A DNA stretch of 62,908 nt, filler included, from Reclinomonas americana ATCC 50394 (GCA_048213135.1; 16 parts of 16 records of this genome joined end to end with filler, not necessarily neighbours in it), one strand, 5' to 3'; positions 1 through 62,908 are shown, counted from the whole stretch's first letter. Translations and numbers: made by a program. Notes: generated from the sequence alone by a model not told the origin.

Positions 1-2734
1 TTCGCGCACTCTGATGGCCGAGTAAGCACACACCGAGATCAATAAACAAAAGCGCGCGCGTGCCTCACGCAACTCGCCACGTGCGAAACGCCTGCACCAG
101 CATTCGAGCACGCCACACATTGTCGGCGTACTGCTCCACCTCGTGAGCCTGGTGTCGTCGACGCATAAACTGCACGCAAGCAGGCACGCAGTGAATCACA
201 CGTCAACGCTCAGATGCATGTGGCGATGTGCGAACCTGCTGCCAGCCACGCCACACGTGTGACAGGCGACGCACAAAATCGTGCCGCTTGGCGAGTTGCC
301 ACTGCGAGAGACAGACAACATGTATCATGGACTGTGTTGACATTGAGAGTGACAACAATCGCACGCGTACCTGATGCCATCGCTTCCGCTGCACTGCCGT
401 GTACAGCGACCAGTGCAGAAGCACACGCTTCACCAGCGTCCGTTCGGAAAATGCCGCCGCCACATGCTGCAATGCAGTCGTGAGTCACGGACAAAAGACT
501 GGGGAATAGAAGACAACTGCACGACACCATTCGCTCCTCCTGGCTGTGCAAGAGGCGCACGAATGCCTGCCAGCGGCGAAATACACGTCGTTTCACGTGC
601 TTCAGACGGAGACTTTCGGCCGCCGGCGTGCGCTCGCGCACCCACAAGGCCTCCAGATACTGGCGTCGCATGCACGACCATGCACGTTGCTGCAGGTGTC
701 GGTGGCACATATTGTCCGCCAGCTGCAACAGGTGCTGTTCGCGCTTGGCCTGCATGACATCCATGAGCAACAAATAGTGGTGGTGGTGGTGGTGGACGCA
801 TCCATCTCATCGGATCGCAACTCTTGCAGCCTCCAGCTGATGGCACCACCAGCCAAAGAACTCTCGCAACACAAATCCGTGATGTCTCTCTCGTGCCACT
901 TTCTCCAGCGCCTCCAGCGCCAATCGACGGCCCCTGGCGTGTCGCAATGCAGCGAATGCGCGACGCACCAAGACACGCTCGGCATACACCTTGACGTCGA
1001 ACAACATCACTCGTCGGTCGTACTGTTGACGCACAACTGTACGCGCATGCATGTGGTGAGTAATGGCGTGGTGTGCTGAGTGCACGCATACACGCAACAG
1101 CGCTTCCACCGAATCAAAACTCGCCGCATCCCGGCCGTGTCACCGAGACTGGCGATGAATCGCCGCCGACTGCGCAGCAGCACTTGCCTGTCGTGGAACA
1201 AGCACATGGCACGGAAGCAGCGGCGGAGAGATCGACGGCGGAAATGAGCAGCAGCCAGCACTGTGTGTGCATGCATGGATGAATAACATGCACGGACTCC
1301 CACTCAACACTCGATGCAGACCTGTGCCCTGCGCCTCCCGCCGTCTCGCTGTCAACGCATCGCGCCACCGACACACCCATCGTCGCAGCTCGTGCTGATG
1401 ATGCCGCTCTGCGAGGTGATCTCCACGTTGTGTCAGGCGTCTGCGCATTCACACTCGTCAGTGATCGGTGAGACGATGATGGCCAGCGAGAGCAAGAGAC
1501 TGCGTCACCGATGAGCCGTGGCCCACGCACGCCACACCAGCGTGACTCGGCGAACAATGCGATCGGCCCAGGCCAACGCAGCCTTGGCGTGTCGCCGAAA
1601 TGCTGCCTGGTACATGGTGTGATACGCTCGCCAGCCCTTCCACGCTCGACGCAGCAGCCGACGCGCATCGTGTCGTGCAGCGCGCTGATCCTTGCTCATG
1701 GCCGCAGACCGCTTCTCCAGCCGCCGTTGCCACACTCGCCACCATCGTCGCAGCATCGGCACACGGTCTATATCAAGCACAACATCAATGAGGGGAATGC
1801 ATGAGCGGGAGGGGGAGTGCACGATCTCAACTGAGAGTGTCGGCATCGTGTCGATGGCGGCGTGCCACACGTCGCCAGTGAATGTAGGCCTGCCACACGC
1901 GAAACGCTCGCTGCAGCATGAGACCGTCGTAAAACGCACGTGCGGTAACACCTTTCCTGCGCGACTCCTGCCGCTGTCGCTGTCGCACCACGCCATAGTC
2001 GCGCCACGCTCGCCACACCATCCGCAGTAACCTCCGTTTGCGCACAAACTCCAGCCAGTGGTCGGCCACAATGCGCGCCAGTCGCTTGCGGTGCTGCCGC
2101 CGAGCGCGACGCTCCAGATCCGCACCAGACACGGCCGACGACGACGACGACGACGATAAAGACGAGATCGCCAGAGATGGACTCGAGATCGGCAACAGTC
2201 GCGACGCCGACTCGATCACCGCCGGCGATCGTGGTCTCCGATCACGCGGTGTGCCCGGCGGCGTCACGTTGGTCACGCCAGAGCGCTCCTGTGGGAGAGA
2301 GCACAGAGTGTGTGAGAGGAGAGTGTATGCGAGGTGAGACAAGTGACGAACCGCTGCTGCTGTGGACGATGATGATGATGATGAGTCGGAGGAGGATGAT
2401 GATGATGAAGAGGACGAGGATGAAGAACCAACAGAGGCCTGTGCGACCAGTGAACGCGCGTGCGTGTGAGACTGAGAGAGTTTGTCACTGATTTCGCGCG
2501 CGCAGACACACACACACTCACTGATGGTGGTGGGGGTGGTGGTGGTGAGAGAGGAGGAGCAGCAGCAGCGCCGCCGCCAGCCTGTGATGCTGAGCGTGCG
2601 CCCACACGCTGAGCGAGCAGCATGAGATCGGCATCGCCTCGACGCACAGCCTCCTCGCGCAGCGCACGTTGCAGGTGATTGAGTCGCGACAGTTCACCCA
2701 CACGCGCACGATTGCGCTCCTCATAGCTGGACAT
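1..2734 (-). CDS. Sfi1-like centrin-binding repeat protein (multi-exon, 3' end runs off the window)
   Basis: ATG at 2734 (MSSYEERNR...). Exons carry many Sfi1-type repeats with F/W-x-x-W-basic cores: RMVWRAWRDY, LQRAFRVWQAY, LRRWWRVWQRR, RRAWKGWRAY, QRAWSCMRR, RRVFRRWQAF. GT-AG introns of about 60-230 nt. Confidence 0.7.
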
Positions 2735-4058
2735 GGTAGTGGTGGGCGGAGGGGTCACCCCTCGCTGTCTTTTTCTCCCACTTTGACGCAAAAAAAGTGG
2801 TGAGTCGTTTTTCCCGCCAAATGTCGGCGGTCTCTTTTTTTTTTCTGAGGTCTAGCTAGCAAGTGGGCGATTCCCTGTCGGGTTGGGACGACCAGGGCCG
2901 TGTTTAGGTGCCTTTTTTGATGGCACCCCCTCACACTTAGAATCGCGAGAGGAGAGAAAACAGGAGAAAAAAGATGATTACAGGAAATTGACAGAAACAA
3001 AAAAAAAGAGCAAGACCGTCGGCAGCAGCAAGGTTTTCGATTTGGCAGCGACCGCGGCACACCACGGCTATTCAAGTCCACCCGAGCGAGTGCGACGCAC
3101 GACGGGGTGCTGTAGTCTGTACAAGAGCACCCACGCCGCACGCCAACACTCGGGAGACAACCATGCCGGGAGTGCGACACAACGTCGCCACCACATTGCT
3201 GCTGCTACTGCAACTGACCCATCACCACTCAGGCGAGGAGACAGAAGGAGACGGATAACCGAGAGGGAAAAACACACACACACATTGACCGCCGCCGCTG
3301 CAATTACACAGGCGGCAGTCACCACACCACACCACACCACACGAAATTCATCACAATGCAGGAGAAACACGCACACGCGCCATGCAGGCAATGTCGAGAT
3401 GCACGGCAAGCAGGAGAACGACGAGGCAGCAAACGAGGAAGCGCGCGCGATAAAACAATCGAGCACAAAAGCGGGGAGGCAGTGAGAGAGGGCGTGTGAA
3501 AATACCGCACGAATCCACAAGGCGGCTCACAATAACGCCACCTCCCTACTCCTGCCACACCCACATCTCCCTCAACCTCGGCGCACCGCGCCAGCACACC
3601 ACACATACGCGCACACACACGCACGCACACGCGAGTCTCTCCAAAACCAGTCACGAATGCACGACTCGCCAGCAGCAGCAAGATAGAAGCACGCTGGCCA
3701 CAACAGAGTCGACAAGTAATCACATCGAATCAAGAGGGAAAACACAACCTACGTTTGCCAGACCGAGGGGCAGAACATCACAAGCCTAGCGTGACGCCAC
3801 CACACCCAACAGGCACACACACAGTCACATCTCACACACACACACACAGTCCACAGCCATGCGTGACAGCAGTCAACACTGTCGCGCACCACCGATTAAA
3901 CAAGTACAGAAATAATAGAGAGAGATCCAACAAACAAATCAAGAGAGACAATAGGAGAAGGAAGATCATAATCATAGATAGAATCACGGATATCAATCCA
4001 AGACAAGAGAGCGATTAAGGTGGCACGCGAGTCCACCAGAGCCGTCACAAGTGACCAC

Positions 4059-5029
4059 TCAGCGAATGTGCTGCAGAATGGCACCCGTGTCGAACTTGAA
4101 TGTCAGCGACGCCGACTTGGGCGGGGTCGCCGACAGGGCACAGATCGACGGAGCCACCACACCAATGCTGATGGGCGCACTGGGTGCGGTGGGCGCCACC
4201 GACTTGACCGTCGGTGTTGTCATTGTTGTCGCCGGAGCCGTGGCGGGCTTGCCCGACAGCAGCGCGTTGAAGAACGACTCGCCAGTGTACGACACAAAGC
4301 CAGCACGATGCTGGTGATGCTGATCCGGCGACGACTCCACGCTGCTGCGCACAATCGAGCCAACAGAGTCCACACTGCTCGGTGATCCACTGCGTCCGCT
4401 GCCGTCACTGGCCGTGCTGCTGCTGCTGCTGCGGTGGCCAGGAGACATCTCCAAATCGTCCAGCGGCTGACGCTCGTAGACACAGAGGTCGCCGACCGAC
4501 TCGGGCATATCGGTCAGCTTGATCTGCGCACGGGCACGAGACTTGGCCGCGCGCGGACGCGGGGCCGCAGCACCCGTGGCGGCGGCGGCGGTGGTGGAGC
4601 CCGATCCCTTGGCCACAGTCACAGCTGCAGTCGGTGACGGTGTCGATGCAATGGTGCTACCGCGCTGCAACACACGGACTGGGGTCTGCGGGTTGAAGGT
4701 GGTGGCGGCGGCGGGAGTGGTCGGAGTGGCAGGAGCAGCGGTGGCGGTCGGTGAGGCCGACTGCGCCGCCGACTTGGCGGTGCGACTCTTGTTGCGACGA
4801 CCACCGCGAGCTCCGCGGGCACTGAAGCCCGGAGACGCGGGCGCAGCCTGGGTGGCAAACGTGGCGCCATGCGTCACAATCCACTCATGCAGAGGTCTGC
4901 AATTTTTTCGCGCCCGCCAACACATACAACAGTCAGCCCACCATTGTTTTCCATACTTCTCCCCCACAAAACCACACCCACCGAGCAAACGGAATCGACT
5001 TGGCCGTCAGAGAAATCTCCTCCTCGCCA
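4059..5029 (-). CDS. Hypothetical S/T/A/P-rich protein, 3' part (5' end lost in gap)
   Basis: Long open exon ending ...FKFDTGAILQHIR* at 4059. An upstream exon (...SIPFAR) splices in frame to PLHEWIVTHG through a GT-AG intron. No recognisable domain. Confidence 0.5.
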
Positions 5030-5129
5030 NNNNNNNNNNNNNNNNNNNNNNNNNNNNNNNNNNNNNNNNNNNNTTAATTAATTAANNNNNNNNNNNNNNN
5101 NNNNNNNNNNNNNNNNNNNNNNNNNNNNN
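5030..5129. other. Artificial scaffold-gap linker N44-TTAATTAATTAA-N44 (first of 15)
   Basis: Identical 100-nt spacers also at 12785, 21769, 28138, 31657, 34245, 35456, 36597, 38250, 39359, 44839, 53402, 54553, 59701 and 61409. Genes continue in the correct order across them (NDUFAF7, MetRS, KAP3, P4-ATPase), so they are placeholders for gaps of unknown size. Confidence 0.97.
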
Positions 5130-5145
5130 GAAGTGGACCGACCGA

Positions 5146-8100
5146 ATGGAGTGCACTACGGAAACGGACAACGTTTCCACTCACGCTGTCACCATGAGTG
5201 ATGACACAAGGTGCGTCTTCTCTCTGTGTGTGTGTGCTTGTGTGCGTACGTGCTCATGGTGGCGGTGGTGGCGGTGGGAGCACAGACCATCGGGGCTGGA
5301 GAATGCCCTGCGACGAGACTCGGCGGCGAGTCTCTCCAGCCCCGGATCCATGTCGTCGTCGCCACTCATTCAACGCGCATCACCGCCCGCTCGTGTGGAC
5401 GATGAGAGTTGCGCACACGTGTGTGTGCACACATCGCCCCATTCGCTTTTGCTCACGTCGAATTCACTGGCAGCGGCCTCGCACCAGACGGTGAGCTCAT
5501 TCGAGAAGGCGCAGCAGACGGAGATCAGCACGGCCAAGGCGAATCGGCGAGCTCGTGGTGGCGGCAGTCGTGTTCCACGTTGCGCTCACTCCCACTCCTG
5601 CTCCTCCCTTTTCCCCCCACTTGACCAAACACACAAATGCGCAGAACCCGCCGTCAAACCCGTTCTCTTTCCGCGCCGTCTCGAGGACCTCGGCAAGGTG
5701 GAGGTCGAGGAAGCCGTGGAAGGTGCGCTTCCTGCGCTCCCTCCTCACCCTCACCCTCCACAACCCTTCTCATTCTGTCACCAGTCACCAAGTCGCCGAA
5801 AGAGGGCGAGCAGGAGGCTGCCGATCTCGCCGCACGCATCAAGCTCGTGCGCGACATCCGGCGCGATATTATCCGCCGCTGGTCCATCGCCTTTGGCATC
5901 CTGATCTTTGTGGCACTTGTCGTGTTCGTGCTGTGCATTGTGATCTCGGCCGGTCGTGCCGTGCCATCGACCAGCGGCAAGCTGGTGTTGCGACCGATCG
6001 AAACCCTCGTCACTTCCATCACCAACTTTGTCACCTTCCTGCCGGGCGAAGTCTTCTTTCCGCGCGACGAATTCGAGTACATTTACGTCAACTACACCGC
6101 CTACGTCGGGCGCCACCTGGTGATCGGTGAGTCGCCGTTCACCGGCAACTGGAACATTCTGCGCACGCTGGCGGTGAGCGACACGTCGCGAATCGGCGCT
6201 GCCGACATGGACAATGGTCTCCTGCGGGTGAACGGCCAGCTGCAGACGTTGCGCTCTTTGTTGCATCTGTGACCCATGCGCCACACCTGCTCTCACTTGC
6301 TATCAGCGATGCAATCATCCTGGGCAACTTTCGCGTGTCGACTGGCTCCGGTTCCACCTTTCGGTTGGAGCGCAACACGGCCGCAGCCTTCAACGTCAAG
6401 AACGGTGGAGCGAACATTGAGGTGGGGCCGGGGTCCACCAACGTTGGCTTTGGCAGCACGGAGGCCGGCGCGTTGACCACCTTCAAGGGTGCGACCACCT
6501 TTGACAACTCCATCAACTTTGACGGCATTCGCATCTCGCCCACCGGCATTGCACGCTTCACCGACAGTCTCACACCCGCTGTCAACTCCACGCTGACACT
6601 CGATTCGGGTGCTCCCATGGGATCGCGTGTGCTCATGCAGGGCGGTGAACGCGGCATTCGTGTCGGCACAAAACCGTCGCAGTATGTGACCGCAGGTGAG
6701 TGCCGTGGTGGGCGATCGCGGGAGCCAGAGTTCATGAAGAGTTGCTTACCCCCCACGTCTGCTCGCAGTCGGTCCACTGCAGATCGAGGGCACCTCGCTC
6801 ACACTCGGTCTCCCGAACGCCAATCACCTCATTTACGGCGCTCCACGCGCCACTGGTGCCGGTCTGCCGTGGGTGTTCTCCGGACAGAGTGCACTCGGTG
6901 CGGGCCAGAACGGCGGCGATCTCTTTATCGACGGCGGCAGTGGATCCGCGCCTGCCAACAGCGGCGGTGTGTCTATCGGCAGCTCGGTGCCGTCGGCCGT
7001 GCACATTGGCCGTCCGGCACCAACACCCACCATTGCGCCGACCATCACTCCCACAGCCGGCATGGGCACCACGCAGCTGACGGTGGCCTCCAGCAGTATC
7101 TCCACGTCGGCCATCCTGAGCATCGACGGCGACACAACCGCGGGCTGGAGCACGCTGCGACCGCGCACCGTGACGCAGGCGGCCACTGGCGTGCCGAACA
7201 CGGCCATGGGCGCCGACCAGCTCGGCGACATGCGTCTCTCGTGCCAGGGTGGTTTCTCACTCGATGGTGGCACCGGTGCCGCCACCACCATGGCGGCCCC
7301 ACTGGCTGGTCGTGGCACCGTGTTTGTGGGCACACAGACTCCACAAGTGCAGGTCGGCTCATCGTCGCGAACCGACACCACCACCAACTTCAACGGCTCA
7401 CAAATCAACATTGGCGACATGGCCAGTCAGCTCAATGTGGGCGGCAGGCAGTTCTCGGCCACCACCACCGCCAACATTTCGTTCACCGGCAGCAATCTCA
7501 CGTTTACGCCGAGCAGTGCCATGAATCTGGCAGTGGGCGCCCTCCGTCTGCAGGGTGGCATGACGGTGACGCTGGGCGGCCAGTCTGTCTATCTGTACGG
7601 CCAGACGCTGAGCGTAGCCACGGGCTTCCCACTGACGCCCTCGTCGACTGGAGCGCTCACCCTCAGCGGCAAGGACGTGGCCGCCACGGCCTCCACCAGC
7701 ATGACACTCACGGCGCCGCTGGTGCAAGCCACGGCCACGCAGAGTGTCACCAACACGTCCACCACGGTCACCATGACGTCGCCAGTGAAGGTGCAAGTGG
7801 GGTCCACTTCGGCACCTCTCACGGTGACGTCGGCTGCGGCCATGAATCTGCAACCGCGCACTCTCAGCTTTGCCAATACCGGCAATACCACCCTAAAGGT
7901 ATATTTTGCATTTTTCATTGGTGCTTCTCTTCCCCTCCAACCCCTCACATACACGTGCCGCAGACCGCTGGCCCGCTGTCGCTGACGGCCAGCACCGGAG
8001 CACTTTCCATGTCCACCAATCAGCAGCTGACAGTGACGGTGGCGGCGGCCACCACCATCAGCGCCAGCACGCAGCTGAACATGAATGCCAATACCGTGTT

Positions 8101-11010
8101 CCTGCTGGCCACCAACATCAACACGCCGCTGCCGGCCACGTACCCGTCGTTGCAGCAGGCGCTGACTGCGTACGTGCCGCAGCGCATCACGGGCAACACA
8201 CTGGCGCGTGTCTCCGGCACGCAGAGTCTCACCGCCACCTCCACCAGTGACTTGTTCTTCGACTCGGCCGGCACACTGACGGCATCGGCACCCTCCGGCA
8301 CGCTACGATACACAGCCACGAGGTCGCTATCGTTTGGCGCCATGCCGAATACTCCGGGAAACTCCACCACGCGCCTCAGCACCGTCACACTCACGTCGCC
8401 CGCCACCAGCATGTCGGCCACCACCACCACCGTTTCGCTGACGAGCCCGGTGATCAATGTCACCGGACCGACCATTACGCTGGGTGTGGATCCGGCCGCC
8501 AGTGGCGTGTCGTCGGACTCGATCCTGCTGCGCGGCGACACGCAGTTGACCATCACGGCCGCGACGCAACTGGCGCAAGCCATTGCCGTGGTCATCAACA
8601 GTCCGTCCATCACCGTGCGTGGAACGACGCTGGCGTCGCTGGCCGCCACCGCCACCAGCATTCAGATCACTGCGCCGGCTAGTGCATGGACTGCTGGACG
8701 CACCATCCAGCAGACGAGCAGCAGCAGTGCCGTCCTCTTCCGCTCCACCGCCGGCTCCGTCTCCATCAGCAGCGTGACGGTGACGGGCTCAAGCACCACC
8801 GGCAATGGCGTTTTCACCGGTGGCTCCGGCGGCGCCTCGCTGACATCCACCACCGGCCCCGTAACGCTGACCGCCGGCAATGCCAGCGTGTCGACAGGTA
8901 CCGGTGGCCAACTGAGCATCACGGCCCCGGTCAGCGTGACCACGAATGCACAAGACATGACGTTCACCGCCAGCCCGCTGACCACCGACCTTGTCAACTT
9001 TCCCAACAATGTCGTCGTGTCGGGCACCGGCGGCGTCAGCCTGGTCGGAAGCGTCGCCGGCACGCACCAGGCCAGTGTCGACTGGCTGGTGGACGCACTG
9101 ACTCGTGTCACGGCGCAGGGTGCGACGGGTCTCACGGCATCGACTGGTCGCACGTTGAATGTGTGCGCCACGCAGCTGCAGACGCAGTCGTCTTCCGTGT
9201 CGGCACTCACGCTCTCCTCCACGGCAAGTTCCATTACGGTGACGGGCACCAACTTTATCGCTGCTGCGTCGAGTGGCACCACCGGCACTGTTACCGTGCA
9301 GCAGACCGGTGGAGTGCCGGCCTCCAGCACCATGACCATCACCACTGCCGGCTCGGTGCTGATGCCGCCCACCACCGATCCACGCACCTCGCCTCCGTTT
9401 GCCCTGCCGACGTCGGTGACCTGGACAGCCACGGCGCCGACAATCTCCATTGTTGGCACCACGCTCAATCTGCAAGGACGATTGTGGCGAGTCAACGGTG
9501 TGTTGCAGCTACTGATGCAGCCGTCGCCGTCGGCCAGCGGCTTTCGACTCGGATTGCGCGGCATTGTTGGCGTTGCTGGCAGCGCGTCGCTCAGCGTTCT
9601 CGGACCGGGCGACGTGGGCATCGAGGCCGGCGTCGGCACAACAATGACACCGACCGCGGTGCAAGCCGGCAACATTTCACTCGGACCCAGTGCACGCATC
9701 CTCACGCTGGCCAACCGCACGGGGTACGTATGCTACTCTAGCTTGCTGGTGATGCATAGGATTGCTGGTGGCTCACCGCGTGTCTCACAGAGCGGGAATC
9801 AGCATCTCGGGCACATTTGTGCCGTCGTCCGTAATTGAACTCGGTGAAGGTGGCATCACCTCGCCGTCAGCCACACGTCGCCTGATTGGACCCAGCACCG
9901 GCGATCTGCGCATTCGTGCGCAGCAGACAACCACCGGAACCACCGGCGGCAATCTGCGTCTGCTAGGTGGCACCACCTCGGATGCCACTGGCTTTACAGG
10001 TTTGAGTCGCCACTGCGTGTGGCTGCATTGCCGTCTTACTTGGCCTGACTGCTGCACGCACAGGATCAATCTTCATCGGCAACGCCTCCTCTGTGGTGGT
10101 TCTCGGCCGAGCAACCACCGGCTCGGTGGTACAGATGCAATCGACCAGTATCAATGTGTTGTTGAGTTCGGCCGGCGCGTTCACCATCACTCGTCCGCTG
10201 CCGTCGTCCACGAATGGTCCCACCACCGCCACCACTTTCAGTGGACAAGCAAACAGTCTTGGTGCGTGTCGTAGGATGACCATCGCGAGCGCGCGTCTCT
10301 TTCTTTCTCTTTCTCACTCACTCGGCATCTTGCAGGAAACGGCGGCGATATCACTGTTCGCAGTCGTTCGACACTCACCGTGTCCAGTGGCACCACCGGC
10401 GGCGCAATTCAGCTGCTGGCCGGCGTGTCGTCGGCCAACACCGAAAGCACCAATGGCCATGTGGTGATTGGCAGCACGGCGACCACCACTGCCACGCTCA
10501 CCGGCAGTGCAGTGAGCACCGGAGGTTCGCGTCAGTAACGCAAAAATAACCTTCTTCACACACTTCGCCCACTCACGTCGCCACAACTGCGCAGGGCGAC
10601 TGGTGATTGCGGGCTACACCACCATGCAGGATGCAATTGCTTCTATATGGTTCCCAGCCAATGGCCTGCGCGTCGTCAAGTACACCTACACTGTAACATC
10701 GTCGTTCCTCACCGGGCAAGCCAATCTGGTGTCGTTCCCGCACGGCAGTCCCGGTGGCGTGCCGGTCGGCGCACCCGTCAACACCTTTACGCCCAACGTG
10801 CAGCCGCTATGGTTCGAGCGATTCACATGGGGCTACTACAACCCCAGCACCGACACCTACATCAGCGGCAACAATACGGGCGCCTTTGTCGTGGTCGGCA
10901 CCACCAACAATATTCTCATCACCCGCATGTCGACCACGGATCGCGGCGTCTCCACCGACGGCGTCATCATCAAGATCATAGTGTGGTACCAGAAGACGCC
11001 ATTCGGCTAA
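5146..11010 (+). CDS. Large (~1,700 aa) type II single-pass membrane protein with a T/S/G/A/V-rich fibre-like ectodomain and a C-terminal globular domain
   Basis: About 11 exons join in frame through GT-AG introns (donors e.g. 5579, 6248, ~6695, ~7899, ~9724, ~10000, ~10262, ~10525). One TM helix WSIAFGILIFVALVVFVLCIVISAG (~5880-5954) follows a basic stretch. Stop TAA at 11008-11010. The true start may lie in the gap upstream. Confidence 0.75.
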
Positions 11011-11083
11011 TCAAAACGATTGTAAAATAACGAAAACCATAATGTGTTATCAAAACAGTTCTTGTCTTTCTCTTCAATTTCGT

Positions 11084-14000
11084 TCACACACTGCCGGTGG
11101 CGCGCAACCTTGACGGTGGGCCCTGGTCACGCTTCAGCGCATCATCGGAGGAGTGGAAGCGCTCCGAGCTGCTGCCGTTGCTGCTGGCGTACGAGCCCTT
11201 GGGCGACGGCGGCGGAATCACGCCCTTGCCGAGCAGCGATGCGATGCTCGCATTCGACGAAGTGAAATGCGACAGCCGGTGGTAAAGTTCGTCATCCTAC
11301 GCACGCACATACACACATGCACACACACACACACACACACGCACACACGCGACACAACACACACCACGCCACAAGAAATCGGCGGCGAGGCGCGCAGCAG
11401 GAGCAACAGGAGGAGAAAGAGAAAAAGAACGGGGGACAAGCGACACAAACAGAGCAAACAATGCAAACACAACACACACACACAAAAACAAACAACACAC
11501 ACATTATCAAACAGAGCGATATCTTCGTAGGGGGGATGTGTACGCGGGTGACGCGGAGTGGGTGCAGTAGTAGCTCTACACCACGCCGTCGCCAAGACGT
11601 TGACACGCACACACACAATTATGATCAAGTAAAGACAATTGGGAAAAATAGAGTTTAGAGTGGGAGGGATTAGGTGGGGAAAGAGGAGGGGAGTGAGAGG
11701 GAGAAGGAAAAGGTCGACTACAGCACAGCACTCGGCGCAGCCCGCGGTGGCGGGCTGACCAGTGCAGGCTCCGTCGACCTGTAGGAAGGATGCCCATGGG
11801 AATTGATAATCAGACTGCTGCGAGAGCTCGGCTGCCAGACGGACGCACATGGAACCATGCAAACACACCACACGACACGACACGACACGACACACACACA
11901 ACACAAATACAGCAAAAAACAACGATCGATCATTATTACGGTAAACGGGTGTGTGACTGTGGCTCACTGAGCAAGCGAGAGCAAGACAGAGAGAAATAGC
12001 AAGCAAGAGAACAAGAGAGTGTTCGACTACCCCCCACAGATGCCACAGTGTACAATGCGTGTGCACACCACCACTCACCTCTGACTCGCCGAGTTTTCGC
12101 TTAAACTTTTGCGCCTCCAGGAACGCTTCCTGCGCCACCATGGCATCCGTCGGCCAGAATCGCCGCCGCAAACTGCATCACAGGTGAGACAAGCCGCCAA
12201 GACGATCACGGGTGAGCATCATACAGAGCGACGCACTATTTGAGGGCAAAGTCGGGTGCGAGGCAGGCCACCGTGAGCAACAGCAGCAAGAGCCAGAACT
12301 GGAGACAGGAGGCCAGATACACTGCAGGAGTGTGGGTGAGTAAGGGTGACATCACGAGGCACTGACAGTCATCAGATAGAAAAAAACTCACCAAGAATCC
12401 AATACATGTTGGACTGGCCAAAGATCGTCGGAATCAACGAGTACAACGTGACAATAATGTAGTAGCAGATCAACGATCCCCACAGGAAGAAATGATTCAG
12501 CCACACCCAGCATCTTGGCAGCAGGAAGAAACCAAATGAGTTGAAACACGACACGTATCGCACCAATTCGAGCAGTCGCGCGTACCTTGTCTCCAGCGCG
12601 CACTTGAGCAGCGCCACTGTAATGACAATCGAGCAATTGGCGGTGCCCTTGGCGAACAGACCCGATGTACGTGCGCTGTCCACGAGGCTATCGGATTCCA
12701 CGACCAGAATCATTCCAAAGTAAATGACTGCAGCAGCGAGTATTGCCGAGTGAGCACAGAGAGACAGACGTAAGGGGGAGAAAGNNNNNNNNNNNNNNNN
12801 NNNNNNNNNNNNNNNNNNNNNNNNNNNNTTAATTAATTAANNNNNNNNNNNNNNNNNNNNNNNNNNNNNNNNNNNNNNNNNNNNAGAGGGAGAGGGAGAG
12901 GGAGAGGGAGAGGGAGAGGGAGAGGGAGAGAGAGAGAAGGGGAAGGAGGAGGAGGAGATAGAGGAAGTGGAGAGTGAGGAGCGGGGAAAGGAGAAGGAGG
13001 AGGAGGAGGAGGAGAAGGAGAGGGAAAGGAGAGGTAAAAAAGAGGGAGAGGGAGAGGGAGAAGGAGAAGAAGGAGATAGAGGAAGTGGAGAGTGAGGAGG
13101 AGCGGGGAAAGGAGAAGGAGGGGAAGAAGGAGAGGAAGGAGAGTAGACAAAAGGAGGACAAGGGCAAAAAGAAGAACACGAAGAAGAAGAAGAAGAGGAA
13201 TGAGAAGGGCAGGGGGAGAGGGGCAACGAGTAGAGGAGGGCAAGGAGGCGGAGAAGAACGAGAAGGAGAAGGACAAGAAGAAACGGAAAGAGAAGAAAAG
13301 GTGCAAGGAGACGGAGAAATAGTAAATGAACGCGAACAAAATGAAGAAGAACAGGAGGAACAAGGAAGAGGAGGAGGAACTAAGCCCACAGACATGCACC
13401 CCCACACACTCGCTCGCTCCATCCACCCACGCACCCATCCAGATTGGCTGTCTGCACATACGCCGTGCCCTCCTCGCCAGCCGACGACGACAACAGAATA
13501 AGATCGGCCGGCACAAAATCGCCCTTCTCCACACACACGATATCGCCGACACGAATATGCATGGTCTTGATGTGCGACCAGCGGCCGTCGCGTAGCACAT
13601 TAAAGCACGCCGAATTCGCCTTGCGATCGCTCTTGTACCTCGCCCAATCCTCCACCGCATCCTTGATCGCCGTCACCAACACAATAAACACCAGCGGCGT
13701 CACGGCGGCCGCCGGCAACAGCGGCGAAATGGACGGAATTTGCGCGATAATCATCGAGATGAGAAAGTAAAAGTTGGAGACGCGTCGGAACTGCTCGAGC
13801 AAATTCAGCGGCACAAACGTCAGCAGCGTGTACCGCGTCGTCCGCATGTAATTGTCAGGATAGCCCTTGGCAAGGTTCGCCTCCGAGTTGTTCAACTCGA
13901 CAACGTAGTCTGTGTGTGGATGTGAGCGCGTATGTGTGAATGCAAACAGAGATGGTCGACATGGCGCGCGCACCGGGCATGACCTCGCCACCGGCGTCGT

Positions 14001-14615
14001 CTCTGTCGGCGGCCGACTCATGCGCTGCAATGCTTCCACCCGCTGCGCCTGCCGCCTCATGCACCGAGCTTGCAGTCTCAAACGGCTTATGCGCCGCTGA
14101 ATCCGCGCGCTGCTCCGACGCCAGTCGCTCACGCTGTCGGCGAATCGACAGGCGCCGCTGATACTCTGAGCGCACCTCATCGTCCTCCTCTGCCGGGTCA
14201 TCCACGCTCGCTGCGCCTCCATGCCACGAGCGTCTATCGGGCGGCGGTCTGCGCAGAGGCGGGCCAACGCGGCTGCTGGCAAACGAGGCGCCCTCCAGGT
14301 CGTGCTCCGTGGCGTCGTCGTCCATGAGCACGCGCGTGGCCGACGACGACGGCGCAGTGGCCGAGGCTGCGCGTGCGGCGGCGGCTGTCCCCGAGGAGTT
14401 GGCGGCGGGTTGGACGCGGTACGCGGGCTCCAGCCGCGTGCTGCGCCTTGAGCCTGTTCCACCTCCGCCGCCGCCACTCGCGCTGCTGGCTGTGTTGTTG
14501 TGTTGCGCGAGACTGTCGCCATCTAACAGCTACACATGGAGATGATGATGATGAGTTCATGAGTGCGAGAAGAAGGGCACGCGCGCGTGTGTGCAACTCT
14601 GCGCTGATCGGCCAT
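11084..14615 (-). CDS. P4-type ATPase (phospholipid flippase); central N/P domains missing in the gap at 12785
   Basis: N-terminal motifs [62 protein letters not shown] and YVQTANLDG. After the gap come the C-terminal TM exons (WVWLNHFFLWGS, FWLLLLLLTVACLAPDFALK). Start codon is tentative. Confidence 0.9.
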
Positions 14616-15557
14616 TGGAATTTTTCGTGCAGTCAAACTTTTGAGTGTCCTTCGACGTTCGGTGGCCGTGTTTTTGCATATGGCGTCTGTGTGCACAGTG
14701 CACGTGGTGTTTGTGTTGTTGTAAAGGGGGAATCCGCATGCGCGTGAATGAAAGAAAATGATGCATTTGTGACGTTTTTCTTTCACGCTCATTGTTGTTG
14801 CTGTTTCGTGCAAGTGGGCGCGGTGTCTGTTGTTGTTAATGGCGGTGGTGAGTGGCATGCAGGAGTGTGCGCGCTTAGATGGGAGGAAAAGGCGTGTGTG
14901 TCCTGTCGACGCTCATTCCGAGATAAGAATCAACGCAGAGCAATGGACAGGTGCGCTCTTGCTTTCCACATGCACACACTCTCCTTCTCTTTTTCTCCGC
15001 TCACCACTGTGTGTGCGCGTGCAGGAACAAGCAGTGCATGCAACAGGCAGTGATGGGCGGTGCGCATAACACACACAAAGATGCACTCTCACTCTCTCAC
15101 TCTCGTATTGTGTGTTGCGCAGCGGGCATGGGATGCGCTGTGGGAGTGGCCGTGGGCGTGTTTGTTGCGTCTCTCTCACTCTCTCTCTCTCTCAGATTGC
15201 ATTTCTAAATGTCACTCTTTGTGTGTGCAGTTTGGCACAGTGTCTGCATTCAGCCCGGCTGCAAGAGGCCAGCGGTTGCGCAAGTGGATGTATGACATGC
15301 CTCGGTGAGTCAGCAGCAGTAGCACGCATGTATGCAACTCACACACTCTGCTCACTCACAACAATGACTGTGTGATTCTGACAGGTACGCAGCGCAGAGT
15401 GGCGCCACCTTTGGTCTGTTCATGGGCGTTGGCACGTACATGCGGTGCTGATCCTCCTCCTTGTCTCTGTCTCACTCTCATTCTCTCGTCAAAAGATCTA
15501 CATTCGAGTGTTTGTATTTGATGAATCAGAGACTGCTTTTTCTTCTTCTATCTTCGA

Positions 15558-18500
15558 TCATCGGAGGGCTATGATTAGTGAGGTTAGCGTGGTGACGAGG
15601 CCAATGGCGAAGAGATTCGCTGTCCATCGGGCGCCTCGTCCGCTGCGCGGTAATAGACTGGCGTCGGTGGCGGCGATCGAGGTCGGTGCGGCCATGGTGT
15701 TGTCGTCGTGGTGGTGGTCGCCGTTGGGTGGCGATGGAGGTGGTGAGGAGTCGACGGGGTGTCGATCGGGTTTTGGAGGGAAGAGCACGAGTGTGCGGAC
15801 TACGTCGGGGTGTTCCACGCGCGTGAACAGGCTGGTGATGATCTGTGGGAGGGGGGGGGGAAGGGTGAGGAAAAGGAGGAAAGGGGGAGGTGGGGCGGAG
15901 AGAGTACAGATGGTAGCAGATGCATGCGTGCGTTGTATCCTTGGTCAAAGTGGAAGAGCAGAGGCATGCAAGAGAGAGAGAAAAAAAGAAAGGGGGAGAG
16001 AGACAGAAAGCGGGAGGGGAGAGACAGAGGAGATGAGCGAGAGAGAGAGAGAGAGAGAAAAGAAAGAAAGAAAGAAAGACAGAGAGACAAGAGAGAGACA
16101 GAAATCGGGAGGGGAGAGAAAGAGGAAATGGGCGGAAGGAGAGAGAGATTGTGCGTGTGCGCGAGTTACCTGCACAAGGACGCAGACGGGTGCGAACACG
16201 GCCACAAAGTTGAGAAAGTTGGAGCCGGCAAAGACACCGATGATGCCGGTGGGTTTCTCGCTGAGACTCGAGTACACCACCTCCAGGAGGAAGCGTAGAG
16301 CGCCGATGCAGAAGCCCACAATGAGGGTCACCAGGCCGGAGATTTCTGCAACAGAGTTCTTGTGAATTTCAGATCGTGCAACCATGCCAACGCGACTCGG
16401 CTCACCTGTGGCGCGGTACCTGGCACAAACAAACAAGCAAATAGTCAGTGAGGATGTGGAATGCACACTTGGCGACGCACGCTGCACACGCACCATACAA
16501 CTCCGACAAAGAAAATGACGGCGATTGGCGGAGCGAAATACGACATGATCTGTGTCATGCAGTTGTCAGCGCCTGCATCATCACGCAGACAGTTTGCATG
16601 CAAACCTTGTGGGTGTAAATGTACAGCTGATTGCTGACGAGCGGAATGAAGGGCACAAAGGCCAAGCTGACCATGGTGAGGATCACAATATTAAGGCGAC
16701 CCAGCAACACACGCCGACCCGGAGCGCACTTGTCGCCGATTAGATCTGTGCAGGCGTGCGCAGGTGAGGTCGCGAGGACAGAGATACAATCCACCTTTGT
16801 GATAGAGGAGGCGCACCAAACGTGAGAATCGTGGAGGCCGAATTGAGGACCGACGCGATGCTGCTCATGAGGGCGGCAAACATGGCGGCCACCATGAGTC
16901 CGAGCAGGCCCTCTGGGAGGAGGCGTGTGGCCAGCAGCGGATACGCCGCATTGGGTTGCGCGGCCACCTCGGCTGGGTACACTGTCGATGAAAAACAAAC
17001 GAGTGTCAGTGGAAGGAGGGGGAAGAGAGGGGGGAAGAGAGGGGGAAGAGAGGGGGGAAGAGAGGGGGAAAAGAAGGGAGAGAGAGAGAGAGAGAGAGGA
17101 GGAGGCACCGAGACGGAAAGGAACGGAGGATCCACGCAACGAGCTCTCGCAATGAGACCCGGAATGACCATCAGCACGAGTGGCGTCAGCTTGAAGAAGC
17201 CAGCCAGCACGCAGCCGGCCTTGCCGTGCTCCAGCGTCTTGGAGCCCAGCACGCGCTGTCGTGGGAGTTCATGAGTGAGAAGCGGGAAGTGAAAGGGAGA
17301 GACGAGTTGCGTGCAGCGAACCTGCACAATCACTTGATCCGTGCACCAGTACCACAGCGACGTCCACACCACTGCCAGCAACACCACACAAGGTCATTCA
17401 CTGCATGCGAGCACGTTCCATCATACAAGTGTCACGCAACGGCCGAGAAACACGCCCGTGGCGGGAAAGTGTGGATGATCGATGGGCTGGATGAGGTGGA
17501 AATCCTCGGCTGGCAAGCCCGACTCCTTCAGGCCACTCCAGCCACCCACCTTGACGAGACCCATGGTCGACAGCGACACGGTGCCGAGGAGCAGCACCCA
17601 CTGCGCAGGAAAGGAAAATGCATGAGGAGGACAGGGAGGGGGGGGTGGTGAACACGCCAACACGCAACCGTCTGCATGACTTCGGTGCGCACGACGGCAC
17701 CGAGACCGCCAAACGCCGTGGCCGCCGACGGGATCGCCAGCACCGTGACGACCACCATCGGATCCCACCCGGCCGCCGCCTGCAGCAGCACTCCACACGC
17801 GTATAGCGACGCACACAGTCGCGTGAGCACGTACAACACCAGCGACAGCACGGCCAGCAGCGTGCGCGCCTTTGGACCATATCTCCTGCGCGTGTGGTGG
17901 CCAAGTGAGCAACGAGGCCACCACGGCCACGAAGGGACAGAGAGCGCAACTTGAGCACAAACTCAGGCATCGTGATCACGCGCGATCGCAAGTAGTACGG
18001 CAGAAACACCCAGCCCAACACCAAGATCAAGTACGCCGAGACCCACTCGCCAAACACCGCGCAGATGCCATCCACAGATCCCGAGGCCGCCAGCCCGATA
18101 AAGTGCTCACTGACGCGTGGAAGACAGCATGAGCAGCTGGAGACAGAGGCTAGGTGCACAGTGTCTCCGACTCACCTGCCAATGTTACTGGAGAAGAGCG
18201 AACAACCAATGGCGAACCACGACACACTGCGATTGGCGAGAAAGAACTTGGCATCGTTGGAGGACTGCCGTTGCTCTGCAGTCTCCGGCACTGATGCACT
18301 CGACGAGTGCTCGTGCGCATCAGTTGGCTTGGACGACAGTGGCGACGACTGCTCTTCTTCCTCTGTGTGGGTGCCATTGAGTGTGAGTTCACTTGCCTGC
18401 TGTTGTTGTTCTTTCTCTTATACACAGTGTGTGTGTGTGTCCACCTCGGGCTGCATTGTCGGTCTCCGCATCACGCAGTCCCAGCACACTTGGGCGACTG

Positions 18501-18797
18501 CTCATTGCTGTCATCTCAATCTGCTCGACTGCTGCGAAATCAGGTGGAGGATGTTGCGCCTCCTCGCGCAGCAGAGTGGCATGTGCAATGCCACTCTTCT
18601 CCACTCCACCACATGCTCTACAACACACTCGTTTCCACAGCTCCTGTGTGCGCGTAATAGAGAGCGAGAGAGTGAGTGAGTGATTGCGCGCTTGTGTGAG
18701 TGAGCAACTGAACTGTGAGTGTGGGGAAGATGGCGGCGATGAGGAGCAGCACAAAGTAAAAGGCGATGACGACCCAGTCACCGCCCGCAAGTGCCAT
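15558..18797 (-). CDS. Sodium:solute symporter (SSS/SLC5, SGLT-like)
   Basis: Spliced exons give [71 protein letters not shown] and GLMVAAMFAALMSSIASVLNSASTILT, all typical SLC5 motifs. Confidence 0.93.
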
Positions 18798-19289
18798 TCT
18801 TTCGTTGTTTGTGTCGCCGGAGTCTGGGCATGTAGGACAGGGCATATTTTTTGCAAGACAAGTCGCGCTCGCGTTTTTTCTCTGCGTGTGCAACAACAAC
18901 TGTGAGTGGTGAGTGAGAGGCATCGTTGATGAGTGTGTAAGGTGCTGTGGTGGTTCTTTTGTGGGGGCTGCGACGTTTAACTGCCCATGCAATCTGTGAG
19001 TTATCGATCGTGCCATGCATTGCATGTTGTAAATGGATTGGAGATACGCTGGTTGTTTGTATCCGCTGGTGCACAAGGCGCAGTTGTCCAGCTGCTAACA
19101 AGTCTCATTCACCGCAGTGGATACATGGTGATTACATGGATCCGGACATGCAGCTGCTGATCATGAGAACTCCTGACAAATCGCGATCGTGAGGAACCTT
19201 ACAAGTCACTGCTACACTGCATTCCACCAGCATCAGCAGCCAGCTACATCACTTAGAAGTTATCGTAGTGTGGCCCTCCATGAAGCTTA

Positions 19290-20542
19290 TTACATGTGGC
19301 CGTGTGGAGGCGCAGGTGGTGGTGGTGGTGGAGGTGGCGGTGGTTGCGATGGTGATGCGAAGCCCGGAAGAGGTGAAGGAGTGCCTGGAGTGCCGGCTGC
19401 TGCGCCGCTGCTGGCTGGTGCACTCGGCAGGACGTCTGCAGGCGCGGAGTTTCGGTCAGTGTTTCGTGCTTGTACCCTCCCTGTTTGCCAATCACCACCA
19501 CAAGTGGACATACCGACAGAGTCCGTCACCGACTTGCCCAACGTTCGTGCCTTGTTGCGCAGCGCCTTGGTGAGCATCAGCTTCACTTGCTGCTCGGATT
19601 CCTCCGTGTCGGGTCGTTCGCGCCCTGACCGGCGCTGGAGGAAGTCGAGAAGCCAAGTGGAGGCTGGATAAATACATTTTTCGCACACGTGTGATGATGT
19701 CGGTAATGAGCCACGCACGCCACGTACGCACACGCAGCTGCTGACAGAAAAGAGAACATACCTTGTGTGGCGTTGGTACGACTGCCGATCATGGTCTTGC
19801 GCAGGGCCAGTCGCATGAGCAGGTCGTAGCCGCGGTCGTAGGCCTTGCGCGCCACTCCATCCAGCACCACACTCTGCTCGTTGATGTAGATGACGCAACG
19901 GCACGCCGCCAACAAGCTATCCAGGTACGCCGAGGCGGCCCCTGCTGCCGGCTCGTCGACGTTGCCAATGCCGCCGGCGCCGGCAAGCGCCGCCATGTCG
20001 CCTCCGCTGCCGTCGGCACTGGAATCGAAAGAGGCCACAGTCCGCATGCCATTGTCGACTGCCGTGACCTTGGTGGTTGTCACCGCCGTTGAGGAGCCGG
20101 CGTTGGCCACCGCAGCCGCCTCACTGGACGCCGTCATTTTCGTGGACGCGTACTGCATGTAGGCGCCATCGCAGTGTTGTGCACACCATATCACGCGATC
20201 CACGCACGCGATCATGTGCCTCACGTTGGCCAGGCGCTGCTGCTCGGCCACCACACGATGCACGGCGTCGGCCTCGTCTCTCCGCAGCTGCTCGGCTATC
20301 TCCCGCAGGCGCTGATGCATTTCGTCGTCGATCTCGAAATCGCCGGTGGCGGATGATGCCGATCCGTGGCGCTGCGCATGTGCGTCGTCTGCGTGTGCGG
20401 CCGCAGAGTCGCGCGGCGAGTCGAGGAGGAACGCGGTGGCGGGTGGTGAGTCGCTCCACATGGGGGGCACGTGGTCTTGGCGCACCGAGAGACCAACAGC
20501 TGGCTGAGACCAGGCTGACGCCTGGGTCTGTGCTCGCTCCAT
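19290..20542 (-). CDS. Hypothetical protein with helical core and C-terminal polyproline
   Basis: Two long exons joined by a GT-AG intron (~19668-19761), ending PPPPPPPPPPAPPHGHM*. No family recognised. Confidence 0.55.
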
Positions 20543-21022
20543 AAGCCACGAGTGAAAACACAAATGAGCCAGGACTAATCCAAAACGCCGTCAATCTGCG
20601 GCGTGGGACAGATAGAAGCCTCGCTATGGTGAGCGGTGCGTGGTCACTGGGGTGCGTGGAGACCCGACGACAAACAATGGATTCAGTACCCGATATCGAT
20701 AGAAGAGTGTTTTTCCTTCGCTGTTGACGGGCAAAACGGTTCGTGTGCATGCCACGAACGCGACAGCATTGTCCGCCTGCCAACAATGGTACACGACGAT
20801 TGAGCCAGCCAGCACATTGTCCGCGTCCATCCGTAGACCGGCTCGTGGCGTGGTGTCCGCGTGGTGGACAGGCGACGTGGGGAAAACGGACATCACATGC
20901 GTTGGGGGGACGCGAGCATAATATTGAGGGAATAAACGACAAAAAAGTAAGTGTTCATGGAGAGCAAAAGCGAGAGCAAAAGAGGGAGCAGAGGTGGTGG
21001 TGGTGGTGAGAGAGGCGAGGCA

Positions 21023-21588
21023 TCACATTTGTGCGCACTTGATGTCGGCATCCTCGTCGTCGTCCAGCGACGGCAGCCGATTCTCAATCTCCTCCCACCA
21101 CTCGCCGCACTCGACGCCATGCACCTGCACACCGGCCGGCTCCAGAATGTGCGACCGTGGATCGTACTTGAAGTGTACCTGGCACTCACACGCATCGCCT
21201 ACACTTGCACAATCAGCAACAACAAACGACGACGAGCACCGATCGCGAATACAAACCATACAAAACCAAGTCACTCGGCGACAGGAAGTTGTACGACACC
21301 ATGTCGGACTTGTGCGGCGACGGCAGGCCTCCCGTGCACACGTAATGCAGCTAATACAAGACATGAGAGGAGGAGAAGAACGCGAACGTGAGACGACAGC
21401 GGACAAACCTGTCGCTGCAAGGCAAACGAAAAGTCCTCGGACAGCTCTGCATACACAGTATAGCAAATGAGTGCATTGTGCTTTCACACAGGTGTGAGTG
21501 AGTGCTCTGACCGACTCGTGCAGAGATCGGATCGCCTCCGGCACTGCCAGGCGGGTTGCTAGCTGCCTGTTCGGGAGTAACAAGATCT
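21023..21588 (-). CDS. Short coding exons, probably the C-terminal extension of the Rab-like gene
   Basis: Splice-bounded pieces such as ELSEDFSFALQRQ|LHYVCTGGLPSPHKSD and a last exon ...EWWEEIENRLPSLDDDEDADIKCAQM*. Same strand as the Rab-like gene, whose last visible exon ends in a donor before the gap at 21769. Confidence 0.4.
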
Positions 21589-21868
21589 GCGCACATGCAA
21601 CAAGGTGAGCGTGAAAAGCGCGGGAAGGCAGCGAGGGAAGAGGGGAAAACGCAACATGCGGGCTTGAATGGGGTCGAGTGTCTCCAACGAAGCTGAGTGG
21701 ACATGTCAATAAGCCAGAACATACGCACGCTCGTTTGTTGCATCACTTGCTCTCTCTCTCTCTCTCTCNNNNNNNNNNNNNNNNNNNNNNNNNNNNNNNN
21801 NNNNNNNNNNNNTTAATTAATTAANNNNNNNNNNNNNNNNNNNNNNNNNNNNNNNNNNNNNNNNNNNN

Positions 21869-21917
<49 letters not shown>

Positions 21918-22261
21918 GAAGAGAAGGAGAAGGAGAAGGAGAAGAAGGAGAAGAGGAGGAGGCGGAGGAGGAGGTGCGGCAGGAGGAGGAGAATGAAGGA
22001 CCAGAGGAACACAGTGGGTAGAAGAGAAGGAGGTAAAGCAAGGCTAAGAAGAAGACGAAGAAGAAGAAGTAGAAGGAGGAGGAGGGGGAGAAGAAGAAAA
22101 GAAGTTGAAGAGGAACACAGCAGGTAGAAAAGGATGGGGGAACGAGGGATGCTGAAAAGAACAGGGAGAAGAAGAACGCAAAATAGAAGAATCAGAGGAG
22201 GAAGAAGAAGTTGAAGAGGAACAAAGCAGGTGGAAGACAAGGAGGGGGAAGAGCACGCAAC

Positions 22262-24507
22262 CTGGAACATGTGATTCAAAATTTGCTCGACGAGAAAATC
22301 AATCATCTCCGCCACCTGGTCGGCGCCGGTCTTGGCCGACAAAAAGTGCCAGCAAATGTAGCCGCACTTCTGAATGTACGTATCCATGTCCTTAGGTCGC
22401 ACCGACGGCTTGCCCTTGTCGAATTTGTTGCCGACGAGCACAATCGGCACAATGTCGCTGCTGTGCGTCAACTTGTGCGCAATGACGGCGCGCCACTCGT
22501 CCACCGCGCGCACCGTCGACACGTCGGTGACGTCAAACACCATTAGCACGCCGTGCATGTCCTCCAGGTACTTTTCCAGGTGTCGGCCGTGTAACTGCGT
22601 GCATAGGGGAAGGGAGGTGAGTGGGGTGGAGAGGGGGGGGGAGGGAAGGGAGGAAGAGAGACCTCGGGGTATGGAATGTCCCAGAACTGGACGCGGAAGG
22701 GCATGTTGAAGCGGGTGGTTTTGGCTGGAGGGACGCGCGCGTGCTCCACGTCGATGCCTGAGGGGGTGGGAGGAAAAGAGGAAGGGATGAGGAAGTAAAG
22801 CGAGGAAGGAAAGAAGGCACACAGCTTCAAAATCTCAGGAGGGCAGAATGAAGCAGCGACAATACATCTCATCGAATGCAGCATGAAGGAAGGGCAAAGC
22901 AAGAGAGAGAGAGAGAGAGAGAGGATATGCAGGAGAAGACGACAACAAGCAAAGGACAGGAGACATGTGTTTGACGCGAATGACGCACAAGAGCGACGCA
23001 AAAAGAGCAGAAGAATGACACGGGTGAGAGAGAAGAGGGCAGCCCATGAGAAGAGACAAGAGACACTGAGTTGCAGAGAATGGAGCGTGAAGGGAGCGCG
23101 AAGGAAAGAGAACCAGTCGAAGTGAAGGGATGAAGGAGGCAGTGTTTCGTGAATGGTGGATGAAGCCACACCTTTAAAATGAAGAGAGCAAGCCAAAGAG
23201 AAGAAAGACACTGCGATTGCAGTGATGTGGAGCACGAGAGAGGGCGAAGGGGCAAGAAACACCCCATGGAGATAGGCGTGAGAAGGAGGCAAGCAGCAGA
23301 AGAAATGCAACACTTTTCGATCGTTGAAGGTGGAAAGAGAATGCCAGGCGTGAAGAGAGACAAGGACCAAGGCGCAGAAGAGATTCAACACTTGTTTGAA
23401 GAAGGGAGGAACGAGAAGCCGCCAGACAGGAGAATGCCGCAAGTGAAGAGAGACAAGGAGCAAGGCACAGAAGAGATACAACACTTGGTTGAAGAAGGGA
23501 GGAACGAGAAGCCGCCAGACAAGAGAATGCCGCAAGTGAAGAGAGACAACGGAAGGGCCACAGCTCGCAGAAAGGAGACAGACAAAGAGAATGAGAGACA
23601 AGGAGCAGGAAGCAGTGGAGATGACGAGAAGCTGCGAGACAAGAGAATGCCGCACGCGAGGAGAGTGAAGGGCAAGAAACGGAAGGGCCACAGCTCGCCG
23701 AAAGGAGACAGACAAAGAGAATACAAGGCGAGAGAGACAAGGAGCAGGAAGCACTGGAGATGACGAGAAGCCGCCAGACAAGAGAATGCCGCACGCGAGG
23801 AGAGTCAAGGGCAAGAAGCGCAAAGGGCATTGTTGCACGGAGAGTCATGCCGATCCTCAAACTGAGAAAAGAGACCAAGGAGACGCTCCACCTCCCCTCC
23901 AGCAAACACCCTTCCCTTCCCCACCCTTCCCTCCCTCCTCCTTACCAATCGTCGGCGTGTACTTTGACGAGAAGCTATGCTCCGTGTACTGCCTCACAAT
24001 CGAGGTCTTCCCGGTCGCCGGCGCCCCCACCACCAAAATCTTCAACACAAACTCCGACACCGGCATGAGCTCGCCCGGCGCCAACTGCATCTGCGCCTGC
24101 CCCGCCGACGTGGTCAACGAGGCCGCTGCGGCCGAGGCCGTGTTCGCCCCCGCCAAGTTGCTGCTGCTGCTGTGACTGTGACTGGCCAGAGAGGAGGAGG
24201 AGATGCCGCTCACGGGTGCTGCACTGGCTGCGGTTGTTGCGGAGGAGGCGGAGGAGGATGACGATTGCGCGGTCGTCGAATTCGCGGTCGTCGATGAGTT
24301 GCCATCTGCGTGTGCGCAAATCGTGTGAGAGAACTGTGCGTGCGCGTGCGTGCGTGTGTCACCACAAGTGCGCGTGTGTGTGTGACCACACTTTGGTCGA
24401 CTCATTTTTTTGCTCTCTCTTTCTTTTCTCGCGCGACGGCACTGCTCACCTCCACCGCCTTTTCTGAACGCGCGTGTGAGCTTGTTATAGAGACCGGCCA
24501 GCGACAT
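22262..24507 (-). CDS. Rab32/38/29-like small GTPase with atypical G3 box and S/A-rich N-terminal extension
   Basis: KILVVGAPATGKTS (G1), YTPTIGID (G2), VQFWDIPYPE (G3 position), LVGNKFD (G4), WHFLSAK (G5). WDI, MD..IQKCGY..W..SAK and FLVEQIL resemble the Rab32 subfamily. Confidence 0.8.
23335..23825. repeat. Intronic degenerate tandem repeat (93-bp units, then ~120-140-bp units)
   Basis: The anchor AGAATGCC recurs at 23338, 23431, 23524, 23644 and 23783, inside intron 22758-23945. Confidence 0.8.
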
Positions 24508-24591
24508 GAGAGGCCGAGTTGAAGTCGAAAGTCGTCAAAGTTGGTCCATTGCCGCTCTGATCACTTTACATCAACTCGACCCATCGCTCTC

Positions 24592-25603
24592 ATGCGCGCT
24601 CTTGTTGTGTTTGCGCTCCTTGTCGTGGCGCTGCTGGCGAGCAATGCCGCGGCGCAGTGCGGATCGTGCCCGACGACGTCGGTGGCCACAGATGCGGCCA
24701 CTGCATGCAGCTATGATTTCAACACGCTGATCACGAACTTGGCGCAGGAGAATGAGGGTGCGTGAGTGATAAGCGAAGAGGGGGAGGAAGAAGAGCAGTG
24801 CTGTGTGTGCGTGTGTGAGTGGGAGGAAGAAGGAGTGAGTGACAGGAGAGAAAAGAGGGGTGCGAGAAGAGAGCATCTTGTCTTGTGCATTGTGCCGTGC
24901 TCTGCGTCGCTTGTGTTCTTGCGTTCCTGTGATCAAGGAGTGCTCTTCTGTTCATTTCTCTGCATCCGGTGTGCGAGAAGCACTTTCTTCTTGATTTTTC
25001 TCTTTGTTGACGCTTCTCCTGTTTGCACAGGTTGCACTCTGGGTGTGTACACTGACACCACTGGCCACGCGACGATTGGCTACGGTTTTAACGTTGCGAC
25101 TCTTGTCAAGCACCACTTCCCTGCCATCCTCTTACACATTGGTACCGATACCACAAACCACACAGCTTGTGCAATCTGGGGCGGACAGCATTCTCTCGCA
25201 GGCCGGCATCACCAATGTGTCTGTCAATGATCTTATCAATGGAGCATGCCTGTCTCCCTCGCAAGCCACCGCAATTCTGTGTTTCGTCTCACAGCGCTCA
25301 ATTTAGTGTTCACGATTGATTCTCACCTTTATTGTCGCCAGCCGTCGAGCTTGGCCAGGCCATTTCGTGCGCGCAGGGACTCGCCACCAGCTGGAGCTCT
25401 CTCCCCGTCACCGCCCAGGCTGTCATGACTGATATGGTGCGTCATGTCGGTCACACGCATTCACGTCGTCAAGAGACTCATTGTTTTTCTTGCCACAGTC
25501 GTTCAACCTCGGCTGCGGTGCGCCCTCACTTGCCACACATACACGCACACCACACTTCACTCTCTCTCTCTCTCACAGACACACACACTTGCTTCCGTCT
25601 CTC

Positions 25604-25643
<40 letters not shown>

Positions 25644-26431
25644 GCTTCCGTCTCTCTCTCCCTTCCCTCTCCTGCCTCTCACATTCCCCCTCTCCACAGG
25701 CGGCTTCTCGAGCTTCACCAACACTCTGGCCAACATCAACTCTGGCAACTGGTCTGGCGCCGTTGCGGGCATGATGAACAGCCTGTGGTGCTCGCAGGTG
25801 GGCACTCGCTGCACTCGCGATGCGGCGCTCATGGCCGACTCGGCGTCTTGTGGCGGTGGCGGCAGCGGTTCCAGCGGCTCGACGGGCTCTGGCTCCGGCA
25901 ATTGTGACCCGAACTGCGCCAGCTTCTCCGGCTCCTCCGGCTGCGGCTGCAGCGCCTGCTCCGCCGGCTACTACGTCGACCAGGATGGCGTGACGTGCGA
26001 CCAGTGCACCACCGACCCGAACTGCGCGCAGGTCGGTCAGCTGTGCTCGGGCAATGGTGACACGGAGAACCAGTGCAGCTCGTGCGCCAGCGGCTACTCT
26101 GTCGATCAGGACGGCGTCACCTGCGACAGCGAGAGCTACGAGCAGGGTATGTTGTCGCGCAATCCACCCTGTTGTGTCCGCTGCGGGCGTTTCTCACCGT
26201 AAACCTCCGCTTGCAGTTCCGGGCAGCAACAACAACAACAGCAACTCTGGCAACTCTCGCACGCTGACGATTGTGCTGTCGACAGTCTTCTCGGTGGTCG
26301 GTGCTGCCGCAATCGCCATCTTGATCGTGCTGGTCATTCGTCACCGTCGCCGTCGTGCGCAGTCGCCGACGGAGATGGAGCTGCCGTCTCACGACAGCAG
26401 TGTCACCTATGCGCGCATGTCGCAAGCGTGA
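24592..26431 (+). CDS. GH24 (T4-phage-type) lysozyme copy 1: signal peptide - lysozyme - G/S linker - Cys-rich repeats - TM helix - cytosolic tail
   Basis: Exons 24592-24757, 25031-25092, 25166-25280, 25342-25436, 25499-25517, 25700-26146, 26217-26431. Catalytic EGCTLGVYTDTTGHATIGYG has E-x8-D-x5-T spacing like T4L E11/D20/T26. DMSFNLG..GFSSFTNTLANINSGNWSGAVAGMMNSLWCSQVGTR aligns with the T4L C-lobe. Confidence 0.92.
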
Positions 26432-26553
26432 GAGCATTGTTAACTTGAGCCGACACAAGAAAAACACCTGCAACGCAGCCGATTGTAACCCATACGACTT
26501 GATCAGTCCATTGCCCGTCTGATCACATTTATTCAATTCGACCCATCGCTCTC

Positions 26554-28137
26554 ATGCGCGCTCTTGTTGTGTTTGCGCTCCTTGTCGTGACGCTGCTGGC
26601 GAGCAATGCCGCGGCGCAGTGCGGGTCGTGCCCGACGACGTCGGTGGCCACAGATGCGGCCACTGCATGCAGCTATGATTTCAACACGCTGATCACGAAT
26701 CTGGCGCAGGAGAATGAGGGTGCGTGAGTGATAAGCGAAGAGGGGGAGGAAGAGCAGTGAGCGAGTGCGTGTGTGAGTGGGAGGAAGAAGGAGTGACGAC
26801 ACTTTGATGGGGGTTCAATTGGGTGGTGAGAGAGTGGTTCACAGTGTGTTTGTCTATCTTCTCTCTCGCGCGCTCTCTCTCTTCTCGTCTTTGTGCACAT
26901 GCGCGTTTGTGCGTGAGATGCGAGTGTGTGTGCGAGAAGAAGAGAGCGCATCTTGTCAGTCACACATAATTTTTTGTGCGCCTCTTCTGCTCACGTCACG
27001 CGCGCACGCACACGCGCTCTCTTCTGTTTGCGCATGTGCGTCACTCTTGTGCGTGCGCGCTGCTCTCTCATCACGCATGATGCCCATGTCACATTTTTAG
27101 ACTGAGCGCGAGAAGTTTTTTTCTCATGCGTTCTTCGTCTCCTCTGCGCACCAGGCTGCACTCTGGGTGTGTACACTGACACTACTGGTCATGCGACGAT
27201 TGGATACGGATTCAACGTTGCGACATGAATTTTTTTTTTTGTTCTCTCCCAGCACAATCCATTTATTGATTGCTGGTGGAATGATGATGATCGCAGCTCG
27301 TGCAATCCGGCGCCGATAGCATTCTCTCGCAGGCTGGCATCACCAATGTGTCTGTCAACGATCTTATCAATGGAGCTTGCCTGTCGCCCTCGCAGGCCAC
27401 TGCCATTCTCTGTTGCGTTTTCATTCTCTTGCACCTAACACTTACACTTTACCTTACTTTTTCTGTTGCCAGCCGTCGAGCTTGGCCAGGCCATCTCGTG
27501 CGCGCAGGGACTCGCCACCAGCTGGAGCTCTCTCCCCGTCACCGCCCAGGCTGTCATGACTGATATGGTGCGTCATGTCGGTCACACGCATTCACTTAGT
27601 CAAGAGACTGACCGTTTTTCTCATTCCACGCAGTCCTTCAACCTCGGCTGCGGTGCGCCCTCACTTGCCACACACACATACACACCAAAAGAACCCACCC
27701 ACACACGCAAGCGCACCACGCACACACACACACACCACACACAAAAGCACACCACACTTTCTCTCTCTCACACACACACTCACTCGCTTCCGTCTCCCTC
27801 TCACCACCCTTCCCTCTCCACACTCCCCCTCTCCACAGGCGGCTTCTCGAGCTTTACCAACACGCTGTCGAACATCAACTCTGGCAACTGGTCTGGCGCC
27901 GTGTCGGGCATGATGAACAGCCTGTGGTGCTCGCAGGTCGGCAACCGCTGCACTCGTGACTCGGCTCTCATGGCCGATTCGGCGTACTGCGGTGGCGGTG
28001 GTGGCAGCGGCAGTAGCAGTGGCAGCGGCTCCGGCTCCAGCGGCTCGGGCTCTGGCTCGACCCAGTGCGACCCGAACTGCGCCACCTTCTCCAGCTCCAC
28101 CGGCTGTGGCTGCAGCGCCTGCTCTGCTGGCTACTAC
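26554..28137 (+). CDS. GH24 lysozyme copy 2 (tandem paralog, truncated by gap)
   Basis: Near-identical exons, the same intron positions and an intact catalytic triad. Runs into the gap at 28138 within the first Cys-rich repeat, so its membrane anchor is not visible. Confidence 0.9.
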
Positions 28138-29163
28138 NNNNNNNNNNNNNNNNNNNNNNNNNNNNNNNNNNNNNNNNNNNNTTAATTAATTAANNNNNNN
28201 NNNNNNNNNNNNNNNNNNNNNNNNNNNNNNNNNNNNNAGTGTAGATAGGGAAGGGTAGAAGGGGAAGGGGGAAGGGGGAGGGGGGAAGGGGTAGAAGGGG
28301 AAGGAGAGATAAGGAGGAGGAAGACATGAAGAAGCCACGAGATCGAAGAATGCGAATGCAGCAGGTGAGGTGATGGAGACAACGATATGAGCAGCGTGAC
28401 AAGCCGGTCGATCATGAGACTGTGAAGAGACAGAGGAATGCAGACCAAGTGGTGCTGATTTGTGGGGTTGCAAAGGTCAGAGGAAAGGAAGGTCGCGAGA
28501 CGTTGAGTATGAAGCACTGACAGTGAGACTGAGACACGAGGAGAGTGATGGGGAGTGCACGGCAGTGAGCGTGCTGAGACAACGAGAGGCACTCTATGGC
28601 ATTGACAGATAAACTGTGAGTGAGAGAGAGAGCGAGTGAGAGAGAGCATGCATGATTGCGGTGAGAGTCTATGGTATCTCTTTCATCATCTTTCGCTGTT
28701 TGGAGTGTCACTGTTCGTTGAACATGAAGGATAGATAGGGAGAATGAATGTGATAGCGAATGCGGGAAAGAATGCAACGAGCGCGGCAACTGAAGACCGG
28801 CAATGAGATATAGAGGACTGCAGAAGGGAATGAGAATGCCAGGAGAGTGATGAGGGATGATGGAGAATCATAGGAAAGTTGTTGAGTGAAGCAGAGCGAC
28901 AATCGAGAGCAAATTGGATGAGTGTGAGTGATTGAGAAAGAGGAAGGGCTACGAGAGCAGCGACTGAAGAGAGACGAGGTAGGGATGTACGAGAGAAAGA
29001 AGCACATAAGAAAGAGAGAGAGAGCAGACAAAACAGTCAGCGAGGCAGAGTGTTCGTGTCTGTCTCTGTCTGTCTTTCATATCATCTTGTCTTCAATGTG
29101 TGTCTCTTCTCTTCTCTCTCCCTCTCCCTGTCCTCCGTCTCTCACCCCTCTTCACCCCTTCAG

Positions 29164-29923
29164 AAATCCGCGAACTTGAATCCCACGAAGAGGAAGCCGG
29201 CGTGCCACGTCGCCTGCCGACCTTCCTGTCGCCGGAGGCGCAGGCCGAGTTCGAGACGATGAAGCTGAAGATGGATTTGGAGCGACTGGCCGATCACGAC
29301 GAGGAGTCGTATGCGCGCGTGCCGATTGACAAGTTCGGTGAGGCCATGTTGCGTGGCATGGGCTGGAAGCCTGGCGATACGATTGGCAATGCCGACGGTC
29401 CGGTGGCACCCATCGAGCTCATTCCGCGGCATCACCGATTGGGACTGGGTGCGAAGCCGAGTCTGCTGCTGGAGAAGGAGCAGAAGAAGAAGCGTCGACG
29501 CAAACCGGGTGAGGAGGAGAGCACGCGTGGTGAGATGATGGTGGAGTCGAGTGATGGCCGTGTGCGCCACTATCGCACACTGGATGAGAAGCTCGTGCGC
29601 AAGCGCCCGACGTACCTGGCACCGGTGTGTTTCAGTGTTGATGTTTTTAACATGAGTTAGACGTTGTCTAATGAGAGCTGTGTGTGTGTGTGTGTGTGCA
29701 GCGTGCTCTGGTCGGCATTGTCGGTGGTCCACACGAGGGTCTCTTTGCCGATGTGCTGCGTGTGGAGGGTCATCGCGTGCAAGTGCGGCTCGACTTGAAC
29801 ATGCAGGAGGTGACGGTGCATGCTGCAGATCTGAAGGTGTGTGGCGGGAAAGGGAGGGAGCGAGAGAGGGGAGAGGGAGAGAAGGAGGGAGATGGAGAGA
29901 AAGAAAGAAAGGAAAGAAGACAG

Positions 29924-29965
<42 letters not shown>

Positions 29966-31656
29966 TGTAGAGCGAGTGGGGTCGCGCAAGAGAGGGAAGC
30001 GAGAGAAAGAAAATGAACAAGAAGACGAGCTATATGACAGGATGTACGAAACCATCGGGCGAGGGGAGAGGGAAGCGAAAGAAGAGAGTGGTATGAGCGA
30101 TATAGCGAGTTTGTGAAAGAGATTGAATGAGAGAAAGAAAGAAAGAGAGAAAGAGGGAAAGAGGGAAGGAATAGAGACAGAGATTTATGGTGCGTGAAAT
30201 CACTGATTGACCGAATGCACGAGGCCGTAGATTGAGTGGGGGTAAGCAAGAAGACGAGCTAGATGACAGGATGCACAAAACCGTTGAGCGAGATCGGGCG
30301 AGGAGAGGGGGAAGCGAAGGAAGAGTGATGAAATGAGGAATGTAGCGAGTTTGTGGAAGAGAAAGAATGAAAGAAAGAAAGAAAGAAGGAAGGAGGGAAA
30401 GAAAAGAGACAGAGAGATTTATGGTGCGTGAAATCACTGAGCGAGTGAGATTGGACGAGGAGAGAGAAAGAAAAGAGAAAGGAAGGCTGAGGGAGAGGGA
30501 GAAGCAGGCAGAGTCATATGGTGTGTGAAATCACTGAGCGAGTGAGGGCGGGTAAGGAGAGGGAAAAGAGAAAGAAAGAAAGACAATTGTGCGTGTGTGA
30601 GAGAGAGAGAGAATCCGTCTGGAAGAACTTGAGAGATCGTCTCACTGTGATCTCTGCAGGTTCTGGATGCAACAGAACTGTCGGACTCGCACCCAGCCGT
30701 CCTCTTCATGCGCAAGTTGCACGACAAGCACTTGGATCAGGCCGTCGGCAGCGACGAGAGCAGTGGCGAGGAGTCGGAGGATGAGGATGAGGATGTGGAC
30801 ATGAAGCCCAAGTTGCGTCGCCACGGCGCCCCAACCTCTTTGTGGCCGTCGTCTCACTCTATATCTCAGGATGAAGTTTGGTCTGTCGACCTTTGACAAG
30901 AGCGGTCGCCTCATCCAGGACTCGAAGGGAGGCGACGTGGAGGAGGAGGACGAGGAGAATGGCGAGAAGAGACCATCGTCGAAGCACAAGAAATCGAAGC
31001 ACGGACGCTCACGGTCAAGATCACGGTCGCCGAGCAAGTCGAAGAGCAGCAGCAGCAAGGACAAGAGCAGTCGCGATCGAGACCGCGATCGCGATCGTGA
31101 CAGGGACCGCGACCGTGACAGGGACCGCGATCGTGACAGGGATCGGGATCGCCACGACAAGCACAAATCATCGTCGAAGGCAGCATCATCGTCCTCCTCT
31201 TCATCGTCGTCATCGAAGAGTGGGTCGTCGGCAAAACAACGACCCATTACGTGGATTGTGCCCAACATTCATGTGCGCATTGTGGATCGTGCGCTGCGCG
31301 GAGGCGTGCTGTACAACCAAAAGGCGCAAGTGGTGGACGTGGTCAATCGGTACGAGTGCGTGCTGCGAGTGGACGAAACCGGCGTGCTGGTGGAGGGCGT
31401 GGGCGAGGGCAGTCTCGAAACCGTGCTGCCAAAGACGACAGGGCAGCAGGCGCGCGTCATTCTGCTGCGTGGCGATCGCAAGGGCCGCACGGGCGTGGTG
31501 TTGGAGAAGAACGCCAAGGCGGAGATTGTCGCCGTTCAACTCAGCGGCAACATGGAGGTGCGTTCAGCTGTGCTTGTATGTGTGTGTGAAGATGATTTCT
31601 CATCTGAATGGAGCAGGTGGTGCGAGCGAGTTTCGACGATGTGGCCGAGTACCTGC
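29164..31656 (+). CDS. GPKOW: G-patch and KOW domain splicing factor (GPKOW/Spp2/MOS2 family), partial
   Basis: YARVPIDKFGEAMLRGMGWKPG...RHHRLGLGA (Spp2-type G-patch), KOW motif VGIVGGPHEGL, an RD-dipeptide tract, and the C-terminal WIVPNIHVRIVD...LETVLPK...VILLRGDRKGRTG. Confidence 0.9.
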
Positions 31657-32099
31657 NNNNNNNNNNNNNNNNNNNNNNNNNNNNNNNNNNNNNNNNNNNN
31701 TTAATTAATTAANNNNNNNNNNNNNNNNNNNNNNNNNNNNNNNNNNNNNNNNNNNNGAGAGGGAGAGGGAGAGGGAGAGGGAGAGGGAGAGGGAGAGGAA
31801 AAAGAATGAAAGATAGAAAGAAAGAAAAAGAAGAGAGAGATAGAAAGAAAGAAAAAGAAGAGAGAGATAGAAAGAAAGAAAGCAAGAAGAATGCATGAAT
31901 GCAAGCAAGAAAGAAAGAGAGCCAGCAAGAGAAAAGAAACAAAGAAAGAAAGACTGACAGAAAGAGAGAGGGAGAGAGATCGAGGGAGAGAGGGAGAAAA
32001 GGAGAGGAGACAAAGTAGAGATACAAAGAAAGTAGAATGGAAAGAGAAAGAAAGCAAACAAGCAAGCAAGCCAGGAGGCAACAATGAAAGAAAGAAAGT

Positions 32100-32139
<40 letters not shown>

Positions 32140-32373
32140 GAATTAAATAACCAAGAAAGCAGAGATATAGAAAGCAAGCAAGCGAGAATGGAAGAGAGAC
32201 TGACAGAGACTGAGGGAGAGATAAAGAGAGAGGCCGACAGAGCGTACTCGTGAGCAGGTAAGGGAGAGAGCCCTCGTGAGTAACAGAGAGAGAACTACTG
32301 AGAATAAGAGAAAGCAAGAGGGAAGGAGAAAGGAAGGGAGACAAGACTGATATGGAAGAATGGAGTAACACAC

Positions 32374-35267
32374 CTTGATGACCAGTTGATGGGGTTCAGC
32401 GTGGTCTGATATCCACCGGCACCGCCACCAGCCCCGCCTCCCGGCTCCGCAGTGATGAGCCCTTGGCGGAGGCTGGCCGGCTTCTCACCGAGCGCCGAGG
32501 TCGAGTCAGGGAACATCTTGTTCACCTGCTGTGTGCGCAAGCGCGCTTGGGCGGCGCGATACGGGTCCTCCAACTCAGTGACCAGTGGCGGTGGTTGCAT
32601 TGTCCAGCGTGGCGTCTGTGTCTCTGGTCGGTGCAGCGCCATCTCGGCCGCCGATCGCGACATCATCTGCGGTGCCGGAGTCGAGTAGGTCAGCACACTG
32701 GAGAAAACAGACAATGAGCTTGCAAGCACAACAACGAGGAAACAAAGCAATGCGCAAAACCACCAACCTGGCTGGCCGATCCGACTCGACTCGTGGGGTG
32801 GGTGCGTGGCCAATCAGCGATTCGGGACCGTAGGCCGGCTGCGAGCGACCGATGCGACTGACTTTTGGGTCGGCCTTGGCAGCCGCCAGCTCGGACTCCT
32901 TCCAGGTGCGCACCGAGTCGCGCAGCGCGTTCATCATCTCCACCGCGGACTGCAAAATGAAGGAAGTGAGAAAGGGAAAGGTCACAAGGGGAAGAGAGGT
33001 GTGAGAAGGAGGGAGAGACGAGGATAGGAGACGGGACGAGGGAAGAATTGAAGAGGAGAGGTGGAGGAGAGAGAAAATGGGATAGAGAGCAAGAAACAGG
33101 AGTGATGCGAGAAGAGAATGAGAAAGAGAATGGGGAACGAGTGAGAGAACGCGTGACAGACAGAGAGACAGATAGTCATGAGAGAGAAGCGAGTGTCGGG
33201 GACAAGAGAGACAGAGGAAGACAGAAGAGAGACAGAGTGTCTCAGACAGATAGACACGGGTTGGAAGCGAATCTGAGGGAAAAGAGCACAAGAGAGACAG
33301 GTGAGAAAGGGAGGAAGAAAGATACAAGAACAAGAGGGGGAGAGAGAAGAGAAACACACATTCAGAAGCTGGCAGTTACAGAGAGGGCGAGTGAGAAGGG
33401 AGATGAGGAAGAAACAGAGGGAGAGAGCAAGCTGAATAATACAGCCCCTGAACATCACACACCTGCGGCGGCTGGTTCTGCTCATAATGCTGCTTCTGCA
33501 AGGCCGAGCGCGACGACGCCACCGCTGCAGCGCCCTGGAAATCACGCACAGTGTCCTTCAGTTCCTGCATCATGGCGGCGCCACGTGGCGACAGCGACGA
33601 CTGCTGCTGCTGATAGTGCGACTCGGGCCGTCGCATCACCGAGGCGGGCATGGTCATTGGGCGCGACACCACAATATCGGGAACGCCGTTCAACTGGGGT
33701 GCAGGCATCGCGGCACTATCGCGCGCCAATTTCACCTCCTGTTGAGCGGCCACCGCAGCGGCGTGTAGCAGCTGTGGAGCCGGTGGGTTAATGTCGGCGG
33801 ATGGACCCTATAGGAGGCAAACAGTGAGACAGCGCAAAGAAGGAGAGACAAAGAGAGTGTGATGACCACGCACATCGACACGCTCAATGGCAATCTGCGC
33901 CGCCGATTGCCTCGAGTGATCGGCAATGTGCGTGCGCAGCTCCTGCAGGCGCTTCTCCCGCCTGGCCAGCAGCTGCGCCTCCACGGCCGACTCGTACACG
34001 TCTTCCAGCACATCACCACGCACTGTGCGGTCCCTCCTGGAGGATGCGTCCGAGAAGAGTGGGTTCTGTGACACTTGCTGCTGCTGGTAGTGGTCGCGTG
34101 GGGTGGTCTGCAGGGATGACGAGGCCGACGAGGAGGTTCCTCTCTGCGGAAAGCGAGTGAGGGAATGGGCAAAGGAGAAGGAAAGGGGGAAAGGGGAAGG
34201 AAAGGGGGAAAGGGGAAAGGGGGCAAGGAAAAGGGGGAAGGAAANNNNNNNNNNNNNNNNNNNNNNNNNNNNNNNNNNNNNNNNNNNNTTAATTAATTAA
34301 NNNNNNNNNNNNNNNNNNNNNNNNNNNNNNNNNNNNNNNNNNNNGAGAGAGAGAGAGAGGAGCGACCTTGAAAGTTGAAGTCAGAGGGAGAATGAAGTGA
34401 ACATCGAAGAGAAATGATGGCACAGTGAAGTATGAGAGGAAGAGGAGTGAGAGGAACCACGAAGAGCCACAGAGTGATAGCAGATCGAGAGAGAAGGTTC
34501 GCTGAAACCCTTCGCAACTGGTGCCCCGGCTGGTACCACATGCAGCGGATTGAACTCCTCCATCATCATGTCGCCAAGCGCGGTCCCGGGCCGGCTCGCC
34601 GGTCGCGACGACATCAACGGTGTCCAGTGTGGATTGAATTCGAGAGTGAGATCACGCGGTGCGACGCGCGTCGGCGACGTGGCCTCGATGCGCGAGATCA
34701 AGTTGGTGCGATTGAACTCCTCGGTGGCGTTCTTGCGCGTGGTCTCCACTGTCGAGGACACCTCCTTCACCTCCCGGTGCGCCTGATCGCCCAACACTCT
34801 CCGCTCCTGCATGGCACCGGCCATCACCTGCTGCCGCGACGAATCATGCTCCAAGTGCGCCAGTTGCGATCGCATACGATCCAGCGCCGCCTTCCTGTCC
34901 TCCATCATGCGTGCATGCATCGTCAACTCCTGCTCCATGGTCTGCACCAGCTGCATCGTGTGCGGCATGTGCGGATTCGAGCGCCAGTCCGTCGGTGTGC
35001 TGCTTCGCGAGCTGCCCGGTAATGACGGTGGTGCCGACATGGCGTACTGTGGCACGAAAGAGATGAGATTTGATGGCATCAGCAATGCAGCAGAGCAAGT
35101 GGGTCACGCACCACACTCTGCGGCGACGGCTGCTGCATCGGCGGCGGCGCCTCGGATCGACTCAAGTGACTCGGCAAGTACGTCGACGATGCGAAGCGTG
35201 ATACGGGCGCCGGTGATGCAGGCACACTGCTGCTGCCGGGCACAGGCGAGAACCTTGCCACGGGTTG
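32374..35267 (-). CDS. Hypothetical coiled-coil / low-complexity protein (partial, spans a gap)
   Basis: Several splice-bounded, GC-rich exons (e.g. MEQELTMHARMMEDRKAALDRMRSQLAHLE) separated by GA/CT-rich introns. No family recognised. Confidence 0.55.
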
Positions 35268-35397
35268 CTGTGGGGAGATGAGGAGGTGAGGGAGATGGAA
35301 GGAGAAGGAGAAGAGAGAGAGAAAGAGGTGGCAAGACTGGGCAGCGATCAAGCCACAGACGGTCAAAAACACGAGACGAAGGGGAGAGAGAGAGAAG

Positions 35398-35455
<58 letters not shown>

Positions 35456-35973
35456 NNNNNNNNNNNNNNNNNNNNNNNNNNNNNNNNNNNNNNNNNNNNT
35501 TAATTAATTAANNNNNNNNNNNNNNNNNNNNNNNNNNNNNNNNNNNNNNNNNNNNGTCGAGTAGCTCGACGGAGGGAACCGCGAGGGTGTGCTGGTCATC
35601 TTATATAAAAAAACAAAGGAGAGCTGCTCAACACTTTGATCACACACACACACAAAGAGAAACAGAGACAATCCCGTGCGCGCGTGTGTGTGTATGTGCT
35701 ACAGACAGAGAGTGCGAGTGGTGTGTGTGCGCGCGCTCTCTGTCTTGTGTTTGAGTGTGAACGAGCGGTCCCTCAGCGCTCACTGTGAGGACCGTTCGAG
35801 TTCCGTCGACTGGATGGAATCGACCGAAGTTCAATCGGTGTTGTGCGCGCGTGGGTGTGCGCGCATGACTGGGCACACTGAAGGTCTGTGTGTGTGTGTG
35901 CGTGTGTGCGTGTGTGCATTCGCGCGCGTGTGAGAAAAAAAGCGGCACATTCAAGTTTGCTTGTGGTGTGCAG

Positions 35974-38189
35974 ATGACTTTCTTGCGGCGTTGGAGGATG
36001 AGGAGGAGGTGATGGACCCGGGCACGCCCATCTCTCCGCCTGCTGTTGCGGCGGCGTTTGCTGCAAAAGCCACGTCATCATCATCGTCCACTGGTGGTGG
36101 TGGTGGGAGGGAAGAGGTAGAGGACGAGGACGAGCGTGGGGCGGAGGGTGGCTCCGCGTCGCAGAGGAGTCGACGTAGCAGGCATCGTCGAAGTCGGCAT
36201 GGCAAAGATAGTGAGCGGAGTTCGAAGCAATCGTGAGTGGATGGAGGGGGATAGAAGGAGAAGGGAGATGAAGGGGAAGGAGGGAGGGGAGGGAGAAGGA
36301 GGGGAGGGAGGGAGAAGGGAGGGAAGGGAGAACGAAATGCAAAAGAAAGAGAGAAACGATAGAAAGAAACAAATGACAGAGAGATTGAATGAGAGAGAGA
36401 GAGAGAGAGAGGAGGGAGGGAGAGACAGACGTAAAGAGAACACGGGGTAGGAGAGACACAGAGGAAGGGAGAGCGAAGTGCAAGTGAGAATGGGAGAAAC
36501 AGAGAGAGACTGAGGGGAAGAGAGACGCTTGAAGGGGGAGAGGACGAGGGGAAGAGAGCGAAACACTTGAGAGGAAGGGAGATCGAAATGCAGTAGNNNN
36601 NNNNNNNNNNNNNNNNNNNNNNNNNNNNNNNNNNNNNNNNTTAATTAATTAANNNNNNNNNNNNNNNNNNNNNNNNNNNNNNNNNNNNNNNNNNNNAACC
36701 TCGGGTGAGCGACTGGCCACGGCGCCGTTGGGGACGTATGCGCAACCGCCGCCGTCTTCCCTATTGCCGGTGCCGGCTGCAGATGTGAAGCCGCCGGTGG
36801 CGGCTGTCGGCGGCGGGGCGAGAGCGGCGGATCGACCGCCAATGGCGGTGATTGAGGAGTGGTTTGAGCGCAAGTTCAAGTCGTCGTCGCGCGGCTCGAA
36901 TTTGCACTTGGGCAGACTCCTGCAGGAGGCCAATAACATGTTGCTGGCGCAGGTGAGCAGCAGGTTCACGAATGGTTGTGATATATCTGTGTGGACTCAC
37001 CCTGTCGGGAGAGAACAGGGCGGTCAGCAGGTTTATCGGGGCGACCCGACGTGGGAGTCGTTTGTGAAGCACCGCGTGTATCAGCAGCGCTTTAGCATTG
37101 CCGACCCGGAGCTGCAGCGGGTGGCGTTTGTGGATTACGAAATGCACCCAGGTGGTGGTGAATCGATGCTGCCAGTGCCGCCACAACCACCACCACCGGC
37201 AGCGGCGGCGGCAGTCATGATGGGACATCATCCGCTGGGCGCCATGCACATGCTGCACGGAGCCGTCGATCCGTTCGGCATGATGCCGGTGGTGCACGAC
37301 GGTCGCATGTGGAACGGAGTCATGGCACCTCCGGTGCATGTGGCGGTGCCGCCGCCGCACATGTTGGTGCCAGTGCATGGGCGTTTGCCGCCACCACCAC
37401 TACAGCAGCAGCAGCAGCAGCAGCAACAACAACGGCAGCCATCGCAGCAGCAGCAGCAAAGGCAGCCGCAGGACACGGCCGATGAAGACGAGGTCGCGCG
37501 ACTGCGGTCGCTGGTGGCCAAGTCGATCAAGGCGCGCAAGGTGGCCACCTCGTCCAGCGGCGTGGACTGTGTGATTGGCAATGTGAGGTCGGCATCTGCT
37601 GTGGCCACGCTTGAGAGGGATATCAAGGACAAGTTTGGCGGCGACTTTGTTGTTGCGTCATCGTCGCCACCGTCCTGTCACCCGACTTGCTCACCCCCAC
37701 AGCACAGAGGTTACTTTACGATTCGGCAGCGCGGGAGGCGACGGTGCGCGTCACCTCGTCGGATACGGCGACCAGTCTGCGGCGACAGTTTAATCGGTAC
37801 TTGCTTGTTTGTGATGCACACGCGCGATGTAGATGAGTGAGAGGGTGAAGAGGGGGGAAGGGGGAGAAGGGTGTGGGTTTTTGGTTGTTTATTTGTTTAA
37901 TCTGTTTTTACTGTTTAATGTTTGGTTTGTGACGCACACGCACACGATGTATATATATGAGTGAGAGGGTAGTCTGGGGAAGGTGGTTGGTTGGTAATGT
38001 GTTTTGTGTTTAATCTGTTTTTGCTGTTTAATGTTTGTTGTTTTGCAATCTGTTCTCCTTTGTGCCATTTCCTGCGGCCGCCCTCTGATCTCACACAATC
38101 TTCGTGTTATTTTTTCGTGTGGTTCGCCGGATTATAGTTCGAAGCTGGAAGGCGAGCCCATTACTGTGACAATCAAAGGCGGCAAATGA
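35974..38189 (+). CDS. Hypothetical protein with P/Q/M-rich region and a possible C-terminal RRM-like domain
   Basis: The spliced C-terminus CVIGNVRS...DIKDKFGG...ATVRVTSSDTATSLRRQFNRSKLEGEPITVTIK* has RRM-like spacing. PolyQ tract at ~37403-37460. Confidence 0.5.
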
Positions 38190-38683
38190 AGGAGGAGATG
38201 ATGGGAAAGGACAAGGGGGAGAAATGGGGAAGAGAGGGGGAAGGGGGAANNNNNNNNNNNNNNNNNNNNNNNNNNNNNNNNNNNNNNNNNNNNTTAATTA
38301 ATTAANNNNNNNNNNNNNNNNNNNNNNNNNNNNNNNNNNNNNNNNNNNNGGATGGGGGGAGAGGATGGGGGGAGAAGATGGGGGGAGAGGATGGGGGGAG
38401 AGGATGGGGGGAGAGGATGGGGGGAGAGGATGGGGGGAGGGCGACGGGGGAGAGGATGGGAGGGAGGGTGGGGATGAAAAGCAATGGTGGGAAGAGATGG
38501 GCGACGAAGAAGAGAATGAGCGAAGGTGTGAGAGAGAAAATGGATAGCAGAGGGCAAAGATCTCGAGAACACTGCCATGAGTGCAGACGCATGCACAAAG
38601 TGAGAATGCGCATTGGCAGATAAGCAGGAACCAACAGACTAGATGAGGATTCTATGACTGTCCCTTCTCCTCATCAAACTCAC

Positions 38684-39285
38684 CAGTATGACCACCACCA
38701 TGTACCAACACATCGATTTGCACACGCCCCAACACGTCCGACGTCGTCAACGGCGCAATCGCCGCCTCCCTGTGTGCCACACGCGGGAAGTACTCGGCAA
38801 TCGACATCCACGCCGAGGTTGGCGAGAATGCGTTGCGCACGCGCAGTGATTCGTGCAGCTCAATCGGACCCGTCGATGTGTGGCGAATCCACACGCGAGC
38901 CACGCTCTCCTTGCGTCGGCCAGTGCCGTAGGCGCGTCCGTCGGGGGCGATGAAGCCGGGGCCGAAGGAGGACTGTTGGAAAAGGGAAAGTGAGCAGCTG
39001 GGAGAGACAGGTTGGCGACAAGAGAAGCGAGAGACGAGAGGAATGCGAAGAATGCACGTGATACGATGAGAAGCGAAGTGGGCTCAAATGTGCAAAGAAC
39101 GCTGGCGGGAGAAGGGATACTGCATTCTGCAAGTCGTTGACGCATGCCAGGAAAAGGAAAAGATGGAAAGGCAGAGATCGCTGCACAGAGAGAGAGAGAG
39201 AGACTGGAATGCAAACGACACCACAGCACAGGGCTCAAGCGAGCAGCAAAGGCTCACGAATGAAAGGTGGAAAGGCAGAGATCGC

Positions 39286-39319
<34 letters not shown>

Positions 39320-39970
39320 GAGGGAGGAAGAGGGAGGAGGAGGAGGAGGAGGAGAGAGNNNNNNNNNNNNNNNNNNNNNNNNNNNNNNNNNNNNNNNNNN
39401 NNTTAATTAATTAANNNNNNNNNNNNNNNNNNNNNNNNNNNNNNNNNNNNNNNNNNNNGAGAGAGAGAGAGAGAGAGAGAGAGAAGGAGGAGGAGAGGGA
39501 GAGAGAGAGAGACTGGAGTGCAAACGACAGCACGTCTTGAGCACGATCAAAGTGTGGCACTTGAAGTACAGGAGAGATGAATGCAGAGTGCCATTGCATG
39601 CATGCAAGTCAGCAATCGATTCACCCACACACCAGCACCTCCTCCCTTTGCCTCTCCTCTTTCCCTCTCCCCTCCCAGTCATCGCATGCCCGCCACACAC
39701 ACACACCTGCTCGCCCTGCCCCTCCTGCACACCCGCACCACCTTCCGCCTTTGCCGCCGCCGCCGCCTCCTTCTTATCATACTTATCAAAGCCCTTGCGC
39801 ACACGCAGCAGGTGCCGTTGCCGCTCCTCCCACGCACTTTGCTCACTCAACAACTGCGCAACATCCGCCGCCGCAGACGGAAGCGGCGGGAACAGCGCAC
39901 GCGACACTCGCAGGAAGCCGGAACTGGGGCCTGCAGCAGTCGAAAAGAGACGCATGCGAGATGCAAGCAT
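38684..39970 (-). CDS. MRPS9: Mitochondrial ribosomal protein uS9m (partial)
   Basis: Transit-peptide-like start MLASRMRLFST. The S9 core reads YGTGRRKESVARVWI...EYFP...IDVLVHGGGHTG. C-terminus lost toward the gap at 38250. Confidence 0.85.
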
Positions 39971-40038
39971 GGTGGCTGCGATTGAAGTTGCATGGATAGA
40001 CATCCAGTCGACCGATAACACCGCATCACACACGCACA

Positions 40039-40460
40039 ATGTCGCGACGAGAGGTCGACCGCGCGTTCTCACAGGTGCGTCACGCATATAGCAAAGACTA
40101 CGCTGCTGCATGCGCTTGTTTTGTGCGTGTTTTGGGGCGCTGATGTCTGGCGACATGGCGCGCACTAACAGGTTGAAGAGTGCCGCCGTGGCGAGTGCAC
40201 GGATGCGGCGAAGCGACTGGAGTGGAGAGAGGCGCAGACGCGCGAGAAGTTCGTTGTCGTGGAGCAGACCAAGATTGCGCGTGAGAGACTGGTCGAGTGT
40301 TACAAGAAGGAAGGCACGTCTTTTTTGCAAGTCGCTCTTCTTATGCTTGCTGCTCACCGCTGTCTGCGTGTGTGTAGGCGTGAACCACAACCAAAAGTGC
40401 CGCTCATTGGCGCTGGCATACAAGGAGTTGCTCGGCAAGTTCCCTCTCTTCCAGGGATGA
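40039..40460 (+). CDS. NDUFB10: Complex I accessory subunit NDUFB10 (PDSW family)
   Basis: Three exons give ...REAQTREKFVVVEQTKIARERLVECYKKEGVNHNQKCRSLALAYKELL, matching the conserved CY..EGVNH.QKCR motif. The second intron (40314-40377) is GC-AG. Confidence 0.85.
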
Positions 40461-40589
40461 ACTCACCAACAGCAGACATCGAGCGAGAGACACGCGCATG
40501 CAGCAGCGTTGTTGCAAGTCAAGTGAAACGCGTTGTTTCACTGCTGTGCGTAACACGTGCAGGGATCGAGGCAGATGCTCGTGTCGCAG

Positions 40590-41660
40590 AATGATGGATT
40601 GCAGCTGCCTGTCTGTCCATGCCTCATGCAGGATCGCGGCAGAGGGTCGTGTTGGTCACCTCCTGCGTGATGATTTACGAGCTGGGGAACTTGGACCACT
40701 GAGGCACCCAGCCTGCCATCAGCAGCATCTCGGCATGTCGATTGCCTCTTCCTTTCTCGACACGATCCACAACACGCAGTGTCGGCAGAGGCTCTTGCCT
40801 GTTACCTCTTGCACAATCATCGACTTGCACTGCAGGGGATTTGTCGCCACCAGCATCTCGGCGTTTGGATTGCAGCTACCAGTCTCGACACGATCCACAG
40901 CATGCAGTGTCGGCCGGGTCGAGGCAGAGGCTTTTGCCTGTCACCTCTTGCACAGTCATGGACTTGCCCTGCAGGTGATGTGCTCGGCCATCTGCAGCAC
41001 CTCGGCGTATGGATTGCAGCTTCCAGTCTCGACACGATTCACAGCATGCAGTGTTGGATCGAGGCAGAGGATCTTGCCTGTCACAATGATGGACTGCAGT
41101 TGTGCATTCAGTGCTCCGCTATCAGCACCGCCTCGATATGTGGAGCAGCTGCCAGTTTCTCAACACACCAACCTCGCGTTTCCTTGTACGCCCGTAACAA
41201 ATGCAGGACGGGGCAGAAGCTCGAGCCTGTCACCTCTTGCGGCAAGCAATGATCGGTGAGGAGGTCCGCCACCAGCAGCATCTCGGCTTGTGGATTGCAC
41301 CTGCCTTAGCACGATGCAAATGCCGTGAGGTAGAAGGTTATGCACGATGGTTCTCATGCTGTTTGGGCGAAACACTTCTGCACCCAGCCTGGCCTGCCAT
41401 CAGCTGCGCCTGGTTGCAGATGCCTCTGCACGATCCCTTCGCTCATCGGAGTCTTTCCTCCTTGCACCCATGACACATGCAGCATCGAGGCATACAAGGT
41501 TTTTGGGGGCGAAACACTTCTGCACCCAACCAGCCACCTGCAACACCTCAGGCGCATGAATCGTTTCAGCCAGTCTCGATCAAGATCAAGGCGGAAGCTG
41601 CGTCGGTCACGCCATGCAGAATCATCGAGTCAGCTGCCAGTTTCTCAACAGCAGTCGATC
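40590..41660. repeat. Intergenic degenerate tandem repeat (~130-145 bp units)
   Basis: Units contain CAGCATCTCGGCG..GGATTGCAGCT.CCAGTCTCGACACGAT..GCAGAGG..TTGCCTGTCACCTCTTGC. The anchor TCTCGACACGAT sits at ~40755, 40883 and 41027, with more decayed copies to ~41650. Confidence 0.75.
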
Positions 41661-41701
41661 CTTTTCCTTTTGCCTCCCATCATTCACCCTCCTACCACGC
41701 T

Positions 41702-42604
41702 CTATATTGCGTTCACAGGCTCCTTGTACGCCCACAACATGTAGTTGACGGCGGTGTCTGTCGGATCAAGCCAGAAGCTCATGCGCAGCGGATTGACGCC
41801 GACACCGGTCACGTCCTGCACAATGAGCCCGCTGCGACTGCAATGATGCGCCAGCTCGCCCGGCGTGAGGAACTTGGTCCACTGATGCGTGCCCGGCGGC
41901 ACCCAGCCCGTGATGTGCTCCGCCACCAGCAGCGCCTCGACATACGATCGCGCCGTGCGATTGATCGTCGACAGAAACACGGGCGCGCCGGGCTTGGCCA
42001 GCTGCGCCAGCGAGGCCACGAGCTGCGGCACATTGGCCACATGCTCAATGACCTCCATCGCGCACACAACATCAAACTGCCGCCCGCTGGCCACCAGCTC
42101 CTCCGCCGTCGTGCACACATAGTCGACTCGCGGCTTCTGTCTCGAGTTGAACCGCGCCACCTGCACGCTCTCCTCGACCATATCAACGCCAGTGACCGAG
42201 TCGGCGCCCAAACGCGCCAGTGACTCGCTGAGAATGCCTCCACCACACCCAATGTCGACAAAGGAGAGGCCGCGGAAGGGCAGCGGCCCGGCACATTGCT
42301 CGTCGGAGATACGATCGGCGTAGACTTGACTGACCACGCGACGAATGTAGTCCATGCGAATGGGGTTCATCTGCGAGAGAGGCAAAGTGAGTGGGCCAGT
42401 GAGGGAAAGAGGGAGAGTGAGAGACGCAACGCGATGAAGTGCGCGGAAAGCTCCATCCGGTCGCCACCACTCATTGGCCAGCTTGCGGAATCTGCACGCA
42501 CGCATGAGTGAAGCACAGGCAAGCATGGAGGCTTGTCACTCTCACCGTGCAGCCTCTGCGCTGTCCACTGTGCTGACACATCGCCTGCTCAGTCGCCACA
42601 ACAT
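41702..42604 (-). CDS. COQ3: Ubiquinone biosynthesis O-methyltransferase (COQ3/UbiG)
   Basis: FRKLANEWWRPDGAFRALHR|MNPIR, VDIGCGGGILSESLARLGA, FDVVCAMEVIEHV, LSTINRT and PPGTHQWTKFLTP. Confidence 0.95.
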
Positions 42605-42642
42605 GACTTCGGTTGTCCTGCCACTCACTCTTCACCAACGAA

Positions 42643-44690
42643 ATGCTGCGCGCATGTCGACGTCTGCTCAGCAGCAGTGGCCCGCACATCGACCGCTTCA
42701 AGCTGCCGCCCGCCTCGCCGGGACAACGTCGCCCACTGACACAAAAAAACGAACTGACGCGCGAGCTGCAGACGCGCATTCGCACGCGCGGCCCGCTGTC
42801 CATTGCCGAGTTCATGTCCGAGTGCCTGACGAATCCGCGACACGGGTACTACATGCGTCGCGATGTATTTGGTACCGGCGGCGATTTCATTACGGCGCCG
42901 GAGATCAGTCAGGTGTTTGGCGAGTGCGTCGGCGTGTGGTGCGCACTGGTCGCCGAGCAGCTGCAGGACGCGCCGCGAGTGCATCTGGTGGAGATTGGTC
43001 CGGGCCGGGGAACGCTCATGAGCGATGTTATGAAGACGCTGGCGCAGGTGGTGTCTCGCGATCGCCAGCAGCAGGTGGAGGTGCATTTGGTGGAGGCCAG
43101 TCCGGCGCTGCGTCGCATGCAGTATGAGAAGCTTTGTGGCGGTTTGGGAGGCAAGGCGGAAGAGGTGGAGTTTAACCGGGCGTATCCGTCGCGGTTTCGA
43201 GGTGGCGAGTGGAGTGTGTCGTGGTTGCGGGCGTTGTCGGAGCTGCCGGCGGGGGAGGAGCCGGTGATTGTGCTGGCGCAGGAGCTATTTGATGCGCTGC
43301 CGGTGTATCAGTTTGAGTATCGTGAGGGGCGCGGGTGGTGCGAGTTGCTGGTGGATGTCGATGAGTCGGCGGAGGGGTGAGTGACCTTGCTTTTCTCTTT
43401 GTTTGCGGGTGGTGGCTCACTTTGCCGGTGTGGGGCAGTGCGCATGACTTTCGATTGGTGTTGAGTAAGCGGCCGACGTTGGCGTCGATGGCGTTTGCGG
43501 GGAGGTGGGGGGAGGGGGAGGAGGGGGGAAGGAGGAGGAGGCCGGTGGAGGGGGAGAGGATTGAGGTGAGTGAGAGGGGGAAGGGAGGGTAAGGGGGAAG
43601 GGTGGGGAAGGGGGAAGGGTGGGGAAGGGGGAGGAGGGGGAGGGGGAGGAGGAGGAGGAGGAGGAGGAAGAGGAGGAGGAGGAAAAGAAGAAGAAGAGAG
43701 AGTGAGAGTAGACTGAAGAAACAAAAAGAAAGAGGTGGAGGAGAAGGAGAAGAAGGACGAATGCGGAGGAGAAGGAGGAGGAAGAAGAGGAAGAGGGAGA
43801 AAGAGACGGGAGGAGGAGAAGAAAAAAGAAGAAGAAGAAGAAAAAGCGGAGGAGGAGTTGGTGGAAGAGAAAAAAGAAGGTGGAGGGAGGATGAGAATTC
43901 TATTCTTCAGTTCAAAGAATGCATGAGGGTGTCAGTGTCTCTTTCCAAAGAGGCAGAAAAATGGAGTGTTAGAGAGAGTGAGCGGGAGAGGAGAGGAGCG
44001 AGGGGAAGAGCAGAGGCGAGAAAAAGAAAAACAATATCAAGGAGGAGACGAAGGAGAGTCAGAAAATCTGGCAGTGGAGAATAGGATAGTGTGCTGCAGT
44101 TGTGGTGCCAGTGTTGGTGTGTAGAAAGAGAGAGTGAGAGATGAAATGGTGGGTTGGAGAGGTGAGGACGGAGAGGTTGAGCAGGGCAAGTGGGAGGCGG
44201 GATGAAGAAGGATGAGATCAAGGATACGAAGCAGAAGGGGAGGAGGAAGAGGAAGAGGAGAATAAGAAGAGGGTGGCAGGAGGATAGGAATAATGGCAGT
44301 TGAAGGAAGGCAAGAGGGTGTCTCTGTGCGAGAAAGCAGAGAAATGGAGTGTGTGTGTGAGAGAGAGGAGAGGAGAGAAGCAAGAGGTAGAACAGAGGGA
44401 GAAAGACAAACAATAACAAGAAGGAGGAGACAAAGGAGAATCAGCAGTGGAAGAGAATCAGTGTTCTGTAGGTGTCAGTGCCAGAGTGCAAAGAACGAGA
44501 GGCTGAGAGAGAAAATGGTGGGCTGAGCAGAAGAAGTAGAAGGCGGGAAGAAAAGAAGAAGAACAGGAACAAGAAGCAGAAGGAGGACGAAGAGAAAGAG
44601 GAGAATGAGAAGACTGTGGAGGGAATATGAGCGAAAGCAAGTGGGTGTCAGTGTCTGTGCAAGAATACCTGAGAAAATGATGTGAAGAGC

Positions 44691-44724
<34 letters not shown>

Positions 44725-45018
44725 GAGGAGAGAGAGAGAGAGAGAGCAGAGAGGAGGAGAGAAGAGGAGGAAGAAGAGAGAGAGTGAGAGAGTAGAGTGT
44801 GTGCGAGTAGGTGGAGGTCGACCGTAAGTAACGAAGGTNNNNNNNNNNNNNNNNNNNNNNNNNNNNNNNNNNNNNNNNNNNNTTAATTAATTAANNNNNN
44901 NNNNNNNNNNNNNNNNNNNNNNNNNNNNNNNNNNNNNNTAGTAGTAGTAGTAGTAGAGGTAGTAGAGAGTAGAGTAGGTAGTAGTAGAGTAGTAGGTAGT
45001 AGGTAGTAAGTAGTAGAG

Positions 45019-45078
<60 letters not shown>

Positions 45079-45870
45079 GAGGAAGAGGAGAGGAGAAGAA
45101 GACAAGCAGACGGAAGGAGGAGAATCAGGAGGAGGGAAAACAGAAGAGAGCGTGAGGATAGGATAGTGTGCGGCAGTTGAGGTGCCAGTACAAGAGTGTG
45201 GAACGAGAAAATGACGGGAGTGCCGGTGGAGGGCGAATAATCACGCAAGTGAGAGTTCGCAGACGACGATAAAGGCAGAGAGAGCGAGGGTGGTGGAATT
45301 GTTGGGGAGCGAAAGGCCAGAAAGGGGAAGGCTTCTTCCTTGTCTCCACTCGCATACTTATCGTGCCCTCAGGTATCCCCTGCCAGCACACTGCTGGCGC
45401 AGAGCATCGCCCAGCACCTGCGGAAACGACGCGGCGCCTGTCTGATTGTCGACTATGGTGACGACAAGGCGATGCCGTGGACGCTGCAGGCGATTCGGCA
45501 GCACCAGTTTGTGGAGCTGTTGGAGTCGCCGGGCGAGTGCGATCTGAGCGTGTACGTCGACTTTGCGGCGTTGCGGACCGCCGTGCAGAGCATGCCGGCG
45601 ATCGCGACGAGCACAGATGGTGCGCACGCGGTTACGGTGCACGGACCGCTCACGCAGCAGGCGTTTCTGTGTGGCTGTGGGCTGGAGCCGCGACTGGAGG
45701 CGCTGGTCGAGTCGGTGGTGGGTGCCGGAGAAGGGGAGGCCAAGGCGGAGGAGTTGGTGGATGCTTGTGTGCGGCTGATTGATCCGGAGCAGATGGGTGT
45801 GAGGTACAAGGCGATGGCGTTGACGGCGGGGATTGCTAGTTGTCCTGTGTTTGGGGTGAGGGGGGAGTGA
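42643..45870 (+). CDS. NDUFAF7: Complex I assembly arginine methyltransferase NDUFAF7 (MidA), spanning a gap
   Basis: GPLSIAEFMSECLTNPRHGYY..FGTGGDFITAPEISQVFGE, VEIGPGRGTLM, AQELFDALP, LIVDYG, PGECDLSVYVDF and RLIDPEQMG. Confidence 0.95.
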
Positions 45871-46182
45871 AGATGCAGGAGGTGTGGATCGGGAAGAGGG
45901 AGGTCACTTCGTGGTCATGTCTGAACGACGTCGAAAAATGGTTGGCGTGTTGATCTGTGGCGATTAGGAGCGGGAGGTGTGAGATGGAAAGCGAGGCTGG
46001 AGAGCGTGCAATCGATGACGGTGAAGGCGATCGTGAAGGCGGAAGGTTCGAAAAAAGTCCTGCATGATAAACACACGTCGGTACTGCAGAGACCTCCTCG
46101 GGAATAGCACGCGATCAAGTCGACTGACTGTGAGACGAGAGCAAGGAACACACTTCAACACGATCAAAGACCAACAACGAGA

Positions 46183-49100
46183 ATGTCGGTGAGTTGTATT
46201 GATTGTGGGGGACGCTTGTTGTTCGCATTCTTCCCTTCTTCTCTCTGTCTCATCTCTTGTCGCTCACTGGCCTCGATTATCGCAGTATACTGTGCGTGTG
46301 ATCGCTTCGCACAGTCCATCGCTGTCTGTGGAGGTGGAAGGAATGACGGCAACGACGACTCTTGCAGACTTGCTGCTCGAGGCCACACGCTTGCTGCGTG
46401 AGAAGAGTGGAGATGAGGAGATGGATATTGTGGGGGTGGAGAAGCCAGTGGAGTACGACTTGGAGGATGCGAGTGTGCTGAAGCTGAAATCTCTGGGAAT
46501 CAAACCGAACACAGAGATTGTTGTCAGCCTGACGACAATCGCAGCTCCGCTGGGGAGGTGCGTGCGTGCGTGTGTGTGTGATAGAGAGAGAGAGAGAGAG
46601 CACGTGTGTGTGCGGTTTGTTGACTGTTGTGCGTCTACGTAGGAAGCGCCCCGCAGAGGGTTCTGCGCGTGACGCGCCGCCACTCAAGCGACAAAATACG
46701 CTCGCACATGTGAGTTGCGCCAGTGACGAGCCGGCACCGGCAACAGCAATGGAAGAGGACGGCGACACCCCAGCGTCGATCACCGGCAGTGCAGCCGCAC
46801 CGAGCGGGGATTCTTCATCGTCGGAGGTGGTACGTGGCGCAGTCGTCATTGATTTTATACTCGTTCTTGTTGCTCGACCTGCGTGAGTATCCATGTCCCG
46901 CCTTCTTTGTTAATTCGCTGAGCAAGCTTTCTTTGTGTGGCAGTTGCTTGTCTTGCAGCTGTGCTGTTGCTCACTTGTGTGCTCTCGCACACAGTTTTCT
47001 GTGGAGGTCAGCACTGATGTTGCACCCGTTGGTCATACCATATCCGTTCGCGTCAATGGACTACGCTCGACCAGCACCGTCGGCGACTTGCTCGACCGTG
47101 CCCTGGTGGCTTTGCGGAGCGTGACGCGCTGTGACCAGCTGGAAATCATCGAGTTCGTGTCACCGCAGAAGCTCCCACTGGGGAAAAAGAAGCGAACATC
47201 CACTTGTCAAATGCCTCTCGCAGACGCGGGGATTGTTGCAAACACGACGGTGAAGGTGGCGGTCAAAGGGTTCGTGTGCACACGTTTTCGCAGTAATGCG
47301 TCTGTGTTTTTACCTCTCTGACGTCGCGAGTAGTGTCGCTGCAGAGTCGCCATCTCCGCCGCCTTCGGAGCCGATGCTAGCAGAACCGGAGGGAGAGGCA
47401 TCAGGATCTAGACTGTCTGCGGAGCGGCGGTCAGTTTTCTATCTTGCCCTATCAGCGTGTCACCGCACTGACACCCGACTGCAGGGTTATCAATTACAAC
47501 CGCATGTACGCAGCCTGTGAGGTGGTGGAGGAGGCCGTGCGTCTTCGCTGTCAACGCGCTCTGGCGCAGTTCAGCCGCGATCATCCAGCCTTTGATGTGC
47601 GGGCGTGGGTACCGAGTTTCACGCCTGCTGGCATGGATGCGGCTGCTGTAGAGGTGTGGCGTGCACGGCATGCTCCACTCCACCCTTCTCGAGTCAAGTT
47701 GTTTGAGGAAAAACGCCGGGCGATGCTGAAATGGCGGCGCGCTTTCGACGCGGACCCCTCATCTGACCCTTCTTGTGACGGATTCGACACGACGGCTCTG
47801 CACACCATCATGCTGTATGGTGGCTTTGTTTACGATGACGGTCGCAAGCTGCTGCTGATTGACAATGCTGACGAGCGGAAGGCTGTGGAGGAGCTGAATG
47901 ACGTGAGGAAGGGGTTGGCACACAAGGACCTCGTGCTGATAGACACCATTGTGCAGCGGTATCTCGGTGACGGTGGCGCCTTGCCGTCCATTCTCTCTCG
48001 CCTGCTGTTGATGGCTGATGAAATTCCAGAGTTTACTCGCCGTATTTGTGAGGCCCGCCTCGTGGACATTCGTATCGATACATTTCATTTGCGGCTTCAA
48101 CGACTGGCGGCACGTGAGGTGGCCTGCTATCACGAGGATGAGAATGTGCACAAGGACATGCAGATGTATGTGCCACTGCTGTGCTCTCGTGAGCGTGACG
48201 TCTTGACGAGTGACAAGTTGATGGATCTATTGACGGAGGTGGATGCTTTCCTCGTCGACACCAACACCACTCAGCGTGTACTGGTGTTGTTTGGTAACAG
48301 TGGTGCCGGCAAGACCACCACCATTTCGGTGCTGGCCGAACGAGCATGGCGGCAGTGGCAGAAGAACACGAGCAGACGAGTGCCTGTGCGTGTGCCTCTT
48401 GGTGCTCTGCGCAATGCCGACGAGCGACTGTTGGAGGAGGCACTGGAGCGACTGTCGCCCGAGTTGGGATTGGAGGCGGACGTGCGACGGTTGAAGGATG
48501 AACCGCTGCTGCTTTTGCTTGACGGGTACGATGAGCTGTATCGTGGTGTGAATCTGTTTCTTAAGAACCAGCTGGATTCGTCTGTGTGCCGTGATTTGAA
48601 AGTGATTATCACCTGTCGAGGCGATTACGCACTAACGGCACTGGGTGGTGTGACGCAGTATCGACGGTATTTTGCGCCGGTGGATGCACGAGGACAGTTG
48701 TGCATGCAGCAGCTGATGGAGCGACACATTGCACCGTTCACCAAGGAGCAGATTGAGGAGTACTTTGAGCGACTGGTGCGTGTGGGCTGTGGTGGTGATG
48801 ATGATGGCGAAGTGCGATGGTCAACTGCCGACGAGTACATTCGTGCACTGGAGAGTGTGCATGGACTGGATGCACTGGTGTCGAATCCGTTCCTGTTGGC
48901 AGTGGTGGCTCGTGTGCTGCCGGAGTTGGTGGCGAGTGGCGTGCAGCGACCGACTCGGTGTGATGTGTTTGACCGATTCATTCGACAGTGGATTGTGAGG
49001 GAGCAAGATCGACAGACAGTTCTCGGGGCTGAGCGTGTGCCGAGTGAGGAGACGTGTCTGGCATTCTGTGAGGGACTGGCACGGCTGATGTACGAACACA

Positions 49101-51754
49101 AGCTCACAAATATTGTGTGGTCAGAGCCACCTGCTGACGTGTCCGATAGAAGACGCTACGGTGCATATGTGGCTATGCGTCCCACGAATCCATTTGATGT
49201 ATTCCTGGGAAAAGATGATGAATGGGTGCGAGTGTGCTGCCCGATTGTGCGACTGTATGGGACGACGCAGTGGGGATTCGTGCATCTGTCGTTGCTGGAG
49301 CACTGTGTGGCACGGCATGTGTTTGCGTGGGAGACGTGGGATGAGGAGAGGAGACTGACGATAGAAGATATGCAGCAGCATGTGTTGGCAGTGCGATTGC
49401 TCAATGATCGACCATCGTTGGTGGAGCAGATAGCCGAGGTAGTGCGACGGTCTCCTGCATTGCAAGCGAGACTCTGGGAGGTGATTTATTTGTCACGGGA
49501 GGTGGATGAGGAGCGATTGGTGACGGCCGCCGCGAATGCAGCAACAGTGTTGTGTGTGGCTGAAGTGTCGTTCAGTGGGCGAGATCTGTCGGGTGTGCGA
49601 GTGAGGGGAGCGGATTTGAGGGATGCGGTGATGCACAGGACGGTGTGGAGGGGAGCGGACTTGCGTAGGGTGAATGTGTGCATGGCGTTTGCGAGGGAGG
49701 CGGACTTCCGAGAGGCGGATGTGACGGATGTGAAGTGGCCGAGGAAGCCTATGGAGGGTCACACTGGTGATGTGAGATCTGTTGCCGTCACTCCAGACGG
49801 TCAATTTGCTGTCAGCGGGAGTGATGACACGACTGTACGGGTGTGGTCACTGGCAAGTGAAGAAACACTGGTTCTATTGGAGGGGCACACTGAAAAGGTG
49901 TGGTCTGTTGCCGTCACTCCCGATGGCCAGCACGTTATAAGTGCGAGCGAAGACAAGACGGTGCGCGTATGGTCACTGCAGCTTGGAGAGGAAGTGCGAC
50001 GGTTGGAGGGACACACTCGAGAGGTGCGATCTGTCGCCGTTACTCCCGATGGCAAGCACATTGTGAGTGGGAGTGATGATGAGACTATTCGATTATGGTC
50101 ACTGACCAGCGGAGATGAAGTGCGACTGTATTTGGGACACACTCACTTTGTGTGGTCTGTCGCAGTCACTCCCAACGGTGAGCACATTGTGAGTGGAAGT
50201 TGGGACAGTACAGTACGAGTGTGGTCCCTGGTGAGTGGCGAAGAAGAGAGACGCCTGGAGGGACACGCTGACATGGTGCTGTCCGTTGCCGTTACTCCCG
50301 ACGGACAGCATGTGGTGAGTGGAAGCAGTGACGAGACAGTGCGAGTGTGGTCCCTGGCGAGTGGCGAAGAAGTGCGACAGCTGTATGGGCACGCTGACTG
50401 TGTGCAGTCCATCGCCACCACTCCTGATAATCAGTATGTCGTGAGTGGGAGTAGTGATGCGACAGTGCGCGTGTGGTCGCTGGCGAGTGGAGAAGTAGTG
50501 CGGCGACTGGAGAGGCACACTGATGTGGTGTTCGCCGTCGCCGTCACTCCCGATGGTCATCACATTCTAAGCGGTGGAGATACAACAGTACAAATTTTGT
50601 CCCTGACGAGCGGTGAAGAAGTGCGACGATTAGAGGGTCATTTCAAGTTGGTGCAGTGTGTTGCCATCACCCCTAACGGTCAGTGCGTTGCGAGCGGGAG
50701 CGAGGACGAGACAGTGCGAGTGTGGTCGCTGTCGAGTGGAGAGGAGATTCGACGACTGGCGGGACACAGTGGGTGGGTGCAGTCTGTTGCCATCACCCCC
50801 GATAGCCAGCGCATGCTGAGTGTTGACGATGATGGGACAGTGCGAGTGTTTAATTTGGCACATGGTGGAGAAGAAGGTCGATTTGCTTATGTAGTGTCAT
50901 CGGCCTCTGTCACGCCCGATGTTCAGCAAGTCGATGATGATGCGACAGTGCAGGTGTTGTTTAGAGTGAGTGGCGCTGGGATTCGGCCGTTTGACGAACG
51001 CACTGATGCAGTCAACTGTGTCGCCATCGCTCCCGACGGTCTGCATGTCGTGAGTGGAAATAATGACGGGACTGTGCGATTGTGGTTGCTGGCGAGTGGC
51101 GAGGAATTGCATCGCTCGGAGGGACTCGTTGATGGAGTGCGGTCTGTCGCTGTCGCTGCCAGTGGTCACCACGTTGTGAGTGGAGGTGGCGACAAAACAG
51201 TGCGAGTGTGGTCATTTGCGAGTGGGGAGGAATTGCTGCGGTTGGAGGGGCACACTGAAGCTGTAGAGTCAGTGGTCATGACGCCTGATGGTCAGCATGT
51301 TGTGAGTGGTGGCGAAGACATGACTGTGCGACTGTGGTCTGTCGCGAGTGGAGAACAAGTGCTGCAGTTTAATGGACATACTGAATCCGTCACCATAACT
51401 CCCGATGGTCACCACATCGTGAGTGGAGGTGTTGACACAATAATTCGAGTGTGGTCTTTGGCAAGTGGAGAGGAGATTCGACGACTGGAGGGACACACTG
51501 CTGAGGTGCACAGTGTCGTCGTCAGTGCTGATGGTCGGCATGTAGTGAGCGGGAGCTGGGACCATACAGTACGAGTATGGTCGCTGGCGAATGGAGAAGA
51601 AGTGCGTCACAGTGCAGAATCCGACCTTGGCGACGCATCTCAATCGTGCAGCGACACTGCCGAGCGAATTGCTCCTGGACCTGCACCGATGGGCAACTTG
51701 CTCGTGCGTGTAATCGGCTCCTTCCTACCCGATTTTGCTGGTGCTTTGTATTAG
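46183..51754 (+). CDS. NLR-like STAND protein: 2x ubiquitin-like - HEPN-like - NACHT - pentapeptide repeats - ~15 WD40
   Basis: Short 5' exons followed by one 4.27-kb exon (47485-51754). Walker A GNSGAGKT (48293), Walker B LLLLLDGYDE (~48506-48535), NPFLL and FVHLSLLEH (NACHT winged helix). Pentapeptide repeats at ~49570-49740; 42-aa GH...W WD40 units at ~49750-51600. Confidence 0.9.
49750..51600 (+). repeat. Coding tandem array of 126-bp WD40 units
   Basis: Recurrent nucleotide blocks such as GTCACTCCCGATGG..GTGAGTGG..GTGCGAGTGTGGTC at ~126-nt period. One unit (~50880-50990) is degenerate. Confidence 0.9.
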
Positions 51755-52158
51755 TGAATTAATTCGAAGAAGTCGTGGCCAGAGTGCTCATCGAACAGTC
51801 GATTGTCGAAGCTCCGAGATACAGTGGATGCACTGCGCTGTGACTTCCGAAGGTGAGGCCAACCTCTCTTGCCTGACTGGATACTCCGCAAGCCTTAACC
51901 TCATACGCTGCCCCAAAGCTTGCCGATCATGACAGTCCGGCCCCCTCTTTCATTCTGTCCTTTCTTTGCCCTTGCATCCATAGCCATTGACCCTGGGCAA
52001 TGCATATAGGAGGTTCTCATTCAAGACCCTTCCACTTCCGAGCGACGTCGCTGTGTCCTGCACCACAATCACTTTTTCCTCTCTTCTCAGCGCGCGCGCA
52101 CACCGCCCTCGCACTAACTCCACACGAAGAAGAAGAAGAAGAAGCAGCACCTCGAAGA

Positions 52159-53346
52159 ATGCCCAAGATCCACGCCCGCAAGCGCGACCTCTCCTCTGCG
52201 CGTGTCATGGCCGTGTCGGCCATGCTCGGCCATCGAGTGCCCACGCAGCTGTACGACTGGAGCGACGCCACACAGCGCGGAGAGTACGCGCAAGTCACCA
52301 ACTTCACCAACAGATTCCCCGCGTATGACACGGAGAGCAAGATGATTGTCAGTGGCGCAAATGCAGTGTGCAGGTGAGAGTGAGAGAGAGACTGAGAGAG
52401 AGAGAGAGAAGGGGAAGGGGGGAGGGAGTGTGTGTGTGTGTGAGAGAGAGAGAGAACAGAGAGAGAGAGCGACTAGCATGCGTGTGACCAAAGTGCAGAC
52501 AACTGCACATTTTCCTTGAGCTTCTCTTGCTCTCTCTCTCACACACACACTCTCGCGCTCACTATATGTGTGCGCTCTGTGTGTGTGCGTGTGTGAGAGA
52601 GAGAGAGCGGGAGTGTGAAAGAGTGTGACAGAAAGTGTGACCAAAGTGGCGACTTATTCACAACTTGCATGTGCTCTCTTGCACACACTTCTTCTCTCTC
52701 ACACACACTCACACACTCACGCACTCTCCCCACATGTGCACTTGTTGTGTGTTTGAGAGAAGAAGAAGTAGAAAGAGTGACAAGAAAGTGCGACCAAAGT
52801 GCCGACTTGTACACCACTTGCATCTCTCTTGCTCTTACGCACACTCTCTCTCACACACTCTCACACTCTCTCCGTCCGTGCTTGTGCGTGTCTTTGGGGG
52901 GCGATGGTCACTGACATGCCCTCTTCCGCCTTCCCTTCTTCACACACACACAGACTGATTGCCGCCAAGTCCAAGTCAGTATCTCTATTTGGCTCCGCCG
53001 GTGATGCACTGGAGGTGGCGCTGATTGATGAGTGGCTCGAGTTTGAGGTTTATCTTCAGTCACATTTTGAGATTGTTTTTCGTGGGAGGTCGATCGTGAT
53101 GTTGGACTCTCTTCTTCTCTCTCTCCTCTGGGTGAGCAGGAGACCAAGTTGACTCCGCAGTCGGTGTACTATGTGACCACGTTGCAAGTGTCGCGTGAGA
53201 CGCTGCCGGATCGTGAGGTGCAGGCGTCGCGTGAGGCCACGCATGCGCATTTGGGCCGCATTGAGGCCTCGTTGGCGGATCGTTGCGTTGCTGTTTCTGC
53301 ACGTTTCATGCTCTCTTCCTCTCCTTGTCATTTGCATTCCTCGCTC

Positions 53347-53401
<55 letters not shown>

Positions 53402-55942
53402 NNNNNNNNNNNNNNNNNNNNNNNNNNNNNNNNNNNNNNNNNNNNTTAATTAATTAANNNNNNNNNNNNNNNNNNNNNNNNNNNNNNNNNNNNNNNNNNN
53501 NTCTCTCTCTCTCTCTCTCTCTCACTCACTCTCACTCACTCACCCCTTAGTGTTTCGCTTTCTCGGTGTACACTTAACCCTCTTTCATTGTCCACTGACT
53601 TCCTCCATCCTCCTCTCTCATCTCTTCCTCTTCCTCTTTCCCTCTCCCTCGCTCCCTTTCCCTCCCTCCCTCTCTGTCAGTGTCACTTTCTGTTTTCGTG
53701 CATGTATCTCTCTCTCTCGCTCACTCTCTCAGTCTGATGTGTTATCACTTTCTCGGTGCACACTTTACTCTCTTCATCGTCCACTGTCTTTCTCCATCCT
53801 CTTCTCTCATCTCTCTGTCTCCCTCTTTCATTCTCCCTCTTTCCCTCTGTCGGTGTGACTTTCTGTCATCGTGTTCGTATCTCTCTCTCACTCCGATGTG
53901 TCATCGCTGTCTCGATTTACGGTTTGCTCTCCTTCATTGTCCACTTTCTCTCTTCATTTTCCTCTTTTGCTCTCTCTCCCTCTCTCACTCCCTCCCCGGC
54001 ATTGTCACTGTCTGTCTGTGTGCCTGAATCTCTCGCTCACTCCTACGTGTTGTCGCTCTCGATTTACACTTCTAGCAAACCCATACTTCGCTTCTCTCGC
54101 TTTCTCTTTCCTCTCTCACGCACCCGAGCACTGCATCACTCAGTGGCCATCGCCTTCAGTTCGTGAGTTGCTTTCTCCGTCTAAAGTTCTGTCGTGTCTG
54201 TCCCATGTTTTCAATCTCTCTCTCTCTTCCTCTTTCCCTCCATCTCTGTCAGTGTCACTGTCTGTCTGCTTGCCAGTATCTCTCTCTCACTCTATGTGTT
54301 GTCGCTATCTCGATTTACACATTCCTGTCTTCTGTCTCCACCTGTTTCTCTGCATCTTTCCCTCTCGCTCATTCAGACTTCCTCATTTCCCTTCCATTTC
54401 TCGTTCCCCCTTGCCTTCCCCCTCCCTTCCTTCTTTCCCTCCCCGCCTTTCCCTTCCTCTCTCCCTTCTTCCCCTTTTCCTCCCCCTTATCCCTCCCCCT
54501 TCCCCTTATCTCCCCTTCACCTTATCCTTCCCCCTTATCCTTTCCCTATTTANNNNNNNNNNNNNNNNNNNNNNNNNNNNNNNNNNNNNNNNNNNNTTAA
54601 TTAATTAANNNNNNNNNNNNNNNNNNNNNNNNNNNNNNNNNNNNNNNNNNNNAACCTGTGTGATTCCTCCTACTGCACTCCTGTTCTTGTATCTCTCTCT
54701 GTCGTTCTAGTCTCACTCGATATGATTCTGTCTGCTTTTTACTCTTTCGTCCACCTTTGTACCGCACTTGTTTTATTTCTGTTCGCCAATCTTTTCTGCA
54801 CGAAACTCCATTCTCCTCTTCCGTGTCCTCTCTTTCTCTTTCCTCCCTTCCTCTTCTCCTCTCAGTCCTCCTCATTCCTCCCGCACTCCAGCATACACTC
54901 ACTCGATGATTCTGTCTGCTTACTCCTTTCTTTGACATCTCCGTTCTTCAATCATTATGCCTGTCTCCTCCTTCTCGTAGTCTCTCTGTCGAAGTACACT
55001 CTTGCTTTCCTTTGCTGTCTTCGTCGTTCCTCCTTTCATGCCTGCATTTGTCTTCTTGTACTCGCCTCCTCGTCTCCTCTCATGCTCCTGTCTTCTCAAT
55101 CCTGTGGTTGTCTTCTCATCTCGTGTTTCCGCTCGCACTCCTGATTTCTAATACCTCTATTTGTCTTCTCTTTCCTCTCTCCCTCTCGCTCGTCTTCTTC
55201 TTCCTCTTCTACTTCCTCTTCTCCTCTCTTCCTCCTCGCTTGATTTCGCTCGCTCATTCTCTTTCACACGCGCTCCTGATACTGCGTGTTCTCTAGTCGT
55301 CTTCGCTCTTTCTTTCTGGTCTCCTCTGTTCCTCTCCTCTCTTTCTCTCCTCCCTTCCTCTCCTCTCTTCCTCTCCTCTCTTCCTCTTCTCCTCCCTTCC
55401 TCCCTTCCTTTTCCCTCCTCTCTTCGCCCCTCCAACCTTTTGTGCTTCCACAGGCCGCTGGTCTGCCCCTCCCCAAGCAAATCGTGGCGCACGGCTGGTG
55501 GACCAAGGACGGCAAGAAGATCTCCAAGAGCACCGGCAACAACTTCGACCCCAGCGAGACGGCGCGTGAGTATGGCCTCGACGCCCTGCGCTACTTCTTG
55601 GTGCGCGAGAGCACCATTGAGAGCGACGGCGACTACACCGAGGGCTCGATGAAGGCGCATCTGAACGGCGAGCTGGCCGAGAACCTCGGCAATCTGGTGC
55701 GTACTCGCGAGGTTTCATGTTGTATATCTTTGCTTGTGCTCACGATTGTCGTTTGCAGTTCTGCCGCTGCAAGGCGGAGAAGCTGAACCCGTCGATGACG
55801 GTGCCTGCACCTGGCCCGTACACGACCGTCGATCAGGCCATTATCGAGGCGGCGAGCAGCTTGCCCGGTGCGTTACATCTCGCAGAGACACTCTTCATCT
55901 CGTCCTCTCTCTCTTTCTCTCTCTCTCTTTCTCTCTCTCTCT

Positions 55943-55975
<33 letters not shown>

Positions 55976-56216
55976 TTGTTTCTCTCGTTCTCCATTCGCA
56001 CACACGCACATTCACTCTTGCCCTCTCGCTCACTTGAGATAATCTTGCTCTCTCTCTCTCACACACACACTCTCCCTCTTATTCTCTTTCTCTCTCTCTC
56101 TCTCTTTCTTGCTTGCTTTCTGTTCTCTCTTTCTCCCTCTTTTTTCCTTGCTTGCTTTCATTCTTTCTCTCTTTCTTTCGTTTACGCATTCACTCGTGCC
56201 CGCTCACTGACTTCTT

Positions 56217-56257
<41 letters not shown>

Positions 56258-56631
56258 CTTTCTTTCTTCTTTCTCCATTCGTTCGCACGCGCACACGCAC
56301 ACTCACTCACTTGCGAGTAGTCGCTCTTAGTTTACTTCCGTGCACTCTCCTGTTTTGCTGTTGTGACATCACAACGCAGTGTCTCGCTCCCGTTGACCTC
56401 TTACTTCGCCCTCACCCACTCACTTCCCCTTTCGCAGGATTCGTGGACCACTACATGTTGACTCTGTCGCGCACCAACGAGGCGCTCGCCGAGGTGTTCG
56501 TCGTCTGCAGCGAGATCAACCGCTACGTGCAGAACGAGGCGCCGTGGAAGCTGGCGCGCGTGGCTGCCTCTGACCCGGCAGCACAGCAGCGACTGGTTAG
56601 TGTTGCCGCTTCTGCTTTTCACTCTCGTTCG

Positions 56632-56680
<49 letters not shown>

Positions 56681-57570
56681 ACAATCTCTCTCTACTGATT
56701 CTAACTCCTCTTTGTGCACGCACACTCTGTCTGCCGTCTTCTCGTTATTCACTTCTCTCTCTTTTGTCTCCCGTTTCCACCATCGGATTCACTTTATCAC
56801 TGACTCGGACACCGCCTTATCCAACTCCTCTACCTAGCACGCATACTCTTATCTCCCATCTCTCTCCTGTCGTCTCTTTTGAACGTCTTCTGTTTGTCTG
56901 TCTTCTCTCTCGTTTGACGCGATTGCATTCACTTTTCCACTCACTCGATCTCCGCCTTTTCCAACTCTACCTCGCATGCGTACTCATTTCTTTGTTCTCT
57001 TCTATCTCTCTTTGTTCTCCCGTTGGCGCAGTCGCATTTACTCTTATCACTTACTCAGTCTCCGCCTTATCCAACTCTACCTCGCACCCATACTCTTTCG
57101 CCCATCTCTCTCCTGTCACTTGTCCGTGTGTTCCGCCTCACTCGCTGTCCGTCTCACTCGCTGTCCATCTCCCTCTCCCTCTTTCCCTCTTCCTCTCCCT
57201 CTCCCTCTCCCTCTCCCTCTCCCTCTCCCTCTCCCTTTTTCTCTTTTTTCCCTCTCTCTCCCTTTCCCCATCCCTTCCCCCTCTCAACCCTTTCCCTTCA
57301 TAGAACACCGTCCTGTACGTCATGATGGAGAGCGTCCGCCTGGTGGCCACCTGCCTGGCCCCGGTGATGCCCATCACCTCCGAGCGCATGGTGCAGCACC
57401 TCGGTCTGCCGGCCCCCGCTGGCTACTCACTGGAGTGGGGTGCCTTGCCGCCGGGCGCACCCGTGGAGCGCGAGGCATGGATCCCGTTCGAGAAAAAGCT
57501 GGACGCTGACCCGGCCGCCGCCGCCTCGGCCGCCGCCGGCTCCGCAAGTGGCAGCAAGGCCCCCAAATAA
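52159..57570 (+). CDS. Methionyl-tRNA synthetase, MetRS1-type with N-terminal GST-like domain (central exons lost in gaps)
   Basis: GST-like N-terminus (NRFPAY...SGANAVCR.IA...IDEWLEF). The catalytic C-half reads LPKQIVAHGWWTKDGKKISKSTGN, DALRYFLVRE, NGELAENLGNL, INRYVQNEAPWKL and LAPVMP. Confidence 0.9.
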
Positions 57571-57742
57571 TGTGTCGCGCAACTCAGCAGCAAAGAAGAG
57601 GAAGATGAAGATGAAAGAAAGGCGTAAGGGCCCGAGCTAGTTAATACACACAAACACGTATTTTGCACTGCGGATGCTAATAATCCTGGAATCTCTTTTC
57701 TTTTCTCTCTCTCTTCCTCTCTTTCTGTTCTCACTCGTCGTG

Positions 57743-60700
57743 TCACGCGGGAAGCGGAGATCCACCATCGTCGCTAAATCGATCCTCGTCGTAGTTTTCG
57801 TAAATCGCCGGATTGATGAGGTCCGTGGCGGTGTAGTCGCCCACGTCCCACCGGTACGTCTCAAAGTCGGCCAGCGCATCCTGGTCCGACAGCGACTGCT
57901 GCAGCCCGTACGCCGAGGGCACCGAGTCGACAGGCGCCGCCGACATGCCGAGGCGAGAGGGAACTGTGTGGGGGGAGGAGAAGTGAGGAAAGTGAGGAAA
58001 GGGGGAAGGAGGAAGAGAGAAGGAGGAGGGGGGAAGGAGAGGGGGAATGATCAGGGGAAGGGAAGACGGGGAGGCAGAGAAGGGTGAAGGAGCAGTGGAA
58101 ACAGAAAGGGGGCAAGTGATTCTCCTCACTATTTCTTGTCACCTTCTCCCTCGCTTTCCTATGCCTTTTCGCTTCTCTCAGTCACCTTCACCATTCACCT
58201 CCTCTTGCGCATTCTCCTTCCACAGCTTCACCTTGTTGCGCTCCCTTCTTACCGATGCTCTCTATCCACCTCCATTTTCCTTCTTCTTTGTTCATTGTCT
58301 CCCATCTTCCTCATTTCTCTTCCACGTTACCAATTGCCGTGGCCCTGCCTCGCCCGGTCTCGCTCCTGTTTTTTTCCTTTCTCTATTCTGTTCACCGTAC
58401 CCGATTTTCTCTCAACAGTCTTCACTCTGACCTCTCTTCCTCGTCTTCAAACCCAATTCCTGCCTCACATTGTTCCTCTTCGTTATTATCCTATTCTCTC
58501 TTCTTTCTTCTTCTCCCATTGCCTCTCTTCCCTCCTTCTCTCTCGTTTATCTGCCCATATCCCTGTTCGCCTTCCCCCTCTCTCCACCTTGAGTCTCGCC
58601 TCTCATCGCCCACTTCTGTCCTCCTCTTCCCTTACTCCCTTTCCTCCACACCCTGTTTCTTCATTCTCCCCCTCACCCTTAAGTCGCTCCATCTGCCCCT
58701 TCCCCTCTCTTTCCCGTCCCCACTCCCCCCTTCTCCCATTTCTCCTTCCCCTCTACCCGCCTTCTCCCTCAGCCTTCCCCCTTTTCACGCACCTCCATAC
58801 GACGCCCCACTCCCACCCATCTCCGCCGCCACCGCCTTCAAATACTCCTGGTTGTACAGCTCGAATTTGCGCTGGCGAATCTGCGGGAAGTACGTCGCGT
58901 CGTACTCCTTGACCAGATCGAGCGTGACATCCGCCATGCGTCGAATCTGATCGTTCGGATCGGTCAGCATGTCGATCATGTACGGCACCACGTCCGTGTT
59001 CTCCAGCAGCACTCGGCGTGTCCGCTCCTGCAGCATCAGCTTGTAGAATGTGTAGAATGTCTGCAAAATCATCTCGTCGTCGTTTTGCTTGGCTGTGGAG
59101 CGAGGGAAGTGAGAGGAAAGAGTGAAATAAGGAAGGACGGTGAAAACACGAACCAATGACAGTGTCACACAGATTGCGAATGAGCTCCGACTCGGCAATC
59201 ATCGGGCACACGTCCGGGTCGGTGGCGAACGTGCCAATGAGGATAATGACCTCCAGCAGAATGTCATCCTCCACGTGCGGATCCTGCATTGCAAAAGAGA
59301 ATGGTGAGACAGGAAAGAAAAGAAGACGGAGAGAGAGTCTGTGAGAAGAGAGAGAGAGTCTGTGAGAAGAGAGAGTCAGTGCGTAAGAATTCCGGAGGGG
59401 AGAGAGAGAGCGCGCGCGAGAAAAAGAGAGAGCGAGAGAGAGATAGAGAGAAAGACAAAATTTAACGAGTTGTGCTTGGGAAGAGAGCGTGCGGACAAAG
59501 CCTTTCACTTGGTGTGCTGGCAATTGGTAAAGAAACCAACATGGTTAGGTGCGAGTGGGAAAGAACACGAATCAGCCATCTTCTACGGATACAGACGACA
59601 AAGACATCACACCTGCTGGTGGTGGTGGGAAAGGTCGAGGCTGCTGTTCGTGGGCACTTGTTTTTTCTCGGTCCTCTCTCTCTCTCTCTCTCTCTCTCGT
59701 NNNNNNNNNNNNNNNNNNNNNNNNNNNNNNNNNNNNNNNNNNNNTTAATTAATTAANNNNNNNNNNNNNNNNNNNNNNNNNNNNNNNNNNNNNNNNNNNN
59801 CCCTTTCCCTCTCCCACCCTCCCTCTCCCCTCCCCCACCAACGCACCTCCATCAGGCTGGTGAGGAACTGCAGCAGCGCATATCGCTCGACTAGGATCGA
59901 GAAGTGGAACTGCTCGATAGTGAGGTTTCCTAGTGTGCCGAGCACCTCCACCAGCAAATCGCCACGCTCCGCGGTCACCGCCAACTTGGCCAGGCCCTCC
60001 ACGTAGTCCTGTGTGCACGGGCGATGAGTAGACGGACAAAGAGAAGAGAAGGAGGGAGAAGGGCAGAGAGCAAAACATACCCTGAACAGCGGCTTGATGT
60101 CCTCGTGTGAGGCAATGTTGCGGATGAGCTTCATCATCAGCGGATCGCCAGTCTGCGCCATCAAACAGATACGAAATGAGAATACTGAGAGAGTGCACAC
60201 ACACACGCGCGCATACACGCACTCCAACTTATTCACTCACACACACACACACACGCGCATACACGCACTCCCACACGCACACACACACTCTTATTCACTC
60301 ACTCACAGGGCATCTGTCAACATGCATTTCTGCTCTCCCTCTCTTCTGCACACACACTCCCACTCACTCACTCCCTCACTTACTCGCTCAGCCACTCACA
60401 GTGCATCTGTCAACATGCACGTCTGCTGTCTCTATCTCTCTCTCTCTCTCTCGCAGAACAAACTAACGGGGCATCTGTCAACTTGCATTCCTGCCGTTTC
60501 TATCTCTTGCACTCTCTATCTCCTCCTCTTCCTCTTCCTCTCTCTTCTCCCTGTCCTTCCCCGTCTCCCCCTCCCCTTCCCCTTTATCTCCCACCACCCC
60601 CCTTCCCTCTTTATCCCCTTCCCCTTATAAACCTGCATGGTGCGGTCCATCAAGCGATGCAAATTGTCGTCGCCAACCATAATCTCCGCATTGTTGCGGT

Positions 60701-60793
60701 TCACCGACAGATTGACGGCCAGCGCAACCAGCTCCTGATTCACCAGTCGCTCCGGGTAGTCAATGATCAGCGCCAGCACCATCGGAATCGCGT
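57743..60793 (-). CDS. KIFAP3: Kinesin-associated protein KAP3/FLA3 (kinesin-2 IFT accessory subunit), C-terminal half
   Basis: ELVALAVNLS, DPLMMKLIRNIASH, VEVLGTLGNL, EDDILLEVIILIGT, KQNDDEMILQ, YMIDMLTDPNDQIRRMAD and KFELYNQEYL. Confidence 0.9.
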
Positions 60794-61779
60794 CTGCGCA
60801 CAACATGCATGAGTGCGCGTCTTGGCAACCCCACTTCCCTTTCCACGACTCCCCTCACTCACTTACTTGTATCCCCTTCTCTCTCTTCTCTCTCCCCTCA
60901 CTCACTCACTTACCTCCCCTTCTCTCTCCCTTCACTCACTCACTTATCTTCCATTCTCTCTCTTCACTCTCCCCTCACTCACTTATCTTCCCTTCTCCCT
61001 ATTCTCTCTCCACTCACTCACTCACTTATCTCCCCTTCTCTCTTTCTTCTCTCTCCCCTCACTTCTCTTCTCTCTTCCCTTCTCTCTCTTTTCTCCCCCT
61101 CACACACTCACTTCGCTCTCCTTCTCTCTCTTCTCTCTCCCCCCACTCACTCACCTATCACCCCTTCTCTCTCTTCTCTCTGCCCTCACTCACTCACTTA
61201 TCCCCCTCCTCACTCACTTATCTCCCCTTCTCTCTCTTCACTTTCCCCTCACTTCTCTTTTCTTCTCTCCCCCCTTCTCTCTCCCTCTCTCTCCCCTTCT
61301 CTCCCTTCATCTACTCCTCCCCCTATCTCTACTAACTCCTACGTAACTCTTACACCGGTAACACCCTAACTACACTACGTAACTACCTACTAACTACTAA
61401 CTACGTACNNNNNNNNNNNNNNNNNNNNNNNNNNNNNNNNNNNNNNNNNNNNTTAATTAATTAANNNNNNNNNNNNNNNNNNNNNNNNNNNNNNNNNNNN
61501 NNNNNNNNGCAGCAGTGGGTCCCGCCCGCGCTGTCCAAGCCATGAGCGCGACAATTTTTTTCGTGTTGGGGAGTTTGGGGAAGGAGAGGCGCGTGGGATG
61601 CTTCCTTGTTGGATTTGAGTGAGTGAATGTGGATGCTGGAGGAAGAGGAGAAGGAGGATATGGGAAGATTGAGAGGGAGGGAGGGAGAGAGAGGGAGACA
61701 GGACTGATACTCGGAGAACTGTGTCGCACTGCGAAATGGGGAAGATATGAGGGATAACCGTTCTTCATAATGACGCATT

Positions 61780-62560
61780 GCCGCTCCGCGTGCACCAACT
61801 GGAGACTGCAGAACTGAGACACTGAGGTCTGCAGTTGTCTGCCGTGCCCACTGTCACCGCGAAGTATGGAACACGCGAGAGAATGCCACTCTTCGTTAGC
61901 GCAGAGTGGTTTATCGTGCAGGCACAATTTCGCAGCTCGGTGCTCGTAGTTGCCATGAGTGAGAAAGAGACATGAGAAGGTCAATCCCTGCAAGTGCAGG
62001 GCTGCTTCACGTCATCAGTTCCCCCTGCAGGTAACAAGAGGCAATCTGAGCAATGACAGAGCATTCTGCAGCTGAGTGAGCGAGATACGGAAGAGGGTCA
62101 AGCTTCGACCGCCGCTCCTCGTGCAAGCAGAGAGGCCGACAGCACGCAGACGCAGCAAACTGCAACTGAGTACCAAGACGATCAGTGCAACAGAGTTGAG
62201 TGTCAATCACTGCAAGGGCAGGTGACGCTGCATGTCATCAACACCTCGCGCAAACAACGCCAAACGACCGGACCTGTGATACGGAAGAGGGTCCATCTTC
62301 GACCGTCGCTCCTCGTGCAAGCAGAGAGGCCGAACCCACGCAGACGCAGCAAACAGCAACCGTGTGCCGTGCCACAGTTGCTGCAGAGTCGAGGGTCAAT
62401 CGTTGCAAGCGCACAAACACCGCACGCCATCAACTCCTCACGCAAGCGAGGAGAGACGACATGAGCGAAGACGAGGCGTTCTGCAGATGAGGGTAAGTCT
62501 TCTTCGACCGCCGCTCCTCGTGCAGAACCCACGAAGACGGAACACCCTGCAATCGAGTCC
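61780..62560. repeat. Degenerate tandem repeat (~195-210 bp units)
   Basis: GAGGGT...CTTCGACCG.CGCTCCTCGTGCA..CAGA recurs at ~62090, ~62285 and ~62490. Confidence 0.7.
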
Positions 62561-62676
62561 ATGACCACTGCCTTGTCGCCATCCACACTTCCGCACATGG
62601 CGATCCACAACCTGCCACCTGCTGCTGCAATACCCCAACTCACCACACGTCTACGCTGCACCTCGCTCTACATTGC

Positions 62677-62849
62677 TCATCTCCTATCACGACCACCAGC
62701 CCCCGCCACCGCCTCCGGCTCATCATCGCGCGGACGACCTCGTTGCGCGGCCTTGAGCGTCTCCGGATCTGCAAGCACCACCGCCATGAGAGACACAAAG
62801 ACGCGCACAGAATGCAACCGATAGACGCACCCATCTTGCCCATGATGAA
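62677..62849 (-). CDS. Last two exons of a gene that begins beyond the window
   Basis: Exons 62831-62849 and 62677-62768 splice in frame to FIMGKMDPETLKAAQRG...*. Weakly reminiscent of EMC7 C-termini, but too short to call. Confidence 0.35.
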
Positions 62850-62908
62850 CTGCACACACACAACACACAAGCACAGTCAGCATCTACCCCTTCTCCCCCA
62901 CTCCTTCA

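Follow-up and report, generated by a model that had tools for sequence, protein, structure and literature searches.

A spliced gene of Reclinomonas americana predicted to encode a membrane-rooted fibre with a triple beta-helix shaft

One of the closest described counterparts of the locus considered here is the sarcoglycan tower, which is presented in PMC12404760 as an extracellular trimeric beta-helix rising from the membrane. Sarcoglycan was placed only in cnidarians and bilaterians by a survey that used alpha-sarcoglycan as its query (PMC4582122). Another eukaryotic case is MYRF, described as an animal membrane-bound transcription factor with a single membrane pass that trimerises through a phage-type triple beta-helix (PMC8326128, PMC3742443).

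The gene at 5146-11010 (+ strand) of the window, that is, the whole 62,908-nucleotide stretch of Reclinomonas americana DNA that was analysed, had been noted in a preliminary description as encoding a giant membrane-anchored protein resembling a viral tail fibre. The observation itself is confirmed, and the interpretation given to it is partly supported. We propose, on computational grounds and with a probability of roughly 0.55, that the product is a type II membrane fibre, homotrimeric and built on a triple beta-helix shaft, which probably acts as a surface adhesin or receptor. Prediction would in this way liken a sequence with no detectable relatives to a known fold class, which includes phage spikes and the sarcoglycan tower of animals, and, if true, this eukaryotic fibre would have a membrane-rooted beta-helix several times longer than phage and bacterial spikes.

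Gene structure and layout of the predicted protein

Frame switching along 5146-11010 follows the pattern of a spliced gene, and removal of 11 GT-AG introns (59-87 nt) leaves a single open frame of 1,700 codons, in agreement with the intron-bearing gene first proposed for this interval. Eight of the introns (4-11) are each required, in that omission of any one shifts the frame and, for seven of the eight, introduces internal stops as well. Introns 1-3 have lengths divisible by three and contain no stops, so both they and the start codon are tentative. Upstream of the ATG at 5146, the frame stays open as far as position 5130, where the contig piece begins next to an N linker, and the true start may therefore be in the gap. 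The open frame is preserved by many alternative GT-AG pairs, so that the precise junctions are provisional. The boundary of intron 5 is backed by third-position GC, which is 0.87 in the exon part that is kept versus 0.47 in the part that is removed, and third-position GC is highest in the chosen frame for nine of the twelve exons (coding sequence GC3 0.76; intron GC 0.57). A CTSAY branch-like motif is found 11-19 nt upstream of the AG in 8 of the 11 introns, and introns 2 and 5 have the unusual donor GTTGCG in common. All features are on the + strand:

5146 (ATG) to 11008-11010 (stop), +: coding region, start tentative
5146..5210, +: exon 1, from the first in-frame ATG, tentative
5211-5285, +: intron 1, not forced by stops
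5286-5407, 5474-5557, 5645-5722, +: exons 2-4, tentative; Ser/Arg/Glu-rich hydrophilic tail, predicted cytosolic
5408-5473, 5558-5644, +: introns 2 and 3, not forced by stops
5723-5784, +: intron 4, required
5785..6247, +: exon 5, end of the cytosolic tail, transmembrane helix and aromatic-rich juxtamembrane start of the ectodomain; GC3 0.82
5880..5948, +: single transmembrane helix (aa 149-171), from hydropathy, N-terminus inside
6248-6306, +: intron 5, required
6307..6695, +: exon 6, proximal ectodomain
6696-6768, +: intron 6, required; donor GTGAGT
6769..7898, +: exon 7, shaft, with GGDLFIDGG and the segment used for the trimer model (6771-7760, aa 402-731)
6912-6938, +: GGDLFIDGG
7899-7963, +: intron 7, required
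7964..9723, +: exon 8, central shaft, 586 aa
9724-9790, +: intron 8, required
9791-9999, 10064-10261, 10336-10524, +: exons 9-11, distal shaft, with GGNLRLLGG, GGDITVRS and GGAIQLLAG
9945-9971, +: GGNLRLLGG
10000-10063, 10262-10335, +: introns 9 and 10, required
10341-10364, +: GGDITVRS
10398-10424, +: GGAIQLLAG
10525-10594, +: intron 11, required
10595..11010, +: exon 12, C-terminal tip domain, 137 aa, with the stop codon
10732-10746, +: SFPHG
10909-10923, +: NILIT
10969-10995, +: IKIIVWYQK

The predicted 1,700-aa protein consists, in order, of a 148-aa hydrophilic N-terminus without a signal-like start, a transmembrane helix, a 1,392-aa shaft and a single 137-aa C-terminal exon, the last corresponding to the terminal domain of about 135 aa recognised earlier. 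The transmembrane helix is the sole hydrophobic segment, with a Kyte-Doolittle 19-aa peak of 3.39 versus 1.42 for the next best, and is preceded by seven Lys or Arg in 15 residues and followed by three in 15, signals that support in silico the single-helix, cytosolic N-terminus arrangement (type II, single-pass) of the preliminary description. The shaft (aa 172-1563) is made up largely of T (17.0 %), S (12.3 %), G (12.0 %) and A (10.5 %), with 5 % Pro, and is as nearly devoid of Cys, Lys and Glu as had been claimed (0.1, 0.5 and 1.0 %, with two Cys in all). Every motif quoted in the preliminary description, including those of the terminal domain, is present, at the positions listed above.

Strand periodicity and the three-copy model of the shaft

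None of the sequence searches returned a relative. For instance, hmmscan of eight exon pieces against Pfam-A gave no hit at E up to 1, searches of PHROG, NCBIfam and PDB sequences gave no significant match, exon 8 had 0 matches among 1.84 billion representative proteins, no relatives were found for exon 5, and no internal repeats were detected in the protein. The sole NCBIfam match among the eight pieces, in exon 7, is to the Francisella VgrG model T6SS_TssI_Fran (E 0.018; 15 bits versus a cut-off of 100), and among named language-model clusters DUF2345/Sarcoglycan_1 lies nearest, a weak association at 0.83 in which Sarcoglycan_1 is on 18 % of members. In Smith-Waterman comparisons, the score against the P2 gpV spike was reached by 0 of 200 shuffles, a weak similarity above composition, with 4/200 for T4 gp12, 7/200 for gp5C, 44/200 for the P22 tailspike, and 163/200 and 125/200 for the controls gp23 and gp18. 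The likeness to gp5, VgrG and sarcoglycan drawn earlier thus stands as a description of fold class, and does not extend to family membership, because no Pfam, PHROG, NCBIfam or PDB match is significant.

The strand pattern of the shaft, noted in the preliminary description as short alternating segments, is regular beyond chance. Large hydrophobic residues have a local power spectrum whose peak lies at 7.75 residues (z 7.2-7.4, the maximum among 300 block shuffles being 4.86), and period-2 hydrophobic patterning is also significant. Individually, 16 of 63 windows of 48 aa lie at or below 10/200 shuffles, about half of the shaft windows have no significant periodicity, and a Fourier test over the whole length of the shaft is not significant. 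Periodic windows coincide with the confident interface of the three-copy model considered below, and those of exons 8-11 are:

aa 775-822, 919-1110, 1207-1278: periodic segments in exon 8
aa 1375-1470: periodic segment in exons 9-11

As calibration, residues 389-575 of T4 gp5, a triple beta-helix, gave 8.0 residues with z 8.7, and ten other T4 protein segments gave z of at most 2.6 in the 7-8.75 band. The P22 tailspike, a single-chain beta-helix, gave no peak (z 2.1-2.7, under the shuffle 95th percentile), nor did P2 gpV, with its short triple beta-helix, and it follows that the test misses short helices.

Three copies of aa 402-731, covering 330 of the 1,392 shaft residues, were modelled with one engine, ESMFold2, without alignment, and returned ipSAE values of 0.75, 0.76 and 0.75, versus 0.00 for the best of three controls. 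The score mark, calibrated on two-copy assemblies and applied here to three, is reached by 21 of 30 proteins solved as two copies of one chain versus 0 of 23 solved as single chains in the microbial calibration, and by 17 of 29 versus 0 of 30 in the eukaryotic one. The runs share at least 95 % of contacts at a partner pLDDT of at least 73, with about 2,300 inter-chain residue contacts per model of the 330-aa chain, and the interface is confident at aa 431-470, 555-565 and 584-730. Since the interface runs are unbroken (for instance, piece residues 227-284), every face touches other chains, and an intertwined helix is favoured because side-by-side packing would leave free faces. In the residue pairs of lowest error, position i of one chain is paired with i-7 or i-8 of the next, which is the register expected in such a model if successive rungs per face alternate between chains. 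The segment is thus supported in silico as an intertwined trimeric beta-helix, and the trimeric shaft envisaged in the preliminary description gains from this model, from the 7.75 periodicity calibrated on T4 gp5 and the P22 tailspike, and from the type II topology. The confident trimer may reflect a habit of the language model, whereby beta-rich Thr/Ser sequences are drawn as phage-like trimers, and the passing score may stem from fold-level memory of solved spikes.

The same strands could be read as those of a single-chain beta-solenoid surface protein of the filamentous haemagglutinin, autotransporter passenger or Pmp adhesin type, either monomeric or in a side-by-side trimer as in tailspikes. 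Motifs of the GGxLxLxGG type and short Thr/Ser/Gly-rich strands recall these adhesins, and a face unit of 7-8 residues also fits a triangular solenoid with about 23 residues in each turn. This reading is unlikely, however, given that the P22 tailspike control is without the 7-8 periodicity, that the interface runs are continuous and not confined to every third face, and that no Pfam match to beta-helix, haemagglutinin or Pmp families was obtained at E up to 1. In addition, the chain is unconfident when it lacks three copies, as replacement of the third leaves the other two at pLDDT 45 versus 73 in the trimer; the AF2 monomer of exon 8 (pLDDT 37.8) points weakly in the same direction, coming from a different engine and segment.

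Low-confidence AF2 monomer models would also suit a stalk of the mucin type, largely disordered and with heavy O-glycosylation, that does no more than distance the C-terminal domain from the membrane, as would the 29 % of Thr plus Ser in the shaft, the 14 N-x-S/T sites across the extracellular part (aa 174-1700) and the failure of the searches to find internal repeats or homologues. Such a stalk is nevertheless improbable in view of the low Pro content, the significant patterning at periods 2 and 7.75, and the confidence of the three-copy model.

The C-terminal domain and the origin of the gene

The tip domain has no Cys and is rich in aromatics (F+Y+W 13.8 % versus 4.2 % in the shaft). Its comparison with phage fibre tips in the preliminary description has found weak leads. 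The nearest language-model clusters are Uroviricota-dominated hypothetical proteins (0.95), followed by clusters of the gp53-like_C/H-lectin type (0.87-0.89), at a recognition value of 1898, which counts as weak evidence for the tool, being below 2300; residues 74-129 of the tip also weakly match phrog_34046 (E 0.0032), a family of unknown function. Searches for families, PDB entries and homologues gave no match for the tip, those with Pfam and with tblastn against phages included. The AF2 single-sequence model is all beta-strand at a pLDDT of only 34.5, and its 0 Foldseek matches against BFVD and PDB at E up to 0.001 are meaningless at that confidence.

Together with an overall architecture like that of a tail fibre, these leads could speak for acquisition of the tip, if not of the entire fibre, from a phage or giant virus and subsequent domestication, a proposal that concerns origin only and is compatible with a trimeric fibre. 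It is, however, a slim prospect, and the viral origin suggested in the preliminary description finds no backing in the searches: when the tip and exons 7 and 8 were compared with 50,697 phage records by tblastn, nothing matched at E up to 1, and no viral or prokaryotic relative was confirmed among the 8, 1 and 8 pattern matches to those three pieces in IMG/VR scans or the 103 and 84 in GTDB genome scans. The eight required spliceosomal introns likewise argue against it, as does GC3, at 0.76 versus 0.62-0.77 in the window's ORFs, which were preselected for GC3 of at least 0.62. Its short GT-AG introns and host-like GC3 make the gene look like a resident of the host nuclear genome.

Proposed architecture and comparison with known systems

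In the reading that we favour, the gene would be resident in the nuclear genome of a flagellated eukaryote and would give a type II single-pass protein that assembles as a homotrimer. Three N-terminal tails, each about 148 aa long, would lie in the cytosol, and the molecule would be rooted in the membrane by three transmembrane helices. From the modelled segment we infer a trimer over the full length, in which the 1,392-aa ectodomains would share a three-fold axis and wind round it as a triple-stranded (three-start) beta-helix, with one strand-plus-turn unit of 7-8 residues forming each face. Several non-periodic stretches would break up the helix and may be bulges or hinges. At a rise of 4.8 A per unit, the length would come to about 35 nm for the periodic segments alone and to at most about 85 nm for the whole shaft. 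The three aromatic-rich C-terminal domains would come together at the far end as what might, purely conjecturally, be a ligand-binding head, and the rigid fibre would stand on the cell or flagellar surface as an adhesin or receptor. That the protein is instead one subunit of a paralogue heterotrimer, as beta-, gamma- and delta-sarcoglycan are, is the least probable alternative, for although the sole known cellular type II membrane proteins with such a tower are heterotrimeric in the account of PMC12404760, no paralogue was found within the 62.9-kb window and the homotrimer model passes alone.

Proteins with a single-chain right-handed beta-helix (FHA, autotransporters, Pmp and P22 gp9) share with the shaft Gly-Gly-x-hydrophobic motifs and Thr/Ser-rich short strands. 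The P22 tailspike differs in lacking 7-8-residue periodicity and has no similarity above composition, and the families PF05594, PF13332, PF02415 and PF13229 gave no Pfam match.

Phage tail fibres (T4 gp12, P2 gpH and those with gp53-like_C/H-lectin tips) resemble the predicted protein in their long segmented trimeric shaft and beta-rich end of about 140 aa, and the viral language-model neighbours of the tip and the gp12 alignment score are in keeping with this, whereas PF21882 (gp53-like_C) and PF09458 (H_lectin) have no Pfam match in the tip. The near end is here a transmembrane helix, unlike the baseplate adaptor of tail fibres, and the gene has spliceosomal introns.

The T4 gp5 C-terminal beta-helix, P2 gpV and T6SS VgrG (Gp5_C, DUF2345) are intertwined homotrimers whose strand unit is about 8 residues long, and by the same test gp5C and the shaft have periods of 8.0 (z 8.7) and 7.75 (z 7.4), respectively. 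The profiles PF06715, PF10106 and NF041249 gave no significant match, and no N-terminal hub or OB-fold was found by Pfam, the N-terminal part being a hydrophilic tail and transmembrane helix. These phage- or bacteria-made spikes are soluble, with about 100-190 helix residues on OB-fold or hub domains, whereas the predicted shaft is segmented and several times as long, is rooted in the membrane and is capped by a C-terminal head.

MYRF, like the predicted protein, is a eukaryotic single-pass membrane protein with a triple beta-helix, but its helix is a short stalk beside a self-cleaving intramolecular chaperone (ICA) domain, and the shaft here is about 1,400 aa; Peptidase_S74 (PF13884, the MYRF/endosialidase type) had no Pfam match in any piece.

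Sarcoglycans end in a C-terminal Cys cluster, unlike the tip here with its 0 Cys and the shaft with two in 1,392 aa, and the Sarcoglycan_1 profile (PF04790) had no match in the eight exon pieces at E up to 1. The beta-, gamma- and delta-sarcoglycans of the dystrophin-glycoprotein complex, which assemble with alpha-sarcoglycan and sarcospan, are nonetheless like the predicted protein in being type II single-pass proteins with the N-terminus inside and a separate C-terminal end domain, and in having an extracellular trimeric beta-helix, predicted here from the three-copy model (ipSAE 0.75 versus 0.00) and the 7.75 period. Theirs is a heterotrimer of short paralogues in an animal complex, whereas the present model would be a homotrimer with a shaft of 1,392 aa.

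Splicing and layout of the gene

In the gene at 5146-11010 (+), which lies on the piece 5130-12784, the reading frame jumps at short GT-AG intervals with exact coincidence, and when 11 intervals of 59-87 nt are taken out, a single frame of 1,700 codons runs from the ATG at 5146 to the stop codon at 11008-11010. Every one of introns 4-11 is necessary for the frame. Introns 1-3 are multiples of three in length with no stops inside, so the 5' structure of the gene and its start codon are tentative; on its 5' side, the frame is also open as far as the edge of the piece. An open frame also results from many other GT-AG pairs, and the introns were picked as those that are short, with the best donors and a CAG or YAG acceptor. 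A CTSAY motif lies 11-19 nt upstream of the acceptor in eight of the 11 introns. Third-position GC content (GC3) is highest in the chosen frame for 9 of the 12 exons and, in the case of intron 5, is 0.87 for the exon versus 0.47 for the intron. GC3 also led to the rejection of two alternatives: a different intron 5 using the GTGAGT donor at 6127, and an unspliced start at ATG 5637, in whose frame the value is 0.31 over 5645-5722. The complete coding sequence has a GC3 of 0.76, compared to 0.62-0.77 for other ORFs of the window, a range that covers only ORFs pre-selected for GC3 of at least 0.62.

The first 148 residues of the product are hydrophilic, with abundant Ser, Ala, Arg and Glu. The sole hydrophobic segment of the protein follows at residues 149-171, with seven Lys or Arg residues just before it and three after; the orientation predicted from this is type II, with the N-terminus inside. 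Next comes the shaft (1,392 residues), which consists of Thr, Ser, Gly and Ala to 52 %, with very little Lys (0.5 %), Glu (1.0 %) or Cys (0.1 %), and the tip, the 137 residues encoded by the last exon, is 13.8 % aromatic and has no Cys. The sequence motifs quoted in the preliminary description of the ectodomain are all present in the protein, and that observation is confirmed. Self-BLAST found no internal repeat in the ectodomain at E values up to 10.

Periodicity and the three-copy model of the shaft

When large hydrophobic residues of the shaft are analysed by a locally averaged spectrum, a peak is found at 7.75 residues (z 7.2-7.4), compared to a top z of 4.86 among 300 block shuffles. This spectrum alone is significant, with plain autocorrelation and the whole-length Fourier transform giving no significant period. 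Sixteen of the 63 windows are significant, and define four periodic segments.

Periodic segments of the shaft, from the significant windows
aa 631-822: segment 1
aa 919-1110: segment 2
aa 1207-1278: segment 3
aa 1375-1470: segment 4

The same script returned 8.0 residues (z 8.7) for the C-terminal triple beta-helix of T4 gp5, and a z of at most 2.6 in the same band for ten other T4 protein segments. Fibritin gave 3.5 residues, the period expected of a coiled coil, and the P22 tailspike, a single-chain beta-helix, gave a z of 2.1-2.7, under its own shuffle threshold. P2 gpV gave no peak, and thus the test misses short helices. In addition, the shaft was compared to individual phage proteins by Smith-Waterman alignment.

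Smith-Waterman comparison of the shaft: number of shuffles, of 200, that equalled the observed score
P2 gpV: 0
T4 gp12: 4
T4 gp5C: 7
P22 tailspike: 44
T4 gp18 (control): 125
T4 gp23 (control): 163

Two further weak leads are the single NCBIfam hit, to a Francisella VgrG (E 0.018), and the nearest named language-model cluster, DUF2345/Sarcoglycan_1 (0.83). At the level of sequence, these data show a shaft pattern that is that of trimeric beta-helical spikes, from leads that are individually non-significant and do not imply homology.

Shaft residues 402-731 were also folded jointly as three copies (ESMFold2, no alignment), giving scores of 0.75, 0.76 and 0.75; of three controls in which one copy was replaced, the highest scored 0.00. 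In calibration, 21 of 30 microbial proteins whose solved structure pairs two copies of one chain attained the pass mark, and none of 23 solved as single chains did so, the corresponding eukaryotic counts being 17 of 29 and 0 of 30; this calibration used two copies and not three, and passing may reflect memory of solved complexes. Between runs, at least 95 % of contacts agree, with a partner pLDDT of at least 73. The model has about 2,300 inter-chain contacts for a chain length of 330 residues, its interface runs are gap-free (for instance, over 58 consecutive residues), and replacement of the third copy drops the remaining two chains to pLDDT 45. Taken together, these features of the model argue for an intertwined helix in this segment, and against three rods lying side by side.

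In the contacts of lowest error, a residue i is paired with residue i-7 or i-8 on the next chain. A three-start beta-helix with C3 symmetry has same-face rungs that alternate between chains and lie one strand unit apart, so that the inter-chain offset should equal the intrachain repeat; the sequence gives its 7.75-residue repeat independently of the offset in the model. Moreover, periodic segment aa 631-822 coincides with the confident interface of the model (aa 584-730), and the non-periodic aa 463-582 coincides with the part outside it, and thus the shaft looks segmented. The trimeric beta-helix suggested in the preliminary description is therefore supported in silico, by the three-copy model of aa 402-731 and by the 7.75-residue periodicity, and the likeness to known families that it also drew is without a significant sequence match. 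AlphaFold2 single-sequence models were unusable, with a pLDDT of 34.5 for the tip and 37.8 for exon 8, the 586-residue central part of the shaft.

Relatives of the protein and neighbouring genes

No family in Pfam, PHROG or NCBIfam was matched significantly, and PDB sequence searches returned 0, 4 and 0 hits, the four being unrelated enzymes and an antibody at E 0.087 or worse. An exhaustive phmmer search with exon 8 against 1.84 billion representative proteins gave no hits at E up to 0.001. Word-index searches yielded 406 candidates for the tip among longer proteins and 10 among proteins of near length, and 1,446 among longer proteins for exon 5, which encodes the membrane helix, none of which scored. 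Metagenome scans gave 180 pattern matches for the tip and 240 for exon 5 with none confirmed, and no relatives were confirmed in IMG/VR, phage GenBank records or GTDB genomes. There is no paralogue of the gene within the window, nor any Rfam match. Methods for finding homologues are weak on Thr/Ser-rich low-complexity sequence, and pattern scans catch close relatives only; thus, as judged by these searches, the protein is an orphan in the sense of having no detectable relative.

By language model, the tip lies closest to clusters of hypothetical proteins, the majority from tailed phages (0.95), and then to gp53-like_C/H-lectin-type clusters (0.87-0.89), with a query recognition value too low for the tool to count such scores as reliable. 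PHROG gave one match of unknown function (E 0.0032), and no sequence search confirmed a viral relative. Searching for similar folds with the tip model gave no match at E up to 0.001, a result that is meaningless at the pLDDT of that model. The phage-like tip of the preliminary description thus comes down to weak leads, namely the clusters and the PHROG match, and the viral origin proposed along with it finds no support beyond them.

The 16 pieces of the window are separated by 15 linkers (5030-5129, 12785-12884 and 13 more), spaced throughout as 44 N, 12 bases and 44 N. In the first linker, the only one read, the 12 bases are TTAATTAATTAA, with stops in all six frames. The following features lie in the window.

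4062-5006 (-): open frame of 315 codons on the adjoining piece, with abundant Ser, Thr, Ala and Pro, GC3 0.70, no Pfam family
12375-12782 (-): flippase C-terminal domain (PhoLip_ATPase_C, E 5.5e-11)
13383-14522 (-): flippase N-terminal domains (PhoLip_ATPase_N, E 3.1e-24, plus E1-E2_ATPase)
42607-43377 and 45253-45867 (+): NDUFAF7-like methyltransferase (Methyltransf_28), two parts flanking linker 44839-44938
47381-51754 (+): NACHT-WD40 protein (NACHT NTPase, E 4.1e-10, then about 14 WD40 repeats)
58788-59198 (-): fragment of kinesin-associated protein KAP (E 1.4e-20)
Window ORFs, ordinary eukaryotic proteins: sodium:solute symporter (several ORFs, split); Ras-like GTPase; G-patch and PRP38-associated domains; ribosomal protein S9/S16; methionyl-tRNA synthetase

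The P4-type phospholipid flippase (P4-ATPase), on the minus strand, is split by linker 12785-12884. A large middle part of it is absent, so this linker conceals at least a few kilobases, and since its two terminal parts lie on either side of the linker, the pieces appear to be ordered and oriented. The 4062-5006 frame may be another low-complexity protein gene, with no relation to the gene at 5146-11010 by tblastn. The STAND-type NACHT-WD40 protein is intron-free amid an intron-rich region, its frame being unbroken for 1,457 codons, with a weak pentapeptide-repeat match between NACHT and WD40. KAP belongs to intraflagellar transport, and its fragment thus points to a ciliated or flagellated host. 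Long low-complexity tracts, (CA)n/(TG)n-like and skewed towards purines or pyrimidines, occur at 11290-11520 and at many other places between genes; they are strongly strand-asymmetric (AT skew up to 0.5) and translate to His-Thr or Cys-Val repeats, creating long spurious ORFs. Strand skew is extreme in region 43000-45000, with a GC skew of 0.6-0.7.

Proposed architecture and comparison with known systems

The most likely arrangement is a homotrimer of this type II membrane protein, in which the ectodomains would wind into a segmented triple beta-helix rod carrying the three C-terminal domains at its end. With beta-strands 4.8 Å apart and a unit of 7.75 residues, the four periodic segments (552 residues in total) would span approximately 35 nm, and the whole shaft up to approximately 85 nm. 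Such a protein may be located at the cell or flagellar surface, where its tip could bind a ligand and the fibre could function in adhesion, or in contact with prey or substrate. The boldest reading is that of a first cellular homotrimeric triple-beta-helix fibre in a eukaryotic membrane, in effect a 'tail fibre of the cell' 35-85 nm long whose head would bind a receptor. Such fibres would form a class of their own among the surface or flagellar appendages of protists, derived either from a relative of the sarcoglycan tower that predates animals or from a viral fibre that was domesticated; we consider this reading unlikely, with a probability of about 0.2.

Phages routinely build their spikes and fibres from triple-stranded beta-helices, of which very few eukaryotic cases are known, namely the sarcoglycan tower and the short stalk of MYRF. 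If true, a 1,400-residue, membrane-rooted and apparently homotrimeric protist version would mean that cells too make long rigid fibres in this way, and would provide a molecular candidate for protist surface hairs or adhesive filaments, as well as an outgroup for the origin of the sarcoglycan fold. Within the limited coverage of our literature search, no description of a protist protein of this kind was found.

The nearest structural analogues are the gp5, gpV and VgrG spikes and phage tail fibres. The nearest cellular analogue is the sarcoglycan tower, in which three type II proteins form a trimeric beta-helix (PMC12404760), and which one survey places in cnidarians and bilaterians only (PMC4582122); a phage-type triple beta-helix is also present in MYRF, likewise a eukaryotic membrane protein. 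No significant match in sequence was obtained to the sarcoglycan, MYRF, gp5/gpV/VgrG or tail-fibre families, and the protein is therefore assigned to none of them. We class it, as supported in silico, as a probable variant, previously undescribed, of a known fold class, the triple beta-helix. It differs from those systems in being modelled as a homotrimer, and in its length, segmentation, membrane anchorage and Cys-free head.
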